A DNA stretch of 64,000 nucleotides from Balanoglossus misakiensis (Eukaryota > Animalia > Hemichordata): NCBI GenBank assembly GCA_040954595.2, contig CM082576.2, forward strand, positions 10,729,129 to 10,793,128, read 5' to 3'. Positions 1-64,000 of this stretch are shown piece by piece. How positions within the stretch are numbered: position 1 is the stretch's first letter; every line of letters starts with the position of its first letter. Made by a program: the position numbers and the translations under genes. The notes beneath the pieces were generated by a model that was not told the DNA's origin, made no database searches, and was given only the letters and a program-made list of their open reading frames with translations.

Positions 1-134
1 CATCATATTTTTGGGTCTGTCAAAGGGGGGGTCATCATTTTTTTGGGCTGGGTGAAGGGGGGGTCGGCCTGATTTTGAGAACCGATGACACAAACTTGCC
101 AGCCCCCCCCCTGCCGTAAAAACTGAACGGTCCC
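1..134 (+). mobile_element. Right end of a PIF/Harbinger-like MITE (truncated by the window edge), inside intron 1 of the JmjC gene
   Basis: Bases 1-134 match 31525-31658 essentially exactly. The segment ends in the TIR ...GCCGTAAAAACTGAACGGTCCC followed by TTA (135-137). Confidence 0.85.
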
Positions 135-362
135 TTACTGTATCATTCAAAATCAAGTATTGTATGTGAGAAGCAATTGTGTGAGCTGGTAACTTTTGAA
201 GTCGAACTTAAGTCCCATTGTGCATTAATAGGTCGAGAAAAAAGTAAACTTTTATCAGTTCACCATTAAACCAAACCTTATGCCCACTTTGTAACAATTA
301 TGAGTACAATGTATTAACTTATCAATGAAATGAAATGATGATTGAATGAAGGAGACGCATAC

Positions 363-645
363 TCCTTATTAGCACCGGATTTCTTTTCGATACGAATTGT
401 TGAAAAAAGTCTTCAGGACTTATCATGAAACTAAGTTTCTCTCCGTTATCCAGGAATGGCAAACTTCCCTCCATGGCTTGGTTAGCCCCCGCGGTGTATT
501 TCGATTTCCAGTCGCTATCGTCGTGCCCATCGCTGTGGTCGTGATCAAGGTGTCCATCAACACGGAAGTGATTGCTGTTGCTGATTGTAAACAAACACAC
601 GTGAATTACCACGATCGACGAGGTGGTAAAAGTTGACAATGACAT
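363..645 (-). CDS. First coding exon of a JmjC/cupin-like (Cupin_8, JMJD7/JMJD8/TYW5-type) protein with a putative signal peptide; the gene continues beyond the window start
   Basis: ATG at 645 gives MSLSTFTTSSIVVIHVCLFTISNS (hydrophobic leader), a His/Asp-rich stretch, then ISPEDFFQQFVSKRNPVLIR. That last segment resembles the P-x-x-F...P-V-[LIV] opening of Cupin_8 JmjC domains. GTATGC donor at 362-357. The catalytic region is outside the window. Confidence 0.6.
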
Positions 646-1170
646 GTCACGCCGATAACCGCAGATCAAATGGGCTGAATATGATAATAAATAATTGCAG
701 AATACAAGTTCCTGTAAGCATTACATTAAAGCCCGGATCTGTTGACCATTGAACCAGGAAACCAGTGATCGTGAAAGAGTGTGGGCGTGGTGCTTATAGA
801 ATATCGCCCTCTGGAGAGGGAATCCCTTTTAGGTTTTAGGCTCGTCAAGAAAAATCGTAACATTATATTATGAGTACAAAATGTACATTTATATTATTGT
901 AATGGGAATTTTAAAACTATTAATATTTAAAAACACATTATTTAATCTTTTTCAAGTTGTTTATTTGAGTTTTTCTCATTTACTACGACGAGCCAAATCT
1001 CTTGGCCTGGTCTTACGCTTGAACGAGGACAAGACGTAATCCCGGAAGTATCGGGGCTTCGACTGGGCAAACATGTAGTCTTGTCCGTCTTAGCCTGTCT
1101 TGCCATCAAAGTGTGTATCGTGATGCTTTTTTCTTAGATTTCTACAACTTGGGAGTAAGCAAGCCTCAAA
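646..1170. promoter_or_regulatory. Probable bidirectional promoter between the JmjC gene and the coiled-coil gene
   Basis: The divergent ATGs (645 and 1171) are about 525 bp apart. An ETS-like CCGGAAGT lies near 1042-1049 and an AT-rich core at about 860-980. Inferred from layout. Confidence 0.45.
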
Positions 1171-4100
1171 ATGTCTCTCTTCAGTGGTATGAAACTGAAC
1201 GTTGGTTCAGGTCAGAAGAGCGACAGCAGCGATGGAAAACCAGGAAAAAGCCCACACTCGAAACCTGTAGATGTTTCGGATTGCTTCGACGACAATGATG
1301 AAGGTAGGCGTGATCAATGACCACTACGGTACCGTACATCCGATGATCACTGGTAAATTGTAGGTGTACAATATATGCCTATCAGTGCCCATCCTAAACA
1401 GTATGTATAAATACATACGCATACACACAGTATATATTAAACAATTGGTAACCATGGTAATACCAAGTAAAGTATCCTTAAAAAGACACCAATTGGCGTG
1501 CAGCTTGTAGAACTGCAGTAGAGACAACTCAAACTGATGGTTGTCTTGGGTTATACATTCATGTGTTCACAGGTTTTATCTCCCTTATTTGATAATCAAG
1601 ATCAAAATGTTACTATGGGTGGCAACAGTACACAAATTGTAAGCAATACTAAAGTTCCATAATAAAAACCAACATCATCTTTCAGAAAGTACTGAAGCCA
1701 AGGATCTCAGCACACCATTGTCACCTGCAGGAAGTGTGCGTAAACAATGCCCAGACACAGACAGCAAAGACACCCCTTCAGAAGTAACTGAGGACGATAT
1801 TCTCCAACAGCTTGATCACCTTGCGCATGAGCCGCCGCTTGCAAACACAGACTACAGCGCCGAACTTGCTGGTTTAGATTTGGATTTTCAGAGCAAGGAG
1901 CCAGAGTCGGATTCCTGCGATGCCAGTGCAGTGTCCGGAGACATAATTCCAACTGGAGGAGAGGGAGAAACAAGCCGCATACAAGAGGAAGTTGATCTTC
2001 CTTCACATAAAGTTGTCGGCACAGGTACTGATGCAGAGGTCGAGGCTGGTCGAGTCACCAGTGGATTCAGCTTCATACAGGAACCTACGACCTCCGAGGG
2101 TCATTCAGATGATGAGAAGTCTGCCGACAGTGAGGAACTCGAAGAAAGTGTCCAAGAAGGTCACCATGTTGAGGACTTGAGAGATACAGATGCACCTGGC
2201 TCAGGTGACACTGCGCAGCCGTGCTACCGTCTTCAGTTGACACAGAACGAGGAATTTGAATTGACGCTGCAGACGAGTGAATCTGACATCCAGAGTATCA
2301 GAGCAGAAATTGCCATTGTGGCTGAACAACAGGATGCGGGGTTAAAACATTTTCAGAACATTCACGTGAGACACATAGCAAAACTACAACTGCTCAAAGA
2401 GTTGCAGGGTGAACAGTCAAAGGCTTTGGCAGAGGAAGATTTTGAAACAGGTGAGAGTCTGTCAGTCCTGAAAGTTTGTTTTACCAATTATAAAATGATT
2501 ACTACAGATAGCACAAACTTTGCCATTTACATGTACCAACATCAGCAGCTTGATACCATATCTGGTGACAGAAAACACACACACAAACCACTATTAACAT
2601 GCAGATTTTCTGGAACGAACAGGGATAGACAATTAAAGTGCACCCTTTGTTTTTCATTCTGCCAACAGCTGAAGACATTGACAGGAGAGTGAGTGTTCTC
2701 CAGCAGGAAGTTGATGCCTCACCACCTCCATCAATGTTCTCCCTTGAAGACATCAGAAGTTTTGTGGAGGCCACGAAGTCACTGCACGATCGAGAAATGA
2801 AACAGCGAATGGAAAGATGCAAGCTACTGACTGCTCAGAAAGAAAAGGAAGAGACTTTTCTAGAAGAAGACAGACAAACAATTAACACTACCTTTCTAAA
2901 GGAAAAAGGAGAGATCGAAAAAGAGAAAATTCAGCTGGAGAAAACATTGAGGTGATTGATTAATAGTATTTCTGTTGTATGGTACAATTATCCGTGTATA
3001 ACTTAGCGCTTTTTAGGAGACCTATAATTAACCTCTCTTTTTGTCTCGTACAGTCATTTGTCAATAGATAGAGAGCATTTGGAGAAAAGTGAAATCCAAC
3101 TGGATGCTAAGATCGGTGCGTTGACCTCGGCGTTTGTGGAAAAGAAGCAAAGTTTGCAAGAGGAAATGAAAGATGTTAAGGTAGAGTAATTGCAGAGTTG
3201 TTTATCATTGTGTAATTACATCTTGATGTTAATTCCAGAAAGAATAGGAACTTGTAGTTTTGTGCTTCACACATGAAATTATAAGCGAATGTGATATTCT
3301 GATTTTAGAATGAAATCTTAGAACTGGAAAGGAAACTTGTTGAAATGAGAGAGAAGGAGGTGCAGATTGCTGCTGACATATCAGAGGAGGAGGCCAAAAT
3401 AGAGCAGGTCAACGCCGAGTTCCAAGATGAACGACAGAAACTGGCGGAAGAAAGAGACAAAATTGGAGAGCGTCAGGTGAACATTGACAGGGAAATGGAA
3501 ACTGTCAGTCGTGCCGAGGAAGAGCTCTGCAAAAAGAAAGAAGAAATTGAAACCAAAGAAAGTCGGTAAGACTTTGAACTGTAACATACATGTTTTCTGG
3601 GGTGGGTTTCATGTATGATGTGGAGCAGTGTAAATCATGACTTGGATTTTTATGGTGAGAAAGAATGAAGAAATCAAAAGCTGAGACATAGCTGTTCATC
3701 TAAAGAATCATTTTCCAGGTCTCTGCACAACAAAGACGCCTTAGAAGAGCAAGTTGCCAAGGAAACAGAAGAAATTGAAGAACTGAAATGTGAACAAGTA
3801 AAACTTACGAAGATCAGCTTTGAGGAAAAAGACTGGCCTTCACTACAAATAAATACCCATGGAGACTTGGACAGGTATAAGATTTACCCCAAAATGTACA
3901 AGGGATATATTTTAACTTTAAAAAAAATTCAAGTATCTCTCTTGCTCACTTGGAATTTAACAGAATACAGAAATGTGAAAGTTTTTTGACTGAAATTATA
4001 TTGACATTACCTTGATTCTAACACATCTTAACAGGAGCATTGATTTAGTCTACCCTTTGTTGAATTTATGCATTATAGTTCAAAGAAGAAAGTCAATGCC

Positions 4101-5311
4101 TTGGAGGCTGATGTCAAGGAAAAGATGGCGGCCATTTTGAAATCCCAGACATCAGTGACTACATTGAGAAAGAAAGTGAATGACATTGAAGAGCAAATTG
4201 AAAGTCTGAATGAGTCCAAGAAACTAGCGGTAGCAGGTAGGTTGTCTTGACAAACATGTTATGAAAGTTTTTCATTTCTTGTGTGCATTGTGCGGGTTTC
4301 TTTCTGAAATGTGCATCGCATGAGTAAAGTATTTCAAAATACATGTATGGTGAAAGTGACAATAGTAGTATTCTGTTCTGATGTTGATTTTTACCACTGT
4401 AGGAAGAAACTTCACTGAAGCCAAACGCCTTTCTAATGAAGTCAAGGAACTCACTGCCACTGGGGAAAGCTGCCAGAAACAACTAGAAGATGCCACGGAA
4501 GAAGTTGCCGTCAGTAATAAAGTATTGGAAAAGTTGCAAGAGGAGTTCAAAATGGAAAAAGACAGTCTTCAGAGAGAAGAACTTCAGTTTGGTAAGTGCA
4601 GTTGTGTCTTAGACAACTTAGAGCAAATGTTATAGCAAAACTTGTCAACTTTACACACTTTTTGTTTTGTTTTAATAGATTTAAAGCTCCAGGAGGCGGC
4701 CCTGGGAGTAATTCATGATGCCAGGGCTAAGCTGGAAAATCCGGATCTATCCGCTCTGCACAGGAAACTGGTCCAAGCAGAAACGCTGGCCTGCTGCTTT
4801 CTGGTCAGAGAACTTTGCATCAAGCATGACTCTGAAGAGCCTGCTGAGGTCAGTGGGTACTTGAGCGGCCTCGAAGCAGAGTTTGATAGTGACGTTGACG
4901 CGGACATCAGAACAAGTGAAAGGGTGGAAGCCGATGGTTGTAAACTCAGCGAAGAAATAAAACAACAGATATCGAAGCTGGAGGCAGAGTTGCAAGAAGC
5001 TGTGGAGGAGGAAGACTATGACACGGCTCATATCCTTTATTTAAAAGCCCATATTTGCACTTCTATAGAAATAAACAAGAGGCCTTAAATGTGTGTTTGC
5101 ACAGAACGACTGTGCATTGCATGTGCCCCTTTAACCATTCACATCACAGTGCAAATGTTGATTGAAATCAGTGGAGACGTGCGTAACATTGGTCATTGCA
5201 GACACGACATGATTATAACCTTAACGCTACCCACAGATACTTGATACGAAAATCGAGACTTTGAAGAAAAAAGCCAACAGCCAGGATTCATTTGGACTCA
5301 GTGATTCTTGA
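1171..5311 (+). CDS. Uncharacterised acidic coiled-coil protein with three UVR-like helical motifs (10 exons)
   Basis: Exons with checked or plausible phases: 1171-1303, 1686-2450, 2669-2951, 3054-3180, 3309-3565, 3719-3874, 4079-4236, 4403-4591, 4679-5029, 5235-5311. Starts MSLFSGMKL. Motifs KALAEEDFETAEDI, KKLAVAGRNFTEAKRL and EAVEEEDYDTAQIL; E/K-rich heptads. The last intron is AT-AC. Confidence 0.8.
5030..5234 (+). other. U12-type AT-AC intron
   Basis: 5' site ATATCCTTT at 5030-5038, branch site CCTTAAC at 5219-5225, terminal AC at 5233-5234. Splicing restores the frame (DTAQ-ILDTKIETLKK) to TGA at 5309-5311. Confidence 0.9.
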
Positions 5312-5705
5312 TGCAAAGACTTTCAAGTTTGAATGTTAACATTTGTGCAATATTGGTTTGTAATTTTTTTAGAGTACTAAAACAATAAAGTGACATTTGT
5401 TTGATACATATCGCTTGTGGGTGATACATGATTGCCGTGTGCATGCCGTATGGAAGTGTGTAGTCTGTGATGACTGCAATATTGCACTATAGAAACGGGA
5501 TCATGCATGTTGAGAGTGAGAGCCAAATGTGCAACGGGATAGGAGGCCCAGGAGAATGATATCCAACTTAAGGGGTCAAAACATGGCGGACTACGAAGCA
5601 TGATGGACGCGCTCGCTGTCATCGCCGATATTTTTTACTCGCTGTGCATGTCTGTATTATTTATTTTTTAACAATTACTAGACATCGAAAGAAAATTAAG
5701 CGACA

Positions 5706-7606
5706 ATGACGACTTTGCGGCCATTCACCTGTGATGATATGTTCCGATTCAATAATGTGTAAGTACAGTTCTCTTTCGAGATCAGAAAGAATGCCTGGGC
5801 GTAAAGGCCGGGTGTCATTGAATGAAATGCAGGTATGGTATTTACATGTAGCTTCAAAAGCCGTCCTGCGAATGTCATCATTCCCGCAAGAACCCCACCA
5901 GGAAAATGCCTGGGTGGTAGAGTATACTGCACGTTGTTACCGACGTGTTTGGTCGGCCTTGAATGATGGGGCCGGGGAAATAAACAAGTGAAACAAAATT
6001 GATCTCATTGCTACTACTCCAGCCTCTAGCTCTAGTAGTTGCCAATATTCATTGATGTTAATGGGAATACACCAGATTACCTACATTGTATTGTAAAGCT
6101 AATACATGTATTGTAATGCATGAATTGTTAGTGGAGTGGTCGCAGTCATCAGCAAGTACAGTATAGGGGTTGACTACTTGTGTTCTTCAATTTTTGAATA
6201 AGACAACGCAGGCATCACCAATGTTATGCATATCAGGAGGCAATTGTGATTCAGAAGTGCATGAAGGGAAACTGAGTTTTCTGATGTGACTTTTATTTTG
6301 TAACAACTGTGTTTCATTGTTTTTTGCAGGAATCTTGATCCTCTGACAGAAACTGTATCCTTTCCATTGCTGAAAAACACTTGATGACTTGTTTGGAACT
6401 ACTCCATGAAATGGTTTAATCTTACAGCCCAGCCAATATATGTTTCCAGGAAGTCGTATGGCAAAAAAATTCTACACTGGTGGTGAGATTGAAGTCAGTA
6501 GAATGCCAATGTAACTTTGAAAAAACTACTAATAAATAAGTCTAAAGTAGGCTTTTTGTTCCTTAAGTCGGCGTTCAGTATGGATTACCATTTTACATGC
6601 AATATTTGGCACATTGGCCGGAGTACTTTCAAGTAGCTGAAGCACCTAATGGTACAATTATGGGATACAGTAAGTAGTACATGTACTGCTTCATAGATGT
6701 GTTGGTGTGTACACAATCACATGTACATTGCCACACGCACACATGCGTGCATGCATACGTGTGGAATACAAAATGTACTGGTATATGCCTGGATAAGGTA
6801 ACCGTCATTTTGGCCAAAGTCTATCATGAAAGGCTTTTTGGTGGTAGTCTAGATTTTTCTGTATGCTTATCTGTACAACTTTTATAGTGAAGTGTCAAAA
6901 ACTTGTGTTGTTTCCTGTTGATTCACAGTAATGGGAAAGGCAGAAGGCAACAGTGAAAACTGGCACGGACACGTCACAGCTTTAACGGTGGCACCCGAAT
7001 ACAGAAGACTTGGTCTTGCTAAAAATCTTATGGATGTTCTTGAAGAAGTGTCCGAAATGTAAGTCTGTATATTGTCTGCTGTGCCTGCTGACATTAATTT
7101 GTATTGATACTATGAAGTCTTCATTTTGTGTATTTCTTTTTCTTTTTCACAGGAAGAAAACTTACTTTGTAGACTTATTTGTTAGAGTATCAAATAAAGT
7201 AGCCATTGACATGTACCATAGATTAGGCTATACAGTGTATAGGACGGTCTTGGAGTATTACTCAGGTGATCCGGATGAAGATGCATTTGGTAGGTTCTTC
7301 ATTCTTGCATGCCCGTACCTCATTCGGACATTAGCCATACTTTTCAGCTTTGTATTTTTGTTCTGTGTACCAAATGCAATTTCTTGACTGGGTCTACTCA
7401 AAACAGTATGTTCTATATACCAAGTACTATGCTTGTCCACATGAAATTCTCAGGCCTGTGTTCATAAGCTGAATGCACTTATTCTAACATTTTGTCTCTT
7501 CACTACTTTTTTCTGATCAGATATGAGGAAAGCGATGTCAATGGACGTACACAAGAAATCAGTGGAACCCTTGAAAGACCCAGTGCGACCTGAAGACATA
7601 GAATGA
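5706..7606 (+). CDS. NAA20: N-alpha-acetyltransferase 20 (NatB catalytic subunit), 6 exons
   Basis: Exons 5706-5758, 6330-6354, 6579-6669, 6929-7058, 7153-7289, 7521-7606 give MTTLRPFTCDDMFRFNNVNLDPLTETYGLPFYMQYLAHWPEYF...WHGHVTALTVAPEYRRLGLA...FVDLFVRVSNKVAIDMY...DEDAFDMRKAM, a very close match to the recalled NAA20 sequence. Confidence 0.97.
6355..6578 (+). other. U12-type GT-AG intron in NAA20
   Basis: 5' site GTATCCTTT at 6355; branch-like TTCCTTAAG at 6559-6567, 11 nt before the intron's 3' end; no long polypyrimidine tract. Confidence 0.9.
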
Positions 7607-10600
7607 CATTAAAATGGTGAACCAGGGTGTGCAAATCATAATCTGTAGAGTGTATCTTGTAATGTGGTCAGATGTCATTAGGTTAAATTGCTAGGGATAT
7701 AATTATACTAATATTTTCCTCAATAGTAACCTCAGAAGCCATGATTTTTAACTTCGCTAGTCTGTTGTCCTTCAACTTCTCATTAGCATGTACACGTCCC
7801 CAAGCAGAATTACCCCAAATACCAGTATACCCTAAGTGTGTTTCACACCACTTGAAATCATATTTTTTACAGTTCAGCTGCAGGATTCATTTGCTGGATA
7901 GCCATGATGTGAGGTCTGTGGTCTGATATGTTAGTGCACTTGTAGACAGTGCAACTGTGTCATCTTCATATGACAATGCAATGTCATCTATTTATTGAGG
8001 ATATTTATACATAATTGATTTCTCTATGAGTTTGCATTCTTGACTGTCAGACCAGAAATATATATAAGTTCAGTTGAAGTTTTGACACTGAATTTTAGTC
8101 ATAATAGACCCAGCACCCTATAGTGAAGTTACCCCGTGTAAATTGAATACCAAGGAGATCATTGAGAAGCCTGGTTCATTTTTCTGAGCTCTTTTAACAT
8201 TCTGCGATGTCCTGTGCAAACATACCTGAGGAAATATACATCAAATATCAATAGTTTTTCAGATCATTGCATAATTGCACACATTGTCTTTCTTCATTCC
8301 TAATGTATTCACATTTTGAGCACGCAAAGCGTTGAATTGTCAGCTTTTTCTGACCTGATCAATTTCTTATATTAATTTGCTTCTACTTTTATTCAGGTAT
8401 TTTCATTGATTTTTTTGTAGTTCATGTTTTGTAGTTTATGATTTGTATTTGATACCCTGGTTCACCATGCATTGTAGCTGTCATCTTTCCTCGATGTGGT
8501 TTCTCTGTAGATAGAATGGTAGTAAGGATACAGTACTCGTAATAGCTTCTTCACATTGTCCATAAAAACAAAAGAAAATAACAACTAGAAAAAAAGCTGT
8601 CCATGTTTCTGCCAAATATTTGTGGTACACTTGCCCATCTCCATGAATTTTTCATTCTGTAAGTGTACTTTGTCACGGCTGATAAACTTGTTTTCCTTTT
8701 TATTTTATTGAAGCAATTAAAGATTTGCTTTTTTTAGTAGAACAGTCGTGTGTGTGTATGCATTTGTTTGATGTTTCTTGAAGTGAAGGCACTAGAAGTA
8801 TCTGCACAACAAAACTACTGGAGAGGACTGACGCTTGAAACAGATAAAAACAAAAGGGACACACAAAAAGAGGGTTGAGGGCATACAACATTGCACATAA
8901 TCCATCACTGTTGCTGAATGGTTTGGATCAAGATCACTCCACACATCCGTGTTTGGTTTTCAAAGGACACATTTCAAAAGAATAAACCATTAACAGAAAC
9001 ATTAATTTCCACTGTATTAAATTTTGCAAGTGTGTGGCCTTTAAACTTCTTATCTTCTCCATCCACAAAAGACAAGGACAAAAATATGATGTTCACTCTA
9101 CCTTGGTCAATGGCTTATCACCTAGACAAATGGACACCTGTAACCTTCCACAAGGTCATAAATGGCAACAGCGGTACTTATGACACTTTTTGTGATAAAA
9201 AGAGGCTCGCTTAGACAGTGTGGTATATGAAAATGAAGGGAAAGGGCAGCCACAGTCCAATGTTCTGGAAGTCGTTATCTCTAATACAGTTTGCATAAAT
9301 GAATACTAATGTAACTCGCATCCTGCATGTTGTGGAGTGCATATCACATCACAGTTCATTAATCGTCATTTAAACATCTTTATTATTATCACTTTGCATG
9401 TATATTTACATTCCAAACAAATTTTGGTAATCTGGCAGTTTTTAAATTCAAACAGAAGCACCGTAGCACCTTTTCATGTCTCCTCAGTGAGTTCATACAC
9501 ATCTTTTTTCTTAACTGGTACACAAAGACCAGTTTTCTGGGGTCGTAGAGACCGCAAGATCATTTCAACACAGGTTGTCACGCTAGCCAACTGTAAATAA
9601 TTCACATTTCATATTTACAAAGTCAAGTTCACTGGAATCGGGTGACTACAGCGCTCTTTCTCTAACTCGGATTCACATGATACATAAAATGTGGAGCTGA
9701 AGTAATGCCAATACATGTATTGGAATTAATCAGCTTCCATTTCTCAAGCAGAAAACAAGAAATAAGTCAGACACTACTGGGGGGTAGTACAGACAGACAG
9801 ACACAGAAGGAAAACTACTAAATCATTGTCAATGCTGATTATGATAATTGTATAAGATTTTCCATTTTTGTCACATTTACTTCTTAAGTATTAGCCATAT
9901 CCCATTGCTAAAAAGGTTGATCATATCACAATTACCAGCTTATGGAATATGAAATTCAAATAATAATGTTCACAGGTCAAAGGCTATGATCAGTACATAG
10001 ACAGCTTACATAATGCACATCTTTCGGAGGTATGATGGCTTTTTAACCTAATAGCTGGTTTTAATTGAGAGTAAGCTTACAATTTTTAGAAATTCATGCC
10101 AAGCAAAACATTTTTTAAACATCAAATTTTTTTTTTGCATTTCAAATGAGAAATTTTACCTTGTTCTATTTTATTTTTACCCAACACGCTGATGGCAGAG
10201 CATTGCTCAGAAACTACTAGTAGACGACGTAAATAATTTCACACAAAACGAAATTACCCTCGCTTTCATTCTAAGCCCATAAGCTGATCTAGATCAATGC
10301 TTAAATGTAAACCAACTGTTCAGGATGTTTCTGTGAGAACATACCGGTATGTGTTTTCATATTACAAACAAAACCATGTAAAATATTTTACATTATTTCC
10401 AACGAGGGAAATTTCGTTTGGGAAGCAGACATGGTACATTACACAGACATACAGCAATAATTTGAGACACAAGTGATGGCAACCAAATCCACATGGCAAT
10501 GCTGAAACCTGTGCTGACACTTTTTAAATTCTCCCTACCTTAAATAGGGTTTTGCTACCTAGGTGAGTGATAAAAATCTCACACGGTTGACACAATTTCA

Positions 10601-13533
10601 AGATGGCCGATTTTTGCCATGTTTAAGAAATGCATAAGCTAAAGTGATATTTGGTCATTCTGATGTTTTGTAACAGAAAATAATAAAAACAGTTGATTGA
10701 CTTTAATATGTCAACTACAAAAGCAGAAATGTTTGACCAAAGGAAGTCATGAAATACAGTAAACATATTTCTTCTATCTCTTACAACAGTGAGCTGTCAA
10801 CTTTTTACCCAGAATGCATTATAATAATGTGATTCGACCCCCTAGCACAAAGTGAAAACCTAAAGCAGCCAGAATTCAGCACCATCGTGCTCAACAAGAC
10901 GCGCCAGCTGTACATTACAGTGAAACGAAAGCATTGCCCATCTGCTCATGGTTGGCATTTGACATATTAAGTGAACACTGATTCACTGGTATAGTGCAGT
11001 AAAAATGCAAGATATTCAAATTCTTAAAAGGTAGACAAGGTGGGTGCTTCGATTTTTCAGGACAGGTATAAACACTAAATTTATATTTCACAGTACTGGA
11101 TACATCAGAAATTTGCAGCAAAGAAGGGACAGTTTACAGGGACTGTGCAGATTTGGTTCGCAAAATTTTCATTTTCTGAAGTTAATCACACACACCATCA
11201 GAGACTAAATTTTATCATTTCCATTATCAAATGTTGACGAACGGAAACACCACATGACCAAGACACTGCCCTGACCCATCGGTGGTCTACAAAGCTACTA
11301 TTAAACTAGGATTAATTCTTGCTGAAACGCCACACACACATAATTCATGTAAATTCAGTAATTATCTCTAAATGACTTTCTCTGTATTCAAGCAAAATGT
11401 TAAAGAAAGGATGGTGCTTGGAAAGATGCTAGTGTCGGTGTCTGTTTCTGAAAAGGTACTATTCACATACTGACTCTACCAAACAGCTAATTTTTGTAGC
11501 CATTTTGTCACTTGGCCAACATATGACCTCTGACCTCATCTACACTTTTCCCCTCTACTCCTACAAGGCACATAATTGAGAAAAATCCTTCTATACTGGC
11601 ATTTGCTTCCCCCCCCCCCACCCCATATACACAAGTTGCACTGTCAAGTCACACTACGTGACGAAACAAGCGCAAAGTCTCACAAAAATACACCATTACA
11701 CGACTGAGTGTAGACGCGCTATTGACACAGAAAAATACAAAGGTCGATCTCACAGGCCCTGTGAGCATATAACACCTCAGGGATTCTGAAAGTCTAGATG
11801 GAAATGTCCAAATAATGAGAATGTTGGTTACATGAAACACCAAAGGAAGACATGAATGGCATGTTTGGATGAAACACAACTCATTTCTTGTTCTAAAAAA
11901 AGAAGAAGAATACACCAGTCAACAGCGCAGGGGGTAAAGGTAATTATGTGAATCATGACTGGACAGGAAACAGTGATAGAGCAATTGCCGTGGCAACACA
12001 TTTACATAATTCTAACCATAGATTGATAATGGAACATATTTTTTTCTTAACAAATTTTATCATATTGACATCGAGTTGTTGACGATAGTATGTTTTAAAA
12101 TGCCACAATATACATAATAATTTTTCTTTTCAAATTTGATAAAAATGCAGTCAACATTCTTAGTTTTTTTTAATGTATTGCTTGTGCAAGTCTGAATGTA
12201 AAAGCCAGTGTGGAGCAAAATCTGATCTTAATAACCCAACCCGCTCCAGTGTACATGCAAATAACACGTACGAGATAAAAATTGATTGCTATTAAAGTGA
12301 GTACATGTTGTGTGTTCAGTAAAGCAGATTATAAAACTTGCCCTGAATGTTGACTAGATCATCATTTGCAAGTCAGAGTAAATTTTCTTGTTGTCTATTA
12401 TCAAATCCAGGTTGTGAGTTTGTCACTGGTGAACTTGCAGAAGAATCTATTGGATTTCAATTCACCTATTAAACCCTTTAGTGTGACAAAAATAGGCCAT
12501 TCTCTACCCATGTGGTAATGCATGAAAAGTCTTCGGATAAGTTCATGAGAATCAGGACAAGTGATTCTGAGCGTTGCCTAGGTTTATTGCCTTCATAATT
12601 AACCAACCAAAGCCTAACAACATTCCTGACCCCCCCCCCCTCGACCCAACTGATTTTAGAAGACTAACAACTGCACTATTCACATCTCTGAATTAAAACA
12701 TAAAAATATGGACCATCGAAAAGTCACAAACAGTCCTTAAAACGTTCCATTTCCTGACTTCCTATAAATAGCTCTGATTTTTTACTGTCACTTACAAAAT
12801 TTTGCATCCAAGAAATCGTTCTCCCTGAGAGGAGGCAACACGTCGTAAGTCACACATAAGATCTCTAGTACGGGTGAAACACACTGGCATGAAAAAAAGA
12901 TTTTTACTCTGGACACAAAAATACAACAAGACAAGCAACAACTGTTGTCTCTGGGGAATAAAACTCTGTAAATAAATAAAATCGACCGCTAATAATGAAA
13001 CTGGAACGCACTCTGTAAGCTCCAATGGTGTTAAACGATATACTTCCAAATCTCTATTTACACATGTACTATATCTTAACAGTATAGTAATTACACGGTA
13101 ATCACTTTTCTGTTTCATTTCGGATTTAATAGTTTTAAATATCAAACCTAAGCTTTATGATAAGTTTCATTTCCTCCATAATGTGAAAGGTCGTCATAAG
13201 TTTTTTTTAAATTCTCACATTTACGAATTATCTCACCCACTCGGGGGAAAAATGAAACGTTTCATCCTCATAACACGTCTAAGTATGCAGACCTATACAT
13301 TCTATGCAGACAAGCATTTAAGGTTAAAAAAATGTTTTCCATCTGAGGATGAAACTTAAGTGTGCAGTATTGATGCGTTTTCTTGAGGAGGAAAATATAC
13401 AAGTACTTCAAAGAAATTAAAAATTTGCTGATGATCACTCTTCTTTGTCCATGTGATGCCTCTGTCATTGGAATTGCAAAGTCATAAAATTCTTCATTTA
13501 AAACGGGACATCTTTTCTGAAGATGAAGAGTGA

Positions 13534-16500
13534 CTAGGATGGATTTTTGAGAATTCTCTTCTGTCTGTAGTCGTAGACGTGTCGACAGAAGAAGACCATG
13601 TCCCTATCCACTCTTGGATCTGGCAGTTTGTCTTGTCGCGTGTATTCTTCCGGCAGAGGCACCGCCGGTATCCCCGGCTTGATGCCTTCGTCCGCCATCC
13701 GGACCCTCTTGCAATGTCTAAGCGGTACAAAGAAACATAAAGGATAAATTTTGTGATGCCGTATTGGTAGTTAGTCATCCCAGCGGCAGAATAAAACCAT
13801 GCAATGATCCAATTTGATTTTCGCTTTGAGATCCATGCCTATACATGCCTAATTTTTCTTTTCAGATTTGATAATTGAGGATTTCTGGACTAATATTACG
13901 ATATTGCAATTTGAATATGCAATGTATTTTTTCTTGGTTGCCTGTGTACATAATACACAGGAATAATTTATCCTGGATTTCAAGACCAGACCAAGAATCA
14001 TCCCCATTTCAGTTGACTTCCAATCTCCTTATCTTTGGTATTTTATTTTTGTGTGGAAATAAAACACTAAAATAAAGTTTTGTACACATCAATTCCCACC
14101 TGAAGTACTCTGCTGACGTGAGGACATAGCACTTCTCTTCTATAGTTGCAACACTGTTGTAGTCTTTGTGTTTGCACGCAAAGAGCTCAGCCTACAGGAA
14201 GAGAAAGACCCCAAAATAAAAGGGTGATTGGTAACAAAATGTGTTCATTCATTGAGCAATGTGTGCGTTTCTTGTGCTATAAGTACAAGTGTTGATTATG
14301 GTGGAAGTGACCAATGAGGCTTGCCGTTTTACTGCACCTGTAAATTTTGAAAGATCAGGGTGCAACTGCAACCAATACTAAGTGACAATGAATATTGTAT
14401 AGTCTCTGGGCATTTTTTCTCTTCTCCTTCTGCACAAAAACACTGCGCATTGAAACATTTGAATACGGTGCATGTATTGACCACATGCGTTTGTAATCCG
14501 CACAATTTTGCCACAACTCAAAAATTATTACACATACAACAGCATGTGTGTGTTACCTGGTGATGGCGTGGACACCTTCCTCCTTCGATATGTTCCGGTC
14601 GATAATACCACAAGAGACTCACCATGAGTTCGCCTAGAGTCGAACCAGGAAATGAAAAAAAAAGCGTGTCACATTCAGTCATCACTCAATGTGTGACAAA
14701 AGAGATTGCGTGCCTTTTTAGATTTTGTGATACAAGGAAATGCTTGCAGGTGTATGACCCGAATGTCAAAAAGTAGAGCAGATCGGACTGGAATTTTTCC
14801 ATCCCAAAGGCACACAATTTTGGGCAGCCATTCTGCATAATTTCCCTGAATTACATGTACCGGTATATCTAATTGCACAGAATGAAAGGAGATTAAATCC
14901 CCTGTTTATTTTAAGTAACGGGCCCAATCAATGTAGAAATGTACATGTACATGACCAATTAACTGTTTCTATTGCATAAGCCGAGTCTGTCTGCCATCAT
15001 ACAGTAATTGTTAACACCACGATTACAAGTCAAAAGCTAAACATGCTAGACTTGTCCATGAAATTGGATGAAAATCATTCAGTGTACACGCAGTGTGCTC
15101 GTGGACTAATTTAACGAATATTACACATCTGGATCAGATTGCCATATCATGAAGTGGACATCTGTTGAGGGATAATGCTTCAATCAGTGCCATTTGCTCA
15201 GGGTCAATGTGACCTTCGTCACACAGGAAAGGGAAGGGAAACACTTTCAGTTTCTGTCAGTGGGTGGTCTCTGTTCTCTGTGATATGACGGTGCGTCCAC
15301 GACCAACCGTGCACGCAAAGACCAAGTAATCACTTGGCTATAACTTTCACTTGTGAATTTTTTTTGGCATATTGATCAGTGTACTTGAGTTATTCCTTTA
15401 TAACAGGTTGGAAAGCCTGGTATTTGAGCTATCAGCATAGTCTATATACATGTACACATTACACACATTTGTTATGGTTACAACTTCAAAGTTTACTACA
15501 CAAATCACCTAGTTCACAGTCTAGTCTAGACTGTGTTGGGCGTTTTCAACACTTTTGTTGAGTGCAAGGAAGTGCTGATAACTGGAATAAACATATTTTT
15601 TCCCAAAATATTTCCCATTACAGGGTACTATCCCTTTAATGTTCAAGCGGCGGTAAAATTATTTACCTTCCTCTGGCTCTTCCCAGAGAGCGGCGACCTT
15701 GGCAACGTAGGGCAGGTCTGTTTTACGTGGGCCAGACTTCAGCAGAATGCAATCCCTAACGCTGATTTTCTCATTGCCTTTCCTCTTGATGGAGTTATAG
15801 CACATCCTCATCACTTTGGGGGCGTCGTTCTGGTGACAAGGAAAAGCACAAATATGATGGAGTGTCATGTGTACAGTTGGCAATGGCGGTATTTCTTGTA
15901 GCTGAATTGACGATCTTGATGTGAAAAGTTGTGACAAGGTCTTAGGAATTAAACAACAACGAACTGCGTGCAGTAAAAATCTTCTTTTTTTTTACTAAAA
16001 CAGTAAAAATAATCATGTATTTTGCTTTAAAGCATTCCCTTTGACTTAGTTTCTTTTTTTACAAACGCCAAATACAAGTCAAAGTTCAGCAGACAGATAA
16101 ACAAATCACAAGTACTTCAGAATGTTTGCACATGGTCGTTGTGCAAACATTGTTGAATCTAAATCACACTAATCTGTGGTCACCCAGACAGGTGTCCACT
16201 TTGTGCAGGATACAGTCGTACCTTGCTCTCAACCCCCTTAATATCACAACTCAATGTCCAGCATCTGTTTTGCTTGCACTTGTGATAAATAAGAGATGGA
16301 GGTTTATTTAAGCAGCTGTGGTGTAATATTTCAGACATCTGAGAAGCTCGACCTTTTCGAGTTCATTACTGAACTGAAAATTGAATTTGCGAGTCCGGGA
16401 TGCAGAGCCAATTATTCTAATTGGTGATCACGTACGGTATCGCTCGATACGCACGTTGCTGAGAAAATCTGACATGTGCCATACCTGCAGGAACACGGTA

Positions 16501-19500
16501 TTTTCGAACGGTTCTCCGTGGCCCCTCCATCCGTTGGTCGTCTTCTTCTTCGCCGTTTTGACTTTGGGAACGGCGGTCTCGACGGGTGCGCACACCACTT
16601 GACCGTCATCGCACGACTTCCTGGAGCCCTTCCCCACCTTCGGTGCGATTTTCACCGGTCTGGGTTTGTTGAGGCAGTTGTCCTGTACTGTGGCCGTTGA
16701 AAGGATGGACCCTGTTTGGTAGAATCCTGCGATTCATCAAGACGTTCAAGAAAAAATAAAATAATGCAATAAAGAAAATATGAGAAATGTATAAATATTG
16801 AAAACGTGACAGAAATGTGCCTAAAATAAATAACGATCTGACCAGTAATTTTTCATGGGGTATATGCACCAAGGTTGACAATGGCAGTAAGTGTGCAGTC
16901 ATTTTTTGGCATTATAAGCTTCAACCTTGACAGACTGTACTGGTAATCATGATACAGTAAATATCTGTTTGCACTGCAGTGGCCCATCAAGGGACTTTTC
17001 TCAAATGTTCTTTATTATCACTCTCTCTCTCTCTGTTTGAGTCTGGTTCTCTCTCTCTCTCTCTGTCTTAAAATTCTCTCTGTCTCTCTCTATATATACA
17101 ATGTATCTCTCTCCTGCGTGTACACGGGATATAATTACTTTGGCCTTGTTCTTGGGTATGTCACTGACATGTGATCATGCTTAAAGTAACAAATAAACCA
17201 TGCATTATACATCATTTCATATGCCCTGGTTGGGAATGAACTCCACTCTCACAGAAGTCAGTAGTCATTACACTATAATGAATCCCATCAAATGACAAAT
17301 GTATACTTGGTATCCTTTTGCTAATTTATTTTCAAGTAGCTGATTATTTTGTCCATGTAAGATAATCTAACTGACCCTGAACAGGAGCTCTGAAAGGGGA
17401 ATTTATTAGTCTAGGGTTATTTTTGCTGGGTCTTCTGTTTAATATGATGTGGAAACACCCGTGTAGAATAAAGATACAGAAACTGACACTTTTTATGACA
17501 TAATCTGTGATATTCCATGGAGAAAATGGTGTGACATATAAAGGGGTTGATTAGATATGAAAGAAATCACTGCCATATCTTACCTTGTGCAAAATGTGCT
17601 TGTGTTATCTGCGGGACGGGGTAAGCATTTCCGCCGATGTGCTGTGCCAACTGTACTGGCATGTATGTCGGCGTACTGAGGCTCCCGATCCCGCCGATGG
17701 TGATTGTCTGTTGCACGGAAGCAGCATCCAGAGTGGCGCTGTCCGCAGACGGCAGGATGACGTTGGCGCCGGCGGCCGACGCCAAAAGCTGCTGGCCGAG
17801 CCCCTCCAGGGGCGCCTGGCTCTTCGCCGACTTCTTCTTCTTCTTCTTGACAGGGTGAGCTGGCAGTGCTGACTGGTTGAAGATGACCGGGTTCGTGTTG
17901 GGGATGAAGTACTGGGGGCCAATGCCGGCCATGACCCATTGTCCGCCGCCGGTCGACAGCGTCTGTTTCCGCCTCTTGGGCTTGCACTCGCCCGGGTCCG
18001 AACACGAGCGCTTCTTGCGCGGCGAGGCGTTGGCCAGAACGGCCTTGGCGTTCAGGCTGGCCGCGCGGCTGGAGTTCCGCACTCCCTGGGCCGGGTTGGC
18101 CAGTTTCTTTTTCCACTTCTCCCTCGCGGTTTTCTGGGCTCTCTTCTTGGTGTCCAGGATTGCGGGAGGGGCGGGGATTGCATTCTGATCTCCGAGCACG
18201 GTTGCGTTCTGCAGAGGTATGAACTGCGGCTGAGCGTACATCTTGGTCAGATTGATCGGTTGTTGCCATAGCACCGGTGAGGGCGGTGGCAAACTTATTT
18301 TCGTAACGGGCGATGACACGTGAATTGTGTTTCCGTACACAGTACTGACTGAAATCGCAGCCTCTTTGCTCTTGGATTTCTCACTCTTCTTTGTTTTCCT
18401 CGATTCAACTTTGACTTCCACGTCTTGTTTGCTTTTCTTTGCCCTTTTCTTATAAGGACCGCGCTTTTTCTTTTCCACCGGCATTTCTGAACTTTTCCGG
18501 TTTTCATCCGTGCATTTTTTCCTCTGTGGTGGCTTCACTAGGTCCTTCTCATACAGCAACAGCATTTTGGTTTGCGCTGTCAGACTTGCTATTCTGCGCA
18601 CTCTGGGAGCAGGAATTACAGCTTCGCTGACAGACTTTGCCTTCTTTGTTTTGGCTTTAGTGTTCACCACTTCTGCCTTGTTCAAAGTACTGCTGTTCTT
18701 TTGTCCAACAAAAACTTCGTCATCATTATCACCAATATCAGTATCATCATCATCATCATTATCACCATTAACAGTATCATCATCATCATTATCACCATTA
18801 ACAGTATCATCATCATCATTATCACCATTAACAGTATCATCATCATCATCATTAACAGTATCATCATCATCATCATCATTATCGTCGTCATCAACATCCA
18901 CCTCATCATCGTCAATATCAGCATCACCTTCATCATCATGATTATCATAATCATCATCATCATCATCATCGTCTGTTTCAACTTTACTTGCATCATCCCT
19001 TTCAATTTCTTCCTCCTTCAACTGTTTCTCTTCCACTAAATCTGATGCGTTCTCCTCCTTGCATTGAAAACCACACACATTTGTCTTGACCTTGTCATCA
19101 TCCGCGACCGTCTCTGCCACGTGGCTCACATCTGAAGCTTCCACTTTGCTTTGCATGCACTTACACTTACACGGTGATCTCTTCATCGTGTTGTTATTCT
19201 CCTCCTTCGTCACACCCCACGCGCAGTCACCGCAGTTACTCTCAACCGGCTGACACTTACTCCTGGGTCTGTTCACGATTGTGTTTTCCTTGTAGCTGAC
19301 GACCTTCTCGACGGCGTTCCTTTCCCCGATGTGATGCCGAAACTTGTACTCTTCCGCCGACAGCTCGGCGTACATGTCCACCTTCTGTCTGTAATTCGGC
19401 AGAGCGACAGACCTGGGAATCCTTTGACTAACGACGAAACCGTTCTCCTCCCTTTTGATGCACTGTTCCAGCTTCCTCTTCTTCAGGTCCGCGTTCTCGG

Positions 19501-22500
19501 CGCGCCTATCCGCGCCGCCGAAGCCCAGCCTGCGCTTCCTGCCGTCGCTGGCGGCAATGTTTTTAGACTTCTGCAGGTAGGCGGAGACTTTGGACTCGGA
19601 CAGGCACTGCCTGCCCGGCGACACCATCTTGTATTTCGTGTTCGTGAGTTTGGCGTCGATGTTGAGCGAGTCGAGAAACTTGGTTCTGTCACTGTCGTCG
19701 ATCCCGTACAGCCTGTACTGTCCACTACTTTTCACATGGCCGTGGTCTACCGACCCGGCGCAGTTCTCTATAGTGGCGCTTGCGGGCCGTTCCATTCTCA
19801 CCGGAAAAACGTGTAATTCTCCGTCCTGGTAATTAAACTCCTGCAGTGAAATCAACAGAGAAACAAAGAGAAGCATTCAGACATACGCATTGCTAGCTGT
19901 GTCATTTCTTTGATGTCGCTTTTTAAGTACTTCCTCCTCTAGCTCTTTAATCACGGTTTGCGGAGTGACCGCGCTTCAGGCCATTCGAGCAGCTATAATA
20001 GGGAAGTCGCGCAGAATTTCGTGACTAAGACATTTATGTAAATCCCAACACAAGTAGCATGCAAGGGTCCTCAAGAAATCCCACTGTTAACCACAGCGTC
20101 TCGACACCAGATGATATATTGCTCTGTACTGTTGTTGTGGCTGCTGGCTTGAAATGAAACAAAGCAACAGGAATAGCACTGAATATGTGGCATCACTACC
20201 AACATGCAGAAACATATAGGCTGTGTTCTTAAGAATTGGTTTCTTCATAGAGAATTTGATGACAATGTCAAAACATCCCCACAGACTACTGATTAAAATC
20301 CCACTGTTTTTCTTTTTCTATAGACATGCTGCCAGGTATTCAGTTCAAACAATGGCGTTTAAAAAACACGACTCGGCCCCCCTTCCTGCTTGTCTGTCCC
20401 CGGACCAGGTGAAAATGTTTGTCTGGTTCATTATTTATTGCCCAAGCGTGATGCAGTGCGTTTGTTGCAATACAGTTACGACACCTTTTAGGCGTATTGC
20501 TGGTGAAGATTGATGGTTGCGAGCGAGCAAGTTCTATCTTGTTTAAGTCAACAGCTGCCATGTTCCACGTTCCTTTTTACGGGAAATTAATGAAGAGTCC
20601 TGTCAGCTATCGTAACAGGCAAAGAAGACGAAACTGTCAACTTCTACATGCAGGCTCTGTTATTTACCTTCATAGGCAACGTTCAGTGTGCTTTACCATT
20701 GACTAGCAAACGCAAACACGCGAGGCCGCTGCTATAATTGAATAGTCATTAAAGTAATCCAAAGCATAAACTCTATAATAGTGACTTTTTTTAATGGCCT
20801 GGTGGGAACATGCAGGCGTGGTTTGCACTGTTTTTTCTTGGTTTTGATGGCGATGATGGAATGCAAAGTAAGAGAGCTTGTCTTTCGCAATTTCTGACAT
20901 CAGGAATAGAACTAGAAGTACAAATGTGACTACTTAGATAATGACAAAAATTTATGGTTTAAATTTGCTATAGCACGTGTGCACTGAGGTCTGCCTATGC
21001 ATGGATCAAGCAGTCAGACACGTCTAAAATATGAAATTATACAAACATGTTAAATATTAAAATTTAACATATTGCCAGTAAATGTCAGAGAAAATGTATG
21101 TCAATTAATCATTTATGAGTCACATTATTAACAGTTACTGGAACTGTGTCTCGTACTGAAGATGTAATCTGCTATAAATGCAACTGTGCCCCTTGTCACT
21201 TTCAAAGGCTAACTGAACTCAGGCATGGCATGTGGGTCTATCACCCTCCCGATTAAAACCACTCACCTCTCCCTTACCAGTATATTTCCTCTGACATCCA
21301 AAATTGGTGTCATCATTTACAGGAGAACAGCGATCACATTTCAAACTGACCCCAGGGTGTGAAATCCAACCCATGTACTACTACTACTACCTTGGGTTAT
21401 TAAATTTCAAGTGGGCTGTTCACTCTCCAGATCTCCGGAGGGCACAAGGACGGACAGATCAAAGCCATATTTTTTCATGAAGATGCGTCTTTGCGAGGAT
21501 GGTTGAGGATGATGATCGAACAGCCATCCGCATGAAAAAATTGGTAGCTCTTCTTAGCCAGCCAGCTGCAAAACTGCAATCTGACTAACAATTTCCATAA
21601 CCTATGTACAGTGTATATACTGTCTTACTGAATACCAAGGAGTCTACATAAAAGTGCAACACCTAGCTCATATTACTCAGCACAGTGTGGCAGAATCATA
21701 ACCGAACAGATGAGAAAAAAATGCCCAGCAGACAGACTTGTTAAACCCTTCTCACCCCACTTCAATGTTCGTGTATCTCGTACTTTTCAAAGGACCGAGA
21801 GATGAGCGAAGTTCTGACAGAGATAACAGACAAAAACTGACAGTATAGTTTGAGTAGACAGCACAACTAGTTTTAGCCCTCCTCATTCCAAAGCATCAGT
21901 CACTCATAGGTCCTTCCCTGCATGTTCCAAAATTGAAAGGTGTAAATATTTGGACAAGTAAAACTGACCTGACAAGCAGGTCGCCGACACCCTAGCCAGC
22001 CATAATCGACTTGAGAAAAATAAACACATCATGCATCAATTATTGGTGGGTTGCCCTGACACAGCTACTGTTGCCAACCAATAACACTAGGCACAATACA
22101 CACAGCATCCCCATGTGAGCAACTTAAATTGGCCACTCAGGAGTCGTTTATTTTTTTCCCCCAAGACAGCAGAAACTCAATAACATCTCCCGCGTGCAGA
22201 TTGGAGCGGACTTACACACAGACTAGAAGATGGGGCAAATTGGCTGCCTGTCGTTCCCGCCATGAACACCTCATTAAATCTTTCCTGACGGAGATTATTT
22301 TCCGAGTTAAACACACCGCCCTCCGCACGGCACTATCGACTCGACCTGTTTCCCGGAATTCACCCGACCGTAATCCCGGGCTGAAAGCATAAATTGACAC
22401 TAATAATACTCGTTTACGGCATATACGAGGCTCAATTCTATTCCAGGTTTAAAAGTCATATGACTGTGCCCTCGAGTAAAATCCGACAATGTAGTCCGTA

Positions 22501-25500
22501 TTTTGCAGCTGTAAATTGAAGATTTCAATGTCCTGTCTGAGACAGTATAGGAAAAAATACAGCATAGAGTTTTGACACACATAGTTGCTCTATAAATCAA
22601 GTGACGTTAGACGTGACGAGGCAAAAGGTAAAATGACGTCCACAACAAGCAAACTCTGCAACTGCACGCTAATTGACTTTCCAAGAAATTTCAACTGCTT
22701 CACACGGAACGCCTAAAAATCAATAAATAATGTTCTAATTTATTCACAGTCAAGAATGAGGTGACGTGGCTGAGTCACCATGGCAATACGTATGGATGTT
22801 ACGGGAATTTCAGAACACTGTCTGCAGTTGACCGAGTTTTCATCTTTACAGCACAACCAGGAGTGAAGTTTCTTACACGAAGCATTCACTTCAAGCACTG
22901 ATCTGGGATCTGAACTTGGGCATACAAACGTGCTGGCAATGTGTTGCACGCTGCCGTGAAAAACAACAACCAGAAAGACTAAAAGAGAACCCTTACTTAT
23001 CTGATGGTCACGTGCGCATGCTGTGGTCATAGAATCCCACATAATGCATGTCTAAACAGGAGTGAAGGCCACTGTACTGGAAAACCGGGGAGGGGGGGGG
23101 GGTTGTGTGTAGGATCCCCTTAAAATGGAAGAGACCGCATCATTTGCGCCGTGACTAACTGAGGGGCAAGATCGATTAGCGATCCCCAGATAAACCTCAA
23201 GATCTTTGGTTAACCGGTGTACCGTGAAGGTTACCTTTTCGCCATTACACATTTTATGTAAATATGTGTCTTTATGTGTTTAATACTCGTACAAGCCACA
23301 ATCTCAGAAGTATTTGCAAACTATGCGAGCACATGACAGCCAAGGCATGGCTCACCGATGGTCAACGTCTTAAGTTGGGGAACGCGAAGCCAGACTCCAT
23401 CTCATCTTCAGGTACATGTATTGTAGAATGCTACCATTTTGAATTCTGAGTGAGAGGTTAAAATTTCCTTTCGGACATGACTGGCTATCAGGTTCAAATT
23501 TCGTACAGGCAGACCAATTTCATTTCTCTACCTGTACATGTATATCGAAATAAAGCGTTCACCATTAATGGCTTTTACCGGTATATTGAATGATTTTTAT
23601 CTTCCATCAAACATTCTCACTTTCTGCATTAGTAGGCCACATTCACCCACCTGCCACGAACATGACTAAACAGGCCACATTCGAATACAGCAAGGAAGTG
23701 CCAAGCCTTCAAATATTTTTTTTATTTTAAATCAATAAAATTGACTGTCATTACTAAAATGACTGTTATCTGAACAGTTCAAATAAATCATTATAGCTCT
23801 GTTCCCAATGTGTCTTTTGACATGTAAGATATAGTCAGATTTATAAAAGACTGCATTTTGGGGGCAAAAATATTGCTTTTTGCAGTGAAGTGGCCTTGTC
23901 TGTGCTACAGTTTCTAAACAACACTGCTAGTAATACCTTCGTTCTGTTAAATGGTCCACTTAATGAACTTAGACATACACACACTTTAGGTTCATGCTTC
24001 ATTGTTAGGTATTCAAAGGCAACCCGCTTAAAGACATCTCAGTACGGCACAACGCCTGTCGGTGATCAATTCACACGGAATTAAAATTTACAAGACGCGT
24101 CTACAGTCCGCTGGGGACTGAACAATTCAATTTGTCATACAACTGGCAGTTAACAGTTGCCGTGCTAAAATTAACATAGGCTTTGGCCTACTCAGCTCCC
24201 CCTCCCCCTCCCCCTCCAACACACATATGTACACTCCTCCTTGATACTGCAAGTTCCACCACAAATATTCTTAATTCCAAGTTGGGAATATTCCATCGTA
24301 TAAGATCTCCGAGGGGGACAAAGTAAAATTAGAGAGTATAACATGTCAGCACAACGCTAAAATTAAAGTGGGGCACGACATCACCTTAGATACATGTATA
24401 AATATCACAACAGTAGCATGCCTGAACAATAAATAGAACCGAAAGACCACCATAAAACCGTACCCCTTTCCACTTATCAACAATATGTACCTTTAGCACG
24501 CATCCGCACATTTGCAAAAATGCCTCATCTGTAGCTCTAGTCTTAGCTACTGGCCATTTTAATTTTCGTAAAACACCACTGACGTAGATGTAAGTCCAAT
24601 CTATGATGCTATACGCTCAACAATTGAACTGTTCCTGCAAAAGACCGCACGTGTAATGGAGAGACACGCCTGCTGAGATGAATCAGTCGATCCCCACACT
24701 TTGGGGAAATGGGTCAGTTCTGATTGCAGAGTTTGGCCCACTGGAATGTCACACAGAATGAAAATGATTAGCTGTGAAGGGAGAAGCCAGGTAACGCAGG
24801 CATTCATCTTGCGAGTCACGATTATTTATTGGCGTGACTCAAAAACTAGGATATAACTAGGAACTATTCGTACTGTGAAAAGGAAGCATTTCGCCACGAA
24901 TCAAGCGTGTCTAATTTTAGTTTGGGAACATGTCATAATGTGGATACGTTGGGTCTGAAATTATTTCATGAGACCTATCTGAATATTATTACGGGGGCCT
25001 GCTCGGCTATACCGTAGTAATGTACATGTATATAGTATTCTTATATACTACACACTCACCTATGTGTATTTGTTTCTACAGCCATAATGCAAATAATTCT
25101 TCAACATACATTTGTAGCTATAGTTTGTGTGCAACATTTCATATAATGAGCAATCATACATGTATATCTGGCTAATATTTTTTTGGAGGGGGTGGTAAAA
25201 TGTACATGTATTGTAGAAGTGTGATTATTGGAGCAATCTTTCGGCAAACAATCCCACAACTGCACATACCAGCAGGAGCTGTTTGCAGACATGGTAAATC
25301 TACTGACAAAAAACAACATTGAAACATTTCAATTGCCCACCCTAATCACTTTTTAATTGTGGGCACTCTGAAATGTCAACACAGGAAGCTGCTATCTTCA
25401 TGACTGACAACCATCAATATGCAATCTGGCTCCTTGCAGTGAGGCCAGTGGGGACCAGGTCATTGACACTGACTTCTCAGATCAGTAATCGACTGTTACA

Positions 25501-28500
25501 TAATTAAGTTAAGACTGATTAGTGTTGTTGATTTACATGTAACAGTTGATCTTGTCAGCTGCTTGAAATGTAAATGGTTGTACAACTTTAATAAGTCCAA
25601 ATGAATCCAAGAATTCATAAAACTATGGTTTCATTTTCGGACTGTCTTCGATAGGCAAGTTTTCCATTTCACACTCTACCAGTCTACTCTAATACTAATG
25701 TTAAAACTTAGTCTGTGACAGTATTATCGCACTTTAAAAACTCAGAAAAGAATATTCAATGATTCTATGTTTGTATCTTACAATACAAGATACGTTAATG
25801 GCAGTGAGGTCGTCAAAACGCCAATGAACTCGTAAACAGTGACATCCCCCCCCCCCCCCCCCCCATTTTCCAAAGAAAAAAACTGTATAGAGAGACGGGC
25901 CTTGCGTGGACTTGGTGTTCAAAAGAATTGTGAACTGTCAAGGTTGGGGCATAATTCACAGAGAAATCACACCATGTTATTGACGTATGCTTAGCTGTAG
26001 GACACTCACAGCTGTAATGGTTACACATAATAATACCACATACTACTTTCGTGCCTGCAGTTTGTTGACAACAGTGGCCTAGAGTGACAAACCAACGCCC
26101 ATCAGATTCTCCTCCTCAAAAGGAGAGGAAAATCAATGACGTGATTATTACTACTTGAGGTGAATTAATTTGTTTACTTGTGGTTTTTGCTGCCAAATGT
26201 TGAACTGCATGAATCTACAACGGGTCTTTTGAGAAATGGTCATTGGAGTTGAGAGATACACACCCAAATTAATCATCGTCACTGAATGACTGTCTGGCAG
26301 CAAATTCATCTTATTTTATCTGGAAAAAGCCATTAGATAGTTCACATATGAAAGAACCTGGATTGCACAAATTAACAAGTCACAAAAAGAATTCTAATAT
26401 CATCAATAGAATCATCAACTTGTGTTACATCAGTTCACACATTTTGCAACTTTGGCGACATCGCCTTGTTAAAAGGCCCTTTATGAAACATAATGGCTTA
26501 GCTATGGTATAACCTTGGTAAGCGATAACTATGACCAAGGATGCTATAAATATCCGATAGTGGATTTAGTGAGATCCCTTGAGGATTAGCCAGCAATACA
26601 TTTTAAGCTCTCAGAACTCTGCTTGTCTTCGTACAGATTTAAATAACTAAGATTCAAACAGTAACGTTCCCCGTGCATTAGTCTTAGATTTCAGCAGGAA
26701 CAGCTAAATGCCAACACTATAAATCTATGTAACCAGAGAAGGCCAAATTTAAATCACCAGTAAGAGTCTAATGTGGTACTGCAAGTTACCCGTGTGATAC
26801 ATGTACCAGTATCTTTCAAAATCACTCACTCATCAAAAACAATGTTGTACCTCCGACGAACCCAACATTTGCATAAAACACGACTCAGCATAACACAAAC
26901 TAATTTTTATTTTTAATTAAGTGCGAAATATGGCTACAATCGCTGTGTGAACTGCAGTTCCACCTTAACCCTGCCTTGCAACCAGCAATATTATCGCCCA
27001 CTGTTAGAAGACTACGATATTCCTTGCCTGGCACCAAGAGAATGCCCCCCTTCACGTCCAACCCTCTCTTGGGCACCCTCTCTCATTCTTTAGATGGAAG
27101 AGTGGCTCTGCGTGATGACTGGTCCATTTAAATAAGCTTACCGATGGATATGTACAAACGTACAGTAATGATTATGGCTGTACGTTTAGATGTGAAAAGT
27201 TAAATAATAAACAGGTGCCACACCCGTTCATTCTTTAACTTTTCCACATTTGCCACACCCGTTTATTCAGCCTCCTGTTGCAAGATGCCAATTAGGTATG
27301 CAATACAACTGCGCTGACAAAAAAACGTAGAGAGAGGACAGATGTAAAGATTCCAACCGACAATTAGAATCCCACTATGACTAAACACTGAAAATTCCAC
27401 GGCTTTCCATTCTCCAATTATTGCCAGGGCCAATTTCTGGTGGTTTTTACAATACAGAACTTCCAGTGAAATAATCTCTGCCAGAAAGACAATTGCTGCT
27501 AACCTATTTTAACAGTCTGACCACCATATTGATTTCATGAATCTGTAACACGATACTAAAAAAAACTCTGGAAAAAATATTTTAAATGTTAGTGAAACCG
27601 CAGGGATATTTTACAAGCACAACATAAAACAGTGTTGTGAAAAAGCGGAGGTTAATTATCTGAAAGTGAATGATTCATTTCTGCAGTTCAAGGTTTAAGA
27701 AGCAATGTATGCAAATCTCAGATTATTGATTACCTGTGTAGTTTTGACTGTTTGTAAACAAAAAGTAGGAAAGTGAACATCAGATGATACGTCCCAAATA
27801 AATGATTAATCATGAAAAATATTCATTACTATGTATTTGTAGCATTTATAAAGTGTCTGTCATTAAATTTCCCAGATTTGTACAAAATAAGTCATAAATT
27901 CCAAATAAGGACTTTTCAAGATTAATATTACTTATGAAATTGCCATTCACCGAAAACACCCGTTTTTACAATATATTTCTCGTAAACATGATGCCTGTTT
28001 TCAATTACATGTAATGGTTCTATACTGAAGCATCCGGTTGATAGAGACACGCTCACCACCACCCACACCACGTCTCACGCGACGTGTCAACGAAACTCAC
28101 GTCACGTTCGCGGTTTCATAGTACACACTCCTCCCGCGGTCAGCATTTCACGACCAACTATCTTTTACTGCGCGATAAATGACTAGACTAATATTGTCTT
28201 TAAACGTTCCCGTTATCTGTCCTTAAAATGGAAGCTGAGTAAGTTAAATGCGGTTGTGAAATGAGGTTGTACGGATACGAAGCGACGAATGTGTGGGGGG
28301 AGGGGCGCCTACTGACATCATCGAGGCATGTTGAGTCTCGTGGTGTCGTGACACAGGTATATCCGCGCCTAAACGCTGAGAACTCGCAACCGGCGGGCCA
28401 CATAGCTAATTTATAGAACGGCGACCGACGATACATGATGCGAGCACACCACTACCGCATCGTCGCCTCGAACTGTCCATTTATGATGTGTTCGCAGCAG

Positions 28501-28804
28501 GTGAATAACCAAATTTCTACCGCGCGCGCCCCGAAGCGCGGTTGTTTATGCGCTGGACGTGCAGTAGAGTGATGAGGAGCGTGGGCCCTTCTCCCTGTGT
28601 ACAACTGTGCAGCAACAAACTTGCGTTGCTCCTTTACCGTATGGCCGACGAGGAACGGCTCGTGGGCCAGGTTTTAGGAGCTCGGGAGACACCACGCGTG
28701 TTCAAGAAAGAGTGAAACGTGAAACATACCGTCTCCGAGGATGACGAGTCATAGAGATCCTTGCAACGTGTACGTTTTACTTTCTGGGTACAGCCCGTCG
28801 CCAT
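13534..28804 (-). CDS. BAHD1: Bromo-adjacent homology domain-containing protein 1 (7 coding exons)
   Basis: Exons 28804-28730, 19840-17584, 16711-16485, 15829-15667, 14633-14557, 14191-14100, 13717-13534, with consistent phases. The C-terminal BAH domain [48 protein letters not shown]...[14 protein letters not shown]...[19 protein letters not shown] matches recalled BAHD1. The first exon is less certain. Confidence 0.9.
17021..17112. repeat. Imperfect (CT)n microsatellite in a BAHD1 intron
   Basis: Several CTCTCT runs are directly visible. Confidence 0.8.
18720..18972 (-). repeat. Coding (GAT)n poly-Asp tract containing a 30-bp tandem repeat, within BAHD1 exon 2
   Basis: The + strand shows (ATC)n runs and about 3 copies of ATCACCATTAACAGTATCATCATCATCATT, encoding the repeated [10 protein letters not shown]. 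Confidence 0.9.
22216..22263 (-). CDS. BAHD1: Putative alternative first coding exon of BAHD1 ([16 protein letters not shown])
   Basis: ATGG start at 22263, 16 open codons, GTAAGT donor at 22215, phase 0 matching the acceptor of exon 2 at 19840. It lies in a locally CpG-rich patch. Confidence 0.5.
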
Positions 28805-30479
28805 GTTGTTGCTCTCAGTGTGGTGATGTCGCTGCGTCATGAATATAAATGAGCAGTGCGCCCAGAGAGTGCTGACGAAGTTTAATACTGCTGGCTGGAG
28901 CCGCCGCGATGACGCACGACTTCAATTAGATAAAACGACGCCCTCAATTTATAATAACCTTTTAAATATCGGAAACAAGCGAAAATACACATACAGAATA
29001 AACAGACACCCAGCTAAATACTTTATTTATATTTACCAATGGAGCAAATTATTTTCTGAGTGTAACAGTACATGCACGCGGTGAACATACATTTGTAAAT
29101 GCAAAATTAACAGTTTGACAACTGAAGACGGTGCCGATATGTTACCAGTACTACTCGTAAGATATTCTATGAAGTCATTACAAAACACTTTAGTATTCAA
29201 TCTCAATATTGGGATCATTGGGACAGGCTAAATGAAAACAACTAGATCCTAGTACCCTGTGAGACATTCTTCAAAATGTTTTATTAATTGACAATTGGTT
29301 TTCAACAGTCTATATAAACCAAAAGGAAAATCAGGATGCGGCGACAAACAGAAATTGCAAGTAAGCCTTATGAACGATAACTATTTATTCATCAAGTTTC
29401 CTCATCACGATTCATGGTTCATCCGGGGGCTATGCGGCTATCGAACCGTTCAAGCGCGTGAAGTCAACTTTCCCAAACCACTCGGCCTAGTCATTCATGG
29501 TCGAATATCCCAGATTTACTGAGATTCTAGAAGGAACTGTGGCGGAGTAGGCCTACACAGCAGTAGTTTTACCTACTTACTAGAATACGTATCATCTGCG
29601 CAGTAACGCACGAATTTTCTGTGCTCTGTGAACGTTTTTAATCACATAATACGTTACCAGAGTTTCAGCACAGGGAAAGCTCCTTTTGGAGTATTTGGGC
29701 AGTTGATATCATATGTTATCGTGCATAAACGGACATTAATCCGTTATATATGTTGTCAACATTTAGTCGATTGTCACTCTTCAAATAAAAGTAACTCGTC
29801 TCCGAAGTCGGAACCCGTGTAATAAAAGTTCGGTTCATAATAAATTTGTATCCAAATATCTTGCTGCTTGATTTGTTGTTTTTACCTGTAGATGTTGCCG
29901 CAAAATTAAACGTTTACAACTGACATGGTAGACTTATAGGAACAAATTTACGAAACCTATATTAGTATGTAAGCAATTTAGTGTTGCGTGTAACGTTGTC
30001 TGATTCTTATTAAATCCACTATTAACATACCAATATTCAAGGCTGAGAGCCTAAGTACACGTCATGTTATTATCCATGGTACGTGTTCATGGCCACGTCT
30101 GCGTCGCGCAATTTTGCACGTTGTCTCTTATTTTTAAGTTCAAGGGCATTGGATTTGTGCATTAGCAAACCAGAGAGAAAAACATGCTTGCATACCAATT
30201 AATAATAAGAAAAACATACATTGTAAGAAAGGAAATTGTTTTGATTCACGTTTTGAACAGGGGATGTTGTTGGTTGGGTGGGCGCTGTGTATAGGATTGC
30301 GTGACTAGAATCACATCGACGCTTTTACCATGCGGGCGTGGTACTACAAGAGCTGTATGACGTCACGGGACCTAGCTACTCCGTTGTCCATTATGTTGTT
30401 GATTTCGCCTAATTAGATCAATTGCCCGATATTCCTCGTTTTATGGAAATATAAATTTTGAAGTGACTTACTGACATTA

Positions 30480-31658
30480 GGGACCGTTCAGTTTTTACGG
30501 CCGGGGGGGGGCCGGCAAAATCCAGGGGGGGGTCACTTGAATTTTGAAGTCCAAAAGGGGGGGGTCATCTGGTTTTTTTAAACGTTTAGGGGGGGGGTCA
30601 CATACTTTTGCCACCAAACTTTTGCTTTTGAGTCCACAAAATTGCAGTTTCGCGCCCTTTATTTTACAAAATTTTCTAATGTGGGAGGGGGACACCCCCT
30701 CCCACACCCACCCCCTACATTCTTTGCAACATATCGATTTTGGCTGGTTTGACTATTCTACCAGGGCAGAGTGCTTGCCACCCCAAACCCACTGATGATA
30801 ATATTTAACAAAGTTAATACATAAAGGAGAATAAACGTTTAAAACCATTTTGCATAACTGATAGTTTTGTGCTGCATCTTCTATATGCTGGAAGTTTTAT
30901 AAATGATGTCATGACGAAGATGACGCCAAATCTTCTAACTTTGAGTGGAATGGCAAAAAATAAAATTGGTCCTCCCAAACATTGAGATGAATTTGCTTTT
31001 GAGTTCATAAAAATGCAACTTTGAGCTACATATTTTACAAAATTTTCTTATGTGGGAGGGGGACACCCCCTCCCACACCCACCCCCTACATTCTATGCAA
31101 CATATCATTTATCCGCTGGTTTGTCTAGTGTACCAGGGCAGACTTATTCCCACCCCACCCCTATGCTTACTTTGAGTGGAGTGGCAAAATCAAAATTCGT
31201 CCTGCCTAACATTGACTTTATTTGCTTTTGAGTTCATTAAAATGCAACTTTGAGCTACATATTTTACAAAATTTTCTTATGTGGGAGGGGGACACCCCCT
31301 CCCACGCCCACCCCCGCCACTTGTTTTACCAATTCTAGCAACTATTGTATTGACTTGTCATTTTTATTTGTTCATAGATTTCTTTATTGCAACAATATTA
31401 TTAAATAATTCAATTACTTTAAGAAATTTATAATTGAGGGGTGAGGAGCCCCATTCCCTTTATTGCATACAGTGTATACATAGGATCAGGATGGCGAATG
31501 TTTTCGGCGTGGGGGGGGGGGGGTCATCATATTTTTGGGTCTGTCAAAGGGGGGGTCATCATTTTTTTGGGCTGGGTGAAGGGGGGGTCGGCCTGATTTT
31601 GAGAACCGATGACACAAACTTGCCAGCCCCCCCCCTGCCGTAAAAACTGAACGGTCCC
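30480..31658 (+). mobile_element. Complete PIF/Harbinger-like MITE (about 1.18 kb, non-autonomous)
   Basis: TIRs GGGACCGTTCAGTTTTTACGGC ... GCCGTAAAAACTGAACGGTCCC, with TTA on both sides (30477-30479 and 31659-31661), the 3-bp TSD typical of PIF/Harbinger. Internal subrepeats and no transposase ORF. A second copy is at 1-134. Confidence 0.88.
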
Positions 31659-32584
31659 TTAGACAATAGTTTCATTTCTCACCCAACGATTCCGCCAGTA
31701 GACAGAATATACGGCATGTTTGCTACTCTTGCTGTCTATACCGACCTTTAACACCAAATGCATGAACTATTATTTCCATCTCTGATCCAAACAGGAGTCG
31801 TTCTTCGCATGAAATACATATGTAGGCGTATTGCCTTGTTGGGGCGTTCTGCTACTTGATCGTATTTTTACAGAATTTCAATATTCCGTCGTATAAAACG
31901 TTTTAGTTTACAATAATAGGGATGTGGAGACTGTGACCTGGCCGAGCCAAGCGGACAATCGAATTTCAGAAACGGACAATGGGATTTTCTGAATAAATTG
32001 TGGCAATCATCTGTTCAGTTCCCTTGTACAAAGCCTTACTCAGGTGTGCTCAAGTCGACAGACCGTTTTTGCGTGATTCTGGCTGTGACGTACTTAAAAG
32101 CTGTACGCCTATTCCAATATGGTCATTTTTCTTTCAAAGTCGACTTCACGTGCATCTTCTCCCCAGCCTCCAAAGGTTTTGCTCTCCAGAGACAGTGGTC
32201 GCGCCAACGACTGTGTCGGATCATGTTGTCGCCCTCTAACGTCAACAAGAAATAACCACGTATACGACTGATAGATATTTATAGTGTAGCTTAAATAAAG
32301 TTTTTAGAGTGTAATTAGTACAGATATAGCCAATGAATGTGTAAGGGTGCAGTAACTAAAGTGTATTTCAGCAATCAGCTGTGACAAATTTTCTGTATAG
32401 AACTGAATTACGCACTATTTTCATGGAAAGTATGTGCACATGTATATGATCATCCTATATAGCAGTAAATGCTGGCGGGGGAAAACAGCCTAGAAACCCG
32501 GATTAGTTAAATGTAAATATCACGGAAATGATTGTCAACTGGTATCCGAAGACGATAGTGTAATGTACAGTACTGTTTTAACGT

Positions 32585-33631
32585 TTACATCGGTTGCAGT
32601 GGTTTTATCGATGCTGGGTCTCTGGTTGCCACGTGTTCTGGTCGCGTGGAGGCGCTGCTGCAGTAGGGAATGTCGCGCACCCTGTTACCTATGCTGTTGT
32701 ACACCATAAATATATTGATACGATTCCACGGCGATGCGTTGGAGTGGGAGGCGTGCAACAAGTTGCAGTCGAACACGACCACATCCCCGGGGTCTCCAGT
32801 GCAATATTCAATCCCCAGATCGCGTGCCAAGTCCGTCAGAGTCTGTTCTTCGGGAACTCCGTAGTCTTGCTGATGCTTCAGGGACTTCTGCCAGAAGTTG
32901 TCAGGTGTTGCCCCAACACAAGAGACAAACGTCTTGTGGGATCCCGGCATAACCATCAGGGCACCGTTCGCCGGTCGGTTGCGGCTCAGGAACACGACGC
33001 ACGACAGGCACCGCATCCTCGGCATCCCGTCTTCCGCGTGCCAGGTCTCGAAGTCGCTGTGCCAGTAGAACCCAGTGCCGCGGAACGCCGACTGAAAGTT
33101 CATCCGGGACTGATGAATGTAGACGTCGTCTGCCAAAATTTGTTTGGCAATAGCAATCAGGCGAGCGTTACGGGTTATCTCACCAAGCGTCTTATGGATT
33201 TCAAAAACGGACCGTACTTTTTCCGACCCGGGCTCAGTGGCGTATTTTACTGCACTTGTCACAAATGCACCCTTTCCACTTGATTGTTCGGACTCTATTC
33301 GATCCTGTAGCTTCTCAGCTTCTTGGAGGAACTGTTTGATTTGATCCTCGGTGAAGACGTTTTTCACAGTCACATACCCACTCGTGTCATATGCGCTCAA
33401 TTCCGACGACGTGAGGGGACCCTGTGAATTGCCCTGTCCCCACAGCACGGGGTCGCGACGCGGCAGAAAGCGTGTCTTCTCTACTCTTGTCGGGTAGACA
33501 TCTTCTTCCATCGAGGTTCCAGAAAAATAAACTCGACATAATTGACCGCACCCTCTTCTTCGAACCAGCGAGGTCAAGATGTGTAAATTTTTCTGGCGAA
33601 GATTTGATAGCGCCAACAGTAGGTTTTTCAT
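32585..33631 (-). CDS. ectD: Ectoine hydroxylase-like Fe(II)/2-oxoglutarate dioxygenase; intronless CDS with an N-terminal presequence-like extension
   Basis: 348-aa ORF with the EctD signature F-x-WHSDFETWH-x-EDG-[ML]-P (FYWHSDFETWHAEDGMP, 33070-33020). It also has the N-terminal D-x-YPTR...R-x-DPV motif, VYIHQSR, GALMVMPGSH, FDCNLLHASHSN (distal His), the R of WNRINIF, VYNS, and C-terminal RPEHVATRD. Confidence 0.92.
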   Translation of the reverse strand: MKNLLLALSNLRQKNLHILTSLVRRRGCGQLCRVYFSGTSMEEDVYPTRVEKTRFLPRRDPVLWGQGNSQGPLTSSELSAYDTSGYVTVKNVFTEDQIKQFLQEAEKLQDRIESEQSSGKGAFVTSAVKYATEPGSEKVRSVFEIHKTLGEITRNARLIAIAKQILADDVYIHQSRMNFQSAFRGTGFYWHSDFETWHAEDGMPRMRCLSCVVFLSRNRPANGALMVMPGSHKTFVSCVGATPDNFWQKSLKHQQDYGVPEEQTLTDLARDLGIEYCTGDPGDVVVFDCNLLHASHSNASPWNRINIFMVYNSIGNRVRDIPYCSSASTRPEHVATRDPASIKPLQPM

Positions 33632-35544
33632 CGCTGTCTACGTCTGAAAATACAAATGTAGACAATTTGCTATGCGAAACTGGAAATGTATTCACGCAAT
33701 TAAAAACTCTGCTGATACCGGCCGCTCCTCCAAGGATTGGGACTAGACTGAAACTATTTTGGGGATAAAAAAGGAGTAAAAAACTTTAGCAGAGAACAGG
33801 GAATACGCAATGTATTTTTGCATTTTGTTTAATAAATTTGCACAATTGTGATTTTTAACCTCAAATACAACCATGTTGCTCGTGTGGAGCCGCTTTTGTA
33901 TTTACATGTTATACTTCGTCTGCAATTATCCGCAAATATTACAATAGTCTTTATTTCTGTGGAACAAACATATCGTATGATGATCCCCCCGACAAAAATA
34001 TTCTATAGGTAGATGCATGGAGCTACCACAGACATGTAACTATAGGTAAAATCGCCTATAGGACCTCGTTTATAGAAATTAATCCTACAAAAAGCGTTTC
34101 AATTCTCTAACATCAACTACCTACCTAGGTTGGCCTATCGAATGTTCAATAGGTGACGAAGACATATATGTTATTTTTGCTAGGGCGAAGTCGTGCAGAA
34201 AGTAGGTTATATAACAAAAACGCTAATAGTCCCGTATGTAAATTATTCTCAAGGTCACAAAGCTATCCGAAGTGCATTATCTTGTGCTATGTACAACCTC
34301 AAAATGTATGTTTCACGTTAGCCTTGAAGAGCAGTATCATTGTGACACATTTGGCGGCGACATTGCGAAGTTCCCCCGTTATATAGAGGTATGCGTATTA
34401 AAAGCGATGGCAACGTATGTTGATGAGTTGGTCGACCATTGAAGTCACTGACATGCCGCACATAATATTCCCTCGATATGGGTGGGAACTAGTCCCCGGA
34501 AACTTAGAACTGGCAGACTTACCCCTGGGAAAAGGTGGGCAGATTTAAAGTAACGACAAGAGTATGGGAAGAGCTCAGATGGAAACGGACGACTGACTGA
34601 AGTCTTGCCTGAAGAAACTGTGACAAGGTTACGATACGTCAGCAAAGTCAACCAACTAGGACAATGTACGTTTTATCATTCAATCAATGATTGAAGTACG
34701 TACATTCATGGTACGTGTATTGAGTAGCGCGGACAGCAGAAGCCTGGGAACTATAAAACGATCATTACTATTTTACTATAGTGAAGCTACATATGGACTT
34801 CACACATTAAGATAAATATGGACAGATGATCAATAAATTAAACTCTTGAAAAGTCACGAAATTAATCTTCAATTCTGTTCATTCACATTTTGTCCAGTCA
34901 TCCACGGTAAACATGCATTGGAGCCACGGAAAGAAATGAAATGATCTGTTACAGAAACACACTTCTGGCTCTCACCTACACCACGCTTGCCAATCTATCT
35001 GTACATATATGCTGAACTATACAAACAGACCCACATGATTTTATGTAAAAAGGTGCTTGTACCCTGACCCTCTGGGTCATGGATATCTCAAGAACAGCTT
35101 TATACAATATCTGGCTCTCTGAAACATGACTGTCACATTGCTACACATTTGGTGTGCAAGTACTGTTTCGGAGTGGTAGAAACTGAATTGATTTCGATTG
35201 GTATGGTGTGTTTACTCTTTTGAGTAAATGGTATACCAATTTGTCTGTGTGTTTGTCTAAGTGGGCGTGTGTATGTGTGTGTCTGGAGGACAGGTGTTTA
35301 TTTGAGAATGTTACAACTGATCAGATATTGCCGATTTGACTGGTATTTTTTGCGTATGTAATAAAGTTTTCCCACTAACTCTCCAGATGGCAGCACATTT
35401 AGGACGTGTGAGCCAGGCGGCCATTATCTCCTGAAGTCTCCATCGTTGCCTGATGCAGAACCCACGGATCGGCCTCCATGGCAAATGCCGATATATTATG
35501 CAACACACATACTTTGCGTGTGTGTGTGGGATTTGGCGACTTTC

Positions 35545-38500
35545 TCATTTCCTCTTCGTTTGCTGGGTCATCGGCAGCAGGTTGACTGTGGGATAGCCAT
35601 GCAACAACAACAGCAAACAAACCATGGCCAAGAATGGGAAAAGCAGCAGCCACTGAAGTTCATTCTGAATGCTCATATTGAAGCTGTCGAGGAAAACAAA
35701 AAACAGCAATCACACAAAATGATAATAGAAACAACAAAAGTATTGAACACACTGATTGATGACTTTGACTGTTTACATCAACACTGGCAAAACAATTGTC
35801 AAATGCTCAAAATAATTTTTACACAAACAAACAAAATTAATTGAAATATTAGCACTTCCCCTGAAATTAGAAATCACATGAGTTCCTGTGTGCATTGATA
35901 ATAACTGATGTAATTACCTCATGGGAAATGTGTCTTGAAAGAGCTGGCCATGCTGATTGGTCATGTGAATCTGTACAACCGATCTGATTGGTTGCTTGGG
36001 GCAGGGTATCGACCTTTGATAGTGCCCTGTGAGTGAGAAAGTCTCGTTGTACAGCAGTTCACTCCCGATCTTCACCTGTTGAAAACAAGCGGTGTTGCTG
36101 AATACTTGAAAAAAAACTTATAATAATTCATGCAGAGCTGGAAAATTGCAAAAAGTATGAATTTTTTGACTAAATTTTACCTTAATATTATAACTATTCC
36201 AAGGCTTCTTCGCAGAATGATCATCCAAGATGTCAAATTCTACAGGAAATGATGTGCCTGTCACATGCTTCTGAGATTTGCTGACATCAGAAACCACAAC
36301 ACCAACCTGACAAAATATATTGTTGTGAGTAGACCAAAGTAGTATTTGGATTAAAAAATATAAATCGTGGCTATTTATTATTTAAAATTTTGCAGTATGT
36401 TAATATTTTAACAATATAATTTGTATTCCATAAGATATGTGATAAAACCTTTACAGCCCTGATATAGGTTGTGCGGATCTTTGTAGTATGGAAATTGCCC
36501 CCCCCCCCCCCCCCCCCCCAGTCCATAAAACCTGTGTAACTGTAAGGGTCATAAAGGATTACCATACAATATTGCAATGAGCAGAGTCAAGTTTAAGGAA
36601 GATGACCTCTATCACAGCCAACACAGCAATTAACACTTTACCTTTGAATCCCAGAAAGTGAATCCGTTGAAACTGTGTGTTTCCGCCGGCCACTCGTGCA
36701 CAACCCCGCTTCCGGGTTGCGCGTCATCCGTGGAAGTATGCAGGCACATCAGCGTTCCGTCGGACGTGGCCACCAGCAGCTCCAACCCCGGAGAGGCCTC
36801 CACCAGATCAGCAGCCAACACCTGCACCAAGGTCTGCTCGCTCAGCTGGATCACATCGGAGCATTTCCCGTCGCCAGACAACACCTGCAGATTTCCGTCC
36901 TGGGTTGGGATCACCTGGCCAACAGATAATATCAATTGAACCTCAGTACCAACACATGGTGTACTTCATGTAGATTTTGATACTTCAAGTACAGTTATCT
37001 TCTTCTTCTTAAACTAGCCACCCTCATCAGGTTGAAGATTTTGCTATTTGTGCGCAACTGAATTGCAGATACGTGTATGTGGTAGATAGATACAAAAAGT
37101 GGCCTCTGGTGTTTTCTCCATAAGGCTACGTATTCGTTGTTGTGGAAATCAAATCAGAATTCCGGAGAAAACTACAGCATTGACACTGCATGAAAACTGA
37201 CACTGAATAGTACTCACGATATCAAGGTGGTCCTTGTCATGTTTCAGCCGGGTAATTAAGACATTCTTGGGTAATAATTTACTCATAACTCTCTTGGGCC
37301 AACCCAGAAGGACCTCACCAGTGTCACCACTCAAAGCCCATATATTCCTTCATTTGGAATTAATGACAGATGATATAAACAGAAACAAAACTCAGTAATA
37401 AGCAAAGAGCACACAAAAATGAACACCAGTAATGTTATCAGTTAGAAAAAGCAAAAGATAAAATCATTAACTAACCCATTGTTGGTTGCTATGACAACAT
37501 CAAGGATGCCATCTGCATTTATGTCTGCCACCCTGGACCCAGCCGAGGAAGACCCTGACAACGGCATATCCCACAAATTCTCACCAGCAGCAGTGACACA
37601 CATGACGTTGACATTGGTATCTGTGAAAATGATCTCAAGTTGACCATCTTTGTTGAGATCTTCCACCGTAACCTGCCAACAGAGAGAACAGTTTGAGGTA
37701 TTTTCAAAAAATTAAAAGATACAGGTATTTAAATGTCTCTTTACAGTCCAGGGTTGGAAGATAAACCAAGTATGCGGTTATGGGTGCCTCTGTCATTTGA
37801 TTCTGTACACAGGGAAGATTTACCAGAAGCACTCTCTCAGAACAATCGGGTATCAAAACAATCTGTCACATGTCACACTCTTGCTTCAGGGCTTAAAGAG
37901 ACGATCGCTACACTACACTGCACAGTACAGTACAGCTAACTGACCTGGCCATGAATCGGTCCAACCAGTTTGGGGAATCCGTTTCTCATGATGCCATCAG
38001 AGTTCAACACATAGAGGTGACCAGAGGATGTACCCAGCAGGATTTCCAGTGGTCCACTATTGCTATCCAGATCAACCACAGTTGGCGTGAACAGTGCATA
38101 GGCAGGGAATTCCGAACTCCCCTGTAATTCAAATCAGATCATAGTTATGACTCTTACATATTATGCAGTATTTGGAATGCTGATCATAAAACATGCAGCA
38201 CTGGATCTTAAATTAAATTTTAATAGGACTATGCAGGTAATGAAGAAATTTATTATTACTGCGGAAAAATATATGAAAAAGTAAATACTGCCCATGAATT
38301 TTCTTATTGAGACATGACACTACACATTTTTTTAGATAAATTGCTTTGGTGAGTTACTATAAAGAAGTGTAAAATTTCCCTAGGGCCACTGGAATTAACG
38401 TGCACTTTTTGTCACCCTCAAACATTCCAAATGTTTGTTGCATTAAACTGCACAGTACATTCCTAATTATAAGTAAAGTCTATCATTGACCGTTCTCACA

Positions 38501-40717
38501 AACCTTGGACAAGTCCAGAGGTATCTGCTTCACAATGCTCTTCGAGGTGAGGTTAAAAACCACAATGCTGCTTGCTACGTAGTTGTCCAGCTCGTCTTGA
38601 GGTAAGTGAAGCTTCTGTAAGTTTTCTGGTTTGCTAGTTGTTTTTGAAAATGCAAAATGGGGAGAGACATCATGAAAGGTAGAGAGTATGTATGGTTGGT
38701 ATTTGTCATAATGCATTAACAACAGCAAGAAATCTCCATTATTTTTACCTGTAAAACTCTGCATCAAAATAATAGCTGACAGCCAAAATCAGCTCGTCTG
38801 CTTGTCCGTCGTTATTCAAATCTGCAAGAACTGGAGTTGCCAGGATGTGGGCATCGATGCTGACATACCGCCCACTCATGATCAACCCTGACTCAGAATC
38901 GCCATGGTAACGAGACCAGAGGGGATCTTCTTGCGGGTTGGTCAGGCCATCAGGTCGCGGGTGCTGGAAAGGGAGAAGCAGGGTTGAACTGGGTTTTTCA
39001 ATTAAAGTCGAGGAACTCTCACAATCAGTGTTTCTCCAACATTTCATGACTATGTACCTACCATTAGAACTACATGAACGTACAGGGTAATGGGGTGTTT
39101 GGTTAAACAATCCATTGCCATTGGGAAAGGGGGGGGGGGGGTTAGAAACCACAGTAGATAACTTACATCAGACACATAGTGTTTCAAGATAACATCCTTG
39201 ATATTTCTGTGATTGTAGGATATTTCTTTCTTATACCAGTACCTTTCCACAGCCAGGTTTCGTACCTGCAAAAAGGAAGAGTGCACAAAGTTCTTTTTCT
39301 TTAGTTTTGAAAGTCTCTACGGTGAGATTTGTCAGTGAAACATCTTTATGTGTTCTTGGTGCCAGTTTGTCAGTGGGAAGGTATGTGACTTATGGTGAGT
39401 CGCTTGTCATTGGTGTAAAATTCCCATCTGTTTGCATACCTGTATGCCTCCAACCCCTGGTGTGGTTGTGTGTGTGTACATTTGTGGGCAAGCATATATG
39501 GAAATATGAAGTTAACTTGTGAATTGTACAATAGTGGTAGCCCTTCTTGTATGTGGCCTTTTGTGTAACTTAGAGGAGGTAGACAGGACAAGTGCATATA
39601 GAGAGACAGCCACCTATCTCTACTACTCTCCGCAGAATACTTACTTTGAGGGTTTCTCCGTACATCAGTGTTCCATGGCTTTCAAAGAAGACAATCTCTC
39701 CATTGGTTGTACACAGACAGATATCCAGCTTCCCGTCTTTGTTGTAATCGTACTGTGAATAATAATATGGACAATGAGTATTACTTGGAAATGTGATAAA
39801 AAGTAAGGACACATGTAACCTGGGTTAAAATAATTTTACTACAGTCAAATTAACCATATTATGCATCACAACTCCTTCTACACTCAATGAACATCTTTGC
39901 AGGTACCTTTTCTTGTAAGCGTATTTCTCACTCACCTGTATAGGGCTTGCATGGAAGGAACTGTCCTGTAGACTGAATGGCCAGTTACTGCCAGGGATGG
40001 GCTGACCGGTTTTTCCTTCTACCACTGTGATTTCTTCTGTGAATGTGGCTGCTATGATATCAGGGAAGCCGTCTGCATTAACGTCAGCTATGAGCGGAGT
40101 ACTGGCGAATGCACTCGTACCGACCTCTTTGGTCCAAAGTGTGTCAATGTCATAGTGACATTCTGGACTGTGGCTGGTGAAATAAAAATTTCAGTCACAA
40201 AAAGTTAATTAGCATAAACAAAAAATGTTATCTACCATAGGGCCTAAATAAAGCCCTAGGCCGGGTGTGGCATGGGTGAGTAGCCAGCAGTGCAAACCCC
40301 ACATCCCCATTTTAGACCGACTTGCTGAAAAGCCCACGCACCCAACAGCATATGCAAAGGGTGGCACACATACAAACATGGGAAGTACCCCCCCCCCCCC
40401 CACCCGAAACATTACTGATAGGAGCACAGTGGAAGCTCTCGGTTGGCTGCGATACCATAGCTCGAGCCTGTTGTGTCTGGTTGCCGTCCAATCCCAACAA
40501 ACGCCAGGCACCCGAACTACAGTAAATATTGCAGGACCGACTGTACACTGGGGCCATAGGGTCAGCTCTATTGTTCCAACACTCCTGCATCTCAGGGAGC
40601 GGACTGCTGCGCTCCGACATTATCTTACCTGTCTAACTTCGGGTTGCATGGAGGAATGAATACACAAGCGACAAAAGAGTACAAAGTAATGTACACCGGA
40701 CAATGCTGGAACAGCAT
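35545..40717 (-). CDS. DEX1-like (DEFECTIVE IN EXINE FORMATION 1) FG-GAP repeat single-pass membrane protein, about 13 exons
   Basis: Exon 1 (40717-40629) encodes a signal-peptide-like [23 protein letters not shown]. Later exons encode [73 protein letters not shown] and [12 protein letters not shown] (Ca-binding FG-GAP repeats). The last exon (35683-35545) encodes the TM helix [19 protein letters not shown] and a short tail. The layout follows recalled plant DEX1. Internal exon limits are approximate. Confidence 0.8.
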
Positions 40718-41236
40718 TCCGACGAAAAACACAACGATATTGATGCAGACGACGATCGACGAATGTTCCTCTCTGGTCGCGACCTTTCACCCCGACACTA
40801 AGGTTAACACTAGATGGCGCTGTTGAAATCAACAAACTTCCGTCAGGATAATGATTTCGTCTGATTTTGTCTGGTTGTAAAAGTAGATTTTATTACAAAA
40901 TAAGAAATGTTTGTCTATCATCATGTAGGACACTTTTTAAAGATTGCAAAAAGAACACTATTTTTTAAACAATGTGCGTTATTTTGTTTGAAATTGCTGT
41001 TCATACTACTCCGGAATCATTCGCCAAAAGATATGCCTAAACTATTCTCCAATAATTGAAAACCCTTGCAAGTCCGTCGGACATCATTTCACGTACACAC
41101 GAGAGTATTAGGTTATCGATATATCATCTTTATTATATAAAAACATTCATTTGTAAAGTAAATTCGTCAAAGTAGCAAACGCCAACGATCTTTGGCACAT
41201 GCAGTGTAATCACGATAGGGTATAGTCGTGTCTTTA

Positions 41237-44200
41237 TTACGAAATTGTAGTGTCGTGAAGTCGGCTGGGTAGCGGTAGCGAGAATTTACTGATTTCCCCG
41301 TCGACCGCCGAAGCGATGTGCCAGTCGAGATCGTCCTCCGTGGATAGCTGCCAGAATTCGTCCTGCACCACCGAATGGTTCGGATCGAACCAGACGATCT
41401 CACTGTGCTCGGCCCACTGGTGTTCCAACGTATTCGACATCTTCTCGCTGAGGGCGAGGCTCTTCTCCAGGCATTTCTGACACTTGGCCCTGTCGCGTGA
41501 CAGAATGTGGTAGAAAGCCAACAGGTGGAAGTAACGCGGCAGGAAGACCTGGAACTTCTTACACAGCCTACGGAGCAAGTCAAGAGCCTGGAGTAGGAGG
41601 AGCAAAGGAAGAAGAAGAAGAAGAAGTAAATTGATTGTTTGGCCATTTTTTAGACTAGACGTCGCTGGCCATTTTGTCAATTTACAATGTAATTACGCAC
41701 GTCCTGAAAAGGACGAAACTTTTTAGGACACTTTTTAGTCTTTTTCGATTGTAACTGGAAATTTTTGAATTATCTCACATTTCGACATAGATGATAACTT
41801 TGGAAATGAAATATCGAGTCTGTTTTCATTCGAAACATACTAGTAAGCAAAATGACGTACAAGGGAAATTTTTTAGACTTGGCATACGAGTACCAGATAA
41901 ACCGGTATAACAGTAACAGATACTTCACACACAGTAAAATGCAACCCTTGTCTTGCCATAGTTTTACCTCCCATGCTTGCTTTTTCATCTTGGTGATGTC
42001 TGCGAGAAGGCGACAAGCGTTGCTGTAGGCTATCAGCTCGGCCTCCACCAACTTGACGTGGGCGTTGACGGCCATGTACGTTTCAAAGGTATCTGGCGTC
42101 AGGGTCAGCGACGAGCTAAAGAATTGTTCCGCTTGGTCCCAGTCGTTCTTCCGAGAATACCTGGGAGGGAGGAGGGGGGAGACGTTTAAAAGAGAGGAGG
42201 GTGCGAGGTAACAAGACGTGTTTTCGTCGTATGGTTTAGTTAAAAAAAAACAATAAAAACTAACTAACTATCGAAATAACGACCACGATACAAAAGGTGT
42301 AGATAATAAACTGGATTTCGAAACTCACCACAATGCTAACGAGGCGTTCATGTAGAATCGTGGAATCGGATTCATGACATGCCATGAATCAGCGGCTGCT
42401 TTGGTGACAAACTCAACGCATTTGTTGTGAGATTCCAGAGCAAACCCTGCATACCAAATAGAAACACATGGATCGACGTTCATGGTGAAAAAAATCGAAA
42501 ACTGAGAATAAAAACATGAAAGTTGAATAGTACAGTTGGAAAAAAACTTGAACTATCTCAGCGCTCCCTTCCGATTTCCTATACTTTGCCAACCCGCAAA
42601 AACGGTGTTGTTTTTGATAAAATCTGACTGTAACCCAAGTGCATTACCTAGTTCAAGTAGAAGATCGAGGCAACAGCAGAAATACCATCCACGTCCTTCG
42701 ATGTCCTCCTCTTCATCGCTGATGTAATCTAACTGTTCCAAGACTTCGACGCACGGAACGGACCTACGAAATGAAAAATTAACACCATATTATGGTAGTA
42801 CGCCGAATGGTTACGATATCAGGACAGTATAGACAAAAAATCCTGCCTACCTGCAGGCCCTATACAGAGGGTAATGTTAGAGGAAACACACGGTTTTTTT
42901 TTTGTTATTTTGGCCCTATACCCCTGCATGGTCATATACCACCCAGCCGTTAAGATTAGAGCTAGGGGTAGTAAGTGTCCGGTGGGCATTATACCAAGGA
43001 CATACCCATCCAAGAACAGTTATTACTACAATCACACAAAACTTCCGCAACCAAATATGGTCATTTCTTTCAAATAAAACAAAGGCGCTATCCTTTTTTG
43101 CCCATCGTATTGTCACACAGCCCCACAAATTCTAAACAAAAAATTATTTAAATCTACTACAAAAAAGTCGTGTGGTTTACCTGTTGCCCAACATTAGAGC
43201 TGCAGATAATGTAGGGAGAACGCTGAGTTTCAGACTGTTGTCATGGAGTTGCTCGGCAACCTTCAAAGATTGGAAACCTGAAGGGAACGAAATAAAGTTC
43301 ACAACAGACATTACTTATCAGTGGTACGAAATTCCTACCACGGAGACAAACAAACGAGAAATACTTTACTCGTCATGGTAGTATAAGTTGAAATGTACCT
43401 GAATCGATGGCCTTTTGTATTCGTCCGGAGGATAAGCGAACTCCCATGACAACGGAATACAGATGTCCGACTGTGACGAGATCGTCTGGGCTGAATCCTG
43501 TCACTTCCACGCACCTGGTATTTAAACAAAAGGTTCATATGATGACATATGTATACATATAAATGTAAAACGATATCTTTTGGCAGAAAAGTGAAAGCAA
43601 TATACTAGTATGCATCGGCCACGGCTGAAAAAATGCCACGCCACTGAGGTTTTCCATCAAATCAGCACTTGAGCAATCCTTGCGAAGAGCTATGTGTGTG
43701 ACGACACAACGCACGGCCGGCGTCATATGTATTTAGTTCTACTAACTCCTTCCGATACTTACCTAGCTAATGCCATTTCTTCGTAAACTTGGACCTTCTT
43801 GTGCCAACCGTGAATTTGACAGGATTCTACCACCGCCATGTATGCAACCAACAACTGTAAGAAAAGAGGCGGGAGAAAATCTAACTTTATGGTGTAATAT
43901 ATTCCAGAAATATAGCGCACGCATTTGTTCACTTTGTCAGAGTTCGATCACATGGCAGGTTATGCTTTACACCGTCACATTGTAGGACAGTCACTGACTG
44001 GAAGTCACAAATGAAGTTGATATGGTGTTACTTACGTCATGCAGATCGTCGTCTGCTTTCTCGGCCCGGTTGACTTGCTGCAATGCCGCCAGCCATGCCT
44101 TCATGTCCTTGTGAGTCTCGTGGTACACGTGCCATACATGCGACAAACAGCGGGCTTGTTCTACGAATAAGTTACAATCGATACTCCTGTAGGGTAGAAG

Positions 44201-47200
44201 TAAATTAAATAGGCTTGTTAAATGAATTTTACAGAAATTAATAGCATTCTGCGTTATAATATTATGAATTTGTGACAGATGGCATTCAAATGCGTCTCTG
44301 GAAGTGAAAAGGCTTGATCGAGCTAAAATGACAGACATTCACGGTTTACTTACGACGCATGTCCAACATATTTGCCAGGATTCTTCAGGTGAAGATACTG
44401 GGTCACGCTTTCTATGACGAGGCGGTAGAAAAAGCCGGGTCGAGTTGTTGGCTGCTTGTTCCCGAGTGACTTCAGCGCATCAAGCAGATGGGGCATGGCC
44501 TCCTCTAAACGACCCATGTGCAACAATGCCTGCGAAAAGATGATGGACAAAATATGTGTCACCAAATCGTTGTGTCGTATGCTAACACGTTTAAGGTTTC
44601 TAACCATTTGCGACTTTATGTCTACAGGATTATCAACAGCATGGCGCCTTTACCTGACCGATGAGGCTGTCCACCCGAGCTTTCTCTTCTAAGTCAATCT
44701 CGATTCGATCATCCGGGTCATCAATCAGGGGTTTCTTGCCGGCGTCCAGGTCCTTCAACATCTGATGGGCTTCCATTAGGTACGAAACGCCCTGTAGGTA
44801 TAGAACACAGAATCATGCCGTGTGACAAGATCGACAACTTGCTGTGTTTGAATCAAGCATATTGCTTCATAATTATCCCATTATCATGGAATGAAGTCCA
44901 CACACAGAACCTAGGCGACATTCCCACTTCTAAAATCGTGGTTCAATAACTGGTTCAATAACTTGTGGCGTGCAGTTTGGCACGTTTTGAGGAATGTATA
45001 GTATGGCATTTGAGTACTCGGGACTTTGCAGAAGTCGGCCTAAGGTCAGGCTTTGGACATTATTGTACAATCTACGGTCACTATGTGGAGTGACCGTGTA
45101 TAATCATTATTACCCTTACCGTCATGTTATTATGTGTGGCGATGGCTGCGCCCCCGGCTTCCGTCAAGAAATGAATGGTGCGGTTCGTATTGCTGGCCGC
45201 CCTCCAGTGCCTCACCAACTGAGGATAGACCGATGCTAACACTTGAGGGCACTCGCAGTCTCGTAAGTCTATTTCTCGGAATGTTACCTCCTCATCCAAA
45301 ACATCGGCGCCCACTTCACCCATGAGTTTCTCACTGAAACAAAGACGCATAAGATTAAGAGAGTTAGAGGCTTTGGACTTTAAACAAGAATATTGAGCTG
45401 CATTACACGAATATTGACAAAAATAACGGGGATTAAACCATTCCGGAAACTACTTGGTAGAGTTTATGTTGTTTAAATGGGACAAAGTTCGGGGTAAACG
45501 ACTCAACCGGCAAAAGACCAATTTTGTTCAAATGGAGGAAACAGTCTCTCACCTCAATCGACTGACCATAGAGCCTCGTCTTCGGCTTTGTGCCCTGGCT
45601 TGATATTCCATCATCTCTTCGTCTCCAACTTTGCTTTTACGTTGAAAGACTTTCTTGATTCCGTCAAAAATGGTTCCCCGGCGCGTCGGCGCTTCCGCTA
45701 TTTCGTCTGCCAAAGAAAGAAAACATCACATTTATCCGTGTTTGCATTACAATACGCCCCTATTTCCAAGACAATTATGGCAATGAACTTGGAGTGTAGG
45801 CCCTTTGATATGCGAAAGCTGCCATTTTGTATTTCTGCAGCAATTTTAGTCATTTTTTGGTCAAATAACCTTCTCAGAAACTGTTCTTTGGTTTGAAAAG
45901 TTCAATTTCGAGTATAAAATATGAAACTGCTGCGCAGTGGTTTTTCCAGTAACTACTGAAGAAAACAAATGTCATGACTCGCGCACCTAAACTTTCGTCG
46001 AAACTGTCTATTGTTCTCCGTCTCTCCTTCCGAAAAGTGCGTTCCGCCGGTCGCTTTCTTGCCGCCATCGACTGCGCCCGTCGGGATCCGCCTCCGCTAT
46101 TTTCGCTGCCGCCGCCGAAACTCTTGCGAGGCTCGTTGCCGGCGGCGGGCAGGGCGTGCGACACGGACTGGTAGTGGTGTATGAACTCGCCACCTCCGCA
46201 CGATTTGCATTTGTGCGCCTGGGACTCCAGAAAGAGGGCGGCCATCTCGTGCAGCTTCCTCCGCTGGTCGCTTAGGAACAGCGTGTAGGCAACCTCCTGC
46301 ACCAGAGAAGTCTTGAAGCGCAACATCCTGCAGTTGGAGATGTTGGTGCGGACCTGGACAGCGGCGTTCTCCGTGTCTCGGGGACAGTGGCACTCCACTT
46401 GGGCCGCCAGGCGCTGGTGGCCATGGTGACTGACGCTGCTGTGACGCGGACCAAAACCCGACTGATGGTGCGGGGCGCCGGTGTGTTTGGCGGCGCACTC
46501 AAACAGCCGCTGTTGCATCAGGGAGTGGATGCCCATCCGGATCTTCCTGCTGTTGAAGTTTGGCACGATTTTCTCTAGGAGCGAACGAGTGAACGAGATG
46601 CCGAGCACGGCTGCGCACTTCAGGACCATCTGGTCACCTGACTTGAGGCGATCTATCTTGGCCAATATCATTCCTGAAAAAGGGTATTTGAAATAATAAG
46701 AGAAATGGAACTGTTTTTGGACAAACCGAAAAATAGTTGGAATTAAGGTTAATATGCACAATTTTCCCGTAATCGATAAATCCATTAATTCATGTCCGTT
46801 TACGATTGGGAAGGGGGCAGTTGTTATAGCATTACTTTCCTAAGCTACACTGGTTTAATATTTTTGGCCACTTTACAATAATCACAAACTAACTAATGGT
46901 ATAAGATATGTTACATGTGCCTTTGGCACACAAGCTACACCTTGACAACAAGCTAGTGGTTTTTTTTTACCTTTCATTGAATCCGGAACCGGTATTTCAT
47001 TTAACTTCACCCCGGGGGCGACTACACAGAATTTCTTTTCGATGCTGTCTTCGTCAAAGTGGTCTTCTTCCTCCGCCCTCTCGGCGTCATTCTCTGACGA
47101 CGGTGCGCCGTTCTCTCCGATCGGCATCACCGGAATTGGAACCTGCGAAACAGGACGTGGACACGTTGAAAATGTAGTCTGGTACGCCCTGGCCCATCAG

Positions 47201-50200
47201 TTCTGCACAACGAATTTCAACGTGATAGGACTGGACTGGCGAGGGAGATTCAAACAACAAGTGTTACAGTATAGTAGTTTTACCTGACGATCACTGGTAA
47301 CACTACCTCGCCTGCTGTTTGGCACGACCGTCGACACATCGCTGGAGACGCTGGCCCGGCGCGCCCTCGTCACAGTACGGCTCTCGGGCGCCACGTGATT
47401 GCTGACCATCTGGACCGTATTATCCAAATCATTTTGTGCCACTATTTGTATCTTTTGGGAGAAGAACATGTCGCGTAGCAGTTGCTCGCACCACGACGCC
47501 ACTCCGTGGCTACGTTCTCTCAAAATTCTGTAAAAACAACATAGCGGTTGTAATTATCGACACAAGCTCTCTTCTGGGAAATCATGAATAAGATTGGTCG
47601 AGTGCAATGTGTACAGACAACCCTCTGCTTCTCACCTTCCGCAGTTTCAATGATAAACGTGTTTTATGCGTTTGTGTATATTGGCTTATTATACCCTAGC
47701 CTATAAGTTATCTGCATGCATGATGTCAAAAAATCTTTCATTTCAAATTCACAAATTTCTGTCAGTAAAAACTAGTGTATTTTGTGTATCGTCTTTGGCA
47801 GGTTTACTCACTTCAAAAGTTCCTCAGGAATACTGACCACCTCCAGTATCTGACAGGCCAGTGGCGCAAGTTGTTCCTGCGGCAAACCCGACAACTTCAG
47901 GTGCAGAGTACTGCTGCTCTGAAGGACTTTGGCCGCGGAGGGACACGAAGGTTTACTGGGAGGAAACGGCCTCATTGCCAGCAGGCATACGGCGGAAGAA
48001 TCCTCCGACAGATCGGTGATGAATTCCCACGAATCCTTGTCAATGAAGTGGGCATCGTCCACGGCGAAGATGACGCATTTTTCGATCGTGAACTACGGTG
48101 GTGTAACGAAAAAAAAACGTTATAAGCTGTTGCTTGCTATACACACATACTATATGGAGGAAATATTTTCCTTTTTCAAATCATACACACAAGACGTCCG
48201 AAAAGTTTACTGACTTGAGTTTCAAAAAACAAACTTGAAGGCGTCCAACTTGAAGGACGCACCCCCCTCAATTTTTACGAACTCACCTGGTGCACTATAG
48301 CTACCATTAATCGATGCAGAGCTTCTGCGCGGTCAGCGCTCGACATCTGTGTTATTTTCGGTCCGCTTGGAAACTATGGCGGGCAAAACAAAAGTAACAG
48401 TGATATAACTATTATAAGTAAAAGAAGCCAGAATTTCAGCTAATATGGAATTTTAGTATAATATATAAAAAATTGTATTATAAATGCTCAAGTTAAATTG
48501 GCGCCCGATTTGTGGTTACCTTTAAACTCAGGAGATCGTTGAGAAGGGAAAGCTCTTCGCGGAGATTTTCCTCCACGATGTGATCCAACACGGCGTGCTC
48601 ACGTTCAACGTGATTGGCACAGTTGTCCATTTCAAGCAGCAGTTCGATCAGGGTGGTGACGGCGTGATATGGCGTACCGGCGTCGTTCAGTGTCAGGTTA
48701 CATGACACCACCCTGCAATGGATACACCAGAAAATAGATTGAAACACCAAAAGCAAGTGCATCATTTGTCACGTGAGATACTAATATGTGGGCAGACAGA
48801 TAGCTATGATGGGTCCACATCACTCCCACTTGCATTTTCTGACGCCCTTCTGTCATTTATGGCTGATTTTTGTTTTCGCGATATTTGTATACCATTTAGT
48901 CGCTAACAGATAGACAAACATACAGGCAGAAGCTACAGGGCAAAGGTAAGAAGCACACTCTTAACAAAACTGGAAACTAAATTAGATGCAATTTTTTTTG
49001 GCACTAACAGACAGATCCCCCATCAGACAAACAAAAAGATGTTCCTAAAAAGCACACAGACAGATGCGACTACATATATTCGCTTACCGTATTCCCTCCC
49101 CCATTGCCTCTTTGATGCAAGCCTCCAACATCCGGGTCTTACCAATGCCGGAGTCACCTTCGAAGACTATGACGCGTCGATGTTCGCCTTTCTCCCTGTG
49201 CTCCGAAATCAAGTGTAATTCATCCAGAAACGCTTGCAGCTCCGAGTCTCTCCCTGAAGAATGAAATCCATTGCGCATGAGTACAGAGTGCTTGTTCATG
49301 ACAATTGCACAGAAATGTTGTGAGAGTAAAACAATTAACCTAGGCCTATATCATGTATTATCGTTCTTGTGGGTCACGTTTCCACCCTTACAAGCAAAGC
49401 ATGAGTGTAAACGGTACTGGCTGTATTGTGTATAGGAATTTACACATTATTCAAGAAAGACAACACCCATGTACCTACCTAATAACGGATATTCGTTTTC
49501 GGGTGCGACTATTCCATCTTTTGAGGAAGTCCTACGGTCAGGCACCAGGAAAAAAGAACACAACATTTTGACAAAAACACGGATGGAGAACGCTATCGAC
49601 ATATAAAAGTTACCAGGTCTTCCCAAATCCATATTTATAACTCCAAGGGGAGAAACTCTCCAGTTTCTTAACAAGTAGACACTAAAACCATTGTTTTTCT
49701 TGTTGTGCCGCAAGATTCAAGCACAGTAGAAAAGAATATCAAGATAACACTGCGGGGAAAAAAGAATTTACTGTTGCCATGATACCGTTCATCCATCGCC
49801 ATCTCGATTACCTACTTTAATACTTCCACGTATTCGTGTATGATGCCCGGGTTCTTCACTCCCTTCATTTCGCGATATGGGAGTTCGTGGAATAGATACC
49901 GGGGTAGCTTGGAATGGTGGTACGTCTCCGGGTCACACGACAGTTTCCCAGGGTAGTGCATCATCAGGCGGGCCGCCATGTTGACTTTGTTGCCAATGAC
50001 TATGAGTGAGCGCAAGAACGAAATGTATCACTTCACATGAAACTCACGAGCTATAATCCGAGTAGAACCCGCCCCAAACCAAACCAAAATCCATGCGCCG
50101 TGACGTTCATTTATTTGAGAAGCCGTTGAAAAACAAAGAAAACCAAAGAACGCACATACCCTGGGATATTTAAATTTCATTTTCTTTCGAATTACGTCAT

Positions 50201-53200
50201 CTTATTATCTGACAATGGATTAGTTTGCGGCCGACCGTCTTGTGGTCATAAGCAGGTGTATGATAGGTTTGTATGTAAATATCGCAAAGCTTCGATTTAG
50301 CCTTCAACTCACCTGTGTACTCGTGTCGATATGTGTGACCCACGACGCCGCAGAAAGTCTTACCCGTGGTGACTCCGATAGACACTTGCCTTGGGATAAA
50401 AGAAGGCAAGACGAAATGAATTTTCAAATAATACACATGGTATGTACTTCTGCCCGGATCACTCATAATAAGTTGTTTCAAGCATTGCAAATAAACATAC
50501 TATTTAAGGCCATTACGAGGGCCAAAATTAACCCACGTCATAATTCAATGCCGAAAATTAATCAGTCAATGGTTTGATGTAACTTACAGAATTGACGGAG
50601 TGGACTTCAATTTGTCGTGCATCTTAAAGGAACACTGCAGAGCATGCGCACAGTCGTCTTCGTGTTTGTCACCGGGAAGTCCGAAAATTGCTAAGAACGT
50701 ACAACCTTTGTCAAACATGAATATTTTATTGAGGCACCCTATTGAAAGACAGGGACAGAAAAGAAAACGGTCAGTACCTGGCGGACTGGGCAGAGCCTCG
50801 GAAAAATTCAAATTGTATAACTATGGGCAAATCTCAATTTGTAACAAATGTAATACTATGTAAGGAGTACTTTACCATGAAACCGCTTCAGTTCGGTGTG
50901 GATGATGCCAAACGCGGTCTGGAGAATATCGGCCTCGTTACTCTTGGAAACCTCGGCCAAGGTCATGTTCACAAAGATAATCGTCACCTGTCTCATTTCA
51001 GACAGGTATTCTAGAGGCAAGCCATCGTCAATCTAAAAAACAACGAAGGCACAGATAAAAACAAACGAGTGTAGATACAGAAAGTTGGACTGCACGTCAT
51101 GTCCACAACGACGCGAAAGTAAAATGGGTATATTTGGAGCGATGGAAATATTTGCATTAAGTCAAAAAAAGAGAATAGAAACAAATAATCAGGTTTAGAA
51201 TCATTCTTTTACCTTTTGCAAGACAGTTCTCATCACGTATAAACGCAATCTCTTTTCTTCGTCGAAAGTTGGCGTCGTAAAAACCTCCAATCGTTCTGTG
51301 TGAACAGAAACAACACAACTCTTGTAATAATTATTTTAGAAAAAATACATGAACATGAGAAAATTTATATGAATTTAACATTATGATGAAAACATGCTCC
51401 GTTTAAAGACACGTGAAAGATGGCATTATTATCACATCATACAATACATGTATTTGAATAATAAAACCTACTGGTTAGTTGCTCGATCTCCTCCTCTTCC
51501 TCATCTTCTTCGGGCAAGGATTCCTCCTTCAGCGTACTCTGTGTGTTGATGATCGCCCCGACGTCGATCTGCCCTGGAACTACTGTTGACAACCTGCGAA
51601 CTGCATTGGAGGAAAAAAAGGAGTCGATTGAAAGCACAACCAATAGCTTGAAGTGTCGCCAGTCAAGCTTTCACTCGGTCGACTGGTTTTTGCGAAATGC
51701 AATCTCCTTAAAATTTGTTGGTACGCCAGGCTGTAATCGAGTTCTGTCGGACCTCATTGGCGAGGCGAAGACTGAACAGTAAAAACTGGACTGAAAAAAT
51801 GAGATCTTTTAAATTTATCAATATTAGTGGAAAGCAACTCATCATTTTGACGAAAGCGAACCAGTTTTAGCTCAATGCCTCTCTAGTCAACTTGTACGGT
51901 GTACAAAAAAAATCACTTGCCAAACGACTGCAATCCTTGCTTTTGACTTTTGTTATCTCGGTTCAAATCAGTGCTGTGTTTCTGCTGTCGTCTGCGTCCT
52001 TGGTTTGATGACGTCGGTTGCGTTTCGCCGTCAATTCTGTGTGACAACACCTGCCAAGAAGATTGAGAGAGAGAAAAAAGATCAACATCAATAAAAAAGT
52101 AACGGTGGTTTTCTATCCCTGCTCCCAGGTATATACGGGTGTCTCAAAACACATTGTGCGACAAGAAAGTGCTAGTCGCACTTTGAGGGAAATGCTATCT
52201 GCGACCACTAGCACTTTGATTCTGCGACCACTAGCACTTTGATTCTGCGACCACTAGCACTTTGATTCTGCGACCACTAGCACTTTGATTCTGCGACCAC
52301 TGGTACTTGCATTGTGCGCTGTGATCATTTGCGACCAACAAGCTTGAATAAAAACCAGTTTCAAAAAGCACAGTCGGCACAAAGGGGTTTTGAAAGTATC
52401 GCGACATTCAACTTTCTTTCAAGATGATAACTTGATATGTTGTACTCGTGTCATGTACAAAATACACGATCCACGTAATTTCCGTTTGGTTAAATACTGA
52501 CCTTTCATTTCTACTAGATCATATCCAAGTCTGATTTTACACCGACTTTAATAAGAACTCTGGTTTGTCGATTTTTGTAGCTGAGTAAAACTAGCTATTA
52601 AACGAGCGCGAAATGCGCATTTGCGATGCGATGACAACACAATCGCCATTTTTGAATGACCTGACCTTTGACATCGTAGAATATGGTCAAGGTCGCGCTG
52701 CACTCATCAGATGAATCGCTCGATGAATCTGACTACTTGCTTCCGTGATCGGTATACTTGCCTTTAGCGGTTTTATGTCTAAATAAAGGTAATATTTTTA
52801 TGTTGAAAAACGACTGTGTGTATTTCTGTAGCATGAGTGCAGTTAAGTGTTGTGCGCGCCCACATGAACCCGTGACCTTTGCGTGTTAAAAATAGGACTT
52901 CAAGATGCCGATACGATCGAGTACAGTACTTACGTTAATAAACTTTTTCCTTTATTCTGTCTATATAAATAATGTTTTATCAACGTTTTCTCATTGCATT
53001 GATGTTTTAGTCTGAGAGCAATACGCAGCTAGTTTTTTCATGTACAGTTGTGGTTGCATGTTTGTACAAACAGTACGGAAAGGCGACGCAACGGCCGGGG
53101 CATTTGCTTTGTTAACTCGATCAATGACTGCCGCACTTATCAACGTGACGAACTTGGGATCGGCCGGGAAAGCATCGGGCATTGACGTTGCCTTGTCGAA

Positions 53201-55323
53201 TCGTTCACACCTCGTTACTGTCAATGGGGTATTAATTGCGCACATAAGTTACACAACCAATAAAAAATCTTGTAGCAGAATGCAAGTGCTAGTGGTCGCA
53301 GAATCAAAGTGCTAGTGGTCGCAGAATGCAAGTGCTAGTGGTCGCAGAATCAAAGTGCTAGTGGTCGCAGATAGCATTTCCCTCAAAGTGCGACTAGCAC
53401 TTTCTTGTCGCACAATGTGTTTTGAGACACCCATACATAACTCCTGCTCGAGTGCCGAAAATAGTGACGTGGCTGACCGCCCAGAACCGACTTTCATATT
53501 TCGGGTACAGATGACTTTCTGCGCCGCTTGGGCAATTTCCATCACTAGTATTTCTGCACTGTCTATATAGGAGTGACCTCACAAAACGACAAGGCGGTCC
53601 TCACCCTAACGTGTTTCCCGTCCGAGAGGTATTCGTGAAGAAAGCGATCTTTCTCCTTGACCAGCACCCAGACCGTCGGCGACAGCGTGATAGAGCCCGA
53701 CTCGGCGAACTTCTCGGCGGAGTTAACGTCGTCTACTGTCGGCCCGGTCGCCACAAACAAGCGGGTGTCTTCGTCGTTCCCGAAGTATGTGACGTGCATT
53801 TCACCCACAGCAAGTCCTGCATAGCATATGACACAAATTATTACTCCTAACACGGTTTAAGTATGCTCTGAGTTTTGCAAATATTGTTCAGACTTGAAAA
53901 TTTTGTAAGGGGAAATATCTTATACATGCCACCGATTGGGAAGAGTCTTATTTCTCGTAGGCTAGGGATAGATCGTGAAGATCTACTATTATAATTTTTT
54001 ATAGTAAAACAGGTAGCGTAGCATGGGAAATATTGATATACAAGTACATGTACGACCCCGGGCAATGCAATCTGAGAAACCACTCGCAAACTAGACACAT
54101 TTACTACAAAGAAGCCAATTTTAAAGACAGAAATGACGATTCTCTGTGATTTGAGGCCAGAGCATCACTTAGCCCCAGCCTCAGGTGACGAAACGTAATT
54201 TTACTCGGGGGGGGGGGGGTTCGAATTCAATACCTATTTTCACGCGTAATTTGACTCCAACATCGGTGTCCCAATTGTCGCATTTATCCTGTATCTTAAG
54301 ACCGCATTCCATGGACTTCAAAACAGTGTGCTCCAGGAATTCATGGTTTTCAATTTCCCAAAGAGCCAACAGAGCGTCACCTGGCGACGGACAGAGAACA
54401 AACAGTATGTGAAACCAAATGACGAAACATATTTAAATATTAATGAGGAGTTTCTCCGAAAAAGTATGTTATAGAAAATAAAGAGAAATGAAAAGGGGGT
54501 ATTGGAAAGGTGATTGAATATCTTCAGTGTCCGCTTCCGTCAGATTCGGCCGCATGTGCGGCTACAGAGAAATGTTACCATTTAAAACTGAACGCTTATA
54601 GACTATTACCTTGAAGGAAACTTGCATTGTTTTAACCTTGCACAAGAATTATTTTATATGAATGCACAAAATGGTATTTAACAATTATACTTTTAATAAA
54701 AATGTTTGTCACGCCGAGCATGGGTTTTTAAATTTTAAGTACCATGCCACGGCCGGTGCACAACTTGAAGTCTATCTCACCTGCAAAATTGAGCACATCT
54801 CCGCCGCTACTGAGGATGTTTTCGACGATGGCGCCCAGGTAATCGTTCAGCGCTTTGCTGAGTCTGTCCGTACCACAGCCACTCCTAGTACTCATGGCAA
54901 ACTTCTCGCACAGCGCTGTAAAACCTGTGTAATTTGAATATCAAACCAAAACTTTATGACAGGTGTAAGATTGTTCACAAGAAAATTGGCTCATGTTTAT
55001 CAGCAACCAAGAAAGCTTTGAGATTATTTAAATACATGTACATGTAACACGAATACTACACAGCGTTCAAGATATTTTCAGTAAAAATGGAAAGAAGTCG
55101 CGCAAATGATGAGACGTATAGCAATACCTGAAATGTCGGCAAACATGAGAACGCCTTCCAGGTTCTTCACACTCGGCAACTCTTTGTCGAAATTGCACCG
55201 AACCACGACGTCTGGTATGTGGGTAGCCAGTGGATTTGGCACATCTCCGGTCTTCTTCATGACAGACAGGTGACTCCCGCTTTTCAGTGAACTCAGCAGG
55301 CTCGACGCTCTCAGACTCAGCAT
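41237..55323 (-). CDS. ADCY10: Soluble adenylyl cyclase (ADCY10/sAC-like), more than 20 exons
   Basis: C1: GVLMFADISGFTAL...GGDVLNFAGDALLALW...LRVKIGLAVG. C2: YLSEMRQVTIIFVN...NKIFMFDKGCTFL...IGVTTGKTFCGVVGHTYRHEYTVIGNKVNMAARLMMHYPG. P-loop GDSGIGKT, Walker-B-like DDAHFID, MILAKIDRL...LKCAAVLG and a C-terminal TPR-like region. Stop at 41237-41239. The start codon is uncertain (a possible upstream exon ends at 55729). Confidence 0.92.
52136..53433. mobile_element. Tc1/mariner-like non-autonomous element with long TIRs, in an ADCY10 intron
   Basis: TA-CGGGTGTCTCAAAACACATTGTGCGACAAGAAAGTGC... at the left end and its reverse complement ...TTTTGAGACACCCA-TA at the right end. The inverted repeats are about 150 bp and contain tandem 23-bp units (CTGCGACCACTAGCACTTTGATT). 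TA flanks at 52134-52135 and 53434-53435. No transposase ORF. Confidence 0.8.
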
Positions 55324-56366
55324 GCCGGAACTCCCTGTTGGTGACGACGGGTGGGTGATTATGCATGTACTCTAAAATAAGCTGCGGCAAACGCAGGAAG
55401 CCTTGCACACGAAAATTGCTGACAGGAAAATCTCACGCATTTACTTGAGAAAATTATCACCTGGTGTTTTTATTGAAACGTTACGACAGCAAAATAAATG
55501 CTTTACTGTCTCTTGGTTTGTCACCCTTTCCTATTTCGCCGGAATACAATGTTAACGGCGACGGAAAAGTGCTTAACTTTCAGACATGGTTGATACTAGT
55601 ATCACACACAGAATACAAAGCCTGACTTCACTTATGAGCACCTGCATAAACGTTTTGGGGTTTGTCCTGGCCAATAGCGCGTCACCAATGTTTGCCATGC
55701 CTTTGCATGAAAGTGAAGGAAAACTTACCCGGTGTTTGTTCAAATCGGCGAACAGACATTTTAGGACGGTTTAAATTTAGCTATCTTCTTTTTTGCGCTT
55801 GGTTTTATTCGTCGCCATGTCAGTGTACGTTCGCCATCTTTCACACAGAATTTCAGAAATATTCGATAGAACGAATGTCATGGCAGCAGGCGCGTTTGTG
55901 GTGTGTGCGCCCTCAAGAGGTGTACTAAAATCGAACACACTTTGTCGAACCATGCACGGCATGGTCGAACTGTTCTGCTTGACAGCACCGCGCTAAAAAT
56001 GGGCCTTCACCATAAGTTTCATAGAAGTATGCTGCCCGGACTTATCAAGGAAAATGTACCCAAAGGCATACCATTGTTGTCCCTCTATCGACATATGTCT
56101 ATGCCAAAAAACTGCGAAAAAGTCACCATTAATACAAAGCTATAAAGGAAAGATTTATTGACATAATCATCTACTCATATCATGGTTATAAATTTAATAT
56201 AAAAATAAAAATCAGATTTTCCATAAAAAAAAAGTCTCCGTAAAAAATGTCGTCATGTCTTTGATTGAGGCCTATATCTTGGACAAAAGTTAGATTTTGT
56301 TGTTTCAAAGGTTTACACACAGAGTGTACACAGATTTATTTTTTATTTATTTTCCAGCTTGACATG

Positions 56367-59300
56367 CTAGAGTTGGATTGGTCTGACAGGCCTTGGTCCT
56401 ATGTTGTGACTGTTGTTGTCCTTTATCGGAGACATCGGCAATCCCTTTGTCTTGAGTTTCTCACTCCTAAAATGAAAATAACAATAATTGATTGAGATAT
56501 ATGGGTCTACAGTAAAAACTGAAGTTAGAGACTAAAAGTGGGTGAATTCCCATCAATTTGCAATGTTCCTGTCTCCGTAGGCAAAACATTTCACGGGTTG
56601 TGTTGGGGTGCCGGTTTGGGCCCCGAGCATTGCAGTGAAACCCTTGGAATTACTTACATTTGTTTTGGTGTGAACATATCAGTCAGTTTGCGTTGTTTCG
56701 ACTGCATCAGGTTTTCATCGCTAGATTTCCTCTTTCTTGCCGTCTTGTTGAGACCCAATTTTCTACACACTCCCACCAGGTTCTTGGATCCTGAAATGAA
56801 CATTCAGAGAAATTTGAAGCAATGCAGACGAATATGCCAAAAAAGTTTGGTATAAACTTAAGAAACTCTATGTCATTGTAATGGATTTGTGCACACACCT
56901 TGTTGTTTATTTGATGCAGACATCCTTGAAACTGAGAGTCCTGAACATCTGGTCTGTGTAAATGCAAACACAATACAATTTAAAGTTAAACAAACATGTT
57001 TGTGGTGGAATGAAATTGAAAACTTTTGCAGGGACACCCTTAAAAACGACAGACTTGTAAGTTTCAGTAATATTCAAAGACACATACCCCTTTCGCGCTG
57101 CTCTGAGAAGAGTTCATTGAACTCTGACTTGATACGAAATCCTCATCTTCTTCTGCAAAAACAGAGCTGTTGGGTGTACCTCGGTTCAGTTCTTGAGACA
57201 AGGAGGATGAGGAAGTGCTCCTCCTACTCGAAATGCCGCTGGAAAAATAACTGCTTTTGCACGAGCTGTCAGTTTCATTAGTTGCATGATCATCAGCACT
57301 GTCGTTGTCGACAGTCTCTATTATCTGAACGTTTCCGTCAGTGCTGTCCATGCTCTCCTCACTGGCCTTATAAACGGGTTCTGATTTCCTCACAAACTTG
57401 AACTGGCTGTTTGCCATGGGGGAATTCTTCAGCGTCGACTGAGAGGAGTTCCACGGTGGCTTTTGGAAGGAGGGTTGCTGGCAGTGTGAGGGCGGTTTCG
57501 TTGGTTTGTTTCGACTCCACCGGAAGTTGCTCAACCTTTGTGCGATTCCGGCCTTCGGAGTTGATTGGACACCATCAAGCTTGGAATTAATATCTTCTCC
57601 TTCCGAAGCACACATTTTCCGGTCACCTAAATCCATGATTTCCGTCTCAATCCTGATAGCTCCGATTTCTGAATCTGCAATGCCACCTCCTTCACTCTGA
57701 TTCTGTGCAGGAGCAGTCGTGTCCTCCACATTCTCCGAGACCTTCTGTGTTTTTTGATACTCAAATTTATCCTGCAGTGTCTCGTAAGCCTTCCCTTCCG
57801 CAATCTCACATTTTTCAGTGTCTTCTGTCACGTTTTCTTCAGTCTTTTGTTGTTCACATTCCACCATTGCACTGTACAGATCAGACTTTTTCACCGGCTC
57901 CCCTGGTGAAGTCTGTTCATCACCGCCACTGCTGCTGTTTGCGAAAAATCTAGCAAATTCAAAAACACACATTCATAGAAATAAACGGAATTTAATAATA
58001 GTTTTAAAATATTTTACTTTTCAAGTGTTTATGCGTGATTTACCTGCTTGTCTCTGTGTTATTTTCTTGCAAGAGTTCCCGCCTCCTCTCCGATGTCATC
58101 CTACTTATGGCGAACTTGTTGAGTTTCTTTCGTTGTGGATTTGAACCTGTCTTGTTGGGTGCTGTTTGCAGCTCAGGAGTTGGAGACACACTTGTCTTTG
58201 TACCGGATGTCAGCGACATATTTGAATCGGAAGATGGTGACAGGCTGTTTTTCTTTGCAGGGATGAACAGTTTGTACTGTGATTTGAGATCGTCATCATT
58301 TAATGCCTCGTCTTCAAAGTCTGTCTTGTCTGATGTAAGAGGGACAGGAGTGATATTAATATTAGTGTGATGACAGGCATTCACAAAAGCCATAAATTAT
58401 ATCCTACATGTACAATTCCATACCCATAAAATGATGAAATACTAAAAAACTTGCCATCCAGCAGAAACAAGACTTTCTTACCTTTTCGTACATGTATCTT
58501 TTTCTCTGTTTTGATCACTGCTTTCCAGGGTGCTGACTTGACAGATACCTCTTTACCCTGTGTGGATGGTCTCTTTTCTACGGATGTGTTCGTCACTGTG
58601 TAATTTTTCCCGAGTGGCCTGTAATCTTTGTGCCATATGCTCAGAAGATGACTTGGCGTGTTCTTGTCCACTGGCTGCAGGGGGCAAGGGAATAACATTG
58701 ATGACCTTCCTAATTCTGAAAGCCTAATTACAGTTCGTACATATTCAAACATTCTTTTTCTGATGTTGGTTTTTAAAAAATGAGAGAGAGCAGTTCACAT
58801 TGGTGCAGAGACGTGCCAGATTTGTCAGAATTGACAGGCTGACTCGTGTTACGTGTTTAAAGGAGCCTCAAAGTACATAGAATTACCTTGTGTGGGTTGG
58901 GTGCATAGTCATTCATGGACTGCATGGTGTGTACGTCTATGTTGCCAAGAGACAGCTGTACGGCCAGTTTATCTGGTAGACGTCTGAGGTTTATCGGTTA
59001 AGGAACACGGGTTTTGGGTAGGGCGTTTAATATGACCAGGTGTATTCAGACACAACTTGCACTCTGGTCCACACACGACCTAGACCCAGTTATCAGACAT
59101 ACATATATATCTGACAGTGTGATTGTAACTACTGGTAAAATCTGATTACAGGTATTGCTCTTGTTTGAGTCAGTCAGTCAAACATGGTTATAAAAGAACT
59201 CGGACGAACACCAGACAGGGAATGACACAGCCACAGTATGGGATAACAACAGCAACAAAGGATACTTTCCGGCATATTCCATATCCTGTGGATCCACATT

Positions 59301-61132
59301 CTCCGCATACGGATTCAGCGGCACTACTTTTCTTTGCACCGGATCAAACGCCAGCTGATACAGGAAGGTGTTGTTGGCTCGGATGAAACCATCAATGTAC
59401 TCTTGAGGCACCACTAAGTGTGTCTTCAGATACTGTCCAAGTCTTTTCAAAATCTGCATTGAAGATGGCATGACAAAAACAAGCAGTTATTGCCTCACTC
59501 TGCCAGTGCTACGAAAATTTTTATACAAATATACAAATATATTTGTACTCTTATAACTTTGGATGAAGTTTGTCTATCGCAAAGGTCTGGAAACCACTGG
59601 CCTAAAGTCGCACCTGAGTAAGATCTGGAGTGGTGGCCAGGCGGAAAACTTTCCAAGCTTTCTTCAGTCCAATGTTGGGCAACGATGGCAGGTAATCGCA
59701 CCCGGACATGATGCACATGTATCGAAATCTGTCATAGTCGTATCGACCACCCATCTTCATGACTTGGTTGAACTTGGACTTGTCAATCTCCAATCCATTG
59801 CCGTTCAAGTCCATCTTGACCATCACCTGAGTGGGGGAATAAAAATAAATGAGTCTAAGTGAACAAAAAAAAGTAAACTTTCAGAGGACATAGCAACACA
59901 AACTAGCTTGAAGGGGCAGTGTGTAGGTTTGGAAAGGTGGGCGGGGTCAAAGTTCAAACCTTGTCACATCCAAATGCAGTCAAATCTGAATCTTCAGTAA
60001 TCACACACTGAGCCATGCCTGTTCTGCTCAAGTACGCCAACTGGGCGTCGGCTTCATACGGTGCCACGATGCAGTCAACTCCTAAACTCCTCGCAGCCTT
60101 CAAAAGAAAACAGAAGTAACCAATGATTTGAAAATGCTTACAAGTGAAGAACATTGTATATTTTCAATTTTGCTAAGTGTACAAAATATTTAGCAAATCT
60201 CAACCACAATAGGTAGTTCCATGACCTATGACCCCATAGTCATGGTGGCATTCCAACCACGTGGTTCAACTAATGAACCCACTATATTCTTTAAATTTTC
60301 ACACGAATGTTCTCTTATTTTGTTTTCTAGCAATTTTAATTCATGGATTTCAATTGATGTTTAGCATAAATAATGCCAATCATTCTGCTACGCATAAATG
60401 AAATGCGTTCGACTGACTCTAACAAGCAACTCAGTCCCTCTCTTACCTTCATGACATCAAGTGCCATCTTAGATGTTACATTGATGCATTTTGTAAAACA
60501 GTCTCTTGCTTCACTCACTTTACCCTCTCTGAGAAACTGTTTACCCTTTGCATGGTTTAGTTCTCTACGCCTGGAAAAAAATATCAATCATAGAAATTTG
60601 ATATTATACAGGTGTCCGTCTGAACACAAATCACCATTGTGGGGTTGCGTGTATGTCAATCAATGGGAAATGTACATCCTGAAGTTAGAACTGACTGATT
60701 ATTTTCACTTACTCTCTTCTTGACTTCTCCACACCTGCTTTGGATTTGAGATTACAGCCATCAAAGACAAGGATTGGCTTCACTTTGTAGGAGAGTAACA
60801 TGTTGACGTATTTCAAGACATACCGGACATACCTGAAACAGAACGGGAAATTGAATTTGAATGTACAATGAAACTGGCTACAGGAAGTGAAGAATATTTT
60901 TCATAGCCGAATACATCACTGAATAGTACTTTGACAAATCACATTACAGATGTGTATCGCAGATCACTTACTGATCAGTTGCTTCTCCTTTTGCCAGTTG
61001 CATAGCACAGGCAAAGGCGCCTTTGTGCAACCAGCAGTACGTGTCAACGGCCACGGTGTAACCAGCATACTTCTTGATATTCGTTTGCTCCGTTGCATCT
61101 TTTAGGAATGGTAGCAGGCCCTGTATACCCAT
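56367..61132 (-). CDS. EXO1: Exonuclease 1
   Basis: Starts [13 protein letters not shown]...[17 protein letters not shown]; XPG-I motif [15 protein letters not shown]...ITEDSDL; [21 protein letters not shown]; [16 protein letters not shown]-like TSRFF across an exon junction and PIP-like QRKLTDMF. Stop TAG at 56369-56367. Confidence 0.97.
58984..59265 (-). other. U12-type GT-AG intron in EXO1
   Basis: Minus-strand 5' site GTATCCTTT starting at 59265; branch site TTCCTTAAC about 13 nt before the intron's 3' end (AG at 58985-58984). Splicing gives [20 protein letters not shown] in frame. Confidence 0.92.
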
Positions 61133-61670
61133 ACCATTGACATAGCACTGAACTGAAAATAAAAGGTGGAGTAAGATGAAATTGGTAAAACTTGTGATTC
61201 GTGCTTTTGGAAAATTGTATCTAGGGTTAGGCTAGCTGCAATAACACAAAAACCAAGGCAACACCTCGATCTACTGAACTGATGAGGTGTGGAGCAAACC
61301 TCATGATATTGACAACGCCCACAAAATAAATCGAAGACAGGTCATGCTGGATTATGTAAGGCCTGTGGCGTGTGGATCCATGGAGCATGTATACAGTATA
61401 TTAATATTACGAGTCACTGACTGTACTATACATCACTCAGGTCCAGGGGGCCGTTTACTATTATTACTCAATGTAATGAGCTCGAGCTTCTCTCTTGTGA
61501 CGTACAACGGTACACCATACACGTAGTAAATGTACACATCATCATCATCATCGTCGTCGTACTGTCAATGACACCGTTTTGCGTACATCGGTGGTGCAAT
61601 TTCGCCACCCTTCGTTGCACCAACCATACCATATTGTTATAATTCTGTGGTAAGTGACGAATAACCTTAC

Positions 61671-61842
61671 CTGCAACCAGAAAGAAACCCACATAGGCAA
61701 AGAATTATTACACAAGCGTTTACGGAGTTTCTAAATTTCCCGCGAGCCGTCTGAACATCACGCTCTGCGCGAGATAAAATACAAGATGCGAGAACAAGAA
61801 AGCTGCCATGGGTGGCGCTGTTGAAGTGGCCACGAAACAGAA
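61671..61842. promoter_or_regulatory. Probable bidirectional promoter shared by EXO1 and YIPF4
   Basis: Head-to-head genes. A minus-strand donor (CAG|GTAAGG at 61670) marks an EXO1 non-coding first exon less than 200 bp from the YIPF4 ATG at 61843. The region is locally CpG-rich. Confidence 0.55.

Positions 61843-64000
<2,158 letters not shown>

What the first reader, a model, noticed from the sequence alone, without database searches (positions are those of the whole stretch)
32585..33631. Bacterial-type ectoine hydroxylase (ectD) embedded in an animal chromosome
Seen: an uninterrupted 348-aa ORF with the complete EctD signature FYWHSDFETWHAEDGMP, the HxD...H iron triad and the distal Arg. 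It lies between spliced BAHD1 and DEX1-like genes and is the only complete gene here whose CDS lacks introns. Established: EctD converts ectoine to 5-hydroxyectoine, an osmo/thermoprotectant, and is mainly prokaryotic, often clustered with ectABC. No ectA/B/C is visible in this window. Inference: a horizontally acquired, domesticated gene that lets a marine animal hydroxylate endogenous or diet/microbiome-derived ectoine. From memory, ectoine-pathway genes have been noted in some halophilic protists and invertebrate deuterostomes, so its presence may not be new, but I know of no functional characterisation in animals.
Basis: partly seen in the sequence, partly recalled or inferred. Interest (0 to 1): 0.9.

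Follow-up and report, generated by a model that had tools for sequence, protein, structure and literature searches.

The report
Acorn worm ectoine hydroxylase, protist-type
An acorn-worm-like animal carries a real, selection-maintained gene for an enzyme that keeps the active site of bacterial ectoine hydroxylase, is predicted to work in mitochondria and likely makes the stress protectant hydroxyectoine; related genes were already noted in acorn worms and lancelets, and this copy resembles protist versions more than bacterial ones.

Summary
Window 33631-32585 (minus strand) is an unbroken 348-aa ORF with the full EctD signature, iron triad and every published ligand residue, one of them conservatively changed. 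It is a host gene under purifying selection: between two alleles 11 of 11 core differences are synonymous and no indel lies in the ORF. A neighbouring gene places the host among acorn worms, nearest Ptychodera. Presence in animals is not new: Harding 2016 (PMC4987115) reported putative EctD in Saccoglossus and Branchiostoma, though with substituted active sites. The protein is not 'bacterial-type': it groups with protist, lancelet and acorn-worm EctDs, apart from all named prokaryotes sampled (100/96). Nesting in two bacterial groups is rejected; a position sister to prokaryotes is not. Acorn worms also hold degenerate paralogues, which probably explains the 2016 remark. Expression, location and activity are untested; no ectABC lies in the window. 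Verdict: new member of a known, functionally untested kind.

The parts
32585..33631 (-). ectD-like coding sequence, 348 aa, no intron in the CDS
   Evidence: purifying selection
33509..33631 (-). codons 1-41: predicted mitochondrial presequence (7 Lys/Arg, 0 Asp/Glu in the first 40 residues; disordered in the model)
   Evidence: similar extensions in other eukaryotic members; no dedicated predictor was available
32585..33508 (-). codons 42-348: EctD catalytic domain (a second ATG, Met41, lies just before it)
   Evidence: aligns to residues 9-301 of 4mhr; fold match to EctD structures, target TM 0.88-0.90
33020..33070 (-). 17-residue EctD signature, residues 188-204, holding F188, H191, D193, T196, W197
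   Evidence: signature as defined in PMC2871039 and PMC5924519
32720..32755 (-). distal iron ligand H293, S295 and R304 (2-oxoglutarate site)
32642..32644 (-). R330, equivalent of the hydroxyectoine-binding Arg-280
33644..34522 (-). possible 5' UTR intron (candidate donor at 34522, candidate acceptor 12 bases before the ATG); unproven
   Evidence: donor ranks 1 of 129, acceptor only 5 of 106 in the interval; no RNA run available

Best explanation
This is a working gene of an acorn-worm-like animal that encodes an iron- and 2-oxoglutarate-dependent enzyme of the ectoine hydroxylase family, predicted to be imported into mitochondria, where it likely converts ectoine into the stress protectant 5-hydroxyectoine. 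Shown: intact ORF, EctD signature and ligand residues, EctD fold, purifying selection, placement among eukaryotic EctDs. Inferred mechanism: the basic N-terminal 41 residues direct import and are removed; H191, D193 and H293 bind Fe(II); F188, S295 and R304 hold 2-oxoglutarate, which is plentiful in the matrix; Q174, H191, T196, W197, R330 and V334 hold ectoine; O2 is split, giving succinate, CO2 and 5-hydroxyectoine. The ectoine would come from food (bacteria, microalgae) or from a partial own pathway, since ectC-like genes were reported in Saccoglossus and Branchiostoma. Inferred origin: the gene belongs to a eukaryote-wide EctD lineage of ultimately bacterial affinity, and most likely reached early deuterostomes from a protist already carrying the targeted form, then duplicated in acorn worms into an intact line (this gene) and a line with a remodelled pocket.
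For: Signature and ligands: 13 of 15 positions checked match the prokaryotic pattern; the other two are Gly at the Glu-140 position, also found in 21 of 80 GTDB sequences, and Gln at the Lys-133 position, shared with 9 of 11 named protists. Hydroxyectoine ligands as listed in PMC6890836; iron and 2-oxoglutarate residues as in PMC2871039. Best solved-structure matches by sequence and fold are the two EctD enzymes (E 2e-80 and 3e-74; Foldseek E 4e-32 to 4e-31); proline hydroxylase H11 follows at about 30% identity, human PHYHD1/PHYH at 14-17%. Selection: 11 of 11 core differences synonymous, P 8e-8 under neutrality; presequence 5 synonymous, 3 not, P 0.027; no indel in the ORF against 5 listed upstream. 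Host linkage: one 1831-base contig joins most of the ORF to 0.9 kb of 3' flank, depth is of the same order as the spliced neighbours; GC3 0.61 against 0.60 and 0.64 in two long neighbouring frames and 0.41 and 0.48 in two others. Presequence: basic, acid-free N-termini also in Saccoglossus, Glandiceps, Pharyngomonas and Ploeotia members; Harding 2016 predicted such signals on all Halocafeteria ectoine enzymes. Tree: 20 named eukaryotic rows apart from 15 named prokaryotic rows, 100/96, and from 95 prokaryotic rows, FastTree 93; nesting with Proteobacteria/Bacteroidota or Firmicutes rejected, p-AU 0.003 and 7e-5; animals as one clade not rejected, p-AU 0.256. The eukaryote-type motif gave 2 matches in metagenome contigs; one lies beside Slu7, a eukaryotic splicing gene, the other on a contig too short to place.
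Against: No expression, localisation or enzyme data. The protein scores 320.4 bits on TIGR02408, under the 336.5 cut-off, as do 14 of 15 eukaryotic members tested. Lys-133, found in 89 of 95 prokaryotic rows and otherwise Met, is Gln here; its role in 2-oxoglutarate binding is recalled, not read. Bona fide EctDs also act on proline and pipecolate, and substrate range is not deducible from sequence (PMC6890836). No source of ectoine is shown for this animal; no genome was held to search for ectABC. Animals are not one clade in the best trees (4 changes; lancelets join Balamuthia at 97/88 and the nearest row to the query is Pharyngomonas). The trees are unrooted, and the query as sister to all prokaryotes is not rejected (p-AU 0.455). 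Three Clydonella, Paraphysomonas and Cladocopium members show no such presequence in my count (for two the boundary motif was not found). The DNA runs are one sample and may be the source of the assembly.
Confidence: 0.6

Rival explanations
1. Same gene and chemistry, but the substrate in the animal is another cyclic imino acid such as proline or pipecolate, not ectoine.
For: Bacterial EctDs hydroxylate proline, pipecolate and homoectoine. No ectoine source is shown here. Acorn-worm paralogues have already remodelled the pocket (Thr-149 to Ile/Val, Trp-150 to Phe), so the family drifts in this lineage. Proline hydroxylase H11 is the next structural neighbour.
Against: All listed hydroxyectoine ligands and the strict 17-residue signature are kept, unlike H11 and unlike the degenerate paralogues; ectC-like genes were reported in the same animal groups; microalgae and bacteria in the diet contain ectoine (PMC7024275 abstract).
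Confidence: 0.22
2. Origin rival: the gene came straight from a bacterium into the animal line, independently of the protist copies, and gained its presequence afterwards.
Against: 12 positions shared with other eukaryotes and rare in 95 prokaryotic rows, none the other way; 100/96 split; nesting in two bacterial groups rejected.
Confidence: 0.15
3. Origin rival: the eukaryotic EctD lineage is ancient, inherited vertically from an early eukaryote and lost in most animals and most other lines.
For: Members occur in amoebozoans, a heterolobosean, a euglenid, alveolates, a chrysophyte and deuterostomes and sit on one side of the tree, many with presequence-like ends.
Against: The named animal hits were only enteropneusts and lancelets, which needs many losses; relationships inside the group do not follow the species tree, though support is low. 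Harding 2016 judged ancestral presence less parsimonious for ectABC.
Confidence: 0.3
4. Artefact: bacterial DNA joined into the assembly, or a dead recent insertion.
For: No introns in the CDS; no RNA evidence; no single contig bridges the 5' end with 31 letters on both sides.
Against: Bridging 3' contig and overlapping allele pairs across the start; strong purifying selection; best relatives are acorn-worm, lancelet and protist proteins.
Confidence: 0.01

Closest known systems
Bacterial ectoine hydroxylase EctD (Sphingopyxis alaskensis 4MHR/4Q5O, Virgibacillus salexigens 3EMR; TIGR02408)
   Same: Fold, 17-residue signature, iron triad, Phe/Ser/Arg 2-oxoglutarate site, listed hydroxyectoine ligands.
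   Different: 41-residue N-terminal extension, an insertion near residue 113 absent from 95 of 95 prokaryotic rows, Gln for Lys-133, score under the family cut-off, no ectABC nearby.
Ectoine dioxygenase-like proteins of Saccoglossus kowalevskii (XP_077869181.1), Branchiostoma spp. and Glandiceps talaboti (XP_077984040.1)
   Same: Best animal relatives, 51%, 43-47% and 44% identical; same side of the tree; basic N-terminal extensions. XP_077869181.1 also keeps the full signature.
   Different: All 4 lancelet rows have His for Gln-127; the Glandiceps protein and two further Saccoglossus proteins (APU50791.1, XP_002733616.1) have a broken signature and form their own clade, 100/93.
Protist EctD, e.g. 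Halocafeteria seosinensis (Harding 2016), Pharyngomonas kirbyi, Balamuthia mandrillaris
   Same: Predicted mitochondrial targeting (for Halocafeteria; for the others), shared diagnostic residues, nearest rows in the tree.
   Different: Halocafeteria has ectABC-ask, introns in these genes and salt-induced ectD expression; none of that is shown here. No row in my trees was named Halocafeteria.
Microbe-like deuterostome genes of Simakov et al. 2015 (PMC4729200)
   Same: Same pattern: present in hemichordates and cephalochordates and in marine microbes including eukaryotic ones, not seen in other animals.
   Different: The word ectoine is not in the main text or the two readable supplements; I recall it being in the supplementary note, which could not be read.

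Membership tests
Ectoine hydroxylase EctD | 17-residue signature F-x-WHSDFETWH-x-EDG-M/L-P | tested here: met
   Residues 188-204 match exactly; definition read
Ectoine hydroxylase EctD | His-Asp-His iron triad | tested here: met
   H191, D193, H293
Ectoine hydroxylase EctD | 2-oxoglutarate residues Phe-143, Ser-250, Arg-259 (V. salexigens numbering) | tested here: met
   F188, S295, R304
Ectoine hydroxylase EctD | Hydroxyectoine ligands Gln-127, His-144, Thr-149, Trp-150, Arg-280, Leu-284 | tested here: met
   Q174, H191, T196, W197, R330 identical; V334 for Leu-284, where 80 GTDB rows have Ile 61, Leu 13, Val 6
Ectoine hydroxylase EctD | Lys at position 133 (role in 2-oxoglutarate binding recalled, paper not held) | tested here: not met
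   Gln here; Lys 89, Met 6 in 95 prokaryotic rows; Gln 12, His 5, Lys 3 in 20 eukaryotic rows. Not a defining feature in the papers I read.
TIGR02408 equivalog (prokaryotic naming rule) | Score at or above 336.5 bits | tested here: not met
   320.4 bits; 14 of 15 eukaryotic proteins fall under it, 4 of 4 bacterial controls pass
Ectoine hydroxylase EctD | Cupin/DSBH fold closest to EctD structures | tested here: met
   Model pLDDT 82, pTM 0.82; top five fold matches are EctD
Ectoine hydroxylase EctD | Hydroxylates ectoine to (4S,5S)-5-hydroxyectoine | not testable with these tools
   Needs an enzyme assay
Ectoine hydroxylase EctD | ectABC in the same genome | tested here: inconclusive
   Absent from the window; no genome held
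Animal PHYH / PHYHD1 | Closer to PHYH/PHYHD1 than to EctD | tested here: not met
   14-17% identity, E about 1e-13, against 38-40% and E about 1e-32 for EctD; no PHYH rows were in the trees
Mitochondrial matrix protein | Cleavable basic amphipathic presequence | tested here: inconclusive
   Composition fits (7 basic, 0 acidic, hydrophobic moment 0.40) and the frame is under selection (P 0.027), but the moment did not separate it from controls and no predictor or experiment was run

The most novel reading that the evidence does not exclude
Acorn worms and lancelets are the first animals that make hydroxyectoine themselves, in mitochondria, with an enzyme taken over from a protist by the deuterostome ancestor; in acorn worms a duplicate line has since evolved a new substrate.
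Probability: 0.3. Interest if true: 0.72.

Novelty: new member of a known kind. Interest (0 to 1): 0.38.

Why it matters
Hydroxyectoine is known as a stress protectant of bacteria, a few archaea and, by gene evidence, some protists. The one report I found on animal copies said their functional residues were mostly substituted, which implied they were not true ectoine hydroxylases. This gene and one Saccoglossus protein keep the whole site, and this one is under strong purifying selection, so the question 'does an animal make hydroxyectoine' is directly testable with a single-exon gene. Its placement with protist enzymes bears on how early deuterostomes got their microbe-like genes: from eukaryotic microbes, or by old inheritance, rather than straight from bacteria. 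The presence of such genes in acorn worms is not itself new, which caps the interest.

Tried and rejected
No whole genome is held for this window, so the genome-wide search for ectA/B/C could not be done. No RNA holder listed; expression and the 5' UTR intron stay open. Splice-site scoring with matrices from 10 acceptors and 12 donors picked by eye in the neighbouring gene was inconclusive: the acceptor near the ATG scored 3.9, reached by 7% of 3667 minus-strand AG sites. No AATAAA or ATTAAA within 985 bases after the stop. Summed contig depth is no copy number and the three runs are one sample, so depth is used only as a rough check. No named Ptychodera flava, echinoderm or protostome protein appeared among the 120 best rows of either homologue search, but only the 7999-8000 candidates sharing most words were scored and bacterial proteins crowd the lists, so this is not absence. 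The eukaryote-type motif gave no match in viral contigs; the alignment search there gave 1 locus, of prokaryote type. The protein atlas gave no answer. The EctD ligand-complex paper (Hoppner 2014) is not held. Supplements that could not be read and may bear on novelty: Harding 2016 (EctD tree, fig. S10) and the Simakov 2015 supplementary PDF. Earlier findings of this scan: nothing returned in 3 look-ups. Rejected: contamination, PHYH/PHYHD1 orthology, nesting inside Firmicutes or the Proteobacteria/Bacteroidota rows. No complex prediction was run, as no binding claim is made.

Full report
1. Observation. The minus strand of 32585-33631 reads as one 348-residue frame from ATG to stop. It matches TIGR02408, ectoine hydroxylase, at E 9e-96 and 320.4 bits, under the curated cut-off of 336.5, and Pfam PhyH. 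The best solved relatives are the Sphingopyxis and Virgibacillus EctD enzymes, E 2e-80 and 3e-74. A predicted structure (mean pLDDT 82, residues 1-40 disordered) has the same enzymes as its top five fold matches, then proline hydroxylase H11 at about 30% identity, and human PHYHD1 and PHYH at 14-17%. The flanking genes are spliced, with weak FG-GAP and BAH matches; their names are recalled. No ectA, B or C is in the window.

2. Host. An exon of the adenylate-cyclase-10-like gene in the window is 80% identical to Ptychodera flava, 66% to Glandiceps and 52% to Saccoglossus, so the host is an acorn worm, probably near Ptychodera. The ectD protein itself is not in the protein collection.

3. A real, selected gene. 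Three DNA runs of one sample hold the stretch; they may be the source of the assembly and are not independent. One 1831-base contig spans 31686-33528, and depth at the ORF (about 30-35 in X1, 112-118 in X2) is of the same order as in the spliced neighbours. Overlapping allele pairs cross the start codon, though no single contig bridges it with 31 letters on both sides. Of 19 differences listed in the ORF, 11 lie in the catalytic part and 11 of 11 are synonymous (P 8e-8 given 209 synonymous and 712 other sites); 8 lie in the first 41 codons, 5 synonymous and 3 not (P 0.027). No indel is listed in the ORF; 5 are listed upstream. Both parts are therefore very likely translated.

4. Active site. 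Against Sphingopyxis numbering (from the alignment), the protein keeps Gln-127, Arg-129, Asn-131, Phe-141, His-144, Asp-146, Thr-149, Trp-150, His-245, Ser-247, Arg-256 and Arg-280; Leu-284 is Val, as in 6 of 80 GTDB rows; Glu-140 is Gly, as in 21 of 80; Lys-133 is Gln, as in 0 of 80 but 9 of 11 named protists. The hydroxyectoine ligands are those listed in PMC6890836 (passages); the iron and 2-oxoglutarate residues and the signature are from PMC2871039 (passages), PMC5924519 (passages and section 5.2.4) and PMC3979721 (passages and one section). The role of Lys-133 is recalled; Harding 2016 notes that dinoflagellate EctDs lack one 2-oxoglutarate residue, which I infer is this one.

5. N-terminus. 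The first 40 residues hold 7 Lys/Arg and no Asp/Glu; Saccoglossus, Glandiceps, Pharyngomonas and Ploeotia members are alike, lancelet and Balamuthia members nearly so, Clydonella is not. This is the make-up of a mitochondrial presequence (established knowledge), and Harding 2016 predicted such signals on all ectoine enzymes of Halocafeteria. It is a prediction from composition only. A second Met at 41 could give a cytosolic form of bacterial length.

6. Relatives and origin. The nine best hits to the protein are from Saccoglossus (51%), Pharyngomonas, a cluster named Symbiodinium sp. KB8, Branchiostoma (two), Balamuthia (46%), Glandiceps and one unnamed cluster, before bacterial proteins. Further eukaryotic members are from Ploeotia, Chromera, Cladocopium, Clydonella, a dinoflagellate and Paraphysomonas. 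I chose 68 rows of about 350 EctD-like proteins fetched (named eukaryotes, unnamed rows that grouped with them in a first fast tree, and diverse prokaryotes; near-copies and one mis-spliced Balamuthia model left out). In the careful tree one branch, 100/96, separates 26 rows holding all 15 named prokaryotes from 42 rows holding all 20 named eukaryotes and 22 unnamed rows. At 12 positions the query carries a residue found in at least 60% of eukaryotic rows (itself counted) and at most 10% of prokaryotic rows; the mirrored test gave none. On a 31-row subset, nesting with the Proteobacteria/Bacteroidota rows (p-AU 0.003) or Firmicutes (7e-5) is rejected; sister to all prokaryotes is not (0.455); animals as one clade is not rejected (0.256) but is not recovered either: lancelets join Balamuthia, and the query's nearest row is Pharyngomonas. 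The trees have no root, so they show kinship with protist copies, not a donor. A eukaryote-type motif matched 2 metagenome contigs; one carries Slu7 and is eukaryotic, the other is too short to place.

7. Two acorn-worm lines. Saccoglossus has at least three copies: XP_077869181.1 with the full signature, and APU50791.1 (deposited as 'ectoine hydroxylase-like protein 165') and XP_002733616.1, which with the Glandiceps protein form a clade (100/93) with Thr-149 and Trp-150 replaced. All 4 lancelet rows keep the signature but have His for Gln-127. Among the 9 animal rows, only this gene and the intact Saccoglossus copy keep both the signature and Gln-127.

8. What is in print. Harding 2016 (PMC4987115; passages and one section; supplement unreadable) reported ectC-related and putative ectD genes in B. 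floridae and S. kowalevskii, said most functional residues of the animal EctDs were substituted, and suggested spread of ect genes between protists after a bacterial transfer. PMC5924519 and PMC5796728 (passages) repeat the animal occurrence of ect genes. Simakov 2015 (PMC4729200; passages, two spreadsheets searched, PDF unreadable) describes over a dozen microbe-like deuterostome genes without the word ectoine in what I could read. Searches for ectoine with Branchiostoma, amphioxus, hemichordate, deuterostome, and for EctD with eukaryote, mitochondria and lateral transfer returned only these papers; two broader searches were seen as listings only and showed no study of the animal enzyme in their titles. 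The library lacks most subscription journals. Ectoine occurs in microalgae (PMC7024275, abstract). PMC8313267 was seen as passages and added nothing.

9. Mechanism and verdict. Most likely a mitochondrial ectoine hydroxylase acting on dietary or partly self-made ectoine (0.6); another imino-acid substrate is the main rival (0.22), since bacterial EctDs accept such substrates. For origin I put a protist donor at about 0.5, old vertical inheritance at 0.3, a direct bacterial donor at 0.15. The gene is a new member of a known but functionally untested kind. What is added here is an intact, selected animal copy, a likely presequence, and kinship with protist rather than bacterial enzymes. Interest 0.38.

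Noticed in passing
L081:1695-4819: A viral contig carries, in one run, a DUF3440/PAPS-reductase-like gene, an EctD-like gene with the signature, an ectoine-synthase-like gene and a ParB-domain gene. No ectA or ectB is evident among the ORFs listed; the setting suggests a role other than osmoprotection, perhaps DNA modification (inference).
   Followed up: partly
P0007, P0149, P0158 (Glandiceps and Saccoglossus proteins): A clade of acorn-worm paralogues keeps the iron triad but has Ile/Val-Phe in place of the ectoine-binding Thr-Trp, pointing to a new substrate.
   Followed up: partly
P0172, P0177, P0180, P0181 (unnamed, 485-631 aa): Long proteins on the eukaryote side of the tree with an extra N-terminal domain and WHQDFEQWH in place of the signature core; P0141 and P0188 share the motif.
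   Followed up: no
window 33509-33511: A second in-frame ATG (Met41) right before the catalytic domain would give a protein of bacterial length, a possible cytosolic form.
   Followed up: no
window 30500-31660: High-copy interspersed repeats just downstream of the gene, with depth in the tens of thousands and many joints.
   Followed up: no
window 17567-19876: A 769-codon open frame in the BAH-domain gene with an Asp-rich tandem run; no Pfam match.
   Followed up: no
L083:3633-5531: A eukaryote-type ectD beside Slu7 and ribosomal protein S9 genes on a seawater metagenome contig, an unnamed marine protist.
   Followed up: partly

Follow-up and report, generated by a model that had tools for sequence, protein, structure and literature searches.

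The genome of the acorn worm Balanoglossus misakiensis contains a gene whose product resembles EctD, the ectoine hydroxylase of bacteria, preceded by an N-terminal extension rich in basic residues. A preliminary description of this locus raised the question of whether the extension directs the enzyme to mitochondria, whether such targeting was acquired after transfer of the gene, and whether two in-frame start codons yield both mitochondrial and cytosolic isoforms. We addressed these questions in a window of 64,000 nucleotides (assembly GCA_040954595.2, contig CM082576.2, positions 10,729,129 to 10,793,128), to which all coordinates below refer. The reading that we prefer, and that we hold to be reasonably probable, is that the gene encodes a likely active EctD with a predicted cleavable mitochondrial presequence, and that this leader comes from an old eukaryotic EctD clade and was not newly added here.

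A single open reading frame with a basic leader

The EctD-like gene is a single unbroken open reading frame (ORF) of 348 codons on the minus strand (33631 to 32585). As described previously, the 40-residue leader (33631 to 33512) contains seven Lys or Arg and no Asp or Glu. It begins at a first ATG (33631; ATG1) and precedes a second in-frame ATG (33511; ATG2), with an in-frame TAG just upstream of ATG1. We placed this TAG three codons before ATG1 (33640 to 33638) and counted five Arg, two Lys, nine Leu, and four Ser in the leader; its net charge is +7. That description overlooked an out-of-frame ATG at 33539 and the potential of the upstream TAG to act as a splice acceptor. The features of the locus are as follows:

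33512 to 33631, minus strand: leader, likely mitochondrial presequence (40 codons, net charge +7, no acidic residue, predicted helix at residues 2 to 23)
33629 to 33631, minus strand: ATG1, likely the principal start codon, with G at -3 and A at +4
33509 to 33511, minus strand: ATG2, the codon of Met41, at a position that is the N terminus in many bacterial EctDs (T at -3, G at +4)
33638 to 33640, minus strand: in-frame stop codon (TAG) 5' of ATG1 that could double as a splice acceptor (score of 5.4, within the highest 5.6% of AGs)
33387 to 33539, minus strand: 50-codon ORF in a different frame, which begins at an out-of-frame ATG with A at -3 and overlaps ATG2
33506 to 33535, minus strand: candidate processing region R33-V-Y-F-S-G-T-S-M-E (Arg at -2 or -3 from the cut)
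32585 to 33511, minus strand: EctD-like catalytic core (intronless, 308 codons and a stop codon; matches to TIGR02408, PhyH, and PDB 4mhr/4q5o)
33020 to 33070, minus strand: EctD 17-residue signature, intact (residues 188 to 204)
33644 to 34522, minus strand: predicted 5' untranslated intron, with its donor at 34522 and its acceptor at 33680, 33644, or 33638

The make-up of the leader was confirmed to be more than chance. Across both strands of the whole window, 471 40-mers begin with ATG and contain no stop; only six of them, the leader counted, lack Asp and Glu and have at least seven Lys or Arg. When all 126,790 codon positions were considered, an open upstream ATG leader of 25 to 80 residues with no acidic residue and at least 15% Lys or Arg preceded 0.14% of them.

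The catalytic core is likely an ectoine hydroxylase

Profile searches matched the core to the PhyH family and to the EctD family TIGR02408. The match to TIGR02408 covered 276 of 277 positions (320.4 bits, E = 9e-96), and the next family scored 26.9 bits; this score is below the curated cutoff of 336.5 bits, which belongs to an equivalog model meant for prokaryotic annotation. Solved EctD structures were matched with E values of 2e-80 (4mhr/4q5o) and 3e-74 (3emr). Residues 188 to 204 match the signature F-x-W-H-S-D-F-E-T-W-H-x-E-D-G-M/L-P, which has been described as the mark of bona fide EctD (PMC5924519). Based on published lists of ligand residues (PMC2871039, PMC6890836), the Fe(II) triad His-x-Asp...His is present (H191, D193, and H293), as are the 2-oxoglutarate ligands F188, S295, and R304 (F143, S250, and R259 in Virgibacillus salexigens). 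Five of the six product-binding residues are identical (Q127, H144, T149, W150, and R280 correspond to Q174, H191, T196, W197, and R330), and the sixth is a conservative change (L284 to V334).

The closest relatives of the protein are eukaryotic. Its best matches came from Saccoglossus (51% identity), protists, Branchiostoma, Balamuthia, and Glandiceps, all of which ranked above named bacteria; an Atlas search returned only EctD clusters dominated by bacteria. In a tree of 45 sequences, the protein fell into a 19-member clade that was separated from 26 outgroup EctDs, named or presumed bacterial, with support of 100/100, and a mixture-model tree of 39 sequences recovered the clade with an SH-aLRT of 98. 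Named members include Saccoglossus, Glandiceps, Branchiostoma, Amoebozoa (Balamuthia and Sexangularia), Discoba (Pharyngomonas and Ploeotia), Ancoracysta, and a dinoflagellate, while many other members are only presumed to be eukaryotic. From a larger set of 345 proteins, 324 passed filters for length and coverage, 59 inside the clade and 265 outside.

One substitution distinguishes the clade. At position 180, 47 of the 59 members, including the window protein, have Gln, versus Lys in 244 of the 265 other proteins. We take this lysine (K133 in Sphingopyxis alaskensis) to bind 2-oxoglutarate. It may be the single residue whose change in dinoflagellates was noted by Harding et al. (PMC4987115).

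The leader could be real and mitochondrial while the enzyme acts on some other small cyclic compound instead of ectoine. Such a shift would fit the TIGR02408 score under the equivalog cutoff, the substitution at position 180 across the clade, and the altered signatures of the hemichordate paralogues P0224, P0225, and P0007. Furthermore, EctD accepts homoectoine (PMC6890836), and a partial literature search found no paper reporting ectoine in hemichordates or amphioxus. However, the window copy has retained the full signature and, apart from one conservative change, the product-binding residues, and EctC-like genes have been reported from Saccoglossus and Branchiostoma (PMC4987115). We therefore regard a different substrate as rather unlikely; judged from its sequence, the core is likely an active ectoine hydroxylase.

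The leader as a predicted mitochondrial presequence

The leader has the general properties of a presequence: it is N-terminal, net positive, free of acidic residues, and rich in Leu, Ser, and Arg. An AlphaFold2 model (mean pLDDT, 80) placed it outside a domain that is folded from about residue 42, with a helix at residues 2 to 23 predicted at low pLDDT and values below 50 across residues 19 to 41. The hydrophobic moment is only moderate (0.40), within the span of homologue leaders (0.32 to 0.63). Presequences are commonly processed at motifs with Arg at -2 or -3 from the cut. By eye, R33-V-Y-F-S matches this pattern, and homologue leaders contain similar motifs.

Comparable leaders are found on most of the complete clade members, as the preliminary description had suggested should be checked. 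The start of the core could be located in 46 of the 59 clade proteins, 23 of which have a complete leader of 25 to 160 residues. We called a leader presequence-like if its first 30 residues contained at least four Lys or Arg and at most one Asp or Glu, a threshold chosen after the leaders had been seen. By this measure, 16/23 leaders in the clade (15/22 without the query) were presequence-like versus 0/13 outside, although members are related and the counts are not independent; the other seven clade leaders fell below the threshold. All three complete hemichordate homologues (P0002, P0007, and P0224) passed and have no Met between the start and the core, as did the amphioxus proteins P0123 and P0376. 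Because there is no Met near the core from which translation could begin, the leaders of these five homologues must be translated. Among four further amphioxus models, two passed, one narrowly failed, and one (P0374) begins at the core. BLASTP against the Glandiceps protein reached into the leader, with nine identities over residues 11 to 40, a weak match that lends weak support to common descent of the leaders; the alignment with Saccoglossus did not extend into it.

Together, the composition, the predicted N-terminal helix, the Arg cleavage-like motif, and the similar leaders of homologues argue for the proposed presequence, which stands as a prediction: the leader is likely mitochondrial. 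In the amphioxus leaders P0009, P0123, P0373, P0375, and P0376, the unit TMAT recurs. A repetitive motif in the DNA may underlie this recurrence, and the true start of these proteins may consequently be uncertain.

The second ATG is probably not a regular start

It had been proposed that alternative initiation could yield a mitochondrial form from ATG1 and a cytosolic form from ATG2; we considered whether each might be made in useful quantity. Met41 does lie where many bacterial EctDs start, its codon is followed by G at +4, and the amphioxus model P0374 begins at this core Met position. In addition, a Met within six residues of the core occurs in 5 of the 16 presequence-like clade leaders, compared with an expectation of 7 to 13% (binomial P = 0.005 to 0.047). 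However, this enrichment dropped to 3/13 (P = 0.07 to 0.23) without the query and with two amphioxus sequences merged.

Regular use of both codons would be expected where the first ATG is weak, no other ATG competes, and close homologues keep the second Met. Instead, ATG1 has a purine at -3 (G) and ATG2 a pyrimidine (T), and the two are separated by the out-of-frame ATG at 33539, which itself has A at -3. Under a scanning model, this intervening ATG would capture many of the ribosomes that leak past ATG1, and the sole AG between it and ATG2 is not a usable splice acceptor (score of -2.0). The second Met is found in none of the three complete hemichordate homologues, amphioxus is mixed, and the close pair P0006 and P0202 differ at the site (Met versus Val). 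These observations speak against a cytosolic isoform made by alternative initiation. Dual initiation is possible but not favored, and we consider it improbable; ATG2 is probably not a regularly used start.

Structure of the 5' end

We scored splice sites with a matrix trained on 24 of the 28 introns placed in the window, four doubtful ones having been dropped. A donor at 34522 (score 6.3, top 3.4% of 8003 GTs) can be paired with acceptors at 33680, 33644, or 33638 (scores of 5.7, 3.8, and 5.4; top 5 to 10% of 7171 AGs), and a candidate exon of 86 bases upstream of this donor contains no ATG. By eye, 33644 had been taken for a strong acceptor, which we rejected since its score is low within the range of the 24 introns (1.7 to 12.2). 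These scores make an intron in the 5' untranslated region plausible. If 33638 were the acceptor, the upstream TAG would be spliced out and the start would not be fixed by it. The 5' structure is itself not fixed, because two weaker acceptors lie within the leader, at 33593 (score 2.9) and 33558 (score 4.5).

These acceptors bear on whether the leader is coding at all. It could be untranslated or intronic sequence that is open by chance, with a cytosolic protein beginning at Met41. Open upstream ATG frames of at least 40 codons are common, occurring at 6% of window positions, and the leader resembles noncoding sequence in having an intron-like GC content (0.425, versus 0.54 in the core and 0.39 upstream) and no codon-position bias. 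Yet the composition of the leader is shared by only the few 40-mers counted above, and homologues that lack the second Met require their leaders. Initiation at Met41 alone would also need two upstream ATGs to be skipped. We consider this explanation very unlikely and retain the reading of the leader as a translated, probable presequence.

A probably old leader in a eukaryotic clade

The enzyme had been suggested to be retargeted to mitochondria after transfer into this animal. This idea is not supported, since the leader type spans animals and several protist supergroups within the clade. Comparison of the leaders suggests that the presequence is probably shared and old, with no fresh retargeting in this animal. 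Monophyly of animals within the clade was neither recovered nor rejected (p-AU = 0.26), and no supported grouping joined the window protein to other hemichordate copies. Branching within the clade lacks resolution, so old inheritance and spread between eukaryotes are indistinguishable. Hemichordate copies are of two types, signature intact (the window copy and P0002) and signature altered (P0224, P0225, and P0007; support of 95). The two types likely explain an earlier report of a degenerate EctD in Saccoglossus: most functional residues were substituted in the animal EctDs that Harding et al. (2016) saw (PMC4987115).

A broader scenario can be put forward only tentatively, as we lean against it at present. 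Acorn worms and amphioxus might retain a mitochondrial EctD subfamily that is ancient, eukaryote-wide, and recognizable by the Lys133-to-Gln change, and that would use dietary ectoine to make 5-hydroxyectoine in the matrix; the gene would descend from early eukaryotes, with many losses along the way and no bacterial transfer onto the deuterostome stem. If true, this would be the first animal use of the "microbial" chemical chaperone 5-hydroxyectoine. Regardless of that scenario, the clade result casts doubt on a direct bacteria-to-deuterostome origin.

Recent transfer from bacteria into this lineage with gain of a new presequence, or bacterial contamination, might be read into the intronless coding region, its GC content above that of the flanks, Met41 at the bacterial start position, and the lack of supported grouping with other hemichordate copies, but is highly improbable given the position of the protein inside the eukaryotic clade and apart from all 26 outgroup EctDs, its top match in Saccoglossus, animal monophyly that is not rejected, and the intron-rich animal genes on both sides, which also make contamination unlikely.

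Within the clade, P0250, P0251, P0253, P0258, P0238, P0280, and P0290 are long fusions that carry other domains ahead of EctD. A related N-terminal domain is common to P0250, P0253, and P0258; by eye, we take it to resemble an Asp/Glu racemase-like fold. In a long-branched subgroup (P0260, P0305, P0302, P0338, P0248, and P0218), some members have hydrophobic, signal-peptide-like N termini, not basic leaders, hinting at secreted EctD-like proteins.

Genomic neighborhood

Flanking the EctD gene are animal genes with many introns, of which one, on the upstream side, is DEX1-like with FG-GAP repeats and the other resembles adenylate cyclase 10. The DEX1-like gene (Pfam Beta-sand_DEX1 and FG-GAP; about 35545 to 40600, minus strand) is directly upstream of the EctD gene. 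Its CpG observed/expected ratio is 0.42, whereas the EctD and adenylate cyclase genes have ratios of about 1.0, suggesting patchy gene-body methylation. The soluble adenylate cyclase (ADCY10-like) gene extends over about 41255 to 55263 on the minus strand in about 28 matching segments. Ptychodera flava is its closest named relative, and one exon shares 80% identity with P. flava, 65% with Glandiceps, and 52% with Saccoglossus. These identities point to a ptychoderid acorn worm as the likely host. No P. flava EctD appeared among the homologue matches, although proteins of this species were in the collection; missing annotation, gene loss, or exclusion by the candidate filter could account for this. 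A noncoding element of about 1.2 kb (30479 to 31659) has 40-nt terminal inverted repeats (95%), TA-containing flanking bases, and internal repeats of 115 nt and 32 nt, and looks like a MITE.

Predicted role of the enzyme

Under our preferred reading, translation would begin at ATG1, and the basic helix would be imported through TOM/TIM23, with cleavage of the presequence near Arg33. Once in the matrix, the Fe(II) enzyme would convert ectoine, O2, and 2-oxoglutarate to 5-hydroxyectoine, succinate, and CO2. The ectoine would likely come from food or microbes, and Met41 would likely be incidental or a minor start at most.

The locus had also been taken to imply an organellar hydroxyectoine pathway. 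Only the last step, EctD, is indicated, and no ectABC genes were seen in the window: tblastn found no ectC-like sequence within it, and no match to the EctA, EctB, or EctC families was found in 150 of the 211 stop-to-stop window frames of at least 75 residues or in nine further ORFs. To our knowledge, animals lack an aspartate-semialdehyde route. For Saccoglossus and Branchiostoma, the available part of Harding et al. (2016) reports genes resembling ectC and ectD; it names no animal ectA or ectB (PMC4987115). On these two grounds, the substrate is likely dietary or microbial, and "pathway" here likely means one or two steps.

Comparison with known systems

EctDs of animals and presequences on protist EctDs are already published, and the leader is of a known kind. 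The presence of EctD in Branchiostoma floridae and Saccoglossus kowalevskii is in print (PMC4987115, repeated in PMC5924519 and PMC5796728), and a Saccoglossus database record bears the name "ectoine hydroxylase-like protein 165." A partial literature search found no paper on the presequence, localization, or activity of an animal EctD. The word "ectoine" was not found in the main text and two supplements of the hemichordate genome paper (PMC4729200), whose Supplementary Information PDF may list the gene, or in the text and three supplements of a diplonemid mitochondrial proteome paper (PMC12699882); in PMC11535335, it occurs only in a reference.

Like the bacterial EctDs of S. alaskensis (4mhr/4q5o) and V. 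salexigens (3emr) and the TIGR02408 family, the window protein has the signature, the Fe triad, and the 2-oxoglutarate and product ligands. In contrast to them, it has a 40-residue basic leader, Gln for Lys at position 180, and a short insertion in a helical region, and its gene lies in a eukaryotic context without an ect operon. The EctD of Halocafeteria seosinensis, which was not identified among the homologues that we compared, is likewise eukaryotic, with an intact signature and a predicted presequence, as predicted for all the Ect enzymes (EctABCD) of that protist (PMC4987115). Features reported for Halocafeteria but not seen for the window gene are ectABC-ask, intron-containing genes, and a 227-fold induction by salt (PMC4987115).

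The nearest counterparts are the "ectoine dioxygenase-like" proteins of hemichordates and amphioxus (XP_077869181, APU50791, XP_077984040, XP_066289350, and XP_035695350), which belong to the same clade, have Arg-rich, acid-poor leaders, and share 43 to 51% identity with the window protein where reported. Unlike the window protein, the hemichordate homologues lack the second Met. The signature is altered in APU50791 and the Glandiceps protein but kept in the window copy and in Saccoglossus XP_077869181. With intact residues and a likely presequence, in contrast to the substituted animal EctDs of Harding et al., the window copy is, like XP_077869181, a good candidate for testing hydroxyectoine synthesis in animals and its location in the cell.
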